The notes under the pieces: model-generated
Seen by the model: only the letters and a program-made list of their open reading frames with translations
Told to the model about the DNA's origin: nothing
Databases searched by the model: none
Origin: Candidatus Babeliales bacterium
GTDB lineage: Bacteria; Babelota; Babeliae; Babelales; Vermiphilaceae
Direction: 5' to 3'
DNA length: 64,000 nt
Assembly (NCBI GenBank): GCA_963743635.1
Contig: CAVUQO010000003.1
Coordinates: forward strand, 320,001-384,000
Part shown: positions 1-64,000 of the stretch, in pieces
Layout of the letters: the number at the start of each line of letters is the position of its first letter
Numbering within the stretch: position 1 is the first letter of the stretch
Made by a program: the position numbers and the translations under genes

Positions 1-1780
1 CGTCATATTTTCAAATGCATTAGTGATAATGCGCAACTTGCGAAATGGTCTGGCGGCGTTGCCAACGATTGGACAAATGTGCGGGCAACTGGTTCGATGG
101 TTAAAAGTATCAAAACCGAAAGTCAGGGCGTTATTCCATTTTTAAAAATTGCAAATGATACGACTGCTGCAATTAATCGCAGCGGAAGTCGTCGTGGTGC
201 AACAGTGTGTATATCTTGAAACGTGGCATTTGGATATCGAAGATTTCCTTGATTTGCGCCGAAATACGGGTGATGAACGTCGCCGTACGCATGATATTAA
301 TACCGCAAACTGGATTCCTGATTTATTCATGAAGCGCGTCATGAATAACGAAGACTGGACATTATTCTCTCCTGAAGAAGTGCCTGACTTACATCATATT
401 TACGGCAAAGCATTTGAAAAGCGCTATAAAGAATATGAAGTAATGGCACGTCGTGGTGAAATCTCAAAGCAAAAAACGATTTCAGCGCAAGCGCTGTGGC
501 GTAAAATGTTGAGTCGGCTTATTTGAAACAGGTCATCCATGGATGACGTTCAAAGATCCATGCAATGTTCGTTCACCGCAAGATCATGCGGGCGTGATAC
601 ACAGTTCAAATTTATGTACTGAAATTACGCTCAACACTTCAACAGATGAAACAGCGGTGTGTAATATTGGTTCGGTGAATCTTGGCCGTCACGTGATTGA
701 TGGTGTTCTTGATGAGCAGATGCTCGCAAAGACGGTTGAAACTGCAATGCGCATGCTTGATAACGTTATTGATATTAACTTTTATCCAACAATAGAAGCA
801 AAAAATGCGAACTTCCGGCATCGTCCTGTCGGTATTGGGCTTATGGGCTTCCAAGATGCATTGTATAAACTTGATATTGCATTTGATGCGCCTGAAGCAC
901 TCGAATTTTCAGATGAAATCATGGAACGTATTTCGTATCATGCTATTCTAGCATCATCACGCTTCGCAGCAGAACGTGGTGCTTATGAATCATACAAGGG
1001 TTCAAAGTGGGATCGTGATATGTTGCCGCAAGATACTATTGCATTGCTTGAGCAAGAACGTGGCGTATCGATTGATATTCAAAAGGGTGGCAAGCTTGAT
1101 TGGAAGCCAGTGCGCGATCACATTAAAGCAGCATGGCATGCGTAATTCAAACACCATGGCAATTGCACCAACCGCAACGATTTCAAATATTTCTGGATGT
1201 TTCCCGTGCATTGAGCCGATTTATAAAAACATGTATGTGAAAGCAAACATGAGCGGTGAATTTACCGTCGTGAATAAATATTTGGTTGAAGATCTCAAGA
1301 AATTGGGCATATGGGATACACGAAATGCTTGATGAAATTAAATATTTGATGGCAGTGTACAACAAATTGGTCGCATTCCAGCAAAAGATCAAAGCTAAAT
1401 ATAAAGAAGCATTTGAGATTGGATCCTGAATGGTTGCTGATGCTGACCGCGGTACGCTGCAAAATGGATTGATCAAAGTCAATCACATAACGTCTTTATG
1501 AAAGGCGTATCAGGTAAACAGCTCAATGATATTTATATTGCTGCATGGAAATTGGGACTTAAAAGTACCTATTATTTTAGAACGTTGAGTGCAAGTCAGG
1601 TTGAAAAATCGACGCTCGATGCGAAAAAATATGGCTACACTCAAAAGCGTCAGTATGAAACTCAAGAGAGTGCTGCGGCATCCTAGTTTTACAAGAAGCA
1701 ACAGTCGCATGAGCAAGAAACTACTGCAGGTAAAGCATGTAGTTTATCGTCAGATCCAGAATGTGAATGTATGTCAATAA
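1..1780 (+). CDS. nrdA: Ribonucleotide reductase class I alpha subunit, 3' part (5'-truncated by window; several apparent frameshifts)
   Basis: Consecutive ORF fragments carry NrdA motifs: [52 protein letters not shown], and a C-terminal Cys pair (ECE.CQ) before TAA at 1778-1780. Directly upstream of nrdB. Confidence 0.95.
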
Positions 1781-1797
1781 TATAAAAGAGGTTAAGC

Positions 1798-2801
1798 ATG
1801 GCTACAAAAGGTATATTAAATAATTCAAGCATAGATCCGAATAAAATATTGCCGATGAGATATTTATGGGCGCGTCAGCATTATAAAGATGGTGTTGCGA
1901 ATAACTGGACTCCCGAAGAAGTTTCAATGCAAAAAGATGTGGAACAATGGAAATCAAATACCGTATTAACTGAAACTGAACGTCGTTTAATTATGTGGAA
2001 TTTGGGTTTTTTTTCAACGGCAGAATCATTAACGGCAAACAATTTGGTATTCGCAGTATATAAGCATGTAACCAATCCTGAATGTCGCCAATATTTGTTG
2101 CGCCAGGCATTTGAAGAAGCGATCCACACCGATACCTTCATCTACTGCTGCGATTCATTGGGTCTTGATCCAGAGAAATTTATAACATGTATAACACCGT
2201 TCCTTCGATCAAGGAGAAAGATGATTTTGTAGTTAAATTAACTACTGCATTATTTGATCCTAATTTCAAAACCGAAACCATTGCGGATAAACGCAAGTTT
2301 TTACATGATTTGATTGGTTATTACGTGATCATGGAAGGAATCTTCTTCTATGCGGGCTTTGCGATGATGCTTGCATTAAAGCGTCAAAACAAGATGATTG
2401 GCATTGGCGAACAATTTGAATACATTATGCGTGATGAAAGTCTGCATCTTGCATTTGGTTGCGATTTGATTAATACCATCAAGGCTGAAAATCCTGAGAT
2501 ATGGACGCAAGAATTCCAAGACGAGCTTGTTGAGCTTATTAAACAAGCGGTCATTCTTGAAAAGGCGTATGCATTTGATGCATGTCCGCAAGGATTGCTT
2601 GGTATTAATGCGGAACAATTTTGCGAATATGTTGAATATATTGCCGATCGCCGCTTAGAGCGCATCGATTTGCCTAAAGTGTATGGTACGCTTAATCCGT
2701 TCCCATGGATGTCGCAAGCGACTGATTTAAGCAAAGAGAAGAACTTCTTTGAAACTCGGGTAACTGAGTATCAAACAGCCGGTTCTCTTGAATGGGAATA
2801 A
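1798..2801 (+). CDS. nrdB: Ribonucleotide reductase beta subunit, class Ic (Mn/Fe, Chlamydia-like); one apparent frameshift near 2175-2190
   Basis: Motifs [53 protein letters not shown], split over ORFs 1798..2232 and 2187..2801. Confidence 0.93.
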
Positions 2802-2837
2802 TCAGCGTGCGATAGCTCTATAGAGTGGAAAACATTG

Positions 2838-2871
2838 AGCCCCGGAGTGATTAAAGCTCCGGGGCTTTTTT
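2838..2871 (+). terminator. Rho-independent terminator after nrdB
   Basis: AGCCCCGGAG/CTCCGGGGCT stem followed by a T-run. Confidence 0.8.
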
Positions 2872-2901
2872 ATTTCTTAAATCTAATTTTCGGATAAGTG
2901 G

Positions 2902-3408
2902 TTATAAATTTGAAAAATAGCAGAACGTGATAGCGCCCACTGCTGCGAGTCCAGTACCCACGTTAATCATACTTTGTCTGAATTCTTGTTGTTGTTTATA
3001 TTCTTGTAATTTTTGCTGGCCTTCTGGCGAGAGAAGGTACTTTACTCTCTCTTCTTGCAAAGCAAGAGATGCCAATCTGAAACCAGCAGAGAATCTTTTT
3101 ATGGCGATATCCGGTTTTGCAAGCTTCGGGTCTATTGCAGGATTATGAAGGTAATGAATGAGCGCAGCTTGCGCTTGAATGATCGTGCTATTAAGACCAT
3201 GAAAATTAGTATGAGCATCAATTTTTTTTGGTATTTGGGCACAAAGTTGATTAATTTTTTCCTCATCTTGTTTGAGTGTTAATCCAGATGGAGCGAATGC
3301 GTTCTTGATTAAGAGGTCATTAGAGGAGGGTGTAGCCTCCATAGTCCAATTGGTATGATGTGTAGTAAGTAAGAGCACGATAAGAAGACGTGTATTTTGC
3401 ATAGGCAT
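2902..3408 (-). CDS. Hypothetical exported protein with C-terminal hydrophobic segment
   Basis: 168-aa ORF with AAGGA RBS, N-terminal hydrophobic stretch and C-terminal TM-like segment. Confidence 0.65.
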   Translation of the reverse strand: MPMQNTRLLIVLLLTTHHTNWTMEATPSSNDLLIKNAFAPSGLTLKQDEEKINQLCAQIPKKIDAHTNFHGLNSTIIQAQAALIHYLHNPAIDPKLAKPDIAIKRFSAGFRLASLALQEERVKYLLSPEGQQKLQEYKQQQEFRQSMINVGTGLAAVGAITFCYFSNL

Positions 3409-3471
3409 CCTTTGTTATGGTGAAGAATAAACGAGGATGATTGTAGCAAAATTATTGATGTTGGGATAGGC

Positions 3472-3780
3472 CTATTGCCGATTACGGCGTTCGTTTTTAT
3501 TCATTTCCCTATACGCATCTTGAATACATAGCTTTGCGATTACAAAAGCTGTCTGACAACAACATTGAATGCATTCAATCATTTCACCACACGTTGGCCA
3601 CGGAGATTCCCGATCAAGATAGAGATATGGAGTGGTGTTTTGATGATTCTCAGAATTTTCTTTGTGCTTGCTTTGAATAGATGGTGATTGGGCGCGCAGC
3701 CCGGACGCAGTCAATTGTGGTGGCATTCCGTGTGCCGCGGTACTCATTATTATGATGAACCCTACGAAATAATATCGCAT
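3472..3780 (-). CDS. Hypothetical small exported protein
   Basis: 102-aa ORF, signal peptide ending AAHG-M, G-rich RBS. Confidence 0.55.
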   Translation of the reverse strand: MRYYFVGFIIIMSTAAHGMPPQLTASGLRAQSPSIQSKHKENSENHQNTTPYLYLDRESPWPTCGEMIECIQCCCQTAFVIAKLCIQDAYREMNKNERRNRQ

Positions 3781-3864
3781 ACAATCCCCCCTGGTTCTAA
3801 TTCGCGAAGTCCCCTCGCGTATTTTTCACGTTTTTACTCACCATAGCGCATTGTGATTTCAAAA

Positions 3865-3895
3865 ATAAAGCCTCGGAGGAAATCCGAGGCTTTAT
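3865..3895. terminator. Hairpin terminator, probably for the phosphatase gene (- strand)
   Basis: ATAAAGCCTCGGA/TCCGAGGCTTTAT inverted repeat with A/T flanks. Confidence 0.7.
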
Positions 3896-3920
3896 CGTTC
3901 TTTTTGTAGCAAGATTTGTA

Positions 3921-5228
3921 TTAGGGAATTGGATTGGCCATATGCACCATCGTCCAATCCTTGAATTCTGGTGCCGTAGTTATTTTGGTGCATGAATCAT
4001 AGTTAAATAAGGGATCGCCCTTGATTGCGGGCGCTGAAAGAACGGTGTAAACCAAGCCTTCCCATAATGAGACGTTGCCTTTATGTTTGACCAACTCTTC
4101 TTGCATGACGCCGTAATGCTGGTGTCCACGCATGATCGCTTTAATGCGATGGTCTGAACCGCCATCACGATCTAAAATGTGTTTGGTTAAGTTTTGGCCA
4201 TATTTCCAGCCGCGACCATTCAGATATTCCAGTTCGCCATCCGGATCTTCAATGAGAAAATCATTCCACATATAGCCAAGCGGAACCGGATAGGTTGGCG
4301 TTTGAATGCCGCAATTGCACCGAGCGCGGGCAGGAACAATCTTTATGACTGCTTCTTGTAATACCTCAGGCAGCTCGTTGATTGCATCGGCACGATCCAA
4401 TGTTTTTATCGCCATTAAGGTAATATCATCAGATGCGGCGATCAGGGGAGTTGGGTTGGCGCCAATTTCAAGGCCGCCATGGCAACACATAATATAGGAT
4501 CTATTTTCTTCTGATCCTGAGCCGATATAGGCAACGGGTGGCCACATATCATAAAATCGGTAGAGTCTATCTGTTTCTTTAAATTGTTTGTATTCAAGCT
4601 CTGCTTTAAATCCCCCTTGAACATTCAAGCTCTGATCCTCATGATTCCCTCGTATGAGAACCACGTGGCCAGGGTTTGCGCATTTGAGCCTCATAATAAT
4701 GTAAAGGACTTCAAGGCCATAGCGTCCACGATCAACGCAATCGCCGAGGAATACCAGATAGGTGTTTGGTTGGGCGAGGGTAAAATCATCATTGAGATAG
4801 CCTTGCCCTTGAAGATCACGTAAGGTGCGGATGAAGGAATGGGCGCAACCATGAATATCGCCCCAAATAAAGAGGGTGCTTTCGGTGGGGACGATTACCT
4901 TGTGCATGTATGGTTTGAATTCAGACTTGCTCTCAGTATCGAAGAATGTTGCAGTATGCGGGGCATTGCCATTAACCCATTGGGTATCATCGAGCAACTG
5001 ATCTTTGGCCTGGATGACCGTTTTTTCAAGAAAGTGAAGGACGTCCTGCTCTGAGACAATGCTTGGATAACATCTATCAGCGCGCTCGGGATAAAGGGAT
5101 ATTAATTCATGCAAGAGCGAAAGGGAAACCGATTCTGGATTTGATGGGCTGTTTAAGGCAAGCAGGAGCACCGAGCTTGTGGCGAGGATGGTCCCAAAAA
5201 GAGATAGGGATTTAAAATTGGTTCTCAT
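3921..5228 (-). CDS. PPP-family (calcineurin-like) Ser/Thr protein phosphatase with N-terminal signal/anchor
   Basis: GDIHG, GDCVDRG, RGNHE, CCHGG, MWND, RGHQ and TVLSAP motifs in the correct order; hydrophobic N-terminus. Confidence 0.85.
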   Translation of the reverse strand: MRTNFKSLSLFGTILATSSVLLLALNSPSNPESVSLSLLHELISLYPERADRCYPSIVSEQDVLHFLEKTVIQAKDQLLDDTQWVNGNAPHTATFFDTESKSEFKPYMHKVIVPTESTLFIWGDIHGCAHSFIRTLRDLQGQGYLNDDFTLAQPNTYLVFLGDCVDRGRYGLEVLYIIMRLKCANPGHVVLIRGNHEDQSLNVQGGFKAELEYKQFKETDRLYRFYDMWPPVAYIGSGSEENRSYIMCCHGGLEIGANPTPLIAASDDITLMAIKTLDRADAINELPEVLQEAVIKIVPARARCNCGIQTPTYPVPLGYMWNDFLIEDPDGELEYLNGRGWKYGQNLTKHILDRDGGSDHRIKAIMRGHQHYGVMQEELVKHKGNVSLWEGLVYTVLSAPAIKGDPLFNYDSCTKITTAPEFKDWTMVHMANPIP

Positions 5229-5304
5229 AAGTATAAGCTCATGTTACATGGATATGACTATCGTAGACTGTCTGAGTTTCAGTATGCATGAAAACCAGGT
5301 TAGT

Positions 5305-5345
5305 AAAAAGCCCCCAGGTATGAAAACCCAGGGGCTATTTTTTAT
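5305..5345 (-). terminator. Probable terminator downstream of 5364..5834
   Basis: AGCCCC...GGGGCT stem flanked by A- and T-runs. Confidence 0.6.
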
Positions 5346-5363
5346 AACGAGCTTGGCTGCGTA

Positions 5364-5834
5364 TTACGCAGCAGCTGTAACGTTGTTCTTCAAAATTGCT
5401 TTTGCAGCGATTTTGCGGAATTCACGTTTTTCAAGCTTGCAAACGTTACCATTGTAGAATAAAGCTCTGTATGCGTTTCTGAAACGGCAGTCTTTAGAGA
5501 TTCTAGCGATAAGTTTGTTGATTTTTACTAGGGATTCATAAGCTTCTGTTGTACCTTGAGCGGCTAGTTCTGCTTGAGCATCTTTTTGAAGCTTAAGAAG
5601 AGCTGCTAGGTATTTAACTTTTTCAGCTTCTGTAGATTTACCAATGAAAGATGCAAGAACTGCGTTGTCGTAATTCTTTTTGTTTTTACCAAAGAAGTAT
5701 GCTTCTTGGTTGAAAACTTCAGATGAAATACCGAGTTTTGTAGCAACTAGGTTCGCCTGATTGTTTTTTGCGCTTGCGCTACCTGCTACCAACATGGCTA
5801 CAGAAAGAACTAGAGCGTTTGAAAGATTTTTCAT
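5364..5834 (-). CDS. Hypothetical basic secreted protein
   Basis: Classical signal peptide MKNLSNALVLSVAMLVAGSASA; Lys/Ala-rich helical body; GAGG RBS. Confidence 0.7.
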   Translation of the reverse strand: MKNLSNALVLSVAMLVAGSASAKNNQANLVATKLGISSEVFNQEAYFFGKNKKNYDNAVLASFIGKSTEAEKVKYLAALLKLQKDAQAELAAQGTTEAYESLVKINKLIARISKDCRFRNAYRALFYNGNVCKLEKREFRKIAAKAILKNNVTAAA

Positions 5835-6283
5835 ACACAACCTCATATTTAGGGTTAATGATTAAAATAACTAATTTCAATGGTATCATTTTTTTAATAC
5901 AAAGCAAGTATGATAGCGCCAGAAAGCCTTTATATAAGGACATTTTGTTACTCTTTGTATAATTTCTCTGTGTAATATTTTGTTTCTTTAGTCCCGGTAG
6001 AAGGGGCGATGCGCGCGTTGAAGCTTGCTCTCCTTGAGTCTTCTCTTACGGTCTATTATCCGATTCTGCATGAAATGTTTGATCGCGCTAAAAAACCTTA
6101 TTTTTAAACATTTTTTGAAATTGCGGTCACTTTATTTGGTTTCCTGAGGTCATCATAAATATATTTACTGAATCAACCATGCGCATTTATTGTAAAATAA
6201 AAGATCAAATAGAAAATTATTGCATCCAGGGAAGCCAATAGAGTAAGATGGTCCGTATAGGACACTCAATAAAAGGAGACGAT

Positions 6284-7447
6284 GTGAAGAAACTAATGGT
6301 TTTATGCGCAATCGGCGGTCTAGTCGCCATGTTCGGGACATCGCTTGTGGCAGACACTAAGATAGTGAGGATACCAAGGCCTCTTGGGGTTGCTGCTGAG
6401 GGATATATACCTGCCCAAGAGCAGCTTGAGTTGAATGATGACGAGACTCTTACGGTATCGACATTTGCAGAATTAATTAGGGAAAAGCAACAGCAGGGTT
6501 TGGCATTTATTATGGCGCGGGTGCTGACCAGAACTAATGAGGGATTGAATGTACATTATTTTGATGCTCATTCATTGAACAGATTATATGGCCAGTATCC
6601 TTTTAGCGTTGCTCAGCAAGTGAATGGTAAGATTGATCCCATTAATAGAGCTCCTATATTCTATATCCAATATTTCACGATCAGTACTATCAATGCTCCG
6701 GCATTTGAGTATTTATGTTCGGACTATGAGATACTCACTAATGCTCAAGATAATCTGTATAAACAGATTTTTTATGCAAATCAAAATGACAATCGTCAGT
6801 TGCAACTTCGTAGTCAGATCTTTCTTGCTCAGAGGTATCTGTTGGGAAATGGCGTAGAAAAGAATTATGCAACGGCGCGCCAGTATTTCGAGCAAATAGC
6901 AAATCAGAATGTTAATCCGGGGGCAGCAGCGGGAGCCAAACACTGTTTGGGGGAAATCTATTATAAAGGAAATGGGGTAGAAAAGAATTATGAAACGGCG
7001 CGTCAGTATTTCGAGCAAGCAGCAAATCAGAATGTTAATCCGGGGGCAGCAGCGATAGCCAAATACAATTTGGGAACAATCTATTATGAGGGAAATGGCG
7101 TAGATCAGGATTATGCAACGGCGCGCCAGTATTTCGAGCAAGCAGCAAATCAGAATGTTAATCCGGGGATAGCAGCGAGAGCAAAATACAATTTGGGAAC
7201 AATCTATTATGAGGGAAAAGGCGTAGATCAGGATTATGCAAGGGCGCGTAACTGGTATCAGCAGGTAATAGATTCTCAAAACATTGATGAGGCAGATAAA
7301 AATCGAGCGCGAGCAAAAATTGCTGAGATAGATAGGCTTGAGGCGGCTCAGGCATCGGGTGTAAAGCGTGAAGGTGAAGTGGCTGAAGAAAAAAACGTGA
7401 AGCGTCAAAAAATGAATAAAGAAAATGATAATAATAATAACAATTAA
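6284..7447 (+). CDS. Secreted Sel1-like repeat protein A (N-terminal U-box-like domain, 41-aa repeats, C-terminal NLS-like tail)
   Basis: AAGGAG RBS before GTG at 6284; signal peptide; LG.IYY.G.GV..DY..AR.YFEQAA Sel1 repeats. Confidence 0.85.
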   Translation: MKKLMVLCAIGGLVAMFGTSLVADTKIVRIPRPLGVAAEGYIPAQEQLELNDDETLTVSTFAELIREKQQQGLAFIMARVLTRTNEGLNVHYFDAHSLNRLYGQYPFSVAQQVNGKIDPINRAPIFYIQYFTISTINAPAFEYLCSDYEILTNAQDNLYKQIFYANQNDNRQLQLRSQIFLAQRYLLGNGVEKNYATARQYFEQIANQNVNPGAAAGAKHCLGEIYYKGNGVEKNYETARQYFEQAANQNVNPGAAAIAKYNLGTIYYEGNGVDQDYATARQYFEQAANQNVNPGIAARAKYNLGTIYYEGKGVDQDYARARNWYQQVIDSQNIDEADKNRARAKIAEIDRLEAAQASGVKREGEVAEEKNVKRQKMNKENDNNNNN

Positions 7448-7476
7448 AAGGGTGCCAAAAACATTAAGGGATAGGG

Positions 7477-9233
7477 ATGAAGAAAATAATAATTGGACGG
7501 ATGATCGGCGGTCTAGTCGCCATGCTCGGAACATCGCTCTGGGCAGACACCAAGATAGTGAGGATGCCGCCTACGACGCATATGCAGAGCAATGGATCGG
7601 ATCGATCTGAAGAGATGCTCGATCTTACCTTGGAAGATCCAATAATGCAGGAGCAATTTGCAGCACTCATTAATCAAAAGCAAGAGGAGGATCTTCCCTA
7701 TATTATTGTGCGCGTGGTGACGCAGGGCAATGGGCAGAATAATGTAGATTATGGTGATGCGCATGGTTTTAATAAGCTGTTCGGAGGATATCCCTTAAAA
7801 AGTTCTGCGCCTCTTTATAATTATAAGGCGCCGCATAATGGCTTACCGGTGCAGCAGGTAGATTATTTTATACTCAATGATGCTGATGAGGCATTTGAAT
7901 ATTTGTGTTCCTATTATGACTTAATGGTTGATCCGGAAAAAGAGGAGCATTACGCCAATTATTTGCCGCAAATCAAACTGAGAACCCTAAGTTGCACGTC
8001 AATGCACATATGCAGCTTGCAGCCAATAACGCTCTTGATCCAGAGATCTCGGCACAATCACAGTTACGATTGGGCGAAATGTACTATAACGGCACGTATG
8101 GCTTGGCAAAGCAGCATGGAAAGGCATCAGATTATCTGCAACAGGTTCTTGCCAATGAGCAGAATAATGCAGTGCTCATGCAACGTGCGCATGACATCTT
8201 GAGTCAGGTTCATTATGAAGGAACGCATGGTGCATCAAAAAATTATGAAGTAGCAGCCAATAGTTTAGAGTGGCTCCTTCAAAACGAAACTGATCCGATA
8301 CGGCTGGCAACGATGCTGCTGCGGCTTGGTATGATCTACTATTCAGGAAACTATGGGGTAGAGCAAGATTACGCAAAAGCACGTGTTTATTTTGAACAGG
8401 CTGCTGAGCAAACGGATGACACTGCCATTGCTGCATATGCAATGTATATGTTGGCGCAAATCTATTATCGCGGCTTGGGGCTTGAAAAAGATTATGCAAA
8501 GGCAACTCAGTATTTGGAGCAGATAGCATATGATGATCAGCTTGGAGATCTTGCGGCAAAAGCGCAGGTAATACTCGCTGAGATTTGCTACATCGGTGGT
8601 TATGGAGTGACGCGCGATTGTGGCAAGGCATGTGCCTATTGCTCGGAGGTAGCAGATACTGCGACAGATCCATCGGCATTAGCAGGAGCACAATATTGGC
8701 TTGGTGAAATACGTTATTTTGGTGACGATGCTGATGAGCCGAGCGAAGAAGATGCGTATGAATTATGGAAAGCGGTCGCCAACCAAGAAAATAATGAGCA
8801 AGCTGCGGCACGTGCCAATTATTGGCTCGGAACTTTATATTATGAAGGCAAAGGTGTGAGTAAAGATAATAAACTCGCCTTGCATCATTTTAAAAAAGCA
8901 GCATTTCAAAAAGCTGATCAATGGGCATCTGCTGAAGCACTCGGATGGCTTGGATGGGCATATTATGAAGGTGAACTTGTATCGCGCAGTTATAAACAGG
9001 CATCTAAATATTGGACTCAAGTAGCAAATCAGCAGCATAGTGCTGATGCATGTATCGATGCGCAGTTGGGGCTTGGCGAAATTTATTACGTCGGTGGTTA
9101 TGGTGTATCGAAAAATCACACGCAAGCGCGGCAGTATTACGAGCAAGTATTGGCAGTCGAAGATGCTGATCCTGCAGTTAAAGCAAATGTACGAGCAAAG
9201 CTTGATGCATTACAAAGTGTGAAAACAAAATAA
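7477..9233 (+). CDS. Secreted Sel1-like repeat protein B (apparent frameshift near 7960-7990)
   Basis: ORF 7477..8202 has the signal peptide and family N-terminal domain; overlapping ORF 7992..9233 has about 9 divergent Sel1 repeats. Confidence 0.8.
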
Positions 9234-9263
9234 TTAGATTGTATTAATAAAAAAGGAGAAACG

Positions 9264-11960
9264 ATGAAGTATATAAAGATGATAGCAATTGCCGTGATGT
9301 TCGCGGGAATTGGTGGCGTGGTGTACTTTAACGCGAGCCAGCCGCCAGCACCGCAAGAAGGGCAGGTTAAGACGATCAGAGTAGCGCAACCGGCAGCAGG
9401 AGGTCAGGAAATTCAATATGTTAATGAAACGTTGAATTTGAGTGATGAAGACCCAATTGGCCTCATCTCATTTTCAGATTTAATCGAAGCAAAAAGAGAG
9501 GCAAATCTGCCTTATATTATTGCACGCGTTCAGACTGATAATGGATATCATCGTTATTATGATGCTCATGCATTGAATAACTATTTGTTTGGCATTTTGG
9601 GCCGTGCACCATTCAAGGAAATTAGTGAGTATGCGGATATTTATCGTGTTCCAATAGCAAGAATCGATTACTTTATTATTAATGAGCCTATTGCGGGATC
9701 AGCATTGCGCACTCAAGAATTTAGACATTGGTGTTCATTTGATGATTTGGTGGCAGACACACCACGTTGGGCAGCTGAATTTTATGCAAATGAACCAGCT
9801 CCGGCCGAGCAGCCGTTGACGCCAGCAGAAATGTTAGAGCGTGCATATCATTTTTATAGTGGCTTTAATGAAGAAGATGAACCGATTGAGCGGGATTATG
9901 CGCGAGCCTTTGCGGATTGTCAGTCTGTTGCCGCTCAAACTGAGGATCCTCAGGCAGCCGCGGCAGCTGCTAATATGCTTGGTAATATGTATCGCAAAGG
10001 GCATGGTGTGGATCAAAATTATCAGCAAGCAATTGTATATTATCGACAAGCAGCAGCTCAAATCTATGATGTGTATGCAGCTATGAAAGCATTAGAAAAT
10101 CTGGGTGATATGTATCGTATGGGCGAAGGAGTTGCGCAAGATCATGAGCAGGCAGCTGATTATTATAATCAGGTAATCGCGCGAGCGGATGAGGCTGGAA
10201 TTCCTGGAGATGCTGCAGAAGCACAAATAAGGCTTGGCAATATGTATTACTATGCTGAAAGATTTCCTCGGAATTATGCAAGGGCGCGTGGGTATTTCGA
10301 GCAAGCAGCAAATCAGAATGTTAATCCGTGGGCATCAGCGTTAGCCAAATACTGTTTGGGGGAAATCTATTATAAAGGATATGGCATAGCTCGGGATTAT
10401 GCTCAGGCGCGTGGGCATTTCGAGCAAGCAGCAAATCAGAATGATAATACGTGGGCATCAGCGGTAGCCAAATACTGTTTGGGGGAAATCTATTATAAAG
10501 GAAATGGCGTAGCTCGGAATTATGCAAGGGCGCGTAGGTATTTCGAGCAAGCAGCAAATCAGAATGTTCATCCGTGGGCAACAGCGGCAGCCAAATACTA
10601 TTTGGGGGAAATCTATTATAAAGGATATGGCGTAGCTCGGAATTATGCACGGGCGCGTGGGTATTTCGAGCAAGCAGCAAATCAGAATGATGATCCGGTG
10701 GCCTCAGCGGGAAGCAAAGCCTATTTGGGGGAAATCTATTATAAGGGAAATGGCGTAGCCCGGGATTATGCAAGGGCGCGTGGGTATTTCGAACAAGCAG
10801 CAAATCAGAATGATAATCTGTTGGCCTCAGTGGGAAGCAAATACTATTTGGGGGAAATCTATTATAAAGGATATGGCATAGCTCGGGATTATGCAAGGGC
10901 GCGTGGGTATTTCGAGCAAGCAGCAAATCAGAATGATAATCTGTTGGCATCAGCGGGAAGCAAATACTATTTGGGGGAAATCTATTATAAAGGAAATGGC
11001 GTAGCCCGGGATTATGCAAGGGCGCGCCAGTATTTCGAGCAAGCAGCAAATCAGAATGATAATCTGTTGGCATCAGCGGGAAGCAAATACTATTTGGGGG
11101 AAATCTATTATAAAGGATATGGCGTAGCTCGGGATTATGCTCAGGCGCGTGGGCATTTCGAGCAAGTAGCAAATCAGAATGATGATCCGGTGGCAGCAGT
11201 GACAGCCAAAGCCTATTTGGGGGAAATTTATTATAAGGGAAACGGCGTAGGTCAGGATTATGCAAGGGCGCGTGGGTATTTCGAGCAAGTAGCAAATCAG
11301 AATGATGATCCGGTGGCAGCAGCGGCAGCCAAACACTTTTTGGGGCTAATCTATTATAAGGGAAATGGCGTAGGTCAGGATTATGCAATAGCGCGCCAGT
11401 ATTTTGAGCAAGCAGCAAATCAGAATGATAATCCGGCGATATCAGCGGGAAGCAAAGTCTATTTGGGGGAAATCTATTATCAGGGAAATGGCGTAGGTCA
11501 GGATTATGCAAGGGCGCGTGGGTATTTCGAGCAAGCAGCAAATCAGAATGTTAATCCGTGGGCAGCAGTGGGAAGCAAAGGCTGTTTGGGGGAAATCTAT
11601 TATCAGGGAAATGGTGTAGCTCGGGATTATGCAAGGGCGCGTCAGTATTTCGAGCAAGCAGCAAATCAGAATGATTATCCGGCGACATCAGCGGGAAGCA
11701 AATACTATTTGGGAGAAATCTATCTTGAGGGAAATGGCGTAGAAAAAAATTATGCCATGGCGCGTACCTGGTATCAGCAGGTAATAGATTCTCAACACAT
11801 TAATGAGGCAGGTAAAAATCCAGCGCGCGCAAGAATTGCTGAGATAGATAGGCTTGAGGCAGCTGAGGCAGCGGGTGTAAAGCGTGAAGGTGAAGCTGCT
11901 GAAGGGGAAACTGCGAAGCGTCAAAAAATGAATAAAGAAGATGATAATAATAACAATTAA
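9264..11960 (+). CDS. Secreted/anchored Sel1-like repeat protein C with 12 near-identical 41-aa repeats and C-terminal NLS-like tail
   Basis: 898-aa ORF, AAGGAG RBS, hydrophobic N-terminus, family N-domain, Sel1 repeats. Confidence 0.9.
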   Translation: MKYIKMIAIAVMFAGIGGVVYFNASQPPAPQEGQVKTIRVAQPAAGGQEIQYVNETLNLSDEDPIGLISFSDLIEAKREANLPYIIARVQTDNGYHRYYDAHALNNYLFGILGRAPFKEISEYADIYRVPIARIDYFIINEPIAGSALRTQEFRHWCSFDDLVADTPRWAAEFYANEPAPAEQPLTPAEMLERAYHFYSGFNEEDEPIERDYARAFADCQSVAAQTEDPQAAAAAANMLGNMYRKGHGVDQNYQQAIVYYRQAAAQIYDVYAAMKALENLGDMYRMGEGVAQDHEQAADYYNQVIARADEAGIPGDAAEAQIRLGNMYYYAERFPRNYARARGYFEQAANQNVNPWASALAKYCLGEIYYKGYGIARDYAQARGHFEQAANQNDNTWASAVAKYCLGEIYYKGNGVARNYARARRYFEQAANQNVHPWATAAAKYYLGEIYYKGYGVARNYARARGYFEQAANQNDDPVASAGSKAYLGEIYYKGNGVARDYARARGYFEQAANQNDNLLASVGSKYYLGEIYYKGYGIARDYARARGYFEQAANQNDNLLASAGSKYYLGEIYYKGNGVARDYARARQYFEQAANQNDNLLASAGSKYYLGEIYYKGYGVARDYAQARGHFEQVANQNDDPVAAVTAKAYLGEIYYKGNGVGQDYARARGYFEQVANQNDDPVAAAAAKHFLGLIYYKGNGVGQDYAIARQYFEQAANQNDNPAISAGSKVYLGEIYYQGNGVGQDYARARGYFEQAANQNVNPWAAVGSKGCLGEIYYQGNGVARDYARARQYFEQAANQNDYPATSAGSKYYLGEIYLEGNGVEKNYAMARTWYQQVIDSQHINEAGKNPARARIAEIDRLEAAEAAGVKREGEAAEGETAKRQKMNKEDDNNNN
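10268..11743 (+). repeat. Tandem array of 12 x 123-bp coding repeats
   Basis: GCAAATCAGAATG recurs every 123 nt (e.g. 10431, 10554, 10677 ... 11661). Three homologous units also occur in protein A (about 6860-7230). Confidence 0.95.
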
Positions 11961-12050
11961 AAGGGTGCCAAAAACATTCAAGCAAAGCTTAATGCATTAC
12001 AAAGAGTGAAAACAAAATAATTAGATTGTATTAATAAAAAAGGCGAAACG

Positions 12051-13997
12051 ATGAAGTATATAAAGATGATAGCAATTGCCATGATGTTAGCGGGAATTGG
12101 TGGCGTGGTGTATTTTGACGCAAGTCAACCGCCGGCACCGCAAGAAGGGCAGGTTAAGACGATCAGAGTAGCGCAACCGGCAGCAGGAGGTCAGGAAATT
12201 CAATATGTTAATGAAGCGTTGAATTTGAGTGATGAGGATCCAATTGGCCTCATCTCATTTTCAGATTTAATCGAAGCAAAAAGAGAGGCAAATCTGCCTT
12301 ATATTATTGCACGCGTTCAGACTAATAATGGACATCATCGTTATTATGATGCTCATGCATTGAATAGCTATTTGTTTGGCATTTTGGGCCGTAGACCATT
12401 TAAGGAAATTAGTGAGTATGCGGATATTCATCGTGTTCCAATAGCAAGAATCGATTACTTTATTATTAATGAGCCTATTGCAGAGTCAGCATTGCGCACT
12501 CAAGAATTTAGACATTGGTGTTCATTTGATGATCTGGTGGCACACACACCTCGTTGGTCAGCTGAATTTTATGCGAATGAGCCCGCTCCTGTTGTGCAGC
12601 CGTTGACGCCAGCAGAAATGTTAGAGCGTGCGCATCAGCTTTATGATGGCTTTAATGAAGAACATGAAGAAGTGGAGCCGGATTATGTGCGAGCCTTTGC
12701 AGATTTTCAGTCTGTTGCCGATCAAACTGAGGATCCTCAAGCTGCTGCGGAGGCTGCTAATATGCTTGGTGCTATGTATCGCGAAGGGCATGGTGTGGCT
12801 CAAAATTATCCTCAAGCAGTTGCATATTATCGACAAGCAGCAGCTCAAGTCTATGATGTGTATGCAGCTATGGAATCATTAGAAAATCTGGGTGATATGT
12901 ATCGTCTAGGCGAAGGAGTTGTGCAAGATTATGAGCAAGCAGCTGATTATTATAATCAGGTAATCGCGCGAGCGGATGACGCTGCCATTCCTGAAGATGG
13001 CGCAGAAGCACAAATAAAGCTCGGCGATATGTATTATGATGGTGAAGGCTTTCCTCAAAGTTATGCTCAGGCGCGTGAGCATTATGAACAAGCAGCAGAG
13101 CAAAACGCGGCACTTCAAGACATGGATTTTAATGCTGCAAGTACCGCACAATTGAAGCTTGGCAAGATGTATTACAATGCTGAAGGCGTTCAAAAAGATG
13201 ATGCTAGGGCACTGGAATATTTCAGGCTCGCATTATTAGGCAATCCCCATATGAATATGGATGATGAGGTGCGCAGAGAAGCAATGGAGTATTTTGTAAG
13301 GCTTGATCCAGTTGCGGCGGCGCAGGCTCAGCTAGAGATTAGTAGAAGATATGCAGATTTTTTGATGTTTGATAAAACACTTGAATACTTGGAATCAGCA
13401 GCGAATCAACGGGCAGATATAGAGATAGCAATCAAAGCGTTAATTCAGTTGGGGAATATGTATTACAGCGGCCAACAAGGATTTGATGGTCAAGAAGTAG
13501 TTGCTCAAGATTATCAGCAGGCGCTTGCATATCGTAATCAGGCAGTGGATTTGGCAGATCAGCACGGGCTTTCTGAATTAGCAGCACCTGTGCACGTAAC
13601 ATTGGGCGATATGTATAATTATGGTGAAGGAATTAATCAAAATCGAGTCCAGGCGCTTGCCCATTATGAAAGGGCTGCGGGACAAAATAATGATCCCCAA
13701 GCGGCAGTGCATGGAAAGTATGGCCTTGGTTGGTTATATTATTTGAATGGTATAGGTGGAATTGCTGAAGACTATGCGAAGGCACGAAGATTTTTTGAGG
13801 ATGTGGTAAATAGTCCTGATGCGATAGCTTGGCAAAAACCAGTGGCGCAGCAATATCTCGGTAAAATGTATTATGAGGGATGGGGCGGTCCGGTCAATCG
13901 TGATCAAGCGCGTATATATTTTGAACAGGTGGTAAATAATCCTGATGCGTCTGATTATGATAAGCAAGAAGCGCGAGCCTATCTGAGTCGTCAGTAG
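12051..13997 (+). CDS. Secreted/anchored Sel1-like repeat protein D
   Basis: 648 aa; first about 340 aa near-identical to protein C, followed by divergent Sel1 repeats. Confidence 0.88.
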   Translation: MKYIKMIAIAMMLAGIGGVVYFDASQPPAPQEGQVKTIRVAQPAAGGQEIQYVNEALNLSDEDPIGLISFSDLIEAKREANLPYIIARVQTNNGHHRYYDAHALNSYLFGILGRRPFKEISEYADIHRVPIARIDYFIINEPIAESALRTQEFRHWCSFDDLVAHTPRWSAEFYANEPAPVVQPLTPAEMLERAHQLYDGFNEEHEEVEPDYVRAFADFQSVADQTEDPQAAAEAANMLGAMYREGHGVAQNYPQAVAYYRQAAAQVYDVYAAMESLENLGDMYRLGEGVVQDYEQAADYYNQVIARADDAAIPEDGAEAQIKLGDMYYDGEGFPQSYAQAREHYEQAAEQNAALQDMDFNAASTAQLKLGKMYYNAEGVQKDDARALEYFRLALLGNPHMNMDDEVRREAMEYFVRLDPVAAAQAQLEISRRYADFLMFDKTLEYLESAANQRADIEIAIKALIQLGNMYYSGQQGFDGQEVVAQDYQQALAYRNQAVDLADQHGLSELAAPVHVTLGDMYNYGEGINQNRVQALAHYERAAGQNNDPQAAVHGKYGLGWLYYLNGIGGIAEDYAKARRFFEDVVNSPDAIAWQKPVAQQYLGKMYYEGWGGPVNRDQARIYFEQVVNNPDASDYDKQEARAYLSRQ

Positions 13998-14024
13998 ATC
14001 AAAGAGCTCAAAAAAAAGGGGGAA

Positions 14025-15449
14025 ATGGTGAAGCAATATATAAAAATGATAGCAATTGCCGTGATGTTGGCGGGAATTGGTGGCGTGGTGTACTTTAACG
14101 CGAGTCAACCGCCGCAGGTAGCATCGCCAAAAGAATTATTAGATCAGGCGTATAGGTTACTTCAGGCAAGCAATCAGAGTGAAGCGAGCGTACTGTTGCA
14201 AAGTATTGCCGCGCAAAAAGATGATCTTTTATCTGCCGCAAAAGCAAATAACGAACTTGGTCGTTTGTATATGGGTATTAATAATGAGCGATCGACGAGA
14301 TATTTTGAAACGGCTCGTACATTATGTGAGCGGATACTAGAAAGTGAGCCAAGTGATTCCTTCGCGGCAGTAAAAGCGAATGGGATTGTTGGCGATATAT
14401 ATCGATTCGGGTTGCTCGGAGATGCAGATTATAATAAAGCGCGTGCTTATTTTGAACAAGTTATCACTCAACGGAAGTTCATGAAGGAAGCGATATATGC
14501 ATGCTATGCACTCGGGATACTCTATTATAAAGGGCAGCCAGGAGTGCTGCCGCGGGATTATGAGCGGGCGCGTCACTATTTTGAGCGAACGCTTACCTAT
14601 ACAGCTGAATTAAATGGATATCAGGGGTCAGCGACATATTATCTTGGAAAGATGTATTATCATAATCTGCTTGGCAGTACCGCAAATTATGATTTAGCGC
14701 GTCACTATTTTGAGCGCGCTCTCATGAATCAAGCCATGCCAAAGGTTAGGAGAGCCTCAGCGGATCACGATATGGGCACGATCTATTATGGGGGACTAGG
14801 AATTGCGCGGAATTATGTTTTGGCGCGTCAGCATTTTGAGCAGGTGCTGGAGAACGAAGATGCATCAGATCTCGATAGGGAAACAGCGGAATGGTTTCTT
14901 GGTACTATCTATTATCGTGGACAGGGCGTTGACCAAGATTATGTTCGAGCGCGTGACTATTTTCAGCAAGTCGTGACCAATTCTACGACACCAAATGCAG
15001 AGCTAACTTCGGCCTTATGCCGTCTTGGGGTCATATATTATTACGGGCAGGGAATAGATATAAATTATAATCTATCGCGCGAGTATTTTGAAAAGGTGTT
15101 GACGTATAGAATCGCATCTCCGAACAATACAGCAGAAGCAAAAGCGTTGCTGGGCTTTATCTATTATGACGGGAAAGGCGGTCCTCGGAATTACCGTCAA
15201 GCATACACTTATTTACATGAAGTTGTTGATCATCCATTTTTGACTCCAGCAGGGCAAGCATTGGCACAATTGTATCTTGGTAAGATGTATTATCATGGGC
15301 ATGGAGTTGGGAGCGATAAAGATCGGGCGTTTCATTATCTTGAACTTGCTGAGGGAAGTGGGCTCTTAACGGATGAACAAAATGATCTTGCACTCAATCT
15401 TATGAGCTTGATACGGGATATGCCCATGAGCAGCAAGCCAATCTTGTGA
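14025..15449 (+). CDS. Secreted/anchored Sel1-like repeat protein E
   Basis: Shares the N-terminal leader YIKMIAIAVMLAGIGGVVYFNASQPP with C and D, followed by Sel1 repeats; lacks the family N-domain. Confidence 0.85.
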   Translation: MVKQYIKMIAIAVMLAGIGGVVYFNASQPPQVASPKELLDQAYRLLQASNQSEASVLLQSIAAQKDDLLSAAKANNELGRLYMGINNERSTRYFETARTLCERILESEPSDSFAAVKANGIVGDIYRFGLLGDADYNKARAYFEQVITQRKFMKEAIYACYALGILYYKGQPGVLPRDYERARHYFERTLTYTAELNGYQGSATYYLGKMYYHNLLGSTANYDLARHYFERALMNQAMPKVRRASADHDMGTIYYGGLGIARNYVLARQHFEQVLENEDASDLDRETAEWFLGTIYYRGQGVDQDYVRARDYFQQVVTNSTTPNAELTSALCRLGVIYYYGQGIDINYNLSREYFEKVLTYRIASPNNTAEAKALLGFIYYDGKGGPRNYRQAYTYLHEVVDHPFLTPAGQALAQLYLGKMYYHGHGVGSDKDRAFHYLELAEGSGLLTDEQNDLALNLMSLIRDMPMSSKPIL

Positions 15450-15492
15450 TGTAATCCATAAAACACGTGATGCTTCACGAACCAAAATAAAT

Positions 15493-15527
15493 AAGGCCCT
15501 GACTCTCGAATGAGTCAGGGCCTTTTA
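15493..15527. terminator. Bidirectional terminator between convergent genes
   Basis: AAGGCCCTGACTC/GAGTCAGGGCCTT perfect 13-bp stem. Confidence 0.8.
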
Positions 15528-15546
15528 GATTTAAGCTATTGGCAGT

Positions 15547-15777
15547 TTATCGACTGCAAACACCATTAGCGCAACCACCGCGACGTGGCTGATTTTTAAC
15601 CGTACGACGGCTAACCATACGACGGCTTGGAGCCTTGTATGTTCTGGTTGCTTTAACAACGGTTGCAGCTGGTCTGCGCATTGAGCAAACGCCATTGCTA
15701 CATGCTGCCTTCAAGAGTGAACTAGTCATAGTAACGATTGTGCACATAACGAATGCACGTTTTAATAAGGTCTTCAT
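15547..15777 (-). CDS. Small secreted basic peptide with two CxNGVCS motifs
   Basis: GGAGG RBS, signal peptide, CSNGVCS ... CANGVCSR. Confidence 0.7.
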   Translation of the reverse strand: MKTLLKRAFVMCTIVTMTSSLLKAACSNGVCSMRRPAATVVKATRTYKAPSRRMVSRRTVKNQPRRGGCANGVCSR

Positions 15778-15816
15778 AATAAAGCCTCCATTTTGAATAG
15801 TAAATAAGATATATAC

Positions 15817-16449
15817 CTACTCATATTTCGCATCAGTTCCATTATCCGGTTCTGGCGCGACATGAGATTCTTTATTCACTACTGGCTCTACTTTTTTTTC
15901 TTCTGCTTTTTGCTCATCTGCTTTAAGCAGTTGTTTGCGTTGATATTTTTGTATTGCTTCAAACACCACATCGGTCATAATTGCTTGCGCAAGAAGATCT
16001 TGTATCAAGCGCTTGCGTTCTGCAGCATAGATGGGGTTGAGCCATGCGCCCTTGCTGATTTCGGCATGAAGCGATGTTGTTTTATAGGAGAGCGCAATAA
16101 GCTCTTTGCTATAACCGTATCTATTGATCAAACCCATGAGTTCATCATCAATTACGTGAAGGACATTGAGTAACATTTCTTGCTGATTGGGTAATTTTTG
16201 TTGTTCTGCAGTATTAAGCAGTTCTATCATGAGGGTGTTTAACGCATTGTAATCTCGTGGTAATAATAAACGAGAATACTTACTTTCAAATTGTTTTTTA
16301 CACATTTCAATCTGAGCACTGTTTTTTTCCAATGCTTTCAGTTTCGCGATCACCTGAATTGCTCGATCGTAATTGACGTAACGAGCCTGAATATCAGGGT
16401 GAACACTCAGGAGCATACTAAGAGTGAGAATTATGAGATTTTTTTGCAT
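15817..16449 (-). CDS. Hypothetical secreted helical protein
   Basis: 210-aa ORF with signal peptide and AAGGA RBS. Confidence 0.7.
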   Translation of the reverse strand: MQKNLIILTLSMLLSVHPDIQARYVNYDRAIQVIAKLKALEKNSAQIEMCKKQFESKYSRLLLPRDYNALNTLMIELLNTAEQQKLPNQQEMLLNVLHVIDDELMGLINRYGYSKELIALSYKTTSLHAEISKGAWLNPIYAAERKRLIQDLLAQAIMTDVVFEAIQKYQRKQLLKADEQKAEEKKVEPVVNKESHVAPEPDNGTDAKYE

Positions 16450-16642
16450 TGTGAGTCCTTGGCGGTTCTTTGATTGTGACGGTCTTTATTTATAACGTCA
16501 CTATCATAATCCACCAGGAGCTCTCTTGCAAATTCCATAATCAGGTTTTGCTCCGTATTATCCAGTATAATAGGTCTAAATCTGCATGCAAACGGTACGA
16601 TTGGCAGGGGGTTTTGAAGGGTCGCCAGGTATAATTTAATAA

Positions 16643-16680
16643 TATAGGCCTGAGCAAGATAATCCTGCTCAGGCCTATTT
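16643..16680. terminator. Hairpin terminator downstream of the thioredoxin
   Basis: ATAGGCCTGAGCA/TGCTCAGGCCTAT inverted repeat. Confidence 0.7.
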
Positions 16681-16692
16681 GTTATTGTTGAT

Positions 16693-17103
16693 TTACGCAG
16701 CTGGTGGTGTTGCGTTGGTAAACGCCGTCGTTACGTAATTGACCAAGTCATTGATTGGCTGGAAGCCTGATGATTGGCTAATTTTTACGCCATCAAGGTA
16801 GCAATAGAGCGTTGGCATGCTTCTGATGCCAAAAGTGCTCGTGACGCCAGGAAGAGCGACATCAATTTTCACAAAAAGAACATCGTTAATTCTTGAGGGT
16901 AGTTGTGCATAGTGAGGCGCCATGCGTTTGCAGGGAGGGCAGGTTGGCGAATAAAAATCAACTACAACGCGTGCATTGCTGCTGATAATGCTTTGCAGTT
17001 GTGCTACGGAAGTTGCTTCAACAACGGAGCTACTGGCTTCAATTATGGCCGGTGCAACGCAAGACATAAGGAGAATAAATGCAGTGTAAGAACGTAAGTT
17101 CAT
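16693..17103 (-). CDS. Exported thioredoxin-family protein (CPPC)
   Basis: VVVDFYSPTCPPCK, FVKIDV, GIRSMPTL motifs; signal peptide. Confidence 0.88.
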   Translation of the reverse strand: MNLRSYTAFILLMSCVAPAIIEASSSVVEATSVAQLQSIISSNARVVVDFYSPTCPPCKRMAPHYAQLPSRINDVLFVKIDVALPGVTSTFGIRSMPTLYCYLDGVKISQSSGFQPINDLVNYVTTAFTNATPPAA

Positions 17104-17203
17104 TGAACTATCCTTTCAATAATGGTTATGAGAATAACATATTCTCATCTTGTATGTTTCCATTTCATAGCATAGACCGCGCCGCGTTCGATGGCAAATT
17201 CTT

Positions 17204-17947
17204 CTACGAAAGAAGATAGTCTTGAATAGATTTGTTCAAATCTTCTTCCAGGGAGGCAAGGACTGCTCGTTTGCATTCAGGAGAGTTAACATCGGCATAC
17301 TTTTTAGTGACACCTTCAATATTCAGCCCAGTTTGGCGGAAAACTTCTTTACCATTTTTGAAAAAGACAAGAAGTGGAATGTTCTCAACGGGCATACCTA
17401 AAATCTTGTGTTGTGTGATGTCAACATTGATGATCCGCACTTTAGATGCATATACTGTTGCAGTGCGCTCAAGAACTGGCTGAAAGAACTGACATGGCGG
17501 GCACCATGAAGCAGTAAATCGCACTATTACATTTTCATGTGTTGCAAATTCATGTTCTAGCGCCAGATACCCAACCGTTTGTCTGATGATGCTATCAAAA
17601 AAAAAATCGGTCCATTCCTTACTCATAGTTTGTGCATTGAAATCAACCTTTTTTTGCAGGTCGTCATGCACGCATTCAATCAAAGGACGTATTGCATCAG
17701 ATTGATACGCGGCATTGAGAAAAGCATATGTTTCATCAACGAGTGCGCTATTTAACATAGTTGAGAATTCTTCCTGCGTAGCAGATCCTTTACGATTTGC
17801 ATTCTCAGGAATGATCATACACATTTCATTAATAAGCGTAGTGAAATCGATCAGGGCTGACGGTGTTTGGATATTATTTTCCATCGCATTGAGTGCAATT
17901 GACGAGCCAAGAAGTAGTACAAGAGTGAGAGTAGTATTAAATTTCAT
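17204..17947 (-). CDS. Exported protein with C-terminal thioredoxin domain (WCPPC)
   Basis: Likely start MKFNTTL after AAGGA; signal peptide; FTASWCPPC and VENIPLLVFFKNG. Confidence 0.85.
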   Translation of the reverse strand: MKFNTTLTLVLLLGSSIALNAMENNIQTPSALIDFTTLINEMCMIIPENANRKGSATQEEFSTMLNSALVDETYAFLNAAYQSDAIRPLIECVHDDLQKKVDFNAQTMSKEWTDFFFDSIIRQTVGYLALEHEFATHENVIVRFTASWCPPCQFFQPVLERTATVYASKVRIINVDITQHKILGMPVENIPLLVFFKNGKEVFRQTGLNIEGVTKKYADVNSPECKRAVLASLEEDLNKSIQDYLLS

Positions 17948-18060
17948 AGTATTGTTCCTTTGGTGATTGTTTTTAATTAGAGTTGGTAACCGTAGTAGGA
18001 TATAAGAGCCATAGTGCATTGTCAAAATGGGTATATTTATCACAAAAGAAAGGATCAGAT

Positions 18061-18456
18061 ATGGATTATACAAAAGCAGGAATCATAGCAGGGGTAATAT
18101 TTGTATTATTGGATAGTGTGTGGTTGGGGTTGATTGCGCGATCATTCTATAAAGAGCAGTTAGGCACATTAATGCGCGCACAGCCGCAGTGGTGGGCAGC
18201 AGGATGCGTATATCTATTTATGATTGCAGGATTTGTTTGGTTTGTATTTCCGCAGGTATCGATGGTTCGCTCCGTGATGAGCGCGGTGCAATATGGCGCC
18301 CGCTTTGGCGTTGTAGTTTTTGGAGTGTATGAATGCACCAATTATGCAACCCTCGCTGGTTGGCCATTATCCTTGATGATAATCGATATCATCTGGGGAG
18401 GCGTGCTGTATGCTGCCGCGAGTGCTGCGGTGTTTTATCTACGATCATTTTGGTGA
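18061..18456 (+). CDS. Small membrane protein, DUF2177-like
   Basis: LLDSVWLG ... YGARFG..VFGVYECTNYATLAGWP....IDIIWG pattern; 4 TM segments; AAGGA RBS. Confidence 0.75.
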   Translation: MDYTKAGIIAGVIFVLLDSVWLGLIARSFYKEQLGTLMRAQPQWWAAGCVYLFMIAGFVWFVFPQVSMVRSVMSAVQYGARFGVVVFGVYECTNYATLAGWPLSLMIIDIIWGGVLYAAASAAVFYLRSFW

Positions 18457-19680
18457 TGGTTGCTCAGTTTTTTCTGGGGTTGCTTTTGATTCGGCGATTT
18501 CGTAAACAACTTCATCTGCATCAGTGATGCCATCCGTGATTTCAGTAAAATCTGCATCGCTGATGCCAACGGTAACTACTTTTTCGATAAAGGCATTATT
18601 TTGATAAATCCAGACTGTTTGTGCATCATCTTTGAGCATGAGATCGTGGCGTGCTTTGTAATCAAGCGGTTTATAGCCATAGCCTTCTTCTTCTGCAAGT
18701 TCCTGCAGCGCACGCTTATTTATGGTCAATGCCTTTTTTGGCATGCTCAACGCATTTTCTTTTTCAGCAACGATAATGCGTGCTCCAAACGTCAGGCCAG
18801 GGCGCAATGAGAGATCTTTATTATCGATCATGGCGATCGCATAATGAGGAATTGATTTTTCGATTTTTGGAATAAGATTTAAAAAGGGGTAATCGGCTAA
18901 TTCTAGGGTATGCGAGATCCCGGTGACTTGACTAACGGTGCCGGTAAATTTTTGGCGGGGATACGTATCAACCGTCATGTGTACAGACATATTAGCATCG
19001 ACGATCTCAAGCGCGGCATCATCAAGCACCATATATGCCTTCAAGAGTTCGATATCTCGAGCTATGGTGCACACAATGGTCACCGGAGTGACGCCAAAAT
19101 CATTCGATATTGTTTCTCCTGGAGTAGCACGTATTTCAATAACCATGCCCGATACGGTGGAAGGAATTTGTTTATTGTTGAAGGTCAATTTTGCTTGTTC
19201 ATAGAGAGCTTTTGCTTGCTCCACTTTAGCATATGCATCTTCATAATCACGCTGTGCTTGTTGCATGAGATCGAGAGAAATCTGATTGCGTGCAAAAAGT
19301 GATTCTTGGCGTTTAAAAAACGCCGTCTGATAGGTGAATGCTGCTTGTGCTGCATCTAAATTTGCAAAATTTGCATTAATGTCAGCATCTTCACGGCCAT
19401 CATCAACTTCAACAAGAAGTTGCCCTTTTTTGACCAAATCATTCTCTTTGAAATGCACAGAGCGAATAATACCATTGACGATGTTACCAATTCTCACAAT
19501 TTCTTGGGGCATCAATATCCCTTTAGTGTTGACCACTGACATGAGGTCTCGATGTTGAGGCTTTTCAGTACTAAAACTGTCGCCTTGTTTTCCCTTAGGG
19601 GGGTAATGACGAAAACCTACGGTAAAGATGATAGCACTACTGACAAACAGTAACCACATCGCATATTTTTTTATAATCAT
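18445..19680 (-). CDS. Periplasmic adaptor / membrane-fusion protein (MacA/HlyD-like)
   Basis: N-terminal anchor, lipoyl half-motif (ENDLVKKGQLL), helical hairpin, LRPGLT and VTVGISD motifs. Confidence 0.88.
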   Translation of the reverse strand: MIIKKYAMWLLFVSSAIIFTVGFRHYPPKGKQGDSFSTEKPQHRDLMSVVNTKGILMPQEIVRIGNIVNGIIRSVHFKENDLVKKGQLLVEVDDGREDADINANFANLDAAQAAFTYQTAFFKRQESLFARNQISLDLMQQAQRDYEDAYAKVEQAKALYEQAKLTFNNKQIPSTVSGMVIEIRATPGETISNDFGVTPVTIVCTIARDIELLKAYMVLDDAALEIVDANMSVHMTVDTYPRQKFTGTVSQVTGISHTLELADYPFLNLIPKIEKSIPHYAIAMIDNKDLSLRPGLTFGARIIVAEKENALSMPKKALTINKRALQELAEEEGYGYKPLDYKARHDLMLKDDAQTVWIYQNNAFIEKVVTVGISDADFTEITDGITDADEVVYEIAESKATPEKTEQPSPK

Positions 19681-19700
19681 TTAGGACTCCAGTTCTAGTC

Positions 19701-21050
19701 TTATTCGAATTCGGGTGGATACCCACAAGTAAAGAGTAATTCTCTATGTTTTTTCTCAGTAATAATCGCTTGTGTGTCTAAAGCATACTGTGCGTTTTTC
19801 CAGTCAGTTTCAGCTGCTTTTAATTCTACTTCAGATATTTGACCAACTTCAAAGGCCTGTTTTTGGAACTCGTATACTTCCTGCGCGGTTATATAGCGTG
19901 CTTTTTCAGCTTCCACTTCTTTGAGTAATGCCTGGAGTTGATAATAGGCAGATTTGACATCCCGTTGTATTTGTAACGAAAGATCAAGTTGTTGCATTTT
20001 TAAGGATATTGTTTCGGCTTCAGTGGCACTGGCATCATACGCATTATAAAAGCTATCAAACTGCCATGATGCGGTGATACCAAATTGTAAAGAGATGAGT
20101 GGTGCGGTTTCGCCGAATACTAATATCGTAAATTTATTGCGCTGAGCATCCAAGGTAAAATTAATGGTTGGTGCATACGTATGCAGGAGGAAAGAGGCAT
20201 TTTTTTCTGCACGATCAACGTCCCATGCTAGTCCTGCAAGATCATGACGAAAAAGAAGTGCATTTTCAAGGTACTTATCAAGAGATGCAACGTGAAAATC
20301 AAGCAGTCCATGCTCCATGAGTAATTCAGGGGTTTCATTGCGAGATTCCAGCATGAACGGTATGCTCAAGGCGCGTTCTAAGAAACTGAATGATCCTTTC
20401 AAATCATCTTGATATCGCTTAACGGCAGTTTGCGCAGTTGTAAAATCGGATTGGCTTTGTTGCCATTGTGGTCTTGATAAGAATCCTACTTCGTGTTGGG
20501 TTATTGCGCGCTCAAAAAGAAAGTGCGATGAAGTATCGAGTGCTGTAATACGATTTTTATTGCGCACATTTAAGAGTGCATCAAGAAATGTAGATTCGCT
20601 TTCAAAGCGAATGGCGGTACGATGAAAGTGTTCAGCTTCTTCATTAACGTTTGTGGTTGCTCGTTGTATACGATATTTTTGTAATGGTCCTGCAAAGCTC
20701 CAGATGAGTTGCGATAGATGTATACTCGCATTCCTTTTTGCATATTCCACGCCATATATCGGTTGAGAATTCGTAGATGCGGCAAAACCAGATACGCTAA
20801 TTTGAGGAAATGCCAGTGCTAATTCCTTTTGTTCTAATTCAGTGCTGCGTTTAACTTCAGCGATGTAAGATTGTAAGCTGGGGCGATTTTCATACGTAAG
20901 CGGCGCGAGTTGAGAAAATGCTATACAAGAAAGGGGACGTCTTTCTCCGCCCATCGAAAACACAGCGTGTGGATTACGGTTTGCGTATGCGGATGACGCG
21001 CATGCCGCAATCATGACCCCGTAAAACACATATGGTACTCTCTTGTTCAC
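19701..21050 (-). CDS. TolC-family outer-membrane efflux protein
   Basis: 449 aa with signal peptide, two helical repeats ending in HEVG/FEVG.S..EL; co-oriented with the adaptor gene. Confidence 0.75.
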   Translation of the reverse strand: MNKRVPYVFYGVMIAACASSAYANRNPHAVFSMGGERRPLSCIAFSQLAPLTYENRPSLQSYIAEVKRSTELEQKELALAFPQISVSGFAASTNSQPIYGVEYAKRNASIHLSQLIWSFAGPLQKYRIQRATTNVNEEAEHFHRTAIRFESESTFLDALLNVRNKNRITALDTSSHFLFERAITQHEVGFLSRPQWQQSQSDFTTAQTAVKRYQDDLKGSFSFLERALSIPFMLESRNETPELLMEHGLLDFHVASLDKYLENALLFRHDLAGLAWDVDRAEKNASFLLHTYAPTINFTLDAQRNKFTILVFGETAPLISLQFGITASWQFDSFYNAYDASATEAETISLKMQQLDLSLQIQRDVKSAYYQLQALLKEVEAEKARYITAQEVYEFQKQAFEVGQISEVELKAAETDWKNAQYALDTQAIITEKKHRELLFTCGYPPEFE

Positions 21051-21162
21051 TACAGATCTCCCTTGAATAACTCTTTGTATGAGTGAAGCTATTATTTTTT
21101 GATACGTAAATCAATACTTTGGTTAGCTACTCATGGAGATGGCCTATAGTTAGCATTAAAGT

Positions 21163-21209
21163 GATTCAGACTTATGCATATATGAGGTGTGCATAAGCCT
21201 GAATTTTTT
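21163..21209. terminator. Hairpin terminator downstream of the Cys-rich gene
   Basis: ATTCAGACTTATGCA/TGCATAAGCCTGAAT inverted repeat. Confidence 0.55.
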
Positions 21210-21228
21210 AGATTGGGGCTGTTGCAGC

Positions 21229-21603
21229 TTAGCGGCATGAGTCCTTAAGGCATACATTGCATGCCACGACGCAATCATTGCATGCTTGTATGGATCTCTG
21301 ACAAGCAGCAGCGCATTCTGAACTGCCATCATGACATTCCTTAATACATGCTTCGCATGCTTTGATGCATTCTTGGCATTTTTTTATGCACTCTTTGCAT
21401 GCTTGAATGCAGGACGGCTTCTCGCAATCTCTGAGATGCTCTTGGCATTTAGTAATGCAATCCCTGCATGCTTCTATGCAACTCTTAGACGCAGCCATAT
21501 CGCAACCATTGGGATTACATCTATTGGAAGATTTACTACATTCATCAGCGCACAATTTACATGCCTTAATACAGTGTTGACATGCATCGTTATGGTTAGT
21601 CAT
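21229..21603 (-). CDS. Cys-rich four-helix-bundle protein (DUF326/copper-storage Csp-like)
   Basis: Repeated CxxxCxxCxxxC helical pattern through 124 aa; no signal peptide. Confidence 0.78.
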   Translation of the reverse strand: MTNHNDACQHCIKACKLCADECSKSSNRCNPNGCDMAASKSCIEACRDCITKCQEHLRDCEKPSCIQACKECIKKCQECIKACEACIKECHDGSSECAAACQRSIQACNDCVVACNVCLKDSCR

Positions 21604-21742
21604 AATAGTGCCTTTTTAGTTGGGGATGATTGAAAAATATTTCAAATAATGAGCTCGCGTATTTTATATGCCAACATGCTAGCAGCAACGATGTTCTAAA
21701 GAAAAGAAATTGTAGATAATTAAATGAACGAGTTCACGTTAA

Positions 21743-22582
21743 TTAGGAATTTATGGAGATTTGGTTGATGACGACATACTCCGGAACGGGCGCAGGCGGA
21801 TTGATAGCAACATAGTCAGGAACCGATGGAGATGGACTTGTCACGCCATAGCCCGGAACGGGCGAAGGCAGATAGACCTTTGGCACTTCTATCGCAATAT
21901 CAACCGTATCGGTGCTATCGTATAGATTATAGAGCTTGAGGCGAAAGAGATAAAAGAAAGTATCTTCTGGCAGCATCATCATATTGATATATGATCGATC
22001 ATTTAAAAACATTACTTTGGTAATGGTCTCTCCCGGATCGATAATGATATTCGTTGCGCTGAGACCATAGCGCATAAGGTGCGCATCGGTTGTCTTATAA
22101 TGTTTCGAACGATGCAGCGCAAAGCGATGGGCTTGATACAAAAGGCTACAGAGCGTTGCAGTAGCACTCAGATATTTGGTGGTTACTCCCAAGTGCGGTA
22201 CATATTCATGCATAAAACTCCATCCTGCAATAAAGCCGATCCATCCGGTGATCGCGCATCCATAGGCGGTAATCATTTCAATAGTATAGTGTTGGAAGAT
22301 AACATTTTTAGCAATAGTGTGCGGTGCTACGAGTGAGAGTGGTTCGATGCTATTGCCTGAGATGAGCAATGTTTTTTCGGTATTATTAGTGATTACTAAT
22401 TGGAGTGGGCAGATGTGATATGCATGGAGATTATACAGAAAATATTTGATACTTTCATGAGCCTGCATAATATGCGCAGACACGCCGACATTATCATTGG
22501 TGGTGGTGAAGGTGAGATTGTGCGAGATCTGGGCGCATGAGGATACGTGTGTGAATAGGAGTAGGGTAATCAAGAAATACAT
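21743..22582 (-). CDS. Hypothetical membrane protein, distantly similar to 22617..23207, with Pro-rich repeat tail
   Basis: 279 aa; shares the PL.L.I.N....T...S...I pattern with its neighbour; central TM segments. Confidence 0.65.
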   Translation of the reverse strand: MYFLITLLLFTHVSSCAQISHNLTFTTTNDNVGVSAHIMQAHESIKYFLYNLHAYHICPLQLVITNNTEKTLLISGNSIEPLSLVAPHTIAKNVIFQHYTIEMITAYGCAITGWIGFIAGWSFMHEYVPHLGVTTKYLSATATLCSLLYQAHRFALHRSKHYKTTDAHLMRYGLSATNIIIDPGETITKVMFLNDRSYINMMMLPEDTFFYLFRLKLYNLYDSTDTVDIAIEVPKVYLPSPVPGYGVTSPSPSVPDYVAINPPAPVPEYVVINQISINS

Positions 22583-22616
22583 ACATAATCTTTCTTGTGT
22601 TATAATTCTCCGTTAT

Positions 22617-23207
22617 TTATGCAGCGAGCGGAAATTGTAGCGTATGAGATGGATCATCGGCATCCACCAACGTGATGGTGAATCGCTTCATTTTTGCTTG
22701 AGAGCGGCAGAACACGAGTGCATTATGTTGTATGTCTGGATCAATAATGACTTCATCCTCAAGGCTTTTTTCTGCAATGTCGGTTTCAATTATTTTATTC
22801 GCGTAATGGGATATGGCGCCGTGTGCAAGACCGACTGGCAAGAGCAGTGCGCCCAAGCCTACTGAAGTCCATGGACTTGCTTTATATTGTTTTGCAACAT
22901 CTTTATTTTCGGCAAGCGGTAAACTGATATTCTCTTTGCTCAGTATCCAGGTCGTATCACTGTCATTATCGATTGCAAGATGCAGCGGATGGAGATACGG
23001 TGTTTCTTTACCAAAATAATAGGTTTGTTCCTCATCATCAAAAGATTTTACACTGACCGTGACGCCATCTTTGCTGCGTGAACTATGAGCGCTTGATTGA
23101 TTAAGGGGAGTCAATCTGCGAGAGCGATATTTAAGATTAGAGGTACAGTTTGGCAGCGCCACAAGGCTGAGTATGCTCAATACAGTAAAGAAATATGAAG
23201 ATTTCAT
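22617..23207 (-). CDS. Hypothetical lipoprotein-like protein
   Basis: 196 aa, AAGGA RBS, signal peptide ending ALPNC. Confidence 0.65.
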   Translation of the reverse strand: MKSSYFFTVLSILSLVALPNCTSNLKYRSRRLTPLNQSSAHSSRSKDGVTVSVKSFDDEEQTYYFGKETPYLHPLHLAIDNDSDTTWILSKENISLPLAENKDVAKQYKASPWTSVGLGALLLPVGLAHGAISHYANKIIETDIAEKSLEDEVIIDPDIQHNALVFCRSQAKMKRFTITLVDADDPSHTLQFPLAA

Positions 23208-23405
23208 AATGTTTATCCTTATAGATGCCTGATATGAATTTTTCCTATTATGACTTTTCTTGAGCGGTTGTCAAATCAAGCTTATACTGAAAAAGCTTTT
23301 AGTAATGGGATTTATTCTGTGTTCGCTCAATATTTAAATTTGCCCATGGAGGAAGTTTATGGTACACATCAATACAGTAAATAGTAGAGTAATAAGGTGG
23401 TGAAA

Positions 23406-24725
23406 ATGGATTATATACAAATTTCAGTCGACGCTGCGGGCATTGATGCACAGCAGTTGCGGCAGCGTATTGAAGATGCGCGTCCGGAAATGGAGCGCAT
23501 GCGCACGGCGCGCAAAGGGGGTTATGATTCTTCTTATGCTTCGCTGAATCTTCCGAGTGATACGCGCATGTTACACAATGTGAAAGCAGTAATCGCGCAG
23601 CAGCAGCATAGAAAGCCGGTTATACTCGTAGTGATTGGTATTGGAGGTTCATGTTTGGGTACGATAGCGGTGCAGGAAATGCTCTATGGTCGACGATACA
23701 ATGAACGTAATCCAGCGTTGCGCATCTACTACGTCGATACAGTGGATACCGATCAGCTTTCTGAAATTCTTGAGCTCGTTGAGCAATCGCTTGCGCGTGG
23801 TCAGGAAGTGGTCATCAACGCAATCAGTAAATCGGGCACCACTACTGAAACCATTGTTAACTTTGAATGTTTCTTTGACCTTCTAAAACGGCATCGTCCT
23901 GCAAACTATCAAGAGAGCGTAGTGATTACAACCGATGAAGGATCAAAATTATGGGAATTTGGTACGCAAGAGGGTATTGCCTGCTTGGCGATTCCGGCGC
24001 TTGTTGGGGGCCGATATTCAGTGTTTTCTGCAGTCGGATTATTTCCGCTTGGTTTGATAGGGATTGATATTGATGCGCTCTGCGCTGGCGCTCAGCAGAT
24101 GGTAGAACGCTGTGCTGGTGATTCGTTGGAGCATAATGATGCGGTGCAACGCGCCGCCATATTATATGCGCAGTATCAGCAGGGCAGAATGATTCATGAT
24201 ACCTTTATGTTTTGCGTTGATGGCGAGTCAGTGGGTAAATGGTATCGCCAGCTTGTTGGGGAAAGTATTGGCAAGGCAATGGATCGCAACGGCAATGAGG
24301 TGCACGTTGGTATTACGCCAACCGTTTCTATTGGTAGTACTGATTTACATTCGGTCGGTCAGTTATATTTGGGTGGGCCGCGCGACAAAGTGACCACCTT
24401 TGTTTCAGTTGAAACAAGCCATTCCAATGTAATAGTGCCAAACTATCCATCATTTGAAAAATTGGTTGCAAAGATTCAAGGAAAATCGGTAGTTTCTATA
24501 CTCTCTGCTATTTTAGAAGGTACGAAGGCGGCATATATGCGTGCAGGAATTCCCTTTATGACGATTACCATGCCTCAAAAAAATGCAACTTATCTGGGAC
24601 AATTGATGCAGATGCAGATGTTAGAAATAATGTATTTAGGATATATGTTTAATGTTGATCCGTTTGATCAACCACAAGTTGAGCTCTATAAAAAAGAGAC
24701 GCGAAAGATATTAGCTCATGAATGA
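23406..24725 (+). CDS. pgi: Glucose-6-phosphate isomerase
   Basis: VIGIGGSCLG, ISKSGTTTET, VGGRYSVFS, QLVGESIGK, DLHSVGQ, DPFDQPQVELYK. Confidence 0.95.
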   Translation: MDYIQISVDAAGIDAQQLRQRIEDARPEMERMRTARKGGYDSSYASLNLPSDTRMLHNVKAVIAQQQHRKPVILVVIGIGGSCLGTIAVQEMLYGRRYNERNPALRIYYVDTVDTDQLSEILELVEQSLARGQEVVINAISKSGTTTETIVNFECFFDLLKRHRPANYQESVVITTDEGSKLWEFGTQEGIACLAIPALVGGRYSVFSAVGLFPLGLIGIDIDALCAGAQQMVERCAGDSLEHNDAVQRAAILYAQYQQGRMIHDTFMFCVDGESVGKWYRQLVGESIGKAMDRNGNEVHVGITPTVSIGSTDLHSVGQLYLGGPRDKVTTFVSVETSHSNVIVPNYPSFEKLVAKIQGKSVVSILSAILEGTKAAYMRAGIPFMTITMPQKNATYLGQLMQMQMLEIMYLGYMFNVDPFDQPQVELYKKETRKILAHE

Positions 24726-26112
24726 TGTAACGTTTATTGTATTTGGTGCTTCAGGCGATTTGACCAAACGAAAGTTATTGCCTGCATTGTACGCGCAATT
24801 TGCAAGAGGTACCGGTGAAAAATTTTTGATAGTGGGAGCGGCTATTGATGATCTTTCTCGTGACGATATGCTCAATCATGCAAAACCGTTCATCAAAGAT
24901 CTGGATGAAGAAATTTTTAAAAAATTTAGTGAACATTGCTATTATCAATGGCTTGATTTTGCCGATGCGGATGGCTTCTCTCGTCTCAATATGTATATCA
25001 GTGATCTTGAAAAGAAAAAGGGCCTTCCGGGCAAACGCTTGGTTTACTTTGCAATCGCATCAACCTTTTATTGTAGCGTTACGACGCACTGCGCGCAGTC
25101 AAAGCTTGCTGGAAAGAAAGATGCGCAAGATCCAATTTGGCATAGACTTATTTATGAAAAGCCATTTGGCTATGATGGTTTATCGGCCCATGAAATCAAT
25201 GCCTGCATAGCGCAGCATTTCAATGAAATTCAGATTTATCGCATTGATCATTATCTGACCAAAGAATTGGTGGGCAATATTGCATTGGTTCGTTTTACTA
25301 ACTGCGTATTTGAGCCGTTATGGAATAATCGCTATATCGATAATGTCCAAATCATCGTGAGCGAAGAGGGCGGTATTGAAGATCGAGGTGGTTATTATGA
25401 TAATTACGGTGCGCTCAAAGATATGGTTCAAAATCATATGCTCGAACTTGTTGCATTGCTTGCTATGGAAGCGCCTGAACAATTGAGTGGTGAATATATC
25501 CGGCAAGAGCGAGTGCGGGTATTACAAAAATTGCGCTTTTCAGACATCATTTTCGGACAATATAGAGGATATGTGGATGAACCGGGTGTGCGCCCGGGAT
25601 CTCAAACTGATACGTTTGTAGCACTCCAACTCTATATTGATAATCCGCGTTGGGCAGGGATTCCATTCTATCTTAAAACGGGTAAAAAGTTGGATAAAAC
25701 CGAAACAGTTATTCATATCAAATTCAAACAAGTAGATTGTTTGCTAGCACGTAAATGTCCGAGTGATACTAACTATTTGACAATACGGGTTTCGCCTAAC
25801 CCAGCATTTTCATTAACATTGAATGCAAAAAAGCCAGGCGTGGCAAATGAGGTGGTTCCTGTTAATATGGACTTTTGTCATAGTTGTCTTTTTGGCGAGA
25901 AAATACCCGATTCATATGAAATACTGCTACAAGAAATTGTACGAGGTGAACAAGCTGCATCAGTTCGTTTCGATGAAATAGAATATGCGTGGAAATTTAT
26001 TGATAGTATTGATCAAACAGAGGTACCGCTGTACTTGTATAATCCAGGAGCAACGGGACCAAAAGAGTTAGAAAATTTTGCATATAAACATGGAGTAAGA
26101 TTACGATCATGA
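24718..26112 (+). CDS. zwf: Glucose-6-phosphate 1-dehydrogenase
   Basis: FGASGDL, EKPFG, YRIDHYLTKE, DMVQNH, RWAGIPFYLKTGK. Confidence 0.97.
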   Translation: MNDVTFIVFGASGDLTKRKLLPALYAQFARGTGEKFLIVGAAIDDLSRDDMLNHAKPFIKDLDEEIFKKFSEHCYYQWLDFADADGFSRLNMYISDLEKKKGLPGKRLVYFAIASTFYCSVTTHCAQSKLAGKKDAQDPIWHRLIYEKPFGYDGLSAHEINACIAQHFNEIQIYRIDHYLTKELVGNIALVRFTNCVFEPLWNNRYIDNVQIIVSEEGGIEDRGGYYDNYGALKDMVQNHMLELVALLAMEAPEQLSGEYIRQERVRVLQKLRFSDIIFGQYRGYVDEPGVRPGSQTDTFVALQLYIDNPRWAGIPFYLKTGKKLDKTETVIHIKFKQVDCLLARKCPSDTNYLTIRVSPNPAFSLTLNAKKPGVANEVVPVNMDFCHSCLFGEKIPDSYEILLQEIVRGEQAASVRFDEIEYAWKFIDSIDQTEVPLYLYNPGATGPKELENFAYKHGVRLRS

Positions 26113-27011
26113 ACGTAGGTGTAATTGGCTTAGGTAAAATGGGTAATGCGGTTGCGTATCGTTTGGTACAAGCAGGGCATATCGTGTATGGTTTTGATCC
26201 TTATGATGAAGCAAAATTGGAAGCAGAAAAAGCGGGCGTAATGGTTGCTGCAACGATTCCCGAAGTTGCAAAAGAAGCACGGGTGATATGGTTATTTATA
26301 CCGGCAGGGGAGTTAGTTGATAATGTCATTGCTGAGTTATTACCGCATCTTCATCCGGGCGACATTATTATCGATGGTGGCAATAGTAAATATACCGATT
26401 CAATACGACGCGCTACTGCGTTGAAAACACACGATATTATATTCCTTGATTGTGGTACTTCTGGCGGTGTGCATGGCCGCACCAATGGATTCTGCCTCAT
26501 GTTTGGCGGTGATAGAGCAGCATATACGGCAATTGAGCCGTTGTGTAAGGCTATTGCGGCGCCAGGCGGTTTTGGACACGTCGGCATTTCGGGCACCGGA
26601 CACTATGTAAAAATGGTACATAATGGTATCGAATATGGATTGTTGCAAGCATATGCTGAAGGCTTTCAAATCATGCATGAAGGCACATTCCATGATGAAA
26701 CGTTAAATCTTGAAGAAATAACGCGCATTTGGAGTAATGGCTCAGTGGTGCGATCATTCTTACTTGATTTAGCCCATGGTGTATTTACGAAAGATCAGCA
26801 ATTGAGCACTATTAGTGGTGAGATTAAAGAGGGTGGAACTGGCAAGTGGACGCTTGAAGAAGCGCGTGCGAATAATATTCCGGTCCCCGTTCTTGATGCA
26901 TCATTACGCGTGCGTGCGTGGTCACGCGATACGGGCGGAAATTATGCAACCAAAGTGGTGCAAATGCTTCGACACGCATTTGGCGGTCATCCGATAAAAA
27001 AAATAACGTGA
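26109..27011 (+). CDS. gnd: 6-phosphogluconate dehydrogenase, decarboxylating (short-chain type)
   Basis: GLGKMG, IDGGNS, DCGTSGG, HYVKMVHNGIEYG, LRHAFGGH. Confidence 0.95.
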   Translation: MNVGVIGLGKMGNAVAYRLVQAGHIVYGFDPYDEAKLEAEKAGVMVAATIPEVAKEARVIWLFIPAGELVDNVIAELLPHLHPGDIIIDGGNSKYTDSIRRATALKTHDIIFLDCGTSGGVHGRTNGFCLMFGGDRAAYTAIEPLCKAIAAPGGFGHVGISGTGHYVKMVHNGIEYGLLQAYAEGFQIMHEGTFHDETLNLEEITRIWSNGSVVRSFLLDLAHGVFTKDQQLSTISGEIKEGGTGKWTLEEARANNIPVPVLDASLRVRAWSRDTGGNYATKVVQMLRHAFGGHPIKKIT

Positions 27012-27028
27012 GATTGAGGTTATTCGGA

Positions 27029-27266
27029 TTACTCCGCATCCTTCGCCACATTTTTCACGCACACGAAAGCGTGTGCATGAAAAACACTCAGGACGAACGG
27101 AGGAGTGAGTTTTATTCCTAATTCTGTTATAAGGAAAAATAATAAATCGATACCTACAGTGTGAGGTGTTTTATCTTAAGTATAAAGTTTCCTTCTCTGT
27201 TCGTCCTGAGTGTTCTGAGAGCGAATGTTAATGAGCGCGAGGAATGTGGCGAAGGATGCGGAGTAA
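27029..27266. repeat. Pair of inverted REP-like palindromic units
   Basis: Perfect 24-bp inverted repeat (27029-27052/27243-27266) plus a nested 16-bp inverted repeat (27083-27098/27199-27214). Confidence 0.85.
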
Positions 27267-27331
27267 AATGCCTTACAGTATCTAATAAATTGTTTTTCAA
27301 CCCATTTTGAATTTATGGATAGGTTTGTTGT

Positions 27332-27955
27332 ATGAAAATTATTGATATCAGTTGGCCAATAACGCTTGATATGACCGCATATAAAGATAAGCGCGTCGTA
27401 GCATTCAATTACACAAAAACATTTGAAAAAGATGGTGCGCGTGAATCGGTGATCACGCTCGGTTCACATTCTGGGACGCATGTTGATGCGCCGTCACATT
27501 TTATTGCCGAGGGCGCACCGATTCATGAAGTGCCCATAGAAGCCACCTGCGGGCCATGCGTTGTGCTCGATTGTACGGACGTGACTGAATCGATTACCGA
27601 TGAAGTGTTGCGAGAGCATGACATTGAAGCGGGTGCGATCGTATTACTTAAAACGCGCAATAGTGAATACGCGGTTAATGGATCATTTCAATATGATTTT
27701 GTTTATCTTGCAGGATCGGGCGCGGCGTATCTTGCAATGCGCAAGATAAAAGCAGTTGGTATCGACTATTTGGGTATCGAGCGCCAGCAACCAAATCATG
27801 AAACGCACGAACATCTCATGCTCAATAACATTACGATAATTGAAGGGTTGCGTCTTGCCAACGTCGATCCAGGATCCTATATGCTTTGGTGTTTGCCACT
27901 GCGCATTCAGGGCTTAGAGGCCGCACCAGCGAGAGCAATCCTGCAGGAATTATAA
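27332..27955 (+). CDS. Cyclase-family metal-dependent hydrolase (kynurenine formamidase-like)
   Basis: HSGTHVDAPSHF, VGIDYLGIE, IIEGLRL, APARA motifs. Confidence 0.9.
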   Translation: MKIIDISWPITLDMTAYKDKRVVAFNYTKTFEKDGARESVITLGSHSGTHVDAPSHFIAEGAPIHEVPIEATCGPCVVLDCTDVTESITDEVLREHDIEAGAIVLLKTRNSEYAVNGSFQYDFVYLAGSGAAYLAMRKIKAVGIDYLGIERQQPNHETHEHLMLNNITIIEGLRLANVDPGSYMLWCLPLRIQGLEAAPARAILQEL

Positions 27956-27961
27956 AAATGA

Positions 27962-27991
27962 ACAAAGCCCCAATTTTTTTAGGGGCTTTGT
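27962..27991. terminator. Bidirectional terminator
   Basis: ACAAAGCCCC/GGGGCTTTGT between convergent genes. Confidence 0.65.
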
Positions 27992-28009
27992 AATTTGTTA
28001 CTTCATTAA

Positions 28010-28663
28010 TTAGTGACGAATAACGATACGTCCATTCGAATCACGCGTGATGTTTATGGCGTGACGCGGTGAATAATATCGCTGATCTTCGATCATGAAA
28101 TTAAAACTAGTGGGGTGATAAAGTTCAGTTGCTTGATGTGGCTTGAGATATAACGGAGCACTATCGGGAGTACGTATGTAAATGCCCGTATTGGTTTGAT
28201 TGTTTACAATCCAAAACTCATATCCTGCATCATCAAGATTTCTATTTCTCTCTTGCGACGAATCCGAATCAGAACTATAGCTAACGTTTACGCCCGCATA
28301 GGGATAATCATATCCATAGTAGTACGGCCAACCGTAGTAGCCATAGCCCCACCATGGGTAGCCCCAGCCCCAACCGCCATATCCGCCGTATCCATACGCG
28401 CCGTAACCACGTCCATAACCGCCACGACCATAGCCGCCACGTCCGTAACCACCACGACCACCGCCGTGATAATGTCCGCCATGACCACCACGACCGCCGC
28501 GTCCACCGTGACCGCCACCATGACCACCGCCATGAAAACCGCCGCCACCGTGACCGCCTCCGCCATGTCCACCGCCGCCACCACCACCACGAGTGTTAGT
28601 CGCTAGATTGGATATTAATGCTCCAATCACTACGGTAAAGAGTAATAATTTTTTCAGATTCAC
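28010..28663 (-). CDS. Secreted Gly/His/RGG/Tyr-rich low-complexity protein with C-terminal globular segment
   Basis: Signal peptide followed by GGH, RGG, GGYG and GWGWG tracts. Confidence 0.8.
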   Translation of the reverse strand: MNLKKLLLFTVVIGALISNLATNTRGGGGGGGHGGGGHGGGGFHGGGHGGGHGGRGGRGGHGGHYHGGGRGGYGRGGYGRGGYGRGYGAYGYGGYGGWGWGYPWWGYGYYGWPYYYGYDYPYAGVNVSYSSDSDSSQERNRNLDDAGYEFWIVNNQTNTGIYIRTPDSAPLYLKPHQATELYHPTSFNFMIEDQRYYSPRHAINITRDSNGRIVIRH

Positions 28664-28672
28664 CGTGTACCC

Positions 28673-29140
28673 TTACTTTCTTTTGTACACAACGCATACA
28701 CCATTTTCATACACTTCTACAATGCCATCAGCTTTTACGCCGTTTGCATCATAGCGATAGCGTGGATGACGTTCGTGTGGGTGATGGTGATGACCATGAT
28801 GTTCATGATGATGTCCATGGCCATGATGACCATGTCTATGACCCGTGCACGCTTCATTGATTTTCACGTATTGCACGTAATTATTATTTTCAAAAACCCA
28901 TAAAACACCAGCTACGACCTTACCATTCGATGCTGCAGTTCTCACCATAGGATGCGCATGATGTTGATGGTGGTGGTGCGGATTATGACCTTGACCACGT
29001 TGTCGTTGTTGTTGGCCTTGTTGTGGGCATTGAGCGCGTTGACCTTGGCAACGTCTATTCATCGCGTTGATAGATGTTGAAATTAATCCACCTACCAATA
29101 GGCTTAGGACTAACAGTTTTTTTGCATTCTTCGTATTCAT
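28673..29140 (-). CDS. Secreted His/Gln-rich protein
   Basis: AAGGAG RBS, signal peptide, poly-His tracts, two similar V.ENN/V.ENG segments. Confidence 0.75.
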   Translation of the reverse strand: MNTKNAKKLLVLSLLVGGLISTSINAMNRRCQGQRAQCPQQGQQQRQRGQGHNPHHHHQHHAHPMVRTAASNGKVVAGVLWVFENNNYVQYVKINEACTGHRHGHHGHGHHHEHHGHHHHPHERHPRYRYDANGVKADGIVEVYENGVCVVYKRK

Positions 29141-29187
29141 ACAATTTCTCCTTTTTTGTATGTACTGTTTTTATATATTTACACTCA

Positions 29188-29481
29188 TCATTGTTCTGTT
29201 TCTTCTTCTTCTTCTTCTTGTCGTTCCCGTTCCATAAACTTTAGATCGCAAGGCGCATAGGGATCTTCTGGATTTTCTTTACAACATGGTGCTTTGTTCA
29301 CATCCACAACATCACGATCACGATTCTTGTGACGATGCGTTTTGGTATGTTTCTTCTTATGCGTGCTCCTTTTGGTCGTCCGTGCATTATCGTTATCGCC
29401 TGGCCGAGCAGTGCTAATCAAGAGGTTTGATCCGAACGCCAAAACGATAATAGCTAGAACGAGTAGTTGATTGTTATTCAT
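29188..29481 (-). CDS. Small secreted protein with basic centre and acidic tail
   Basis: Signal peptide, K/R/H cluster, poly-Glu C-terminus. Confidence 0.7.
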   Translation of the reverse strand: MNNNQLLVLAIIVLAFGSNLLISTARPGDNDNARTTKRSTHKKKHTKTHRHKNRDRDVVDVNKAPCCKENPEDPYAPCDLKFMERERQEEEEEETEQ

Positions 29482-29490
29482 AGATCATCC

Positions 29491-29892
29491 TTAATCTTCA
29501 TATCCTGCCGGACCTTGATTTGGGTAATAGTTGTTTACGTACGTATCGCTACGATTTCGACTATTCGCTGCAGCCGCGCTCGCTGCTACCGCTGTAGTTG
29601 CCAATGCTGCATTTGCAGCCCAGTAACCACCATAACCGCCGCCGTAACCATATCCGCCACCATAACCGTAACCACCGCGTCCGTAACCGCCGCGCCCATA
29701 GCCACCACGTCCACTGCGTCCGCCATGGCCACCACGATTATGGCCACCATGACCGCCACGTCCACCACGTCCGCCATGCCCATGTCCGCCGCGACCACCG
29801 CCGCCACGTCCACCGCCACGCGCTTCAATTGACATCTGAGCAGCAACGCCCAGAATCAATATGCAGGTAACAAGTAATTTTTTGATATTCAT
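29491..29892 (-). CDS. Secreted RGG/GGY-rich protein
   Basis: Signal peptide, RGG/GGYG repeats, Ala-rich segment, DTYVNNYY...GYED tail. Confidence 0.78.
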   Translation of the reverse strand: MNIKKLLVTCILILGVAAQMSIEARGGGRGGGGRGGHGHGGRGGRGGHGGHNRGGHGGRSGRGGYGRGGYGRGGYGYGGGYGYGGGYGGYWAANAALATTAVAASAAAANSRNRSDTYVNNYYPNQGPAGYED

Positions 29893-29907
29893 AAATTCCT
29901 AACTCTC

Positions 29908-30342
29908 TTAATCTTCGTAGCCGTAATAGTTGGTTACATAAGTATCGCCGTCGCCATCAGCATTCATCGCTGCGATTTCAGCTGCCGTTAATGCAATCCA
30001 GAGACCATCTAGACCCCAGTAACCCCAACCCCAACCATTTCTATAGTAGGCGTTGCCGCGTCCATAACCATGTCCGCCACGTCCACCGCGGTTTCCACGT
30101 CCGCCACGATTACCACCTTTACCATGACCACCCTTACCATGACCACCTTTGCCATGACCGCCACCGTGTCCGCCATGATGACCACCACCGTGTCCGCCAT
30201 GATGACCACCACCATGACCGCCACCATGACCACCACCATGCCCGCCGCCATGACCACCACCGCCGCCTTTTGTTTCAATTGATTTTTGCGCAATCACGCA
30301 GAGCACAAGTATGCTTGCTATAATTAGTTTCTTCATATTCAT
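29908..30342 (-). CDS. Secreted GGH-rich protein
   Basis: Signal peptide, (GGGH)n, RGG, GWGWGYWG, DTYVTNYYGYED tail. Confidence 0.78.
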   Translation of the reverse strand: MNMKKLIIASILVLCVIAQKSIETKGGGGGHGGGHGGGHGGGHGGGHHGGHGGGHHGGHGGGHGKGGHGKGGHGKGGNRGGRGNRGGRGGHGYGRGNAYYRNGWGWGYWGLDGLWIALTAAEIAAMNADGDGDTYVTNYYGYED

Positions 30343-30375
30343 CGTTTTTCCTTTTTTTATTGGTTTTTAATTAAA

Positions 30376-30750
30376 CTACTCTACTTCAACTTCTTCATCT
30401 TCTTCGTCGCAATCAGTGTCCATGTCTTCGACGTCTTCATCTTCTTCGTCGACATCAGTGTCCATGTCTTCAACTTCTTCATCTTCCTCATCTATTTGTT
30501 TTTGCATTTGAGGATTCTGGTTTCGAGCTTGTTGGTTTTTCATGCCACATTGTCCACCGCTACAGTAAGCGCCGCCTTGTGCCGGTTGATCCGCAGTTTG
30601 ACCAGCTGCTTGACGCCTGCGACCTGGTGCGTTATATGCACGGGTTCCTTGGGCAGATTGTTTTACCGGAACACGACCAGCTTCAATACTTACTTGGCTC
30701 ATTGCAGCTAAAAAGAGTGCACAGAGCACCATTAATTTAGTTTTGTTCAA
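30376..30750 (-). CDS. Secreted protein with duplicated acidic tail
   Basis: AAGGAG RBS before TTG start, signal peptide, CSGGQC, repeated DEEDE.VEDMDTD units. Confidence 0.72.
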   Translation of the reverse strand: MNKTKLMVLCALFLAAMSQVSIEAGRVPVKQSAQGTRAYNAPGRRRQAAGQTADQPAQGGAYCSGGQCGMKNQQARNQNPQMQKQIDEEDEEVEDMDTDVDEEDEDVEDMDTDCDEEDEEVEVE

Positions 30751-30894
30751 ATCAACTCCTTTTTAACGTTTCACATAGCGTAAGCAAGAACGCTAAGTAT
30801 TGTTTTATTGGACTTTTTACACCGCCTGCTTTATTTCATAATAGAAAACATGGGCGCTCGAAATCAAGAGTTTTTCGTTTAGAAAGAGGATTTT

Positions 30895-31896
30895 TTAGGT
30901 TTTAACCAGGCGAGAGGAGGAAATGGCGATGTTTTTTCCGTCAATTGAGCCGGTTACGAGCAGGCCTGGATAGCTATAATCGCCGCTGGTGATCTTTTTA
31001 TTGGCCAGCTGTATGGAAAGATCAGGGCATCCCGGGACTTTTTGGTTCCGGTAGCCAATGCGGGATATTTTGGTGCCATAGGTTTGGGCGGTCCGTTTGA
31101 GACTGTGCCAAGACCGATTCATGCCTTTGGAAACGGTGCCATCCCAGTAAGGGATCATGAGCAATTCAATGCTTGTGGTGTGGCACATCAATTCAAGCGC
31201 CTGCAAAATGGTGGCAGTCGGCTGAAGGCAGATGACCGTATTAAGATGGGAAATGCCGGTTTGTTTGGTGATGGAAGTGATGAGCTCATACTGAGCCCAT
31301 TGTTTACCCGAAGGGCGTTGGCCGATGAGGCCAGGGTCGATAACGATGGTTTTTTGATTATGATGCAATACAGTAATAGTTCCCTTGTTGCAAGGAATTG
31401 AGAGCATGTTTTCTGATTTGAATAACGTGGAGCAAACGCAGATCAAAAAGAGCAGCATAAAGCAGATGATGCTTCGATTACGTGATCGCGTGAGCGGATG
31501 ATGGACTACAGCGAGCGTAGCCAGTGGCAGGAGTATGAGAATAATCCAATGAGGTTGAGAAAATCCAATGAAAGACTTGTGCGGGGCACAGTCCAGGCAA
31601 TAAAGCCATGCTTTGGTTAGATAATCGAGCGCGATCGAGAGCCACGTAATCGGGATCCCGAGCAGTGCGCCGAAAAAAATCAGGGATGAAAGGAGTAAGA
31701 ATACCAGTATGAATGGATTAAAAATCAGGTTGCCAAGTGGAGAAAACAGCGAAAAGGGTAGACCCCACGCTATGAGTATGGGTAGCGAAAGAAGGGTGAC
31801 GTAAAACTGGATATATATGAATTCCAAAAGCCAGTTCTTTATAGACCGCAAGAGAGGGTTTTGAACCAGAAAGGTATAAAAATGCTTTAAAACCAT
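30895..31896 (-). CDS. ComEC/Rec2-like membrane protein (partial-length, degenerate MBL-like C-terminus)
   Basis: TLLSLPIL..WG..FSLFSPLGNL membrane motif followed by a T.VIDPG soluble region, as in the C-terminal half of ComEC. Confidence 0.55.
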   Translation of the reverse strand: MVLKHFYTFLVQNPLLRSIKNWLLEFIYIQFYVTLLSLPILIAWGLPFSLFSPLGNLIFNPFILVFLLLSSLIFFGALLGIPITWLSIALDYLTKAWLYCLDCAPHKSFIGFSQPHWIILILLPLATLAVVHHPLTRSRNRSIICFMLLFLICVCSTLFKSENMLSIPCNKGTITVLHHNQKTIVIDPGLIGQRPSGKQWAQYELITSITKQTGISHLNTVICLQPTATILQALELMCHTTSIELLMIPYWDGTVSKGMNRSWHSLKRTAQTYGTKISRIGYRNQKVPGCPDLSIQLANKKITSGDYSYPGLLVTGSIDGKNIAISSSRLVKT

Positions 31897-31949
31897 TGCG
31901 TTTGGGGATTTCGTTCGTGTACAGTGAATAAAAAAAGGAGTATCAAAAT

Positions 31950-32123
31950 ATGAAAAGTTTCAAACGCGTTGCTGCTCAAATGCATGAACATTGGGAACAT
32001 TTAGTCGATAATGCACATCGCAATATGTCTCGTGGTGCTGAATATATCAATAAAGTCATTACGTGCGCTCATAAAGATCAGTGGCGCAAGCATATGAGAG
32101 GCAGAGAACACAAGAAGAAATAG
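31950..32123 (+). CDS. Small His-rich basic protein (57 aa), not in the ORF track
   Basis: AAGGAG RBS 9 nt upstream of ATG; MKSFKRVAAQMHEHWEHLVDNAHRNMSRGAEYINKVITCAHKDQWRKHMRGREHKKK fills the intergenic gap. Confidence 0.6.
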   Translation: MKSFKRVAAQMHEHWEHLVDNAHRNMSRGAEYINKVITCAHKDQWRKHMRGREHKKK

Positions 32124-32144
32124 CGATCTCTCCAGTCAGAGTTT

Positions 32145-32489
32145 TTACTGTTTATCTGCAGAAGCGCTAGAATGAGCGTTCCAGACTGTCACCGCACAAT
32201 ATAAGACTAAGGCGCCAACAACCATGCGATAATTCCACGCATCCCTTGAGGCTTGAAGAGCATCAGCTTCTCGTGTATTTTCTGTGGTCCTAGCGCGATT
32301 TTCTGCGCAGATTCTATCTTGTAGTTCCTGCGTCTCAGCGACGAGCGCAGTATCCGTACGTTGCGTCGGTTGCGTTGCATTCCTACGTTGCGTCGGTTGC
32401 ATTGCGTGAACTGCTGGGCTGATAATGAGTGTTAGTATTAATATTTTCATTCTGAGTAGTGCCTTAGGCACGTATCGAAGAGTTTTCAT
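32145..32489 (-). CDS. Small secreted orphan with C-terminal TM
   Basis: Signal peptide ending AVHA-MQ, short internal repeat, C-terminal hydrophobic segment. Confidence 0.65.
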   Translation of the reverse strand: MKTLRYVPKALLRMKILILTLIISPAVHAMQPTQRRNATQPTQRTDTALVAETQELQDRICAENRARTTENTREADALQASRDAWNYRMVVGALVLYCAVTVWNAHSSASADKQ

Positions 32490-32517
32490 AATTTTATTCC
32501 TTTAAATATGCAAAGTA

Positions 32518-32844
32518 TTAGAGATTATTATAGGAATACATTGCAGCGGCTACGATTGCACTGCTCCCAAAAAAGAACACAGCCGTAGTCAGCGCGCGTA
32601 TGGTCCGTTGTGAGTTTTGATCATTACGTTCAAGAACCGCGAGTCTGGCGTTGATGTGTGTTAATTGATCGTTTAATTTTTTTTCTGCTTGGCGAAGATA
32701 GCTTACATTTTGGTAAGTGAGGTCTTCCATTGAGGACATTCTTGTTTCAAGATCACTAATGCGTCCGCTTTCAAGGTCAGGATCCATTGCAGAAATCTGC
32801 GTGGCCGCACCAATAAGTGCGAGCAGTAATAATAGTTTTTTCAT
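32518..32844 (-). CDS. Small secreted orphan, coiled coil plus C-terminal TM
   Basis: MKKLLLLL signal ending ISA-MD; heptad pattern; C-terminal hydrophobic tail. Confidence 0.72.
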   Translation of the reverse strand: MKKLLLLLALIGAATQISAMDPDLESGRISDLETRMSSMEDLTYQNVSYLRQAEKKLNDQLTHINARLAVLERNDQNSQRTIRALTTAVFFFGSSAIVAAAMYSYNNL

Positions 32845-32953
32845 AATAATATTCTCTAGTTATTGTTATTTTGAACCATTTGGTCCGTTATAGTTTAATG
32901 TTGTTCAGACGACAATTATCAAAGGTTGTATCCATTTCACGGTCAAGCAACAT

Positions 32954-33769
32954 CTACTTTTGAGCCTGTGCGCATAAAAATTGCGCTATCTCCATTAAGG
33001 ATGGGTGATGCGCAATGGTTAGTGTTGCGTTATTTAATTCATGTGACTCTTTGAGGTCAAAACGTCTATTTTTCGCAGCTTTACCTGCTCCCAGACCATA
33101 AAATCCTGATGGTTGTTCGCGATCGACCTTCATGAATTTCCGCATCCACAACGGCTGCTGACCTATTGCTACCATTGCTGCATCTACTTCTTGTTGACCG
33201 ACGTGAACAGGCGCCATAGTTTGAGCATCAAATGCATACGGCCAATATCCATCCTGTCCATTGCTTGCTGCAAATAATAATTTTGTACCGCGGTTTATCC
33301 AGCATACATATTGAATTGATTCATTACCCACCTCTGCGAGGGTAATATTTCGCCATTGTTTGGACGATTCTTCTTTCAACACGCGCAACACGCCACCGGT
33401 TTCTACCATGGCACATTGCGTAGCATCATTACTAATCGCAAAACTGTCTAGCGGCTTTAACGATAATGTTACCTGCGTAATCGGTGTAAATAGACCTATG
33501 AATCTGAAACGTTCTTGATCCGGCAATATGGTCTCTAGAGCGGATAGTACTGCTGCAGGATTCAATTGATTTGTGTTTTTAAGGGATTGTACTTTAGCTT
33601 GCACTGCCTCATAGAGCAAACGCGGTTCTGCTTGCGCTATAAACATCCCGATACGGGTAGTTATTTCCTGTTGAGCATCGTCCATCGTCATACTGGTGCA
33701 TGCATTGTCCATCGCCATACTGGTGCATGCGATGAATGAACTGAGCGCTATAATAAATATTTTCTTCAT
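32954..33769 (-). CDS. Secreted orphan protein
   Basis: MKKIFII signal; 27-nt duplication at the cleavage site (ACTSMAMDN/ACTSMTMDD); beta-rich C-terminal half. Confidence 0.7.
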   Translation of the reverse strand: MKKIFIIALSSFIACTSMAMDNACTSMTMDDAQQEITTRIGMFIAQAEPRLLYEAVQAKVQSLKNTNQLNPAAVLSALETILPDQERFRFIGLFTPITQVTLSLKPLDSFAISNDATQCAMVETGGVLRVLKEESSKQWRNITLAEVGNESIQYVCWINRGTKLLFAASNGQDGYWPYAFDAQTMAPVHVGQQEVDAAMVAIGQQPLWMRKFMKVDREQPSGFYGLGAGKAAKNRRFDLKESHELNNATLTIAHHPSLMEIAQFLCAQAQK

Positions 33770-33782
33770 TATTTTTTATCCT

Positions 33783-34109
33783 TTAGTTACCTGAATTGTT
33801 ATCTGTATTACAACACGTTATGTAAAGGCAGAAAGCACCCGCACATACACATAAGATTTTTGTTGAGGTCTGAAGAAATTCCATAGGGAAGTTAGCGATT
33901 CTATTGGCTTCTTCTGCTCTTCTATCTATTTCTGTATCATCGAACTGTTCATCGAGCCATAGAGTTGTTTTTTTAACAGCTCTTGCTGTTTTTCGTTGTA
34001 TGTGCGCTTCGTATGGTGTCGGGTTTAGTCCTGACTCGTCACCAAATTCTTCCATAGCCTGAGCAATGAACGGACTTATGAGAGCGAGGATGAATAATAT
34101 CTTCTTCAT
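33783..34109 (-). CDS. Small secreted orphan with Cys-rich C-terminal TM
   Basis: Likely start MKKILFIL at 34109; signal ends AQA-ME. Confidence 0.68.
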   Translation of the reverse strand: MKKILFILALISPFIAQAMEEFGDESGLNPTPYEAHIQRKTARAVKKTTLWLDEQFDDTEIDRRAEEANRIANFPMEFLQTSTKILCVCAGAFCLYITCCNTDNNSGN

Positions 34110-34117
34110 GGCTGACC

Positions 34118-34384
34118 TTACTTTGATGCGTCGTGAGCAGAAGCGTCTAGGCAACAGAAGACCAGAGTGCATAGAGATACTGCGGCGCACAGGCATATAT
34201 TTTGTAAGCATCTCTCTTCATTTTTGCGATCTTGAGCGTCTGCAGGGTTTTGATGGCGTTGAGGCGCATGATTTCTTCTGGCAGCGTTAGCAGCCATACC
34301 AGTTCTGTGCGTCATATTCATATGCATAGCAGACAGGTTGGGAGAGAGGGTAATTAGGGTAAGTATCAACATTAGTTTCTTCAT
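34118..34384 (-). CDS. Small secreted orphan with Cys-rich C-terminal TM
   Basis: AAGGA RBS, MKKLMLIL signal, C-terminal CLCAAVSLCTLVFCC. Confidence 0.68.
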   Translation of the reverse strand: MKKLMLILTLITLSPNLSAMHMNMTHRTGMAANAARRNHAPQRHQNPADAQDRKNEERCLQNICLCAAVSLCTLVFCCLDASAHDASK

Positions 34385-34550
34385 GGTTTATCCTTTTATT
34401 AAGTGATTTATAATAATTATGTAACATAATACGTTACATTTCTATTGTAAATTATTTTATTATAAATGTAAAATGCCCCATTTTGAACCTGATTGCAGGT
34501 TGAGATTTGGGGAATAAAGGGGGATCCAGGAGGATAGGTTTGGGGGCTAT

Positions 34551-34823
34551 TTAGCTATGTATATGTGCATAATGGGCCAAATAGGCCATCACGTGGGCAC
34601 CTGCAAGGCAGCCGACCGATATCATCAAGAATTCGGCCGTTTTTACCCTTTCTGTGCGCTTACTGGTCTTTGGCTGCAGGGTATGGAGAGGGTGCGTTCC
34701 TCGGGGGTCGTTTTTCTCAAGGTCATATTCCTGAAATTCCCCCTGGCGATGCAAGAGGGGTTGGTTCATAGCATGCGCCATTGATCCCATGAGGATGCTC
34801 GATATCAAGACTAATTTTTGCAT
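34551..34823 (-). CDS. Small secreted orphan with C-terminal TM
   Basis: MQKLVLIS signal ending AHA-MN. Confidence 0.62.
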   Translation of the reverse strand: MQKLVLISSILMGSMAHAMNQPLLHRQGEFQEYDLEKNDPRGTHPLHTLQPKTSKRTERVKTAEFLMISVGCLAGAHVMAYLAHYAHIHS

Positions 34824-34834
34824 AGAGCGGGATA

Positions 34835-35389
34835 TTACTGATTCTGGCTGTAGTGGTTAGCTGAGTTGAGCAAGATTACTTGCTCTTTGAGCACTTTTTC
34901 TACTTCAAGGATTGATTCCAATTCTTGCTTAAGAGAAAGAAGTTTGGTCAATGCCGCGGTCAAGAGGGAGGTTAACGTACCAAAGGTTGATTCATCAACG
35001 GGCGTTGCATTGAACTGATCCATCAATTCATTCACGTCTTTGACGCCGTATAAGACGCCGGTAAGTTGCTTGCCAAGAGGAGCTATTAGATCGCCGATTT
35101 GAAAAGCCTGAAGTTGAATAGTTTCATCCGTGCTATTTTGAAGGTTTTCAACTTCATCATACACGGCTATGTATTCACTAGCGCAGGTCTGAAAGAGTTT
35201 TTCTAGGGCCAAATATTCTCGTGCCGTCATCGTGTAGAGTGACTGGAATTTTGCAAGAAAGGCAATAGTAGTAGGGCTTTGGGAGGTGGTTGTCTCGTCT
35301 ATTAACTCAAGATCAGCAATAGGATTTGATATTGGTACTGCTTGAATACCGATAGTAAAGAGACTGATGGCGAGGAATAGTTTTTTCAT
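34835..35389 (-). CDS. Secreted helical orphan
   Basis: AAGGA RBS, MKKLFLA signal, 184 aa. Confidence 0.7.
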   Translation of the reverse strand: MKKLFLAISLFTIGIQAVPISNPIADLELIDETTTSQSPTTIAFLAKFQSLYTMTAREYLALEKLFQTCASEYIAVYDEVENLQNSTDETIQLQAFQIGDLIAPLGKQLTGVLYGVKDVNELMDQFNATPVDESTFGTLTSLLTAALTKLLSLKQELESILEVEKVLKEQVILLNSANHYSQNQ

Positions 35390-35505
35390 GGAAGTGATCC
35401 TTTGAAGGGTATATTAACTTTCAGATAAATTAGATTATACACCTACTATACAGCCTTTTTTTTAAAGCGTAAAATAGTCTGTTTTTCTGAAATCGCGGAT
35501 TGTGT

Positions 35506-35973
35506 TTATTTATATTTATGGGCATGTATCCCGTATACGCTATAAAGATTAAGAGCCTTCTGGATTGAGAATAGCAGATCGTTTGCGACTTGACGTTGTT
35601 TTTCAACTGCTTTTATTTCTTCGTCGTAAAATCTCATTTGTTCTAGGCAAGTAATTGCCAGTTTTAGGTGAGTTGCTTCATGGAGCTGAGAAAAATGAGA
35701 CGCTATCTTTGCATAAAGATTGGCGCAGTTACTTGCATGAAGATCGGCGCAGATAGTATTGTTCTCTTGTATCAATAACTGAGACTTGCTCTCTAATACG
35801 GTAAGTTCGCCAATCAACTTTTCAACTTGCGCTGGAAATTGCTCAATCAGGAGCTGTACTTCTCGATACTCTTCGAGCTTCTGGCTGACCACATTGAAGT
35901 TTTCTGGTGTTATTTCATTCATCGCATGCATGCTTATACAAAAAATGCTGAGCATTAAGACTAATTTTTTCAT
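35506..35973 (-). CDS. Secreted coiled-coil orphan
   Basis: MKKLVLM signal ending MHA-MN, 155 aa. Confidence 0.7.
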   Translation of the reverse strand: MKKLVLMLSIFCISMHAMNEITPENFNVVSQKLEEYREVQLLIEQFPAQVEKLIGELTVLESKSQLLIQENNTICADLHASNCANLYAKIASHFSQLHEATHLKLAITCLEQMRFYDEEIKAVEKQRQVANDLLFSIQKALNLYSVYGIHAHKYK

Positions 35974-36017
35974 AAATTGTTCCCTAATGATTACTGTGAT
36001 TCAATACAGATACATTG

Positions 36018-36344
36018 TTATTGAACTCTATCCATCTTGTTTTCGATCATGGCAATATATTGTCCAATACTTGTGCTCAAGTCATGAATGGTCGCTGCAG
36101 TTGGTGCATGCGTAGAATGCAGTGTGTGATCATCTAGTCCGAGATTTTTATAGCGTTCGCGGACCGATTCTTCTTGCGCAATAAGCCTTCCAGCTTCATC
36201 GGGTGTTGGATTTTTTTGCATTGCCAAAGCAGCGGCTTGTTCATTGATGCCACGTAGCGCTGCAATATATGCATTTGCTTCAGCTTGCTGCATCGCATTG
36301 ATGGTTGCCGTAGTAAGGCAGAGGATTAAGAGTAATTTTTTCAT
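36018..36344 (-). CDS. Small secreted helical orphan
   Basis: MKKLLLIL signal ending INA-MQ. Confidence 0.7.
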   Translation of the reverse strand: MKKLLLILCLTTATINAMQQAEANAYIAALRGINEQAAALAMQKNPTPDEAGRLIAQEESVRERYKNLGLDDHTLHSTHAPTAATIHDLSTSIGQYIAMIENKMDRVQ

Positions 36345-36485
36345 AGGTTACTTTCATTTTAAATATGATTTGAACCATAGTTTACGTGATAATTCCTTCT
36401 TCTTCAATTATCTATGCAGGTTTCTTGTAAAATGCGCGTTGCTTGCGTTATTCTGGCTCAAAGTTTTTTAACAAAGGATAGTGAT

Positions 36486-38375
36486 ATGAAACAAATGCAT
36501 GATATACAAGTTCTTATCGAGCGAAAGGCTTATAATATACGCCTTGCTTCAATAGTCATGACGTCAACGGCCGGGTCAGGACATCCTACCTCATGTCTCT
36601 CGGCAGCGGATATTGTTGCCACGCTTTTTTTCTATGCGATGCACTACGATCCTGAGCATTTTGATAATCCCAATAATGATCGCTTTATTCTTTCAAAGGG
36701 GCATGCAGCGCCCGTGTTATACGCGGCATGGAAAGAGTTGGGGATGGTCACTGAGCAAGAGTTACTGACCTATCGTGATATTCATTCGAATCTAGAGGGG
36801 CATCCAACTGCACGTTTTAAATATGCTGAGGCTGCAACCGGTTCATTAGGCATGGGACTTTCAATTGGCGCGGGCATGGCGCTCGTTGCGCAGCGCGATA
36901 AACGCAGTGCACATACATTTGTCCTGCTCGGTGATAGTGAACTTACAGAAGGGAGCGTGTGGGAAGCAACTGAGATCGCCGCATACTACAAACTTAACAA
37001 TCTCGTGGGGATCGTCGATTGTAATCGATTGGGACAAAGTACCGAAACCATACACGCATGGCATGTGCAGCGTTACGTCGATAAATTTGAAGCATTTGGT
37101 TGGAAAACGATCGTAGTTGATGGGCATGATGTGCACCATCTCATGGGTGCATTTGATCGGGCGCGTGAAGTTGAAGATCGGCCAGTAATGATCATTGCTA
37201 AAACGATCAAAGGGTATGGCGTTGAACAAGTTGAAAACAAAATGGGCTTTCATGGAAAGGCATTTCCAAAAACAGAAATGAATGACATTCTTGCAGAACT
37301 TGCGGCACGTTTTCCAAAAGCAGCTGCGTATACGGGTGATGACCGGGCATTTATGCCGACAGCACCAGCTCCCTCCGAAAATAACACGCCTGCAACGCTT
37401 TCAGAATGCGTTGATCTGGTAATGCCAGATCCACATTTTGCGCAGAGGGATTATATCTCAACGCGCAAGGCGTATGGTCAAGCACTTGCAGCATTGGGCG
37501 GCCATTGCAAAAATGTAGTGAGTCTCGATGCGGAAGTGAAAAATTCAACGTATGCAGATTTATTTGAACACAAACATCCTGAACGTTTTTTTCAATGCTT
37601 CATCGCCGAACAAAATATGGTGAGCATGGGAGTAGGTATGGAACGTCGGGGTAAGGTGCCCTTTATTTCCACATTTGGCGCATTCTTTAGCCGCGCCCAT
37701 GACCAAGTTCGGATGGCAGCCATCGGCTCGTCAGCGTTGAGATTAGTGGGCTCTCATGCAGGGGTTTCGATTGGACAGGATGGCCCTTCCCAGATGGCGC
37801 TTGAAGACATTGCCTTAATGCGGGCGATTCCTGGATCAGTGGTGCTGTATCCTTGCGATGGGGTGAGTACCCATAAATTGGTTGCGCAGATGGCGCTCTA
37901 TGATCAGGGGATTACCTATTTACGCACAACGCGTATGGATACGCCGGTTTGGTATTCAATTCAAGAAGAGTTTCCCATTGGCGGTTGCAAAGTGTTGGCG
38001 GAAAGTGAAGGGGATCAAGTCTGTATCGTTGCTGCTGGCATTACATTGGTAGAAGCAACGAAGGCGCGCGATCAATTGCTACAGGAAGGAGTTTTAGTCG
38101 CCGTCATTGATCTTTATTCCATTAAGCCATTGGATTACGACACATTATTACGCGTTGGTATGCAAACCAAATATGGGATCATAACGGTTGAAGATCATTA
38201 TCGTGAGGGCGGTCTCGGTGAGGCAGTTCTTTATGCATTGCGCAATACCGCTATTCCGATTCAGTGTCTTGCAGTAACACAGTTGCCGCGATCAGGAAAA
38301 CCGGAAGAGTTGCTTGCGCTTATGGGGATTGATGCAGCGGGGATTATACGGGGCGTAAAAGCGATGATTAAGTAA
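36486..38375 (+). CDS. tkt: Transketolase
   Basis: GSGHPTSCLS, DRFILSKGHA, LEGHP, TGSLG.G, GDSE..EG, IAEQNMV, GQDGPSQM; start placed at the ATG after AAGGA. Confidence 0.95.
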   Translation: MKQMHDIQVLIERKAYNIRLASIVMTSTAGSGHPTSCLSAADIVATLFFYAMHYDPEHFDNPNNDRFILSKGHAAPVLYAAWKELGMVTEQELLTYRDIHSNLEGHPTARFKYAEAATGSLGMGLSIGAGMALVAQRDKRSAHTFVLLGDSELTEGSVWEATEIAAYYKLNNLVGIVDCNRLGQSTETIHAWHVQRYVDKFEAFGWKTIVVDGHDVHHLMGAFDRAREVEDRPVMIIAKTIKGYGVEQVENKMGFHGKAFPKTEMNDILAELAARFPKAAAYTGDDRAFMPTAPAPSENNTPATLSECVDLVMPDPHFAQRDYISTRKAYGQALAALGGHCKNVVSLDAEVKNSTYADLFEHKHPERFFQCFIAEQNMVSMGVGMERRGKVPFISTFGAFFSRAHDQVRMAAIGSSALRLVGSHAGVSIGQDGPSQMALEDIALMRAIPGSVVLYPCDGVSTHKLVAQMALYDQGITYLRTTRMDTPVWYSIQEEFPIGGCKVLAESEGDQVCIVAAGITLVEATKARDQLLQEGVLVAVIDLYSIKPLDYDTLLRVGMQTKYGIITVEDHYREGGLGEAVLYALRNTAIPIQCLAVTQLPRSGKPEELLALMGIDAAGIIRGVKAMIK

Positions 38376-38380
38376 ATTAC

Positions 38381-39355
38381 TTACGCAACGACTGGCTGAT
38401 TCTTTTTTGCGCGTGCAAGTTTGAATGGTTTACCATTGGTGCGGACATGCAACATTTTGATGAACTTGGTAAATGGTTTTTCTGCTGGTGCTTCTTTATG
38501 CCAATGATCCATGGTGTTGATAATATCTGCCAAAAAAGTCAGAAATCGTGGAAACACAAATTCACTATGGAAAATAGAACGGCCATTCATTTTTATTTTG
38601 ACTTGTTCGAGATTGTCTTGATCGGGGAAGTAACGGCCTGAAAGCCAGTGTGATGATTTGGTGCCATTCTTATAAAAACCTTGAGGATCAAGAATTTGGC
38701 ACATATCAATTTGCGAGTAAATGCAAAATATTTTTTTAAATGCCGGATCTTTAATGAGTGATGCTGTTTTATCTTGAACAGGGCAGGCGAGTAAAATCAG
38801 CTCATCCACCGTGAAGCCTTCTGGTTTTGAGGGAATGCGCGCTAAGTTGAGTGCGACATTGCCGCCATGACTATGACTTATAATACGCACGCTTGGCTTT
38901 ACATTATGACGTATTTGGTATTGCTCAAGAACTGCTATGAGATCTCTATAAAGATGTTCTGCGGCTTGTTCCCGTACGCCAAAATCAAGTTTGCCTGACC
39001 AACCAAAAATGTAGAACGTATCGTGTGAAAAGAGATTGGGCGCAGCATTGACCAATGTTTTACCTATTTGGTGCATATGATAGCGCGGTTCATAGTCGCG
39101 TGCCAAAGAAAGCCCAGGCCTTGAATAGATGAAGTTGCGCAGTGCGCCAGCTACGTCAAAAAGCCGTGTGCCGTGAATCCAGATGGTGATCGTATGATTG
39201 TCTTTTGCTTCAGGAGACACATCGATCGCGGTACGGACATTTTTAGGCGCAAAGACGACCTGCTTTTTCAGTGTCTGGAACCGTTGGGAAGAACAGCCAG
39301 GCAGCATAATCAGCAGTAGATAGAACAGGTGGAGGTAGGAAATGCGGGATTTCAT
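38381..39355 (-). CDS. Alpha/beta-hydrolase lipoprotein
   Basis: Lipobox LPGC, IHGT oxyanion motif, SHSHGG nucleophile elbow. Confidence 0.75.
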   Translation of the reverse strand: MKSRISYLHLFYLLLIMLPGCSSQRFQTLKKQVVFAPKNVRTAIDVSPEAKDNHTITIWIHGTRLFDVAGALRNFIYSRPGLSLARDYEPRYHMHQIGKTLVNAAPNLFSHDTFYIFGWSGKLDFGVREQAAEHLYRDLIAVLEQYQIRHNVKPSVRIISHSHGGNVALNLARIPSKPEGFTVDELILLACPVQDKTASLIKDPAFKKIFCIYSQIDMCQILDPQGFYKNGTKSSHWLSGRYFPDQDNLEQVKIKMNGRSIFHSEFVFPRFLTFLADIINTMDHWHKEAPAEKPFTKFIKMLHVRTNGKPFKLARAKKNQPVVA

Positions 39356-39658
39356 TGTCGTGCGTCGCTACAATAAGCCTATAATAACAGTATCTAAACG
39401 TTACAATCCCTTTTAAAAAAGAATATGGTATTATATACAGCTTGTCAAACAACAAAAGGGGTTATCTATGTGTTTTTAGCTACTTTTTATGCTGCAGGCA
39501 CAGCTCCTTGAAGCCTTTAGGAGGTTTTTAGCCTTTATTTGAGCCAAAAAAGCGGCTTTGAAATTCTGATTGAGGCTCTAGATGGCTTTGTCTGAATTAA
39601 TTTGTTTCACGCTGAAATAAATCATTGAGATATGTGATGTTTTTTTGATAGGCTTATT

Positions 39659-39768
39659 CATGAGGTTGGAGGCCAGCAGTCTAAACCCAGTGCGATCCTT
39701 GGATCCCGCTCGGTCTAGACTGCTTGAATGCGAGTAATCGTACCAAGCGCGCTACCTTCGGCCTCATG
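39659..39768 (+). ncRNA. Candidate structured RNA (three-way junction, 110 nt), family unassigned
   Basis: 14-bp closing stem with G-U pairs, perfect 9-bp inner stem, GUAA-tetraloop hairpin, followed by a U-rich tract; GC-rich island in an AT-rich spacer. Confidence 0.5.
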
Positions 39769-39950
39769 TCTTTTGTTTCACGAATTGAGCTGGTTTGAAA
39801 AGCGGTTGATGGATATTGCCTGTCATGTGCGGCTAAGATATGCATACCCTAGTTTAAATCCTAAAACCCCGAATCTCATTGCTTTTTAGGCCCCCTTTCC
39901 ATATACTGAAAGTGTAATAATTCTCTATTATAGCCGTTAAGGGGAATATC

Positions 39951-40379
39951 ATGGATACAATGGTATATATGTGGCTCAGCATCGCAGTATGCTTTCTCAT
40001 TTTTGAGGTCGGCCATCCCGGACTATTTTTCTTCCTTTCATTTTCATGCGGCGCGGTGTGCGCAGCAGCTCTGAGCTACGGTGAGTGTGGGCTTACCTGG
40101 CAAATTATTGGTTTTTTAATCAGTGCGGCATGTTCGTTACTGATCATGCGAAGCTTATTTCTAAGTAATGCGCAGAGCGGTACCCCGACCAATGTTTATG
40201 CATTGCAAGGAAAACATGCGGTGGTAACCCGTGCCATTCCAGCCCATGGTGTAGGGTCTGTGAAAGTAGGCGGGGAAGAATGGACTGCTGAATCGTTACA
40301 CAATGAGGCATATGCAGTTGGTACGCGTGTGACCATTATTCGAGTGCAAGGTGCTCGGGTGATCGTTGAGCGCGCTTAA
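39951..40379 (+). CDS. NfeD-family membrane protein
   Basis: N-terminal TMs plus C-terminal OB-fold (GSVKVGGEEWTAES, VTIIRVQG); upstream of the SPFH gene. Confidence 0.9.
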   Translation: MDTMVYMWLSIAVCFLIFEVGHPGLFFFLSFSCGAVCAAALSYGECGLTWQIIGFLISAACSLLIMRSLFLSNAQSGTPTNVYALQGKHAVVTRAIPAHGVGSVKVGGEEWTAESLHNEAYAVGTRVTIIRVQGARVIVERA

Positions 40380-40418
40380 CATAATAAAAATAATCCTTAC
40401 ATAGGAAAGGGGTCGATT

Positions 40419-41402
40419 ATGATCTTAGAATTTGGCATTTTTGCCATCGTAGTATTCATCTTTTTGATGGTGTTCATTGCAAAAGCAATTTACTTGGTAA
40501 GGCAATCTGAAGTAATGGTCATTGAAAAGTTTGGTAAATTTAGTCGCGTATTGCATCCAGGGATTCACTTTGTGATTCCGTTTGCAGAAACTCCGCATCA
40601 AGTAACCTGGACATTCATCTATCAAGGTGAAGGCAAGCGTTATTATCGTGTGACCAAGCAAGTAACGCGTATTGATATGCGTGAGGCGGTCTATGATTTT
40701 CCAAAGCAAAATGTGATCACTAAAGATAACGTCACCATGGAAATTAACGCGTTGCTCTATTATCAAATTACTGATCCTAAAGCAGCAATGTATGAAGTAT
40801 ATGATCTTCCAGAAGCTATCGAGAAATTAACACAAACAACATTGCGTAACGTCATCGGCTCTCTTGATCTTGATGAATCACTCGTTTCACGTGACCAAAT
40901 CAATGAAAAGTTGCGCATCATTCTTGATGAAGCAACGGATAAGTGGGGCGTCAAAGTGAACCGCGTTGAGCTGCAAGAGGTAAATCCTCCAGCAGACATT
41001 CGTCAGGCGATGGAAAAGCAGATGCGCGCTGAACGCGATCGTCGTGCGGTAATTTTGGAAGCTGAAGGTAAAAAGCGAGCAGCTATTTTGCAAGCAGAAG
41101 GTGCGCAAGAAGCGGCAGTGCTTGATGCACGCGGTGAAGCTGAATCAAAGGCAATTCGTGCCCAAGGTGAAGCGGATGCACGCTTAAAGATTGTTGAGGC
41201 CGAAGCAAAGGCAATTGGCATGATTACTCAAGCGGTGCCGGGCGTCGATCCATTGCCATACATGATTGCGTTGAATTACATCAAAATGATGCCTGAATTA
41301 ACGGCAGGTAAGAATGATAAGCTTATCTTGGTTCCGTACGAGGCAAGTTCACTCGCTGGCTCATTAACGGCAATGAAGAAGATGTTTGAAGAAATCAAAT
41401 AA
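40419..41402 (+). CDS. SPFH/stomatin-family protein (QmcA/paraslipin-like)
   Basis: VITKDNV, TTLRNVIG, WGVKVNRVELQ, AMEKQMRAERDRRA. Confidence 0.93.
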   Translation: MILEFGIFAIVVFIFLMVFIAKAIYLVRQSEVMVIEKFGKFSRVLHPGIHFVIPFAETPHQVTWTFIYQGEGKRYYRVTKQVTRIDMREAVYDFPKQNVITKDNVTMEINALLYYQITDPKAAMYEVYDLPEAIEKLTQTTLRNVIGSLDLDESLVSRDQINEKLRIILDEATDKWGVKVNRVELQEVNPPADIRQAMEKQMRAERDRRAVILEAEGKKRAAILQAEGAQEAAVLDARGEAESKAIRAQGEADARLKIVEAEAKAIGMITQAVPGVDPLPYMIALNYIKMMPELTAGKNDKLILVPYEASSLAGSLTAMKKMFEEIK

Positions 41403-41418
41403 ACAGAATACATAACAA

Positions 41419-41453
41419 AAAAGAGGGACCTCTTTATCGGAGGTCCCTCTTTT
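41419..41453. terminator. Bidirectional terminator
   Basis: AAAAGAGGGACCTC/GAGGTCCCTCTTTT. Confidence 0.8.
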
Positions 41454-41457
41454 CATT

Positions 41458-41538
41458 TCATGAGTGTGATTTATGTTCCTTATTCTTTTCCCGCAGCAAT
41501 GCGCTGGTAAGAAGTAGTGGAATTAATAACTTTTTCAT
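41458..41538 (-). pseudogene. Truncated GNAT-array copy (signal-peptide remnant)
   Basis: MKKLLIPLLLTSA... is near-identical in nucleotide sequence to the 5' end of 41535..42113, then diverges and stops after 26 codons. Confidence 0.65.
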
Positions 41539-42113
41539 GATCGTACTCTTTTATTTATGTGTAACTTTTTCATCATGAATAACCACATTGGTCTATCATG
41601 CTCTGGTTGGGAATACTGTTGTTTTTTATAAAAATGTTGGGCATCGGAGATACTATTGAGGTACATATAATCAATGTTATTCTGGATAGCGTTATCTTCA
41701 GCTTTTTTTAAAAGTAATGCACCCAATCCTTTACGCTGTTGCTTAGGATCAACAACGAGCCACTCTATTTTGGCGCCATTCATTTTGTTTAGTTCGATCG
41801 TTGAGGGGCAGTCAGGCATTTCATTATAAGCAACAGCGCGCGACTTCGCTTGATATATAATACAACCGAGGAGACAATCAGGACGATTTGAGCGTGTTTT
41901 GCGATAACTTCTAACCGCAACATCAATCCAATTTTTTCGGCAAGCTCTGTGACGAGTGACCGCGGCTGGTGGCGTTATCCAGGTAAATTCTTGCGTAAGA
42001 AGTTTGAGTACGGAGTCTTTATCTGTTTCATGATTAAATGACCTGATGCGCACATCTTCCATTGCATGCATCGATGCGCTGGTAAGAAGGAGTGTAATTA
42101 ATAACTTTTTCAT
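41535..42113 (-). CDS. Secreted GNAT acetyltransferase 1
   Basis: Signal peptide; LVVDPKQQRKGLG (motif A); AQHFYKK. Confidence 0.85.
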   Translation of the reverse strand: MKKLLITLLLTSASMHAMEDVRIRSFNHETDKDSVLKLLTQEFTWITPPAAVTRHRACRKNWIDVAVRSYRKTRSNRPDCLLGCIIYQAKSRAVAYNEMPDCPSTIELNKMNGAKIEWLVVDPKQQRKGLGALLLKKAEDNAIQNNIDYMYLNSISDAQHFYKKQQYSQPEHDRPMWLFMMKKLHINKRVRS

Positions 42114-42117
42114 GATC

Positions 42118-42606
42118 TTACTCTTTACTAATAGTCTTGCGCATGTAAAAGGGTATCTCTGTGTCTTCATAAGCATATCCTAGCTGTTCATAAAAAGATT
42201 GCTTGCCATTGATAGGCTGAAGAAATAGGTGATGGTCTTTTTTAGATGTCTGTATTGATTTTTCAACATGTTGCATGAGTAATTGGCCGTATCCCTTACA
42301 TCGATATTCGCGTGCAACAGATACTGCTTTGATTTCAGTCTCCGTTATTGATGAGCGATCCGTTGTTTGATATACAATGGCTCCCAATACTCTGTCTTCG
42401 CGCTTAGCCCGTGGTTTGACAAGAACATTTATTGTTATGTTAGGGTTACTTAAAATGTTGATGTCAATTAATGATTTGAATAGATCGAGGGCATTGCTTT
42501 GTTTTGCGGGATCAAACGGCACAATGCGCACATCTTCCATTGCATGCATCGATGCGCTGGTAAGTAGGATGGTTAGTAAGGCAAAAAGAGATCGTTTAGT
42601 ATACAT
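42118..42606 (-). CDS. Secreted GNAT acetyltransferase 2
   Basis: Signal peptide; VSVAREYRCKGYG; FYEQLGY. Confidence 0.87.
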   Translation of the reverse strand: MYTKRSLFALLTILLTSASMHAMEDVRIVPFDPAKQSNALDLFKSLIDINILSNPNITINVLVKPRAKREDRVLGAIVYQTTDRSSITETEIKAVSVAREYRCKGYGQLLMQHVEKSIQTSKKDHHLFLQPINGKQSFYEQLGYAYEDTEIPFYMRKTISKE

Positions 42607-42619
42607 ATAAATTCCTTTC

Positions 42620-43279
42620 TTAGATTAAAAATTTAGTAAAGTGAAGACCTATGCCTTTGTTTTTGTTTTCTGTGCGGTCGTCTTTCACTTGCTTAAGCAT
42701 ATCTTGCATGTCTTCATTCATAGGGAGTGCCATCGAATCATGGGTTGTAGCATCGGCAGTGGTTTTAAAATATCCATGTTTTTCATAGAATGATCGAGTT
42801 CTATTAATTGCAACGAGGGCGATAATGTCTTGATCGGTCTTCTGCGCTACTTGCCCAATATGATTCAATAATCGTTGTCCAAATCCGTGTCCAGCACGCT
42901 TGTTAGTTTTGCGAAATTTATTAGCTATGGCCAGATAATCGAGCCGTAAAATATTAAGATAAGCTGATGAGTGTTTATATCTTCGTATGTCTGAAAAAGC
43001 TGCTTTATGCGGTATTGTTTCATTGTTCCAGATCGCAAAGCCAGCCGGTTTTTTTAGATATTCTAACACGGCGATTTTTGTTTCCGGATGATCTGTAGGT
43101 TTTGTAAGTTCTGAAGGGGGTTCTTCAGCATCAGGAAATGCGTTTAAGAAGATAGCTGAAACTTTTTTACCATGGGTCACGGGATTATAATCCACAATGC
43201 GTATCGCATCCTGATCCATTGCATGCAGCGAAGCACTGGCAAGAAAGAGAGCGAGTAGGTAGGAGTGTATTAATTTCAT
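42620..43279 (-). CDS. Secreted GNAT acetyltransferase 3
   Basis: Signal peptide; LAIANKFRK...GHGFG (insertion in motif A); FYEKHGY. Confidence 0.83.
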   Translation of the reverse strand: MKLIHSYLLALFLASASLHAMDQDAIRIVDYNPVTHGKKVSAIFLNAFPDAEEPPSELTKPTDHPETKIAVLEYLKKPAGFAIWNNETIPHKAAFSDIRRYKHSSAYLNILRLDYLAIANKFRKTNKRAGHGFGQRLLNHIGQVAQKTDQDIIALVAINRTRSFYEKHGYFKTTADATTHDSMALPMNEDMQDMLKQVKDDRTENKNKGIGLHFTKFLI

Positions 43280-43291
43280 CCTTTGTCCTTG

Positions 43292-43942
43292 TTAAATGAA
43301 ATTTTTATTTAACAAGGTGGATTTTTGCTGTTCATAGTTTTCTTCACGTTTGGCGATTACCTCACGTAATATCTCTTTCATAGTATCATTCAGCGGCAGT
43401 GCCATGCGGTCTATTGAGAGTTGGCGAGGCAGAGTGTTGATGAAACCATTCTTTTCATAAAAAGGTCGCGAACCATAAGCTGCATGGAGGGATATGACAT
43501 CAGTCTCATATTCGTTCGCTTTTTCTCTAATGTAGTGTAATAAAGAAGAGCCAAGGCCCTTGCCTGCTCTGGTGTCAGTGTGGCGATGATTCTTGTGTAT
43601 TGCGATATGGAGGATCCGTACTATGTTAAAGTGTGTACGATTGTGGGTAGGATTATATATATCATTGAAGGCTTGATGCTTGGTCAATATTTCCCTTTCC
43701 CAGATTGCAAAACCAACGGTTTTCCCGTTCTCTTTCAGCACCGTTATATGCGCGTTGAGAGAAGTTGGCGTATTAATGAATACTGGATCAAGATCTGCGC
43801 CGCCAAATGCCTCTGAAAAGATATTTTGAACTTTGAGGGCATATTTTTGTGTAGGATCGTATTCAATATAGGTGAGATCTTTATGCTCCATTGCATGCAG
43901 CGATGCGCTGGCAAGAAGGAGAGTGAGTAATAATTTTTTCAT
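43292..43942 (-). CDS. Secreted GNAT acetyltransferase 4
   Basis: Signal peptide; IAIHKNHRH...GKGLG; FYEKNGF; paralogue of GNAT 3. Confidence 0.83.
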   Translation of the reverse strand: MKKLLLTLLLASASLHAMEHKDLTYIEYDPTQKYALKVQNIFSEAFGGADLDPVFINTPTSLNAHITVLKENGKTVGFAIWEREILTKHQAFNDIYNPTHNRTHFNIVRILHIAIHKNHRHTDTRAGKGLGSSLLHYIREKANEYETDVISLHAAYGSRPFYEKNGFINTLPRQLSIDRMALPLNDTMKEILREVIAKREENYEQQKSTLLNKNFI

Positions 43943-44481
43943 GAGATTTTCCTTTTTTCTGTTGTTATATCGCTATCACGATTGAGATATTTTATCATGG
44001 TTAAAGATTCCGGCGCTTTCTCTCTGAATGCGAGCTTTTTTGTATAAAATTTTTTCGATTCTGGAGTAGCATTTATTTCTATTAAATCGATGTTATTTCT
44101 TGCCTGTACACCATCTATAAGCATCTGCACGAGGTTGGTGCCATAACCCTTAGATCGCATTGATTCAACGATAGCAAGGTTATATACATGGCGCTTTATG
44201 CGATTATTTGCAGTAAGAAAATCCCGAAAAATGGCAAATCCAATAAACGTATTATTGAGTAATAATGCGCAATTGCTGCTTTTTTGATCGTATAAGGCGT
44301 CTGACGCACTGCCATCAAATGTGCTACGATATAATTCTTCCGCTGCATGCCCATGGACCGCTTTATTAAGCGCGACGAGTTGAAGGTCATCAGGATTACT
44401 CCAGAGTGATGTGCTGCTCAGCAATAGAAGCGGTAATAATATATTAATCCTGAGAAGAGTCATAAGGTTTACTTCTTGCAC
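43939..44481 (-). CDS. Secreted GNAT acetyltransferase 5
   Basis: Hydrophobic leader; LAIVESMRSKGYG; KKFYTKK. Confidence 0.82.
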   Translation of the reverse strand: MQEVNLMTLLRINILLPLLLLSSTSLWSNPDDLQLVALNKAVHGHAAEELYRSTFDGSASDALYDQKSSNCALLLNNTFIGFAIFRDFLTANNRIKRHVYNLAIVESMRSKGYGTNLVQMLIDGVQARNNIDLIEINATPESKKFYTKKLAFREKAPESLTMIKYLNRDSDITTEKRKIS

Positions 44482-45089
44482 CGTTTAAATGGATTAATGC
44501 TATCGATTATTCGTCTAGAAAATGAAGGAGTAAGATTTTTTATCATGATGGTTGAATCATTGGCGTCAATATAGGTGAAATTGCGTAACTCAAATGAGTG
44601 TTTTGATTCATCCCTTGTCCATGTAGACATGCGCATAATGTGCATTTCAGCAGCCGTTTCTTCCAGACATTGTATGGCCTTAGGCTCATATCTTTCATAT
44701 CCTTCTGTCATGATAAGATCATCGATCTTGAAAAGTTCTGTATTGGCGCGGCGCGTGCGTTGGCGGCTATAGAGTGCGATTCCTGCTATTTCGTTATTCA
44801 CTAGAAACACCGTTGCTGTTTGCTGACCAATGCGGTCATTGTGAGACGCCAGAGGATCAGTCGTTCCTTCCAAGGCGCTCGGCATGAGCTGACTTATTCT
44901 AGATTGCGGAGCATCGGCAGGGATCCTGGCAGCCGTAAACATTGCTTGTGCTTGCTCAGCATGGCTTGCAGGATTGAAAGGCACCATAGTGAGTTTCTGC
45001 GTGCATCCCATGAGAGAAATGCCGCTGGTAATTGCGATCAGCGCAATGAATATATTATTTTTTAAGGTCTTCATAGTGTTGTTCTCCAT
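44469..45089 (-). CDS. GNAT-fold lipoprotein 6 (degenerate acetyl-CoA motif)
   Basis: Lipobox-like LMGC; VPFNPASH and IAGIALY patterns shared with its neighbours; motif A lacks GxG. Confidence 0.65.
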   Translation of the reverse strand: MENNTMKTLKNNIFIALIAITSGISLMGCTQKLTMVPFNPASHAEQAQAMFTAARIPADAPQSRISQLMPSALEGTTDPLASHNDRIGQQTATVFLVNNEIAGIALYSRQRTRRANTELFKIDDLIMTEGYERYEPKAIQCLEETAAEMHIMRMSTWTRDESKHSFELRNFTYIDANDSTIMIKNLTPSFSRRIIDSINPFKRCKK

Positions 45090-45091
45090 TT

Positions 45092-45658
45092 TTAGTTATC
45101 AAAAATATTATTGATGTAATTATCAAATACAATGAGTGTGGGCTCGGAGGTAATATGCTTATACATATGGCTCCTGAATGGCCCCATACGTTTGAAGCCA
45201 AGCTTCGCATAAAAATTAATAGCATTGCCTGTCGATAGTACGGTGAGAGCTTTTATGCCGGAATCACGCGCTTGCTGTTCTATCTGAGCCATAAAATATG
45301 CAGCATAATGCAATCCGCGATACGCTTTATGTATGATTAGATAGTCGATATTACGCTTTAGTTCTTCAGAATCGGTATAAATTAGGGTTCCTACTGCAGT
45401 ATCATGAGCTAATAAAATTTTTATGATTCGGTTGGAGCGCAGGGAGGCTAAGATAAAATCAAATGAGGTATTGAAAAAGTCTTTTTTGAATAGATCACGC
45501 ATATACGGTAGATGTGTTTCTTCAAAGGGCACAGCCTTGAGAGTGAATGACTGGTGGATAGCCGCAAGCTCTCGATACATCTGTTCAGGATTCGGGCTCA
45601 TAGCTTGAATAGCTATAGTCTGTGCTATAATTGCTAATCCAATTAATAATTTCTTCAT
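45092..45658 (-). CDS. Secreted GNAT acetyltransferase 7
   Basis: GGAGG RBS; signal peptide; LIIHKAYRGLHYA; AINFYAKLGF. Confidence 0.85.
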   Translation of the reverse strand: MKKLLIGLAIIAQTIAIQAMSPNPEQMYRELAAIHQSFTLKAVPFEETHLPYMRDLFKKDFFNTSFDFILASLRSNRIIKILLAHDTAVGTLIYTDSEELKRNIDYLIIHKAYRGLHYAAYFMAQIEQQARDSGIKALTVLSTGNAINFYAKLGFKRMGPFRSHMYKHITSEPTLIVFDNYINNIFDN

Positions 45659-45841
45659 GTATTACCTCCTATTCCAGGTCAAAAAAAACCTTTGTTTACA
45701 ATACAATATTAACATTTATTGAATATATTGCAAGCGGGTTATTTTCTATCTGTCACTAGCAGAGAGGTGGCTTTTTGCAGGTTCGTGAACCTGGGCCAAT
45801 AAGGTCTAGGGGAAACAAAAAGGAGAAAATAGAGACTGCTT

Positions 45842-46429
45842 TTAGGCGAGTTGAGGAATGCATTGAAGATTATTGGCCGGAATCGCATCAAGAGCTTGAA
45901 AAGGTTCAAGATTCTTAACCATATAATTTGAATAAGAGCTTGTCGCCTCAAAGCCGAGTCTGGTATAGAACGGCGTAGCGCGTGATACCGCGTTTAAAGA
46001 GATGCTGGTTATTCCTTGGCTGCGGGATAATGCTTCAAATTGCTGCATAAAATGGGTTCCGAGCTTGTGATTGTGATAATCGGGATCTATAGCCAATAGA
46101 TTGACGTAGCGCATAACCTGGCCATTTTGATTGATTTCGTCTTGGTACTTGATAAAGCCAATGACAACGCCATTAAACATCAAGACGTGGGCTGAGGGAT
46201 TGCCCTTGCCGCATAGGAGTGGGGTGGTAACGTACTCAGGAGGCACGCTGAAGGCCCTTGAATAGATTGATTTTGCCTGTTTGCCATGTTTGGCTTCTAC
46301 AAAAGGCACAACTTTAAGATCTAAGCCTTGTTTTACCGTAAAGTTGGCTGTTTGCTGATCCGCGCAAAGAGGTGCGCTGCCAGCCAAAATGAAGAGTAGC
46401 GCAAAGAGTCTACTTCTGAAAATATTCAT
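45842..46429 (-). CDS. Secreted GNAT acetyltransferase 8
   Basis: Signal peptide; LAIDPDYHNHKLG; ATPFYTRLGF. Confidence 0.85.
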   Translation of the reverse strand: MNIFRSRLFALLFILAGSAPLCADQQTANFTVKQGLDLKVVPFVEAKHGKQAKSIYSRAFSVPPEYVTTPLLCGKGNPSAHVLMFNGVVIGFIKYQDEINQNGQVMRYVNLLAIDPDYHNHKLGTHFMQQFEALSRSQGITSISLNAVSRATPFYTRLGFEATSSYSNYMVKNLEPFQALDAIPANNLQCIPQLA

Positions 46430-46544
46430 GAAATTCCCTAAAATCCCATAAGATTGATGTTCCCTAACAATCTTTAGAATATATAAATTATAGGAAAGAG
46501 CAAAGTTCTTATTGGCTGTTTATGGCGTATTTAAGGGCTTTTAT

Positions 46545-46629
46545 GGGTGTTGCAGGGATGCAGAGACTATGTCTATTGCAGCTTTTCCCAAGCCGCCAGC
46601 CTCACTCAGTTCCTTGCGCAGGGTGTTAA
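46545..46629. repeat. Direct-repeat copy of the ABC-F 3' end and downstream sequence (original at about 47352-47443)
   Basis: TGCAGGGATG(AGATG)CAGAGACTATGTCTATTGCAGCTTTTCCCAAGCCGCCA(TT)GCCTCACTCAGTTCCTTGCGCAGGGTGTTAA is present twice; the core differs by two small deletions. Confidence 0.92.
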
Positions 46630-46634
46630 TATTA

Positions 46635-47279
46635 TCATATCTTATTGGCTTTGATCTCTTTAATGAGAGAATTGCAGAATAAATCACTGCATTGGTAGTC
46701 ATTTCTTCGATAGAAATTTTTAGGCCTATCGAGAGATACTAAAGAGACGGTAGATACACCATCTTCAGCGGCTAGATCCTCAAATTCTTTTAATGCCTGA
46801 GTGCCAATGCCATTGCCACGATAGTGAGCCCCTACTGAAAAATAACAGAGATGACGGATCTTGTGATATTTTAGGGGTAACTCCTTGCCATAAAACCATT
46901 TATGCGTGAGATAATAGAATAAATCCACCGTCGTATAATCATAAACTGTATCATCTTTATAAATCATAGAGCCCATTACAGTATTATTTGAGACTATGGC
47001 GAATGCTTTGTGGGTCTTTTCTTTCCCATACGGTTCACCCCCGTTTAGCACAGAAGGCACACAATAGGAGGGGAATGCCTCAGCCCAAATCTTAGATGCT
47101 TTCTCTCCATGTTTTGCATGGTTAAAAGCTACCAATTTGGGTTGGTTACGTTGGTTAATTGATTGGTTAATTGATTGGTTAATTGATTGTGCTAAAAATG
47201 ATTGAAACATGCCAAAAGCAGGTACATAGCCTGCGAAGGCCATGGCCATAGCAAAAAATGCTTTTTTGATTCTATTCAT
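46635..47279 (-). CDS. Secreted GNAT acetyltransferase 9 with INQS microsatellite
   Basis: Signal peptide; FSVGAHYRGNGIG; KNFYRRNDY; 12-bp repeat at about 47151-47189. Confidence 0.83.
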   Translation of the reverse strand: MNRIKKAFFAMAMAFAGYVPAFGMFQSFLAQSINQSINQSINQRNQPKLVAFNHAKHGEKASKIWAEAFPSYCVPSVLNGGEPYGKEKTHKAFAIVSNNTVMGSMIYKDDTVYDYTTVDLFYYLTHKWFYGKELPLKYHKIRHLCYFSVGAHYRGNGIGTQALKEFEDLAAEDGVSTVSLVSLDRPKNFYRRNDYQCSDLFCNSLIKEIKANKI

Positions 47280-47384
47280 ACATTGTCCCTTTTTTATTAC
47301 AGTTCCTTTAATTACATATAGAATACCATGTGTATAAAGGCTTGTAAAAAGGGGTATTGCAGGGATGAGATGCAGAGACTATGT

Positions 47385-49249
47385 CTATTGCAGCTTTTCC
47401 CAAGCCGCCATTGCCTCACTCAGTTCCTTGCGCAGGGTGTTAAATTTAGTCTGAGCAGTATCAAATTCAGGGGTACCGTATTCAAGATCAGCAAACTGCA
47501 GGCCGACTTGGGCTATCTGTTGCTCATATTTTTCGATTTTACGCTCAAGCAGTCGGAGTTCCCTTTTCTGATCGTCAGCTTTGTCATCCGTATCTGGAGC
47601 AGCTGAAGCTGTTTTTGCCGCTGATGTTTTCTTTTCTTTTGGTTCAGTCAGATTAGCGAGGCATTCTTTTTGATAGCCAAAATCATCATAATTGCCGTGA
47701 TAGATATGAGTGCCTTCTGGTGTCAGTTCCATAACGTGGGTAGCCAGGTCATTGATAAAATCCCGATCATGCGAAACGAAAAGCATGGTGCCTTCATAAC
47801 TTTGCAATGCCTTCAATAACACTTGCTTAGCGAAGATATCAAGATGGTTAGTCGGTTCATCAAGCAGGAGTAGGTTTGCTTGTTGGAGCAATACGCTGGT
47901 CATACCAACTCTATTTTTTTCACCACCACTGAGAACTTTTACTTTTTTATTCACATCATCATTGCTAAAAAGCATGGCGCCGAGCATGGTGCGTGCTGAT
48001 TGTTGGGTGGCGCTTGGGCAACGCAACAATATGTTCTCAATGACTGTTTTATTGCCATCAAGTGCACGGGTTTGATCTTGGTCGAAAATTGTATGATGTA
48101 CCTTCTCGCCAAAGGTTATGGTGCCAGATTGGCAGGGCAATGAGCCGGTAATCATATTAAATAACGTGGTTTTACCGACGCCATTGGGCGCAACTAATGC
48201 AACTTTTTGTCCACGTTCAATGGTGAATGAAACATTCTTAAAGATCTCACGTTTGCCAAAATGTTGGCTTACATTGTTCACCGTCAACACAGTACGCGCC
48301 GGAACGTTGCGTCGGAGGAAAGGTGAAATGACATTGTGCGCGGTGATGGCGGCAATACGATCAGTTCCATTTTCTCAAGCTGTTTTATCATACTTTGTGC
48401 CATCTTTGCTTTGGAGGCAGATGCGCGAAAGCGGTTGATCGTTTCTTTTTTTTGTTTGATATCTTTTTGTTGCTCGTTATACGCCTGTTCAAGTAAGGCA
48501 GTACGTGCTTCTTTTTGCTCTTCATAATCAGCATAACTGCCGGTATACATCATGCCATTACCCAGCTCAAGCTCGTAAATATGAGAACAAAGCTCATTAA
48601 GGAGGTAGCGTTCATGGCAGACAATCATAAAGCCAAACGATGCTTGATGCAGAAAATTTAAAAACCATTCTTTTGCAAAGATATCCAAGTGGTTGGTAGG
48701 TTCGTCAAACAGGTAAAAATCAGCCTCTTCAAGAAGGAGTTTGGCAAGAACGATTCGCATTTTCCAGCCGACGCTCAAATGCTGTACAGGCTCATGAAAG
48801 CGACTTTTATCAAAACCAAGACCTTGCAAAATGCGTTCTGCATGCGCACGCTTTTGTTCTGGATTGAGTTGCAAGAGCCGTTCATGAATATCAGCATAAC
48901 GGTTAAGATGGTCATGAACCGGATCGGTTTCAATTTTTTTCTCTAGGATTTCAGCTTCAAGCTGCAAAGCGGCGATTTCGGTAAATACGCTGAGCGCTTC
49001 ATCTAATATGCTTTTATCCGAATCCAAGACCACTTCTTGAGGCATATATGCAATTTTTTTGTTACTCAGTATGGTAATAGCGCCGCTATCAAGCATTTGT
49101 GGATGATGAATAGCTTTGAGCAGCGTTGATTTGCCCGATCCATTACGGCCAACAAGCCCGACCCGTTGGGATGCATCCACGGTGAAGGAAATGTTGTTAA
49201 AGATTGGTTGTGTGCCGAATGTTAAAGTAACGTTTTTTGCATATATCAT
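47385..49249 (-). CDS. ABC-F family ATPase (Uup/YheS-like); apparent frameshift near 48290-48330
   Basis: Two NBDs (GRNGSGKS, LSVGW, DEPTNHLD; APNGVGKT, LSGGE, DEPTNHLD), no TM segments, C-terminal coiled coil. Confidence 0.9.
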
Positions 49250-49403
49250 GCTCTTATATCCTTGGTAAATGAAGCGTATGAGGAAAGCCAAGCTGTGAAT
49301 GATGACAATTTCCGGACAAACAGATTGTTTGCATAGAAAAATGTAATTGTTTTGTTAAGCTTACAGACTGTAGTATTTGTTATACGCATACTCTAGGATT
49401 TAA

Positions 49404-50408
49404 ATGTACCGTAAAAGAGCCCTTTTGGCTATCATATGCTTAGTTCCTGCTCTCACGCAGGCGAATCTTTTCTTTATTAGCCCCGTAGGGTATGTGATTC
49501 AAAAAATAGTGGACCGCAGGCACAGGCCGCAGAATGACCCTCATTGGGATAGCTTTGATCCTGAATCACGAGAAGGGAAAACAAGAAATGCTGGAGGCGT
49601 AGATTTAAACGATCAAGCTCAAGACGATCAGGTCGTAGGAACTATTCCCAATGAAATTGAGGACATTCTCGAGTTTTTACGCAATCCAGAGCAGTTTCGC
49701 AAATTTGGGGTGAAAATGCCAAAAGGTGTACTCTTAGTCGGGCCTCCGGGAACCGGAAAAACGTCCACCGCGCGTGAATTAGCGCGTAAAGCGGGGGCAT
49801 TTTTTATCAACGCCACCGGTTCAGAGTTTGTAAATACGTATGTCGGCGTCGGCGCTGCAAACGTCAGAAAGCTTTTTGAACGAGCTCGTAATGTTCTGAA
49901 AGAGGGCAAATATAAGTCGGTTATTATCTTTATCGATGAAATTGATGCGCTCGGCGCAGCGCGTTCTGATCGAGCAGATGGCGGCAATAGTGAATATAAT
50001 CAAACCGTTAATCAGTTGCTCAGTGAACTCGATGGCTTTAAGCGCGAAGAAAATATACTGGTTCTTGCGGCAACAAACTTTGAAGATTCACTTGATCAAG
50101 CATTATTGCGCCCTGGCCGTTTTGATAGACGGGCTTATTTTAAGTTGCCGGGCCTCGAAGATCGATTAACTATCTTAAAGCATTATTGCAAAAATCGTCC
50201 GGTCGATGAGGCGGTTGATTTGGCGAACATCGCCCAAAGAACCGATCATATGAGCGGTGCAGATCTTAAGAATATCGTCAATGAAGCTTCGATTGAAGCT
50301 GCGCGCGAGAAGGGCAGTACGGTGATTACTCCTCAGCATTTTGAGGTTGCAGTACAAAAAGCAGAACAGCGCAGAAACGCTCAATTACGCTCACTCTTTA
50401 GACGATGA
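49404..50408 (+). CDS. Single-domain AAA+ ATPase (FtsH/CDC48-like) with N-terminal signal; no protease domain
   Basis: PKGVLLVGPPGTGKT, IFIDEIDA, LAATN, DQALLRPGRFDR, MSGADL. Confidence 0.88.
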   Translation: MYRKRALLAIICLVPALTQANLFFISPVGYVIQKIVDRRHRPQNDPHWDSFDPESREGKTRNAGGVDLNDQAQDDQVVGTIPNEIEDILEFLRNPEQFRKFGVKMPKGVLLVGPPGTGKTSTARELARKAGAFFINATGSEFVNTYVGVGAANVRKLFERARNVLKEGKYKSVIIFIDEIDALGAARSDRADGGNSEYNQTVNQLLSELDGFKREENILVLAATNFEDSLDQALLRPGRFDRRAYFKLPGLEDRLTILKHYCKNRPVDEAVDLANIAQRTDHMSGADLKNIVNEASIEAAREKGSTVITPQHFEVAVQKAEQRRNAQLRSLFRR

Positions 50409-50569
50409 TGCATCATTGTGATCTTCATGCTTATCGACGCGCGCTTGTTCAATGGCACGCTTGATATCAGCGGCGAACAAGCCTCGGAGGTAATCATTAT
50501 AGAGGACCTTTTTTGTTGATTGATAATCAAACAGAAGTGTATCCATCCATTGTCAAAAATTAAAGAAAT

Positions 50570-52201
50570 TCAAGAAATGATGCAGCGGTGGGGGCCAGAA
50601 GGTGTCCCTGGCGAGGTCGGCGAGGCAGTTGGGGTAGTAGGCCTGGATGTAATTTCTTTATCATGCGAAGGAGAAGAAGGAGAAGCAGATGATGATGATG
50701 ATGATGTATGCCCTGTTCTCTTGTTATAATTATCGATCACTTCTTGCGTTCTCGTTTGAATCTCAGTCATCGAGTAATCCTCGGTTTGTTCTACAAGTTT
50801 TTTGAGGGTATTGCTCTCACATGTTGTATTGATACGGGAATTAATAAAATAGCTAATGAGTTTTGCCCGTGCGGGTGCATTAGGATGGGTTACCCGAATT
50901 GCGGCTGCTCCTTCTAACTTTTCTAAATAGTGCTGTGCCTCGCAGAATATGAGCATGGGAATTTGCTGGTTATCCAGATGCTGGGTATTGAAAAGCATAT
51001 CAAGTATGAGCTGAACTCTTCGTGTTTTTGGGTGATTCAGGAGATCATCAAGGTTGTTTATGACGAGTGCTGCGCGGGAAGCATTTTTTTCTTCTGCCTG
51101 ATGCAATGTTGGAGTAACGAATTTGTCTACAATAGCCTTTTTAAGGGCGTTTTCATCGGTAAGGGAGGGGAGTTGTGCAAGTATATCACTTGCATCAATC
51201 CATGCTGGTGCGCCATTAATTCTCGCCATGAAATCCATAATGAGTGTTGTTTTCCCCGAACCTGGCGGTCCATGAAATATGATCACATGGGGTTGATCTT
51301 CTTGCTCAGCATCATTGAGCAGTTTAATGAGTTTTTTTGCGGCTGGTGGCATGAGATTTGGCTGACCAAAAGAGTTTTGAGGGTCGTTATATTCTGTTGC
51401 CTGATACTCTTTTGCCTTCTGCAGCGCAAGATGACGTGCTGTTACTCTGAAATCTTTAATGGATTTCTGATGACAATCAGCTGCCATTTCATCGATTACT
51501 TTTTGATCGCATGTGAGTTTAAATTGATTAAGAAAGTAGGAGGCAAGTTGTTTGCATTGGGGAATGGATGGATATTCTACGCCGATATTTTCAGTGTTTC
51601 CTTGGTTTATCCTCGAGGCTGATTCTGCAATGACGAGTAGATGCAACCGGCCGCAGTCAAATCTGGTTTTAAAGATCACGCGTCGCAATATTGATCCCAT
51701 AGGAGAAGGGTCTTTGTAGAGGTCATTAAAATCGTCAAATACTATCACGGCATGCGGGCATTTTTTTACCTGAGCTTGCTGGCATGCCAGTTCAATGAGC
51801 TTTATCCAGACATTATCTCGTATTTTCTCTTCGGAATTATAATCATTGTTTTCACAATGAGTTGTAAGCTGATTGTAGTGTGTATACACACGATCAGCGC
51901 CAAGAGCTTCGGTGAATTGGTCAATGAGTGTTGACTTACCACATCCTTTTGGCCCATAAAAAAAGATATAGTCGGGTTGTATATATTTATTAGGATTTTT
52001 TAATCGGTTTACGAGCTCTTTGCCTGCTTGCGGCATGAGGTCAGGTTTTGAGGGGATTTTGTGCAAATGGCTTTCATTAAAGGGCTCATATACTGTTGCC
52101 TGCATGAGATCTTCATGAGTGGTCAACGTTGTGGAGTTCATGGCCTGCGCGCTACATACCGGCAGCAGGATGAGCAGTGCAAGTTTATGGATCAAGTGCA
52201 T
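50570..52201 (-). CDS. Secreted protein with two divergent AAA+ modules and a Ser/Pro-rich tail
   Basis: Signal peptide; Walker A GPKGCGKS and GPPGSGKT; degenerate Walker B (VFDD, VINN). Confidence 0.75.
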   Translation of the reverse strand: MHLIHKLALLILLPVCSAQAMNSTTLTTHEDLMQATVYEPFNESHLHKIPSKPDLMPQAGKELVNRLKNPNKYIQPDYIFFYGPKGCGKSTLIDQFTEALGADRVYTHYNQLTTHCENNDYNSEEKIRDNVWIKLIELACQQAQVKKCPHAVIVFDDFNDLYKDPSPMGSILRRVIFKTRFDCGRLHLLVIAESASRINQGNTENIGVEYPSIPQCKQLASYFLNQFKLTCDQKVIDEMAADCHQKSIKDFRVTARHLALQKAKEYQATEYNDPQNSFGQPNLMPPAAKKLIKLLNDAEQEDQPHVIIFHGPPGSGKTTLIMDFMARINGAPAWIDASDILAQLPSLTDENALKKAIVDKFVTPTLHQAEEKNASRAALVINNLDDLLNHPKTRRVQLILDMLFNTQHLDNQQIPMLIFCEAQHYLEKLEGAAAIRVTHPNAPARAKLISYFINSRINTTCESNTLKKLVEQTEDYSMTEIQTRTQEVIDNYNKRTGHTSSSSSSASPSSPSHDKEITSRPTTPTASPTSPGTPSGPHRCIIS

Positions 52202-52319
52202 GGGACTTATCTTTTTCTAGGAAATCTGTGATAAATAAATTCCTATAGAATGTACCATAAATCGAACAATGCGTCGATTTTGACGCTTGTTTAGCAAGTT
52301 GGGTGGCGATTCCCTTCTC

Positions 52320-52478
52320 CTATGATTGGGTCTGCTGATGGTGCGGGAGTATAAGATTCGTGCGTTGATATAACGCGGTCCGTGGGCCTGCGTTATAAAG
52401 AGCAATTAGAGAGCCTATTTTGAGTAAGAGGAACGCCGCAATGATTGCGAGTGCACCAACGTATTCTTTACTTCGCAT
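52320..52478 (-). CDS. Putative 52-aa single-TM small protein, not in the ORF track
   Basis: AAGGA RBS; MRSKEYVGALAIIAAFLLLKIGSLIALY... Confidence 0.45.
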   Translation of the reverse strand: MRSKEYVGALAIIAAFLLLKIGSLIALYNAGPRTALYQRTNLILPHHQQTQS

Positions 52479-52828
52479 GATTATATTCCTTCTTTATAAT
52501 CAATTGATTTGAGAAATGTGGACGGTAATGTTTTGTCAGAAGTGACTGTGAATTTTTGACGCTATACGGCTATCACCAACCTTGAGGACATTTTACTTCG
52601 TATGACCGAAATCCTTTAAGAATATGGAGCACTGCTTACAGAATTTAGTTGTATCACAAAGACGGAAAAGCAGCAAGAGATTTAGGATCACTTCATTCAG
52701 CGTGAATCGAGCTGTGTGTTGATGAAGTTTGACTTTATATTTTTTTTATAAAATTCGATGTTTAAAAGATAACTACCGTGCTGTTTTTGATTACTGTATC
52801 TTATTTGTTCATGTTGTTTTTATATGTG

Positions 52829-52999
52829 CGGACTTCGTCTAACGAGGATGCAGGTGAGTGTGGTGGCTCATAAAGGAGGTTCGTCCGGATCACTGAGTAA
52901 TCGTTTTTTGTAATTAAATTAATCGAGGCGCAACGATGTCGGTATGAGTCGTCTATCAGTAGCGCCCCGATATGGATAGATGCGGATAGACGAAATTTG
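52829..52999 (+). ncRNA. Candidate long-hairpin RNA (possibly 6S-like)
   Basis: 52829-52841 pairs with 52987-52999, and 52862-52872 pairs with 52943-52953, leaving a large internal bubble; about 170 nt. Confidence 0.3.
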
Positions 53000-53030
53000 G
53001 GGGTATTTTTTATTCTACTTCGCGAAATAC

Positions 53031-53194
53031 CACATGCTTTAGTCTGTGGATGGAAGCGAATAGAATAACCCGGCGAAGCAAAACACTTCCTGAGGTATAA
53101 CTTCGAAGTATTAGCGAAGCCTGGGTGAGTCCAACTGCGAAGAACTCCATGCGATACAACGGGTTTTAACTTTTGTATCGCATGGAGTTCTTCG
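53031..53194. repeat. IS200/IS605-end-like hairpin plus a perfect 22-bp inverted repeat
   Basis: AATACCACATGCTTTAGTCTGTGGATG resembles IS605-family subterminal hairpins; CGAAGAACTCCATGCGATACAA/TTGTATCGCATGGAGTTCTTCG. Confidence 0.5.
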
Positions 53195-53614
53195 TTATTC
53201 GCTTATTTTAAACGAATTGCGTTTTATTTCTTCAGATTCTTCTTTAATTATGCGCTCGATTTCCTTATCGAGATCAAATTCCTTGCTTAAGTAGATCGAA
53301 AGCTCCAGTAAGTAGGCCAATAATTCGTCTTTTGTTTTGCAATCGCGATGCGCGGCGGCGATTGCGATGTTCACAATATTTCCCAAAATACCACCGACGT
53401 TTTGACCAACATTTGGTTTATTGTGCGGATCGCCGACGATTGATCCAACATGAGCAAGAATGTTGGCGACGCTGTGAATGATGTATTGCGGTCTTGAATT
53501 TTTAGGCTCTTGGCGAGCAATCTCATCTACCTCCTGCGTAGCATCCGTGGCGGCGTATGCGGTGACCGGATTTACTAGCAGTGACGATACAAAAAGACCA
53601 TATAACAGTTTCAT
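53195..53614 (-). CDS. Hypothetical secreted protein
   Basis: Likely start MKLLYGLF after GGGAG; signal peptide. Confidence 0.68.
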   Translation of the reverse strand: MKLLYGLFVSSLLVNPVTAYAATDATQEVDEIARQEPKNSRPQYIIHSVANILAHVGSIVGDPHNKPNVGQNVGGILGNIVNIAIAAAHRDCKTKDELLAYLLELSIYLSKEFDLDKEIERIIKEESEEIKRNSFKISE

Positions 53615-53807
53615 CTCATCTCCCTTTGGTATTTTTTGAGTGAGTCTACTGTGTTTTTTTTTAGCAAGACAAGGGTTTGGTGATTTTGCGATATCGGCGA
53701 AGCTTTCGATTTGACCCATAAAAAAGGCAACACATTATTGCTATGCGCTGTCTCTTTTGGGTATGGTCCTAACTATGAATATATTTGATCCATAAAGGGA
53801 GGAAGCA

Positions 53808-55106
53808 ATGAATAAAAGAGTCATTCTGTTCAGCGTATTGGCGCTGTGTGCATCGATTGGACTTGTGCGGGCCGGTGAATTTGGCAGACGGAGTGTTGAG
53901 AAGGGGGAGAGTTCTCGCGGTGCTAAACAGGCAATGACGGATGAAGAACTCTTTGAAGTGCATAAAGAAGATGCGATCGCAGCAAGGAAAAGTCATATCA
54001 CTTACGTAGCAGGTGTAGGGGATTTGAGGACGGTTGCTGCCTGGCTTAACGGTAAGATCCCATCGCGTTTAACGCTGGCGCAGTTGCTGCTACTCAAAGA
54101 TCAGCATGGATCAACGGCATTAATGTGGGCATCGAGCAATGGTCATTCGGAAGTGGTGGAACTGTTATTAGCTTATGCGGATAGGGCGGGAGTTTTGACG
54201 GAGATGTTGAAAGCAAGAGCGCTGAACGGCAATACGGCATTAACATGGGCAGCGAGTAGGGGGCGTGATGAGATAGTGAAAATGTTGTTAAAAACAGCAT
54301 TAGAGGAAACAGACATTTTGGTGGATCTGATGCAAGTGAGGGATAATGACGGCAAAACGGCATTATCGTGGGCGGCGGGCAATGGGCATGTCCAAGTAGT
54401 GCGACTTTTATTACGAGTAGCGAAAGGGGAGGGCATTTTGGCAGACATCGTGCAAGCTCAGAATAATGAGGGATCAACGGCATTAATGTGGGCGGCGAGC
54501 AATGGGCACACTGAAGTGGTAAAAAATTTATTGGAGAAAGTTCAAGAATTTGGCATGAGCAAATCAGAGCTCTGGAGTATTGCATCGCATGCAACTAAAG
54601 AAGGAATGAGCACATTGATGAGTGGAGCTACTGCGGGAAGTAGAGAAATTGTGCAATTGATTTTGAACTCTGCTTATACCAATAGGCCCTCTGATAAAGC
54701 GTTCATCGATTTTGTTAATGCTCAAGATGCTCTAAAGGGTAGAACCGCAATTCAGTGGGCGATTCGTTTTGTGCAAGGGTCTGTCGAAAAAGAAAAAGAG
54801 CAACATTCTGAGGATGAGATGTTGGGCGTTATAGAAGAAATCTTCAAGTATGATAATTTCCCGCATTTGACTGTGAATATTATTTCGCAAGATAAGAACG
54901 GGAAAACTGCAATTTTTTGGGCAGCCTACGCAGAATGCAATAAAATTCTTAGGTTTTTTGAGAATGTAGCACGTCGGCGCAACTATAGTAAAAATAAATT
55001 CTTTGAAGAAATTGAAGCCGGGAAAGAAATGGGAAGAACGTCGACCACGAGATCGCGATCCCCAATTTTCCAAGGATCTTCATCATCTGCATCTTCATCT
55101 AAATAA
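53808..55106 (+). CDS. Secreted ankyrin-repeat protein
   Basis: GGAGG RBS, signal peptide, about 7 G.TAL.WAA..G...VV..LL repeats, Ser-rich tail. Confidence 0.92.
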   Translation: MNKRVILFSVLALCASIGLVRAGEFGRRSVEKGESSRGAKQAMTDEELFEVHKEDAIAARKSHITYVAGVGDLRTVAAWLNGKIPSRLTLAQLLLLKDQHGSTALMWASSNGHSEVVELLLAYADRAGVLTEMLKARALNGNTALTWAASRGRDEIVKMLLKTALEETDILVDLMQVRDNDGKTALSWAAGNGHVQVVRLLLRVAKGEGILADIVQAQNNEGSTALMWAASNGHTEVVKNLLEKVQEFGMSKSELWSIASHATKEGMSTLMSGATAGSREIVQLILNSAYTNRPSDKAFIDFVNAQDALKGRTAIQWAIRFVQGSVEKEKEQHSEDEMLGVIEEIFKYDNFPHLTVNIISQDKNGKTAIFWAAYAECNKILRFFENVARRRNYSKNKFFEEIEAGKEMGRTSTTRSRSPIFQGSSSSASSSK

Positions 55107-55128
55107 TACGATTGTAAAGCAGTATCAA

Positions 55129-55170
55129 ATAAAAAAGGCAGTGCACATTACGAGCACTGCCTTTTTTTAT
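55129..55170. terminator. Bidirectional terminator
   Basis: AAAAAAGGCAGTGC/GCACTGCCTTTTTT. Confidence 0.8.
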
Positions 55171-55185
55171 ACTTATCAAGAGATG

Positions 55186-55269
55186 TATCCGTCTACGCTT
55201 GTCCGGGCTTTCGAGCTCGGCAAGCTACGCCGTGATAATCACGCCATAGGGCTTTGCGCGACGGCGGAT
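55186..55269. repeat. REP-like palindromic element
   Basis: ATCCGTC...ACGGCGGAT ends enclosing CTACGCT...AAGCTACGCCG and an internal hairpin. Confidence 0.4.
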
Positions 55270-56574
55270 TAGATTTCTCCAGGGCCATTATCCTCATCGG
55301 ATTTTTTGGTGAAGATCAGAACTTCAAGCACGCGTTTATCGCTTGCTTTTTGTACTTGAAAGTAATGATTTTTATAAAGAATTCGTTCACCTTTTTTGGG
55401 TAAATGCTGCAATTGCTCGGTTAGAAAACCAGCAAGCGTGATCGAGTCTTCTGATTCAAAGGTGATACCCAAATGGCTTGCAAGGCTTTCGAGTGGTGTG
55501 CTGGCATCAACGAGCCAACCACCTTGTTTGAGCGCAATAATTTTTTCATGTGAAGGATCATGTTCGTCACTAATTTCGCCGACGATTTCTTCCAAGATAT
55601 CTTCAAGTGTAATGAGCCCCGTAATGCTGCCATGCTCATTGAGTACGATTGCAATGTGCATGTGCTGCTGACGAAATTCTCGCAGGAGTTGATTTATTTT
55701 CACGCTTTCAGGAATAAACATAATCGGACGCACGATATCTTTGAGTGGCTTATCTTCATTGCGGGTGATGTAGCCAAACACGTCTTTCAAGTGCACCATG
55801 CCGATGATGTTATCTTGTTGCCCATTATATACCGGTAATCGGGTAAAATGCCGTTTGCCAAATATTTCAAGCGTATCTCTGATGGTGGCGGTTACATTTA
55901 CTGAAACGATATCGGTTGCAGGCACCATGATATCTTTAACGGGAGTCAGTCCAAGATCGAAAATGTTTTTAAGCATTTCACTTTTTTCTTGTTCCATAAG
56001 CCCTTTTTCATTGATGTAATTGATCAAGAATTGAATTTCTTTTTCGGAAGATACCCATTCAACGCCGCCACTCAACCGTGTGCCGCCGAGTGAATATACG
56101 ATGAAATCAGTCAGTTTAAGTAGAATTGTCACGATATGGATAAAGGAAGTAGAAAATGATATTGGTTATCCACAATGTTGATGGAAACAGTCTTCTCTCC
56201 ATGCGATTTTGCAAGATTTTTGGGTAATATTTCACCAAATATGAGAATTGCGAACGTGGCAAAACCAATACCCAGCGAAAAGCCAAGACCGCCCGTGATA
56301 TGAAAGCTGGCAAAGAATGCTTTCAATAATTTGAGTACCTAATGATGCAGCAGTCACTTCTGCAAGGCTGCTCGCAATCAAAATGGTAATCAACACACGA
56401 TGAGGCGTTTTTTCCAGTGCTTGAAAAAAATGCGCCATATTTATTGGTTGATGCGGCTAATTCTTTGAGTTTGAATAGCCGCAGAGCAGTGATGCTAGTT
56501 TCAAGAAATGAGAATAATGCGCGTGCAGTCAATGCTATTACAAAAAAAATAGCGGGTGACGACACGCTTTGCAT
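55269..56574 (-). CDS. Hemolysin/CNNM-family (DUF21-CBS-CorC) membrane protein; apparent frameshifts at 56130-56440
   Basis: [47 protein letters not shown] motifs across fragments. Confidence 0.88.
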
Positions 56575-56639
56575 ACTACAGGGTTCCATATATAACTTTA
56601 CAATCCTTATATAATTAATAAAATTCATATTACTGAGTA

Positions 56640-58744
56640 TTATTCGTGTTTCATCAGTTTCTGCAAGAATTTCTTCATATCCATCTTCTCCGTCTTCTAG
56701 CTCTTGCAATTCTTTATCAAAGAATGTGTGCAGTTTTTTGCTGCGTGATGGATGGCGAAATTTGCGCAATGCTTTAACTTCAATTTGACGAATACGTTCA
56801 CGGGTAACTGAGAAGTCTTTACCAACTTCTTCAAGCGTATGCTCGGAGGCAACATCGATACCAAAACGCATTTTAAGTACTTTTTCTTCACGTGGAGTAA
56901 GTGTTTTAAGCACTTCGCGAACTCGTTCTTTCAGATCATTATTGCAACGGTATCAGAAGGTGAAAAATCAGTATCACTTTCAATAAAATCTTTAATGGAC
57001 GCATCTTCACTATCACCAACCGGTGTTTCAAATGAAATAGGCTCTTTAGAAATCTTGATGATATTTTTAATCTTCTTTTCATCAATATTAAGTTCTTTTG
57101 CCAATTCAGCATGGCTTGGTTCACGGCCATGTTCTTGAATAAAGGTACGTTTGATTTTATTGATCTTATTGAGTGTTTCAACCATATGAACCGGCACACG
57201 AATGGTACGTGATTGATCGGCAATTGCACGGGTAATTGCTTGGCGGATCCACCAGGTTGCATAGGTTGAGAATTTAAATCCACGCTCGAATTCAAATTTT
57301 TCAACCGCTTTCATCAAGCCGATATTACCTTCTTGAATCAAATCAAGAAAGTGCAGTCCGCGATTGACATATTTTTTGGCAATATTAACCACAAGCGCAA
57401 GTTTGCTTTTGCAAGATCATCTTTTGCGCGTTTATCTTTGACTTGTCCAGTCATGAATTGTTGAAAGTATTTAAACATGAGTGAATGTGGCAGACCAACT
57501 TCAACTTCAATTTTTTTGATCTCTTTTGCAGCTGCCACGTATTGCGATCAAGTTCTTCAATAGCGTGCAATTGATCTTCAGCGGTTTTTTGATCGCAAGT
57601 AATGGCTTTAATTGCTTTCAGTTGATCTTGAGAAGCATAATTTCTTTTTCTTGATTTTTTTAATATATTTTTCAATTTTTTTGCCAAGCTTTTTAATGAG
57701 CTTATTGGAAAGTTTAATCGTGCGAATAGTTTCGCCGATTTTTTCTTTATTCTCGCGCACCTTTTGAAGCATCTCATCTTTTTTCTCTTCAGAATCAAGC
57801 TTTGCCACGATAGCTTAAATAGATCTTTTCTTCATTATCAATCAGATCTTTAATCTCTTGAATGGTATCAAAAAGTGCTTTTTTTTCTTTTTCGATATTA
57901 GGAAGATTTTCTTCATCAAACTCAGAGAATTGAATAATATCTTTCAGAGCAACGGTATTTTTCTGAAGCTTTTCGCCCATCCATACAAATTCTTTATGAA
58001 TAACCGGAAAGCATGAAATAGCATTAAGACTATCTTTTTTGCTCTGGGCGATTTGTTCAGCGATGACTGTTTCAGTTTTTTTATTTAAAAGAGGAATTTT
58101 ACCAATGTCACGCAAATAACATTTGACCGGATCAGTGATATAGGCAGAACTTGCAGTACGGCTGGCTCTTTTTCATCGCCTTCATCTTCTTCATCATTAT
58201 CTTCATCAAAATGATCGGCGCCTAAATCAAGAGAACTCGAAATTTTAGCTTTGATGTTCAGGGGAGAATGCTCTTCATCCTGATCAAATGCTTCCAGGTC
58301 ATCAGGATTTCCCTCAAGCTCTTCTTGCATAATGAAATCAATGTTTTCTTTTTCCATGTGTCGGATGAGATCATTGGTTTCTTGTTCATTGAGATTGTTC
58401 TTTTCACCAAATTCGATCAATTCTTCATAGGTAAGAATGCCGTGTTTACGGCCTTTATCTACGAGTTCATCAACAAGATCTTGTTTTAAATCGAGACTTG
58501 AGCCTTTACTGACCTCTACTTTGACGTGAGGCTTCGGTGCGGCCTTTGATTTAGCTTTAGCCGCAGCTTTTGCGCCCGTTTTGGGCTTAGCGGTAACTTT
58601 TCGTGCTTTTAGTTCAGCAGGAGTTGTTTCTTCTTCATTTTCAGACTCTTCGGTTCTTGTTTTTGAAAATGCTGAAACGGCCGTTTTAAATAGGCGGCTT
58701 AACGCTGTTTCGGTCTTTTTTTCTTTTTTAATTTTTTTTGTCAT
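56640..58744 (-). CDS. rpoD: RNA polymerase primary sigma factor, split by several apparent frameshifts
   Basis: Region 1.1 GILTYEEL, 1.2 RDIGKIPLL, 2 [49 protein letters not shown], 4 [20 protein letters not shown]; follows dnaG. Confidence 0.95.
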
Positions 58745-58753
58745 TGAGAACCC

Positions 58754-60541
58754 TCAGATTAATTTTTTTTCAATCATCTTTTGTTTGAGCTCAAGAAAAT
58801 CACGCATAATGGTATTCATTTTTTCGGTATTTTCTTCTCTTTTTGCCTGTGCAAGTTTAGCTTTAATGGTGGTGACGATCCCTTTCCAATGCTTTTTTTG
58901 TAGTTGTATCATCAGATGATCAAAGTCTTTTTGTATAGGTTCTAATTCACCTTCCAGCAATACTTTGCTGACATAAAGCTGTTCCTCAATGCCAAGTGTG
59001 CCATAGTAATCAGTAAAGGTAAGCCCTTCTTGGCTGTTTTTGGCTGATTTGAGCTTTTCAAGCAAGGTGCTGAGTGGTTTGGGCAAGTACCCCAGCAGAT
59101 ATTCCTCATTTTCAGGATTGAATAATTGGATATTATTCATTATAGCAAAAAATATCATTTTTTCCAATTTTGGTATCCCTTCATCCATTAAGAGATGTGA
59201 TTCCGAGGGGATTTCAGGAGTGACGCCCTCAGGGGTACTCTGAGTTGGCGCTAAGCGTTGTTCTGCAAGTTCCTGTTTGAGCGAGTTAAAGGGGATATCA
59301 AGGGCCTTTGATGCCTTTTGCAGAAGAATGTCTTGTTTGAGAGAATCTTCTTGCTGGTGGATAATACTAATAATTTTTCTGGCTATTTTCAGCTTTGAGC
59401 CCAGGGGCATTGAGGCATAGTTCGTGCAGTGGGTGTTGATAAAAAACTCAAAAATATCCTGCCTTACGGCTAGGGTATTGAATTCTCCCTCGTTATGTTT
59501 GCCGCTCTCCAGGTATGAGGCTGGATCCTCTCCAGGAGGCATCACAATAACGCTCAGCTCCATGCTCACTTGCCAACACAGCTCGGTGAGGCGCAGGATA
59601 GCATCCTGGCCAGCCTTATCCCCGTCATAGAGGATAATCATGCGCTGGGCATAGCGTGAGAGCGTTTTAAGATGGGTACTGGTGCACGCAGTGCCAAGGG
59701 TTGCCACCGTATTGGGGTATCCATGTTGCACCATTGCAATGCAATCGGTATAGCCTTCAACTAAGAAAACCTCTTCTTTATCATGAATGGCCTTCTTTGC
59801 TCCATCAAGGCCAAAAAGTATAGAACCTTTTACGAAAAACTGATTTTCTCGTGAGTTATAATATTTTGCCCGTTCATCAAGCTCTTTAAAGCGTCTGCCG
59901 CCAAATCCGCAAAAACGGCCCAAATGATCTTTGATCGGAAACATAATACGCTCTTCAAAGGGAGAGTAGAGGACTGTCTTTCCTTGGGCAAGAATATGCG
60001 CCTGTATCAAATCGTCCGCGAGAATATGATGATTGCGCGCAAAGCTGAGCAAACGATTGATCGCATTAAGTCCGCCAGGGAAATATCCGATTGAAAAACG
60101 GTCAATGCTTTCTTGCGTAATGTTACGTTGCTTGAGATAAGCCATTAAAGAGGGCGTTTTTTTTAAGTTTTCAGAGCACCATTGCGCAACCATTTCACAT
60201 AAATCAAAGTATCGATTTTTGTCTTCAGTTGATTCGCTCGAATGAGCTTCTTTGAGCAATGCTTCGGGAATATCAACGTTGTATCGATCGGCAAGATGTT
60301 TGATTGCTTCAAAGGGGGTGCAGTTTTCTACCTTGCTAATGAAGGTAATAACATCTCCTCCTTCATGGCAGCCAAAGCAATAGAAAATTTCTTTGTGAGG
60401 GCTTACGGTAAACGATGCAGTCTTTTCATGATGAAAGGGGCAGTGCCCTTTAAAATAAAGGCCGGCTTTTTTGAGCGAAACATATTCGCCAATCACATCA
60501 AGAACAGAGATGCGTTGTTTCAGGTATGTAAAAACGTTCAT
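58754..60541 (-). CDS. dnaG: DNA primase
   Basis: CPFHHEKTASF..FYCFGC zinc ribbon, GFGGR, KYYNS, LVEGYTD, YDGDKAG. Confidence 0.97.
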   Translation of the reverse strand: MNVFTYLKQRISVLDVIGEYVSLKKAGLYFKGHCPFHHEKTASFTVSPHKEIFYCFGCHEGGDVITFISKVENCTPFEAIKHLADRYNVDIPEALLKEAHSSESTEDKNRYFDLCEMVAQWCSENLKKTPSLMAYLKQRNITQESIDRFSIGYFPGGLNAINRLLSFARNHHILADDLIQAHILAQGKTVLYSPFEERIMFPIKDHLGRFCGFGGRRFKELDERAKYYNSRENQFFVKGSILFGLDGAKKAIHDKEEVFLVEGYTDCIAMVQHGYPNTVATLGTACTSTHLKTLSRYAQRMIILYDGDKAGQDAILRLTELCWQVSMELSVIVMPPGEDPASYLESGKHNEGEFNTLAVRQDIFEFFINTHCTNYASMPLGSKLKIARKIISIIHQQEDSLKQDILLQKASKALDIPFNSLKQELAEQRLAPTQSTPEGVTPEIPSESHLLMDEGIPKLEKMIFFAIMNNIQLFNPENEEYLLGYLPKPLSTLLEKLKSAKNSQEGLTFTDYYGTLGIEEQLYVSKVLLEGELEPIQKDFDHLMIQLQKKHWKGIVTTIKAKLAQAKREENTEKMNTIMRDFLELKQKMIEKKLI

Positions 60542-61332
60542 AGTGCAGGCTTATTTTTGGTTTGATAGCGATAAGAACTGATGCCAATGATGCACCATCC
60601 TGTGGTAAAAAGTCCAATGGCAATCCATTGATGCATTGAAAAGGCTGCGGCCCATGGCGCATCAAAATAGATGCGATCCGCCCGCCAAAAATCAATGAAA
60701 AAACGATCGAAACTTGCGAGTACAAAATAGGCGCCCAATAGTTGGCCAGGTTTTTTAAAATAATATTGCAGTACGAAATACAGCAGTAAGAAATTGCCGA
60801 ACGAAAATAATGAATTATAGAGCTGCGTGGGATGCAGCGGCACCGAACAGGTTGCGGGACTGTGGGGATCGCTAAATACAACTGCCCATGGTAGGTTTGA
60901 TGGCATTCCATAACAGCAGCCCGCTAAAAAACAACCAATACGTGCAATGGATTGAATGATTGGTGCGTGAAGTGCGGCCAAATCAAAGAAAGGCAGTATG
61001 GGAATATGATGTCTATGTAAATACCAGGGCATGACGAGCATGATGCCCAAAATAGATCCGAGTATTGAAAAGCCGCCGCGCCATAGTTCAAATATTTCAA
61101 TAGGGTGTTCAATGAGATCCCAGCTGCTAAAGAGATATAAAATTCTTCCACCGGCAACGCCAACAAGAATGGCATAGGTAAGCACCATATGAAATTGCTC
61201 TTTGGTGATGAGCATTTTAAAGCGTGGATGACGCTGCATGAGCCATATGAAAACCAGCAATCCGAGCGCAATCATCACCCCGAAACTGTGAATGTAAATG
61301 GGTCCATAAACATGGAGTAATTCGCGATACAT
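60538..61332 (-). CDS. lgt: Prolipoprotein diacylglyceryl transferase
   Basis: GGRILY, RGGFSILG, RIGCFLAGCCYG, LHPTQLY, RFFIDFWR. Confidence 0.93.
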   Translation of the reverse strand: MYRELLHVYGPIYIHSFGVMIALGLLVFIWLMQRHPRFKMLITKEQFHMVLTYAILVGVAGGRILYLFSSWDLIEHPIEIFELWRGGFSILGSILGIMLVMPWYLHRHHIPILPFFDLAALHAPIIQSIARIGCFLAGCCYGMPSNLPWAVVFSDPHSPATCSVPLHPTQLYNSLFSFGNFLLLYFVLQYYFKKPGQLLGAYFVLASFDRFFIDFWRADRIYFDAPWAAAFSMHQWIAIGLFTTGWCIIGISSYRYQTKNKPAL

Positions 61333-61333
61333 A

Positions 61334-62089
61334 TTACTCTTTTACGTCAGAAGGTACGGTATTTTTATTGTTGAAGAAAGAAGGCATATCTTTTTTTGTC
61401 GTGAAAGAAGGCATGCTTTTTGCGGTTGGAACAGGCTTTGCAGTCTTAGCTACCGGCTGAACTGTTTTAGTGTTATTCTCAACAACCTCATCCTTTTCGT
61501 CATCTTCATCACATTCTTCATCTTGTTCATCCGCGTTGTCAGATTTTTTCTCAGATTTTGGAGCTTGAGATTCTTTTTTTTCATCATCATCATCATCTTC
61601 TTCTTCTTTAGGCGCCTCATTGGCTGAAATAACCTTTGCGCCTTCGAGCTGTATTTTTTCTGGTGATTTCCAGTCAAACGTAACGGCATAGGTTTCTCCT
61701 GGCGTTACTGTTTGCGTTGAGACTTTTTCACCCTCATGCCCTGCAATAAATTTATATTTGCAGCGTGTGGTTACCGTATTGGAACCATCAATTTTAACGA
61801 CGATCGGTTCATCATTATTGATTTCGATTTCCTCATCATTGACCGTCAAAGAAACTGACGTTGGAGAATAACTCAATAAGCCATATTTGTAAGAAAGATC
61901 TTTTGATGAAATATCAGGTTCGAGCGTTATGGTAAGATCTTGAGTTTTGGGCTCTTTTTGAGTGGTATTTATGGTCAGTGTATTCTTTTCAGCCACAACC
62001 GGATAATTTGTTTTATTGTGTTTCATTGCAAGCGTAATAGTTCCTGCGATCAAGCAGGTTGCGATAATTTGTACATAACGATGATTCAT
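61334..62089 (-). CDS. Hypothetical exported protein with acidic low-complexity C-terminal half
   Basis: N-terminal hydrophobic segment, beta-rich core, poly-D/E tract; AAGGA RBS. Confidence 0.7.
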   Translation of the reverse strand: MNHRYVQIIATCLIAGTITLAMKHNKTNYPVVAEKNTLTINTTQKEPKTQDLTITLEPDISSKDLSYKYGLLSYSPTSVSLTVNDEEIEINNDEPIVVKIDGSNTVTTRCKYKFIAGHEGEKVSTQTVTPGETYAVTFDWKSPEKIQLEGAKVISANEAPKEEEDDDDDEKKESQAPKSEKKSDNADEQDEECDEDDEKDEVVENNTKTVQPVAKTAKPVPTAKSMPSFTTKKDMPSFFNNKNTVPSDVKE

Positions 62090-62157
62090 TCAATTCCTTT
62101 CTTCGGCAGTTGCATTGTATCACCTTAGCAGTAGTGATGGGTAAAATAAAGTATCCG

Positions 62158-63978
62158 TTATATAGTGCGTCGAAGTCGTAGTTGATTGCTATGTATGCGA
62201 ATTCTAAAAATGAGCAATGAGATTGCGGCAGGTGTCATGCCCGGAATGAGTAATCCCTGCGCAATTGTTTTTGGCTTATGTTTGATTAATTTTTGTTGCA
62301 ATTCCTTTGATAATCCCGGCAATGATTTAAAATCAAAATCATCAGGAATCACGAGGTCTTGATATTGCTTTGATTTTGCAACTTCTTTTTCTTCCCGCTC
62401 CAAATAAGGTGCATAGCGGATTTCAGCATAAATGGTGAGAAGTGCGCGTTCAGATGCATGTGCAGGTACATGTTGTTTCAGGGCTTCTATATCACATTCG
62501 AGCTCACCAACGAGTTTCAAAAGTTGTGCGTGCGTATATTTTGCACGCAAATCAGCGAGTGCGGCGTGAATGAGATCTCGTTCAGCACAAAAATCTTGAT
62601 AGAGGGTTTCATCAATTAAACCGAGATTGTAGCCATAATCGGTTAGGCGTAAGAATGTGTTGTCTTGACGCAAGATCAAACGGCGTTCAGCGCGTGAAGT
62701 GAACATGCGATACGGTTCATCGACGCCGAGCGTCACCAAATCATCGATCATAACGCCGATATAGCTTTCGGTGCGATCAAGAATGAAGGGTGGTAGTTTT
62801 GCCGCTTTTAAATGAGCATTGATGCCCGCAAGCATTCCTTGTCCCGCCGCTTCTTCATACCCAGTAGTACCATTAATTTGGCCGGCTAAAAAGAGGCCTT
62901 CTACATTCTTTACTTCCAAGGTGTGCGATAACTGATCAGGCCATACCATGTCATATTCAATCGCATATCCGGCTTTGGTGATAACCGCGTTTTCAAATCC
63001 CGCAATGGTCTGAATGTACTCTTTTTGTACTTCATACGGCATTGAAGTTGAAATACCGTTCGGATAAATTTCATTATCGCATGCACCTTCAGGCTCAACA
63101 AAAATGTGATGGGAAGCCTTATCAGGAAAGCGAGAAATTTTATCTTCGATAGATGGGCAGTAGCGTGGTGCAGTTCCGGTGATGTTGCCTGAATAGAGTG
63201 GCGATTTATCTAAATTTCTTTTAATAACGTCGAGCGTATTTTGATTGGTATGCGTGATGTAGCATGCGCGGGTGTTTTCTACCTTGTGCGGATAAAACTC
63301 GAAAAGATAGTTTAAAACGTCTGGTTTCTGATATTCCATACGCGAGAAATCAAGACTTTCTCGGAGTAATCGAGGTGGTGTTCCGGTTTTAAGACGGCCC
63401 ATACGCAAGCCCATGCGCTTTAAACACGGCGTCATGCCATCTGGCGCAGCTTTTTCATCGCGGCGTCCACCAGAATAGTTTTCAAGGCCTACGTGAATGC
63501 GTCCGCCCAGGAAGGTTCCCGTCGTTAAAATAACGGTTGGCGCAGTATAGATCGCTTCGGTGCTTGTTTTGATGCCAGTAACTTTATTGTTTTCAGTGAG
63601 CACCTCATCAGCGCCTGCTTCGATCAGAGTCAGGTTAGGCAAGGATTTGAGTGTTTCCCTGGCTAAAGCATTATAGGCAAACTTATCGATTTGCAGACGC
63701 AAGCCTTGCACTGCTGGTCCCTTGCGGGTATTGAGCATGCGTACTTGCAGGTATGTTTTAGTGCAGAGTTTGGGCATCAGGCCACCAAGGGCACTAATTT
63801 CATAGACAATATGCCCTTTACCAACCCCACCAACGGCAGGATTGCAGGGCATTAAGCCAATTTTTTCAATACTGAGGGTAATAAGTGCGGTGCGAGAGCC
63901 CATACGAGCAGCTGCGTGAGCCGCTTCGATACCGGCGTGTCCACCACCGACAACAATGACGTCAAAATCGTAATTCAT
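62158..63978 (-). CDS. mnmG: tRNA uridine-5-carboxymethylaminomethyl modification enzyme (GidA)
   Basis: VVGGGHAGIEAA, CNPAVGG, RLKTGTPPRL, RYCPSIEDK, AGQINGTTGYEEAA. Confidence 0.97.
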   Translation of the reverse strand: MNYDFDVIVVGGGHAGIEAAHAAARMGSRTALITLSIEKIGLMPCNPAVGGVGKGHIVYEISALGGLMPKLCTKTYLQVRMLNTRKGPAVQGLRLQIDKFAYNALARETLKSLPNLTLIEAGADEVLTENNKVTGIKTSTEAIYTAPTVILTTGTFLGGRIHVGLENYSGGRRDEKAAPDGMTPCLKRMGLRMGRLKTGTPPRLLRESLDFSRMEYQKPDVLNYLFEFYPHKVENTRACYITHTNQNTLDVIKRNLDKSPLYSGNITGTAPRYCPSIEDKISRFPDKASHHIFVEPEGACDNEIYPNGISTSMPYEVQKEYIQTIAGFENAVITKAGYAIEYDMVWPDQLSHTLEVKNVEGLFLAGQINGTTGYEEAAGQGMLAGINAHLKAAKLPPFILDRTESYIGVMIDDLVTLGVDEPYRMFTSRAERRLILRQDNTFLRLTDYGYNLGLIDETLYQDFCAERDLIHAALADLRAKYTHAQLLKLVGELECDIEALKQHVPAHASERALLTIYAEIRYAPYLEREEKEVAKSKQYQDLVIPDDFDFKSLPGLSKELQQKLIKHKPKTIAQGLLIPGMTPAAISLLIFRIRIHSNQLRLRRTI

Positions 63979-64000
63979 AAAGCTTTTAAAGTAATCTAGT

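Follow-up and report, generated by a model that had tools for sequence, protein, structure and literature searches.

TALE repeats are near-identical helical tandem units that differ at a few set positions, and AAY-based DGR targets vary at codon positions 1 and 2 with the third base fixed. For Sel1 repeats, the consensus combines a small residue at position 3 with L7, G8, Y11, G14, a loop G/V, A25, an aromatic residue at 28, A32, A33 and G/N at 36 (PMC3851747). As described for the E. coli protein c5321/EsiB (PDB: 4bwr), helix-1, which carries L7, G8 and Y11, lines the concave and less conserved face of the solenoid, helix-2 lines the convex face, and in the crystals peptide tails occupy the groove (PMC3851747). 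The most variable TPR positions (2, 5, 9, 12, 13, 33, and 34) have been reported to share one face and to contact ligands, with positions 2, 5, 9, 12, and 13 described as hypervariable (Magliery & Regan 2005, PMC1261162). Positive selection has been reported for the Sel1-like-repeat genes of Helicobacter pylori (Hcp/slr) by codon models that included a star-tree control for recombination, and homology models placed the selected residues on the convex as well as the concave surface (Ogura et al. 2007, PMC1941758). PPR genes have been described as possibly under diversifying selection (PMC1892557).

According to published descriptions, Dependentiae parasitise protists from within their cells and encode many repeat proteins with signal peptides, along with a type II secretion system in which gspD is present twice (PMC6561590, PMC4776705). 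Effectors such as NleG and RavN are reported to be cryptic U-box-type E3 ligases (PMC2891834, PMC5819833). Here we compare with these systems a Sel1-repeat gene, gene B, of a Babeliales (Dependentiae) bacterium. The gene lies in the window, which is the whole 64,000-nucleotide stretch of DNA that was analysed; the genome assembly comprises 1.45 Mb in 3 contigs and is 85% complete by marker genes.

Results

A twelve-unit Sel1 array in a five-gene cluster

The product of gene B begins with a hydrophobic signal or anchor, followed by a DUF5092 head, three degenerate and twelve near-identical Sel1 units, and a charged tail (Table 1). Its N-terminus reaches a maximal 15-aa hydropathy of 2.46 at residue 6, and a hydropathy scan found N-termini of like kind in all five cluster genes; judged by this predicted signal, the product is probably exported via Sec. 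The Sel1 profile (PF08238) matches gene B with E=7e-93 and 302.2 bits against a gathering cut-off of 30.7. Aligned to 4bwr and the consensus, the key Sel1 residues of the unit are A/S27, L31, G32, Y35, G38, G40-V41, A7, Y10, A14, A15, and N18, and the unit measures 41 aa against the usual Sel1 length of 36–38. Tandem Repeats Finder delimited the array at 10267-11742 (period 123, 12.0 copies, 88% matches, 0% indels), and a single open frame is kept across its 1476 bp without indels, which bears out the twelve in-frame repeats of the first-pass annotation. The hypervariable segment listed for unit B1 recurs each 123 bp until 11673-11708.

Table 1 Features of gene B and its neighbors in the window.
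Feature	Positions	Strand	Basis or remark
Gene A, 399-aa paralogue (DUF5092 + Sel1)	6248..7447	+	three units like those of B (6857-7225) and the same tail
Split paralogue, ORFs 7477-8202 and 7992-9233	7477..9233	+	one-base difference at 7936, in ccggAAAAAgagg
Gene B, 898 aa	9264..11960	+	ORF list; Pfam Sel1 7e-93, 302 bits, 13 stretches
Putative Sec signal peptide or signal anchor	9264..9335	+	basic n-region and 15-17-residue hydrophobic stretch MKYIKMIAIAVMFAGIGGVVYFNA
DUF5092 (PF17010) head domain	9393..9845	+	profile match
Three degenerate 41-aa Sel1 units, common to gene B and paralogue D	9897..10265	+	
Units B1-B12, twelve in-frame 123-bp (41-aa) Sel1 units	10266..11741	+	
Hypervariable segment of unit B1 (unit codons 19-30)	10320..10355	+	codon counts, dN/dS, site models, window scan
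Capping helix and charged C-terminal tail (…KRQKMNKEDDNNNN)	11742..11960	+	74% identity to protein A tail
Gene D, 648-aa paralogue	12051..13997	+	ORF list, Pfam, identity to B
Fifth paralogue, 474 aa, same N-terminus, Sel1 repeats	14025..15449	+	without DUF5092 match
Hairpin, 13-bp stem, then T-rich runs on both strands	15493..15524	.	terminator-like

The terminator-like hairpin closes the five-gene cluster. Over its first ~1000 nt, gene B is 85-98% identical to gene D (dS 0.16, dN/dS 0.44), and this identity drops sharply at ORF nucleotide ~1000-1050, the start of the array. Gene A contains three units of the same type, beginning at 6857, 6980, and 7103, and is the likely source of the 41-aa unit type; a blastn search of the 1.45-Mb genome returned no further copies beyond these 12+3. 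Gene B is a chimera of two neighboring paralogues, one A-type and one D-type. Our searches found no close orthologue of it. A single tree cannot accommodate 198 of the 465 informative site pairs of the units (PHI test p=0.03), and units 5-7 are 0-2 nt apart in the segment and 4-5 nt apart in the scaffold. The recombining history previously proposed for the units is supported in the form of a mosaic.

Codon pattern within the units

All five codon series that had been pointed out from the letters were recovered. In the array, codon 22 reads TGG/GTG/TTG/GCG (with GGG additionally in protein A), codon 26 reads TTA/GTA/GCA/GGA/ACA (with ATA and AGA additionally in protein A), and codon 30 reads TGT/TAT/TTT (with AAT additionally in protein A); the series at codons 29 and 20 are TAC/GCC/CAC/GTC/GGC and AAT/CAT/GAT/TAT. 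Of the 12 codons from 19 to 30, eight vary at position 1, nine at position 2, and one at position 3. Among the 29 codons outside them, 11 differ at the third position, and 17 of the 58 first- and second-position sites are variable.

Minimal changes, counted without a tree, comprise 27 non-synonymous and 1 synonymous in codons 19-30 as against 18 and 13 in the remaining 29. A circular scan with a 12-codon window peaks exactly at codons 19-30, which hold 27 of the 45 non-synonymous minimal changes (permutation P=0.0022); the other 18 fall in codons 1, 2, 3, 6, 9, 10, 14, 33, 36, 37, 39, and 41. The variation had been called almost purely non-synonymous and confined to one segment. The first description holds within codons 19-30 and fails for the array as a whole, where 13-14 synonymous minimal changes occur, nearly all outside those codons; the second captures a real concentration but overstates it.

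Tests for selection

Pairwise comparison of the units by NG86 (66 pairs) gave a dN of 0.359 and a dS of 0.038 in the segment (dN/dS 9.6) versus 0.085 and 0.169 in the scaffold (dN/dS 0.5), and the 27:1 and 18:13 counts differ accordingly (Fisher p=5.4e-4). Site models M1a and M2a, fitted with a GY94 implementation written for this analysis, do not pre-specify the segment, whose codons were themselves chosen after inspection of the data. M2a was preferred over M1a in three alignment/topology combinations (2dlnL 36.7, 45.7, and 17.9; p=1.3e-4 to 1e-10), values that may be inflated because recombination among units breaks the single-tree assumption, and also on star trees (2dlnL 50.6 and 98.1). 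The fitted omega2 was ~4-7 for 16-32% of sites. P(omega>1) exceeded 0.9 at sites 22, 26, and 29 in all three tree-based runs, and at sites 27, 30, and 24 in two of the three each. When sequences were simulated under the fitted M1a (no selection, omega capped at 1), only 2 of 3180 replicates contained any stretch of 12 codons in which silent changes were as scarce as in the observed one; this simulation and the tree-free counts likewise assume no recombination among units. Taken together, the segment dN/dS, the likelihood ratio tests, and the simulations support the proposal that diversifying selection acts on a small number of residues. Silent changes in the segment (1 against 5.8 expected) are also rarer than in the scaffold (P=0.02; window scan P=0.037), a shortage that selection on the protein alone leaves unexplained.

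Placement of the variable sites and recurrence in other arrays

The best PDB sequence match is the 11-repeat Sel1 solenoid 4bwr (E=1.8e-39). With L31 set as L7r, hot sites 22, 26, 29, and 30 correspond to positions -2, 2r, 5r, and 6r of Sel1 helix-1, and by this alignment the segment takes in a lengthened loop between repeats together with the first half of helix-1. Over unit positions 22-37, the variability moment at 100 degrees per residue is 0.45 versus 0.21 in permutations (p=0.019; p=0.006 including the A units). If a helix is assumed, the invariant residues K28, L31, G32, I34, and Y35 occupy the face opposite the hot sites, which would themselves lie on the concave face of the solenoid. 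The suggestion that the variable residues are ligand-facing thus gains indirect support, from consensus alignment to a solved structure and from helical periodicity.

Four independent arrays (B, C, E, and F) all vary most at positions -2, 2r, and 5r, and the same segment is the most variable stretch in each; a formal test reaches significance in B only. The accompanying ratios are low or non-significant outside gene B: the segment of array C has a pN/pS of 0.254/0.189, and arrays E and F, both from one other genome, have a segment dN/dS of 1.67 and 0.72, respectively, with M2a against M1a giving p=0.48 and p=0.08. The family-wide pattern could for this reason reflect relaxed constraint, with B as its extreme; the loop and the start of helix-1 would then be the least constrained part of the unit (omega ~1) and the lack of silent changes a matter of chance. 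The generally lower conservation of the Sel1 concave face (PMC3851747) and the post hoc choice of segment lean in the same direction. However, 27:1 departs from the neutral site ratio of 27.7:8.3, or ~3.3:1 (binomial p=0.006), every site-model comparison is significant for B, simulations at omega≤1 almost never match the observed window, and several segment codons hold 3-5 replacements each. We therefore consider relaxed constraint by itself an unlikely account, and favor diversifying selection for the units of gene B.

At the hot sites, hydrophobic or small residues predominate (W/V/L/A; L/V/A/G/T; Y/A/H/V/G; C/Y/F), with linkage between sites of one unit: G26 occurs with S27 in 7/7 units, W22 with C30 in 3/4, and V22 with A/H at 29 in 3/3. 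These properties would suit compensatory packing between adjacent helix-1s that tunes the geometry or stability of the solenoid with no adaptation to a ligand, and helix-1 to helix-1 contacts, poorly conserved, are described for 4bwr (PMC3851747). Nonetheless, the volume swings at site 22 (W to A/G) and site 29 (Y to G) are large for packing sites, the invariant residues fall on the opposite helical face, and the homologous TPR positions 2 and 5 are reported as ligand contacts (PMC1261162). Twelve units are, in addition, too few to separate linkage from shared descent. Structural co-evolution of this kind strikes us as improbable, and selection on a ligand-binding groove as the better reading of the same residues.

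The first-pass annotation had likened the array to a TALE/PPR code. Under a modular code of this sort, of which armadillo peptide binders are another example, each 41-aa unit would recognise a single element of a linear peptide, glycan, or nucleic-acid ligand by means of its 4-6 variable residues. The resemblance in pattern, a near-identical scaffold with position-specific variation, is real; twelve units would exceed one superhelical turn at the 7-8 units per turn of 4bwr, and Sel1/TPR grooves are described as binding extended peptide tails (PMC3851747). The code itself is very improbable: Pfam finds Sel1/TPR and no TALE or PPR homology, about ten positions vary rather than two, their residues are mostly apolar, and an array pI of 8.8 with a net charge of ~+1 per unit is not a nucleic-acid-binding profile.

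Mutator hypothesis and assembly support

Targeted mutagenesis of the segment codons by a DGR or another mutator had also been raised, and variation at positions 1 and 2 with a fixed third base is what AAY-based targets show. A search of the gene B genome, itself incomplete at the level given above, returned 0 matches and 0 first-look candidates for an RVT_1 reverse transcriptase (PF00078), and none was found in three other same-order genomes that carry several DUF5092 genes (G117, G119, and G111). No template repeat was found either; blastn of the unit against the 1.45-Mb genome gave only the 12+3 units and weak matches to a second array, so that just 15 units of the type exist there with no separate template. 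Across the 15 copies, A is absent from the variable columns of codon 21 position 2 (C/T) and codon 22 (T/G; G/T/C), which contradicts adenine-directed DGR mutagenesis. The transition:transversion ratio is 13:15 in the segment and 19:12 in the scaffold (p=0.30, no difference), and the differences between units are fixed, being identical in contigs of two runs (below). A DGR target was rejected because reverse transcriptase, template copy, and adenine pattern were all not found, and we hold targeted mutagenesis of any kind to be extremely unlikely.

Contigs of two runs from different studies (X1 and X2) covered all 30 bins at ≥99% identity (57/58 contigs at that identity in X1, 56/56 in X2), with no differing letter listed within 10266-11741, so the unit differences are reproduced and do not trace to consensus errors. 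Unit number and order depend on the assembly of the window alone, because these contigs are short. The assembly nearby has at least one indel error, at 7936, where contigs of both runs carry an extra A and the split of the paralogue is probably a homopolymer consensus error, and several further ORFs are split. Even with these nearby faults, the chance that the array is an assembly or consensus artefact of a repetitive region is very small, as it is free of indels, keeps one frame throughout, agrees in both runs, and spares third codon positions as errors would not.

The DUF5092 head, its family, and the organism

The DUF5092 profile scores 26.4 bits on gene B by hmmscan (cut-off 27) and 28.7 bits, above the cut-off, in a six-frame genome search. 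The head was aligned with 28 other DUF5092 domains (29 sequences); in another, smaller alignment of the domain, seven of seven members matched the profile (best E=3.3e-12). Gene B belongs to a Babeliales family whose proteins join a DUF5092 head to Sel1, TPR, WD40, or ankyrin arms. The family numbers 880 clusters at 50% identity; the domain occurs also in Mortierellomycotina fungi, and the literature searched yielded no mention of it.

A likeness of the head to U-box domains is a tentative lead. For two divergent DUF5092 domains, nearest neighbors in the ESM Atlas were U-box (0.78-0.79) and NleG, U-box, and Baculo_RING clusters (0.83-0.89), all below the 0.9 line. U-box (PF04564) and NleG (PF06416) profiles had no match at E≤10 in seven head domains or the whole genome. 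Alignment of the 29 DUF5092 sequences with 22 canonical U-box domains by hhalign gave a local probability of 1.1% (P=0.047) and a global one of 0.09%, and comparison with a single U-box gave 0.47%. The local alignment pairs hYYDA..LN..LFG / NP.N..PI with sYEr.aIe.wl / sP.t..pl.

The genome encodes two secretins and two T2SSE ATPases. The MnmG encoded in the window shares 67% and 60% identity with its counterparts in two Candidatus Babeliales bacterium MAGs; its identity to loci named for any other group reaches 49% at most.

Discussion

We consider a chimeric, amplified Sel1 array under diversifying selection on a putative ligand-binding groove to be the best overall explanation, with a probability of roughly 65%. 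Gene B, a DUF5092 head on a Sel1-repeat solenoid that is probably Sec-exported, arose by recombination, the 5′ ~1000 nt coming from a D-type paralogue and the units and tail from an A-type paralogue. The A-type 41-aa unit then probably reached twelve copies by unequal recombination, after which the amplified units went on swapping short tracts. Replacements far outpaced silent changes at unit residues 20-22, 24, 26, 27, 29, and 30, as well as 37 and 39, residues predicted to sit in the extended loop between repeats and along one side of helix-1, the helix that would line the concave groove. Positive selection on a groove that binds a ligand is the most likely cause, and other secreted repeat proteins of intracellular bacteria suggest, by analogy, a host protein or peptide as the probable ligand.

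The mechanism itself, amplification with gene conversion and positive selection acting on a binding face, is familiar from LRR, ankyrin, TPR, and PPR proteins. Gene B may nonetheless offer an unusually clean natural case, in which a helical-repeat scaffold stays constant and a few positions on one presumed face are repeatedly replaced. Few ligand complexes are available for the Sel1 fold; the array in effect marks the positions that probably determine its specificity, and these could guide the design of Sel1-based binders. The DUF5092 family likewise supplies candidate host-interaction genes in the Babeliales, a group with few cultured representatives.

A broader and doubtful extension is that DUF5092-repeat proteins are an undescribed family of secreted adaptors by which protist-infecting Babeliales hijack their hosts, possibly cryptic U-box-like E3 ligases, with a constant head and interchangeable target-binding Sel1, TPR, WD40, or ankyrin arms, of which the arm of gene B would be a library on a consensus scaffold. 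If so, twelve identical Sel1 modules would each be re-specified at 4-6 groove residues, and recombination between units could quickly re-programme target recognition. Should the head prove to be a U-box-like ligase, the family would form a new group of bacterial E3 mimics.

Comparison with known systems

DGR targets share with gene B the variation at codon positions 1 and 2 of a short stretch, and differ in the three hallmarks tested here (reverse transcriptase, template repeat, and adenine specificity), none of which was found. TALE and PPR proteins are similarly long arrays of like helical repeats that differ at few set positions (88% unit identity in gene B), but they have no sequence relationship to it, and gene B has more variable positions and apolar residues at them. 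NleG and RavN resemble the DUF5092 proteins in pairing a small domain that has no detectable U-box sequence similarity with a variable target-binding part (PMC2891834, PMC5819833), although the sub-threshold Atlas scores, the lack of Pfam U-box or NleG matches at E≤10, and the 1.1% hhalign probability set the DUF5092 head apart. The ankyrin, WD40, TPR, and F-box eukaryote-like proteins of Dependentiae belong to the same group and likewise have signal sequences, expanded paralogues, and a presumed part in host manipulation; the available text of those reports makes no mention of Sel1, U-box, or site-specific selection analysis (PMC6561590, PMC4776705).

Among solved structures, E. coli c5321/EsiB shares the LG..Y..G.GV..D…A..W/Y…AA motif with the gene B unit, and differs in its 36-aa units, 3-residue inter-repeat loops, repeats that are not near-identical, and lack of a DUF5092 head (PMC3851747). 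When TPR L7/G8 are aligned to the LG of the unit, sites 26 and 29 become TPR positions 2 and 5; the TPR result is described as entropy over thousands of unrelated repeats, whereas that of gene B is a dN/dS signal in one young array (PMC1261162). The gene B unit is also 5 residues longer, and part of the hot segment, 20-24, falls within that insertion. A further likeness is to Hcp/slr of H. pylori, which are also Sel1-repeat proteins of a host-associated bacterium with residues found positively selected by codon tests (PMC1941758). Gene B differs from these proteins in its DUF5092 head. As described there, their selection was detected among orthologues across strains with diverged repeats, whereas in gene B the signal lies among twelve near-identical units of one gene.

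Gene B and its repeat array

The genome that holds the window is a 1.45 Mb assembly in three contigs, 85% complete by marker genes. Gene B lies in a cluster of paralogues (see table), and Tandem Repeats Finder places a period of 123 at 10267-11742 (12.0 copies, 88% matches, no indels). Against Pfam, protein B scores 302 bits for Sel1 over 13 stretches and gives a weak DUF5092 match near its N-terminus. Beyond the copies in A and B, blastn found no further units of this type in the genome. An antisense ORF lies within the array, and a promoter-like hexamer pair occurs on the minus strand once per unit; both were rejected as features, being by-products of periodic sequence, and are probably meaningless.

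Coordinates of features in the window and of the comparison arrays (window positions unless a contig or locus is named)
Feature	Location	Strand	Description
Cluster of five paralogues	6248-15449	+	B is third; every N-terminus basic, then hydrophobic (5/5)
Protein A	6248-7447	+	three units of B's type
Split paralogue	7477-8202 / 7992-9233		two ORFs
Gene B	9264-11960	+	ORF, 898-aa product
Units B1-B12	10266-11741	+	twelve 41-aa units in frame; preceded by three degenerate units, followed by capping helix and charged tail
Antisense ORF	10321-11541	-	406 aa, within the array
Housekeeping genes as fragments or split ORFs	543-1145, 2187-2801, 47385-49291, 56323-56913, 58085-58744		ribonucleotide reductase large and small chains, ABC-F-type double ABC ATPase, sigma-70 regions 1.1 and 4
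ORFs without a Pfam family	28010-35973		six ORFs, 155-333 aa
Tandem ORFs	41535-47279	-	eight ORFs, 180-219 aa
Ankyrin-repeat protein	53808-55106	+	432 aa
Array C	C3:742339-744093		second DUF5092-Sel1 gene of the same genome, outside the window; 585-aa open frame, six near-identical 42-aa units
Arrays E and F	L013:1309-2982, L033:778-2982		adjacent DUF5092-Sel1 genes of another Babeliales genome (G117), one gene with doubled head; seven near-identical 45-aa units each

Probable diversifying selection within the unit

Codons 19-30 of the unit are termed the segment here and the other 29 the scaffold. Position 1 varies in 8, position 2 in 9 and position 3 in only 1 of the 12 segment codons, and the five codon series singled out by the first-pass annotation are all found in the units. 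In the scaffold, position 3 varies in 11/29 codons, and positions 1 and 2 together at 17/58 sites. A lower bound on the number of changes, obtained for each column from a Steiner tree over the codon graph and independent of any unit phylogeny, yields a non-synonymous to synonymous ratio of 27:1 in the segment vs 18:13 in the scaffold (Fisher p = 5.4e-4). The best of the 41 circular 12-codon windows is exactly codons 19-30 (permutation P = 0.0022). Variation had been described as confined to one segment; because 27 of the 45 non-synonymous changes fall there and the rest outside, it is concentrated rather than confined, with amino-acid changes also at codons 1, 2, 6, 9, 37 and 39.

Over the 66 unit pairs, Nei-Gojobori estimates are dN 0.359 and dS 0.038 for the segment and dN 0.085 and dS 0.169 for the scaffold. 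Set against the neutral site ratio of 27.7:8.3, the 27:1 count gives a binomial p of 0.006. Site-model likelihoods from a purpose-written GY94 program favored M2a over M1a. With 15 units, 2dlnL was 36.7 on the ML tree and 45.7 on a tree built from the scaffold only; with 12 units it was 17.9, and star trees gave 50.6 and 98.1. The probability of omega > 1 exceeded 0.9 at sites 22, 26 and 29, and also at site 9, in all three tree-based runs, at sites 27, 30 and 24 and scaffold sites 1 and 6 in two, and at site 2 in one. Under the fitted M1a model and ML tree, 2 of 3180 simulations contained any codon window in which silent changes were as scarce as in the observed one. The diversifying selection first proposed from the sequence alone is supported by a segment dN far above dS, by the preference for M2a and by these simulations.

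Two features of the data bear on how these tests are read. Among informative site pairs, 198/465 are incompatible between units (PHI test p = 0.03); the unit history is reticulate, and reticulate history can inflate selection tests. The segment is also poorer in silent changes than the scaffold (1 vs 5.8 expected, P about 0.02-0.04). Codons 26-27 are perfectly linked across the array, with GGA-AGC (Gly-Ser) in seven units and NNA-GCC (x-Ala) in five; x-Ala is also present in each of the three A units. The pattern suggests two unit lineages, with codon-26 replacements only in the A-like one.

Metagenome contigs and the reality of the unit differences

The locus is matched in peat and soil metagenome runs from two studies. 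In runs X1 and X2, 57/58 and 56/56 contigs, respectively, match at ≥99%, and all 30 bins of 6200-15500 are covered. Contigs of both runs lack any differing letter inside the array, which argues that the unit differences are not consensus errors. The assembly may itself derive from one of these two runs. As the contigs are short and none spans the array, unit count and order are those given by the assembly of the window.

X3, from another sample, covers 18/30 bins at low depth, and X9 contributes only two 151-nt contigs in 2/30 bins; neither run was taken as evidence of habitat or absence. One low-depth X3 contig (11229-11504) carries ten differences, and 4/5 of those listed, including 11264-11266 and 11277, convert the B9 scaffold to the B2/B8 type. 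It is possibly a strain variant produced by exchange between units, or else a chimeric contig, and hints at strain-level shuffling of units. In the neighboring split paralogue, contigs of both X1 and X2 hold one extra A behind 7936, in the A-run ccggAAAAAgagg, so the frameshift is most likely a homopolymer consensus error.

Targeted mutagenesis

The first-pass annotation had offered targeted mutagenesis as an alternative source of the variation and had suggested a genome search for a DGR reverse transcriptase and a template repeat. We found neither: RVT_1 has no match in this genome (85% complete) or in three further genomes of the same order, each with several DUF5092 genes, and blastn within the genome found no template copy of the repeat. 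The variable columns at codons 21-22 lack adenine in every copy, and a DGR was rejected on these three grounds. A special mutation spectrum in the segment was likewise rejected, as its transition to transversion ratio (13:15) is not significantly different from that of the scaffold (19:12, p = 0.30). There is no sign of another targeted process, and targeted mutagenesis is rejected.

Placement of the variable sites

The solved structure that best matches by sequence is 4bwr, an 11-repeat Sel1 solenoid. The available text of its report assigns helix-1 (13 residues, with L7, G8 and Y11) to the concave, less conserved face and helix-2 to the convex face, with peptide tails held in the groove in crystals (PMC3851747). 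Aligning L31-G32 of the unit to L7-G8 places G26 at Sel1 helix-1 position 2r, S/A27 at 3r (a small packing position), Y29 at 5r, Y30 at 6r and K37 at 13r. In this alignment to Sel1, residues 20-24 occupy a five-residue insertion ahead of helix-1. With a helix assumed, variability over positions 22-37 is strongly one-sided, with a moment of 0.45 vs 0.21 in permutations (p = 0.019; adding the A units brings this to 0.006), and the invariant K28, L31, G32 and Y35 lie on the helical side opposite the variable residues. For TPRs, positions 2, 5, 9, 12 and 13 are described in the accessible part of PMC1261162 as hypervariable ligand contacts on the concave face. We infer from sequence alignment that the hot sites (unit residues 22, 26, 29 and 30) would lie on the groove-lining helix-1, on the concave face.

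Recurrence in other arrays

In array C, variation again clusters directly ahead of the LG motif, where pN is 0.254 and pS 0.189, compared with 0.052 and 0.122 elsewhere. The two G117 arrays, E and F, have a higher-order periodicity of 270 or 405 bp and segment dN/dS of 1.67 and 0.72 vs 0.30 and 0.36 for the remainder. Omega > 1 as a general property of such arrays was rejected, since M2a was not significant against M1a in E and F (p = 0.48 and 0.08). Positions -2, 2r and 5r are the most variable in array C and both G117 arrays as well. Because the same positions vary most and the excess is weaker elsewhere, B stands at the far end of a trend seen across the family.

Origin of the array

Across its first ~1000 nt, B matches paralogue D at 85-98% identity (dS 0.16, dN/dS 0.44), and identity collapses at ORF nt 1000-1050, the very point at which the array begins. 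The tail of B is 74% identical to that of A (dS 0.25). B is therefore a recombinant, in which amplified units of A type and a tail of A type follow a 5' part of D type. Between units, dS in the scaffold (0.17) is comparable in size to the B-D and B-A distances.

No close match to B was found among 30 relatives, all of other genera (best foreign match 33% identity), and the best match outside the genome among 5.8 billion proteins is 39% identical. Six loci came out of a JGI metagenome scan, the best two at 49% and 35% identity; none is an allele of B. One of the contigs, L161, comes from a relative and shares a neighborhood with the window: the ribonucleotide reductase small subunit is followed by an A-like DUF5092-Sel1 gene (456 aa), in which the repeats have diverged and lack the near identity of B's units.

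Other features of the window

The housekeeping genes found as fragments or split ORFs may stem from more assembly indels or from genuine decay; three short stretches that were inspected showed no homopolymer. Seven of the eight tandem ORFs match GNAT acetyltransferases; the eight are old paralogues, of which 9/28 pairs match by blastp at E ≤ 1e-3 (21-37% identity). GC rises to 0.46-0.475 across 28001-36000, a region that includes the six ORFs without a Pfam family, and GC skew is locally reversed at 28001-30000.

Organism and the DUF5092 family

The window MnmG shares 67% and 60% identity with those of two 'Candidatus Babeliales bacterium' MAGs; with loci that bear the name of another group, identity does not exceed 49%. 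The available portions of PMC6561590 and PMC4776705 describe Dependentiae as intracellular protist parasites with many repeat proteins bearing signal peptides and with a type II secretion system whose gspD occurs in two copies. The present genome has two secretins and two T2SSE ATPases, and no VirB4 was found in it. The window also encodes an ankyrin-repeat protein, of a kind described as abundant in Dependentiae.

Ten DUF5092 domains are present in this genome, and 20/261 genomes of the class have the domain. A 29-domain profile, run on 1.84 billion representatives, matched 880 clusters (E ≤ 0.001). In an architecture scan of 100 of the best 150 profile matches, picked to fit a size limit, the repeats were Sel1 in 50, TPR in 9, WD40 or beta-propeller in 8 and ankyrin in 2; DUF5092 stood alone in 23, and 8 had no family. 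In domain content, the head of these proteins is constant, and their protein-binding arms are interchangeable. The top Pfam DUF5092 scores (114 bits) belong to hypothetical proteins of Mortierellomycotina fungi (P0235, P0247 and P0269; Lobosporangium, Mortierella, Podila); DUF5092 may be of eukaryotic origin, or these fungal assemblies may contain endobacterial DNA.

The literature searched contains no mention of 'DUF5092' and no paper that joins Babeliales with Sel1. Profiles of two head-domain alignments, searched against PDB sequences at E ≤ 10, yielded a single chance match with A2 (a papillomavirus L1 protein at E = 0.42) and none with A3 (29 sequences). The DUF5092 domains match only DUF5092 in Pfam at E ≤ 10, and only generic Sel1/TPR similarities, far under cut-offs, in NCBIfam. 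ESM Atlas neighbors of the B head are three U-box clusters, two with Sel1 (0.78-0.79, under the tool's line of 0.9); those of the P0043 head, 27% identical to B's, are NleG (0.87-0.89), U-box (0.83-0.86) and Baculo_RING (0.84), under the same line. The Pfam U-box and NleG models match neither the DUF5092 domains nor anything else in the genome, and hhalign of the heads against 22 U-box domains fell short of significance (probability 1.1%, P = 0.047), with the expected core motifs aligned. NleG and RavN are U-box-type ligases undetectable by sequence comparison, according to the accessible text of PMC2891834 and PMC5819833. A U-box-like head is kept as a tentative lead, less likely than not.

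Overall reading

The hypervariable Sel1 array is a real and statistically robust observation. The best reading is that, in a putatively exported Babeliales host-interaction protein, a Sel1 array was amplified, its units recombine, and diversifying selection acts on the helix that lines its groove; we give this a probability of about 0.65. The TALE-like code once suggested for the units is unsupported. The DUF5092 family, undescribed in the searched literature, is a newer lead than the array's mode of evolution. LRR, ankyrin, TPR and PPR proteins provide well-known examples of such evolution. For Sel1 proteins themselves, the available text of PMC1941758 already describes the same kind of evolution in H. 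pylori.
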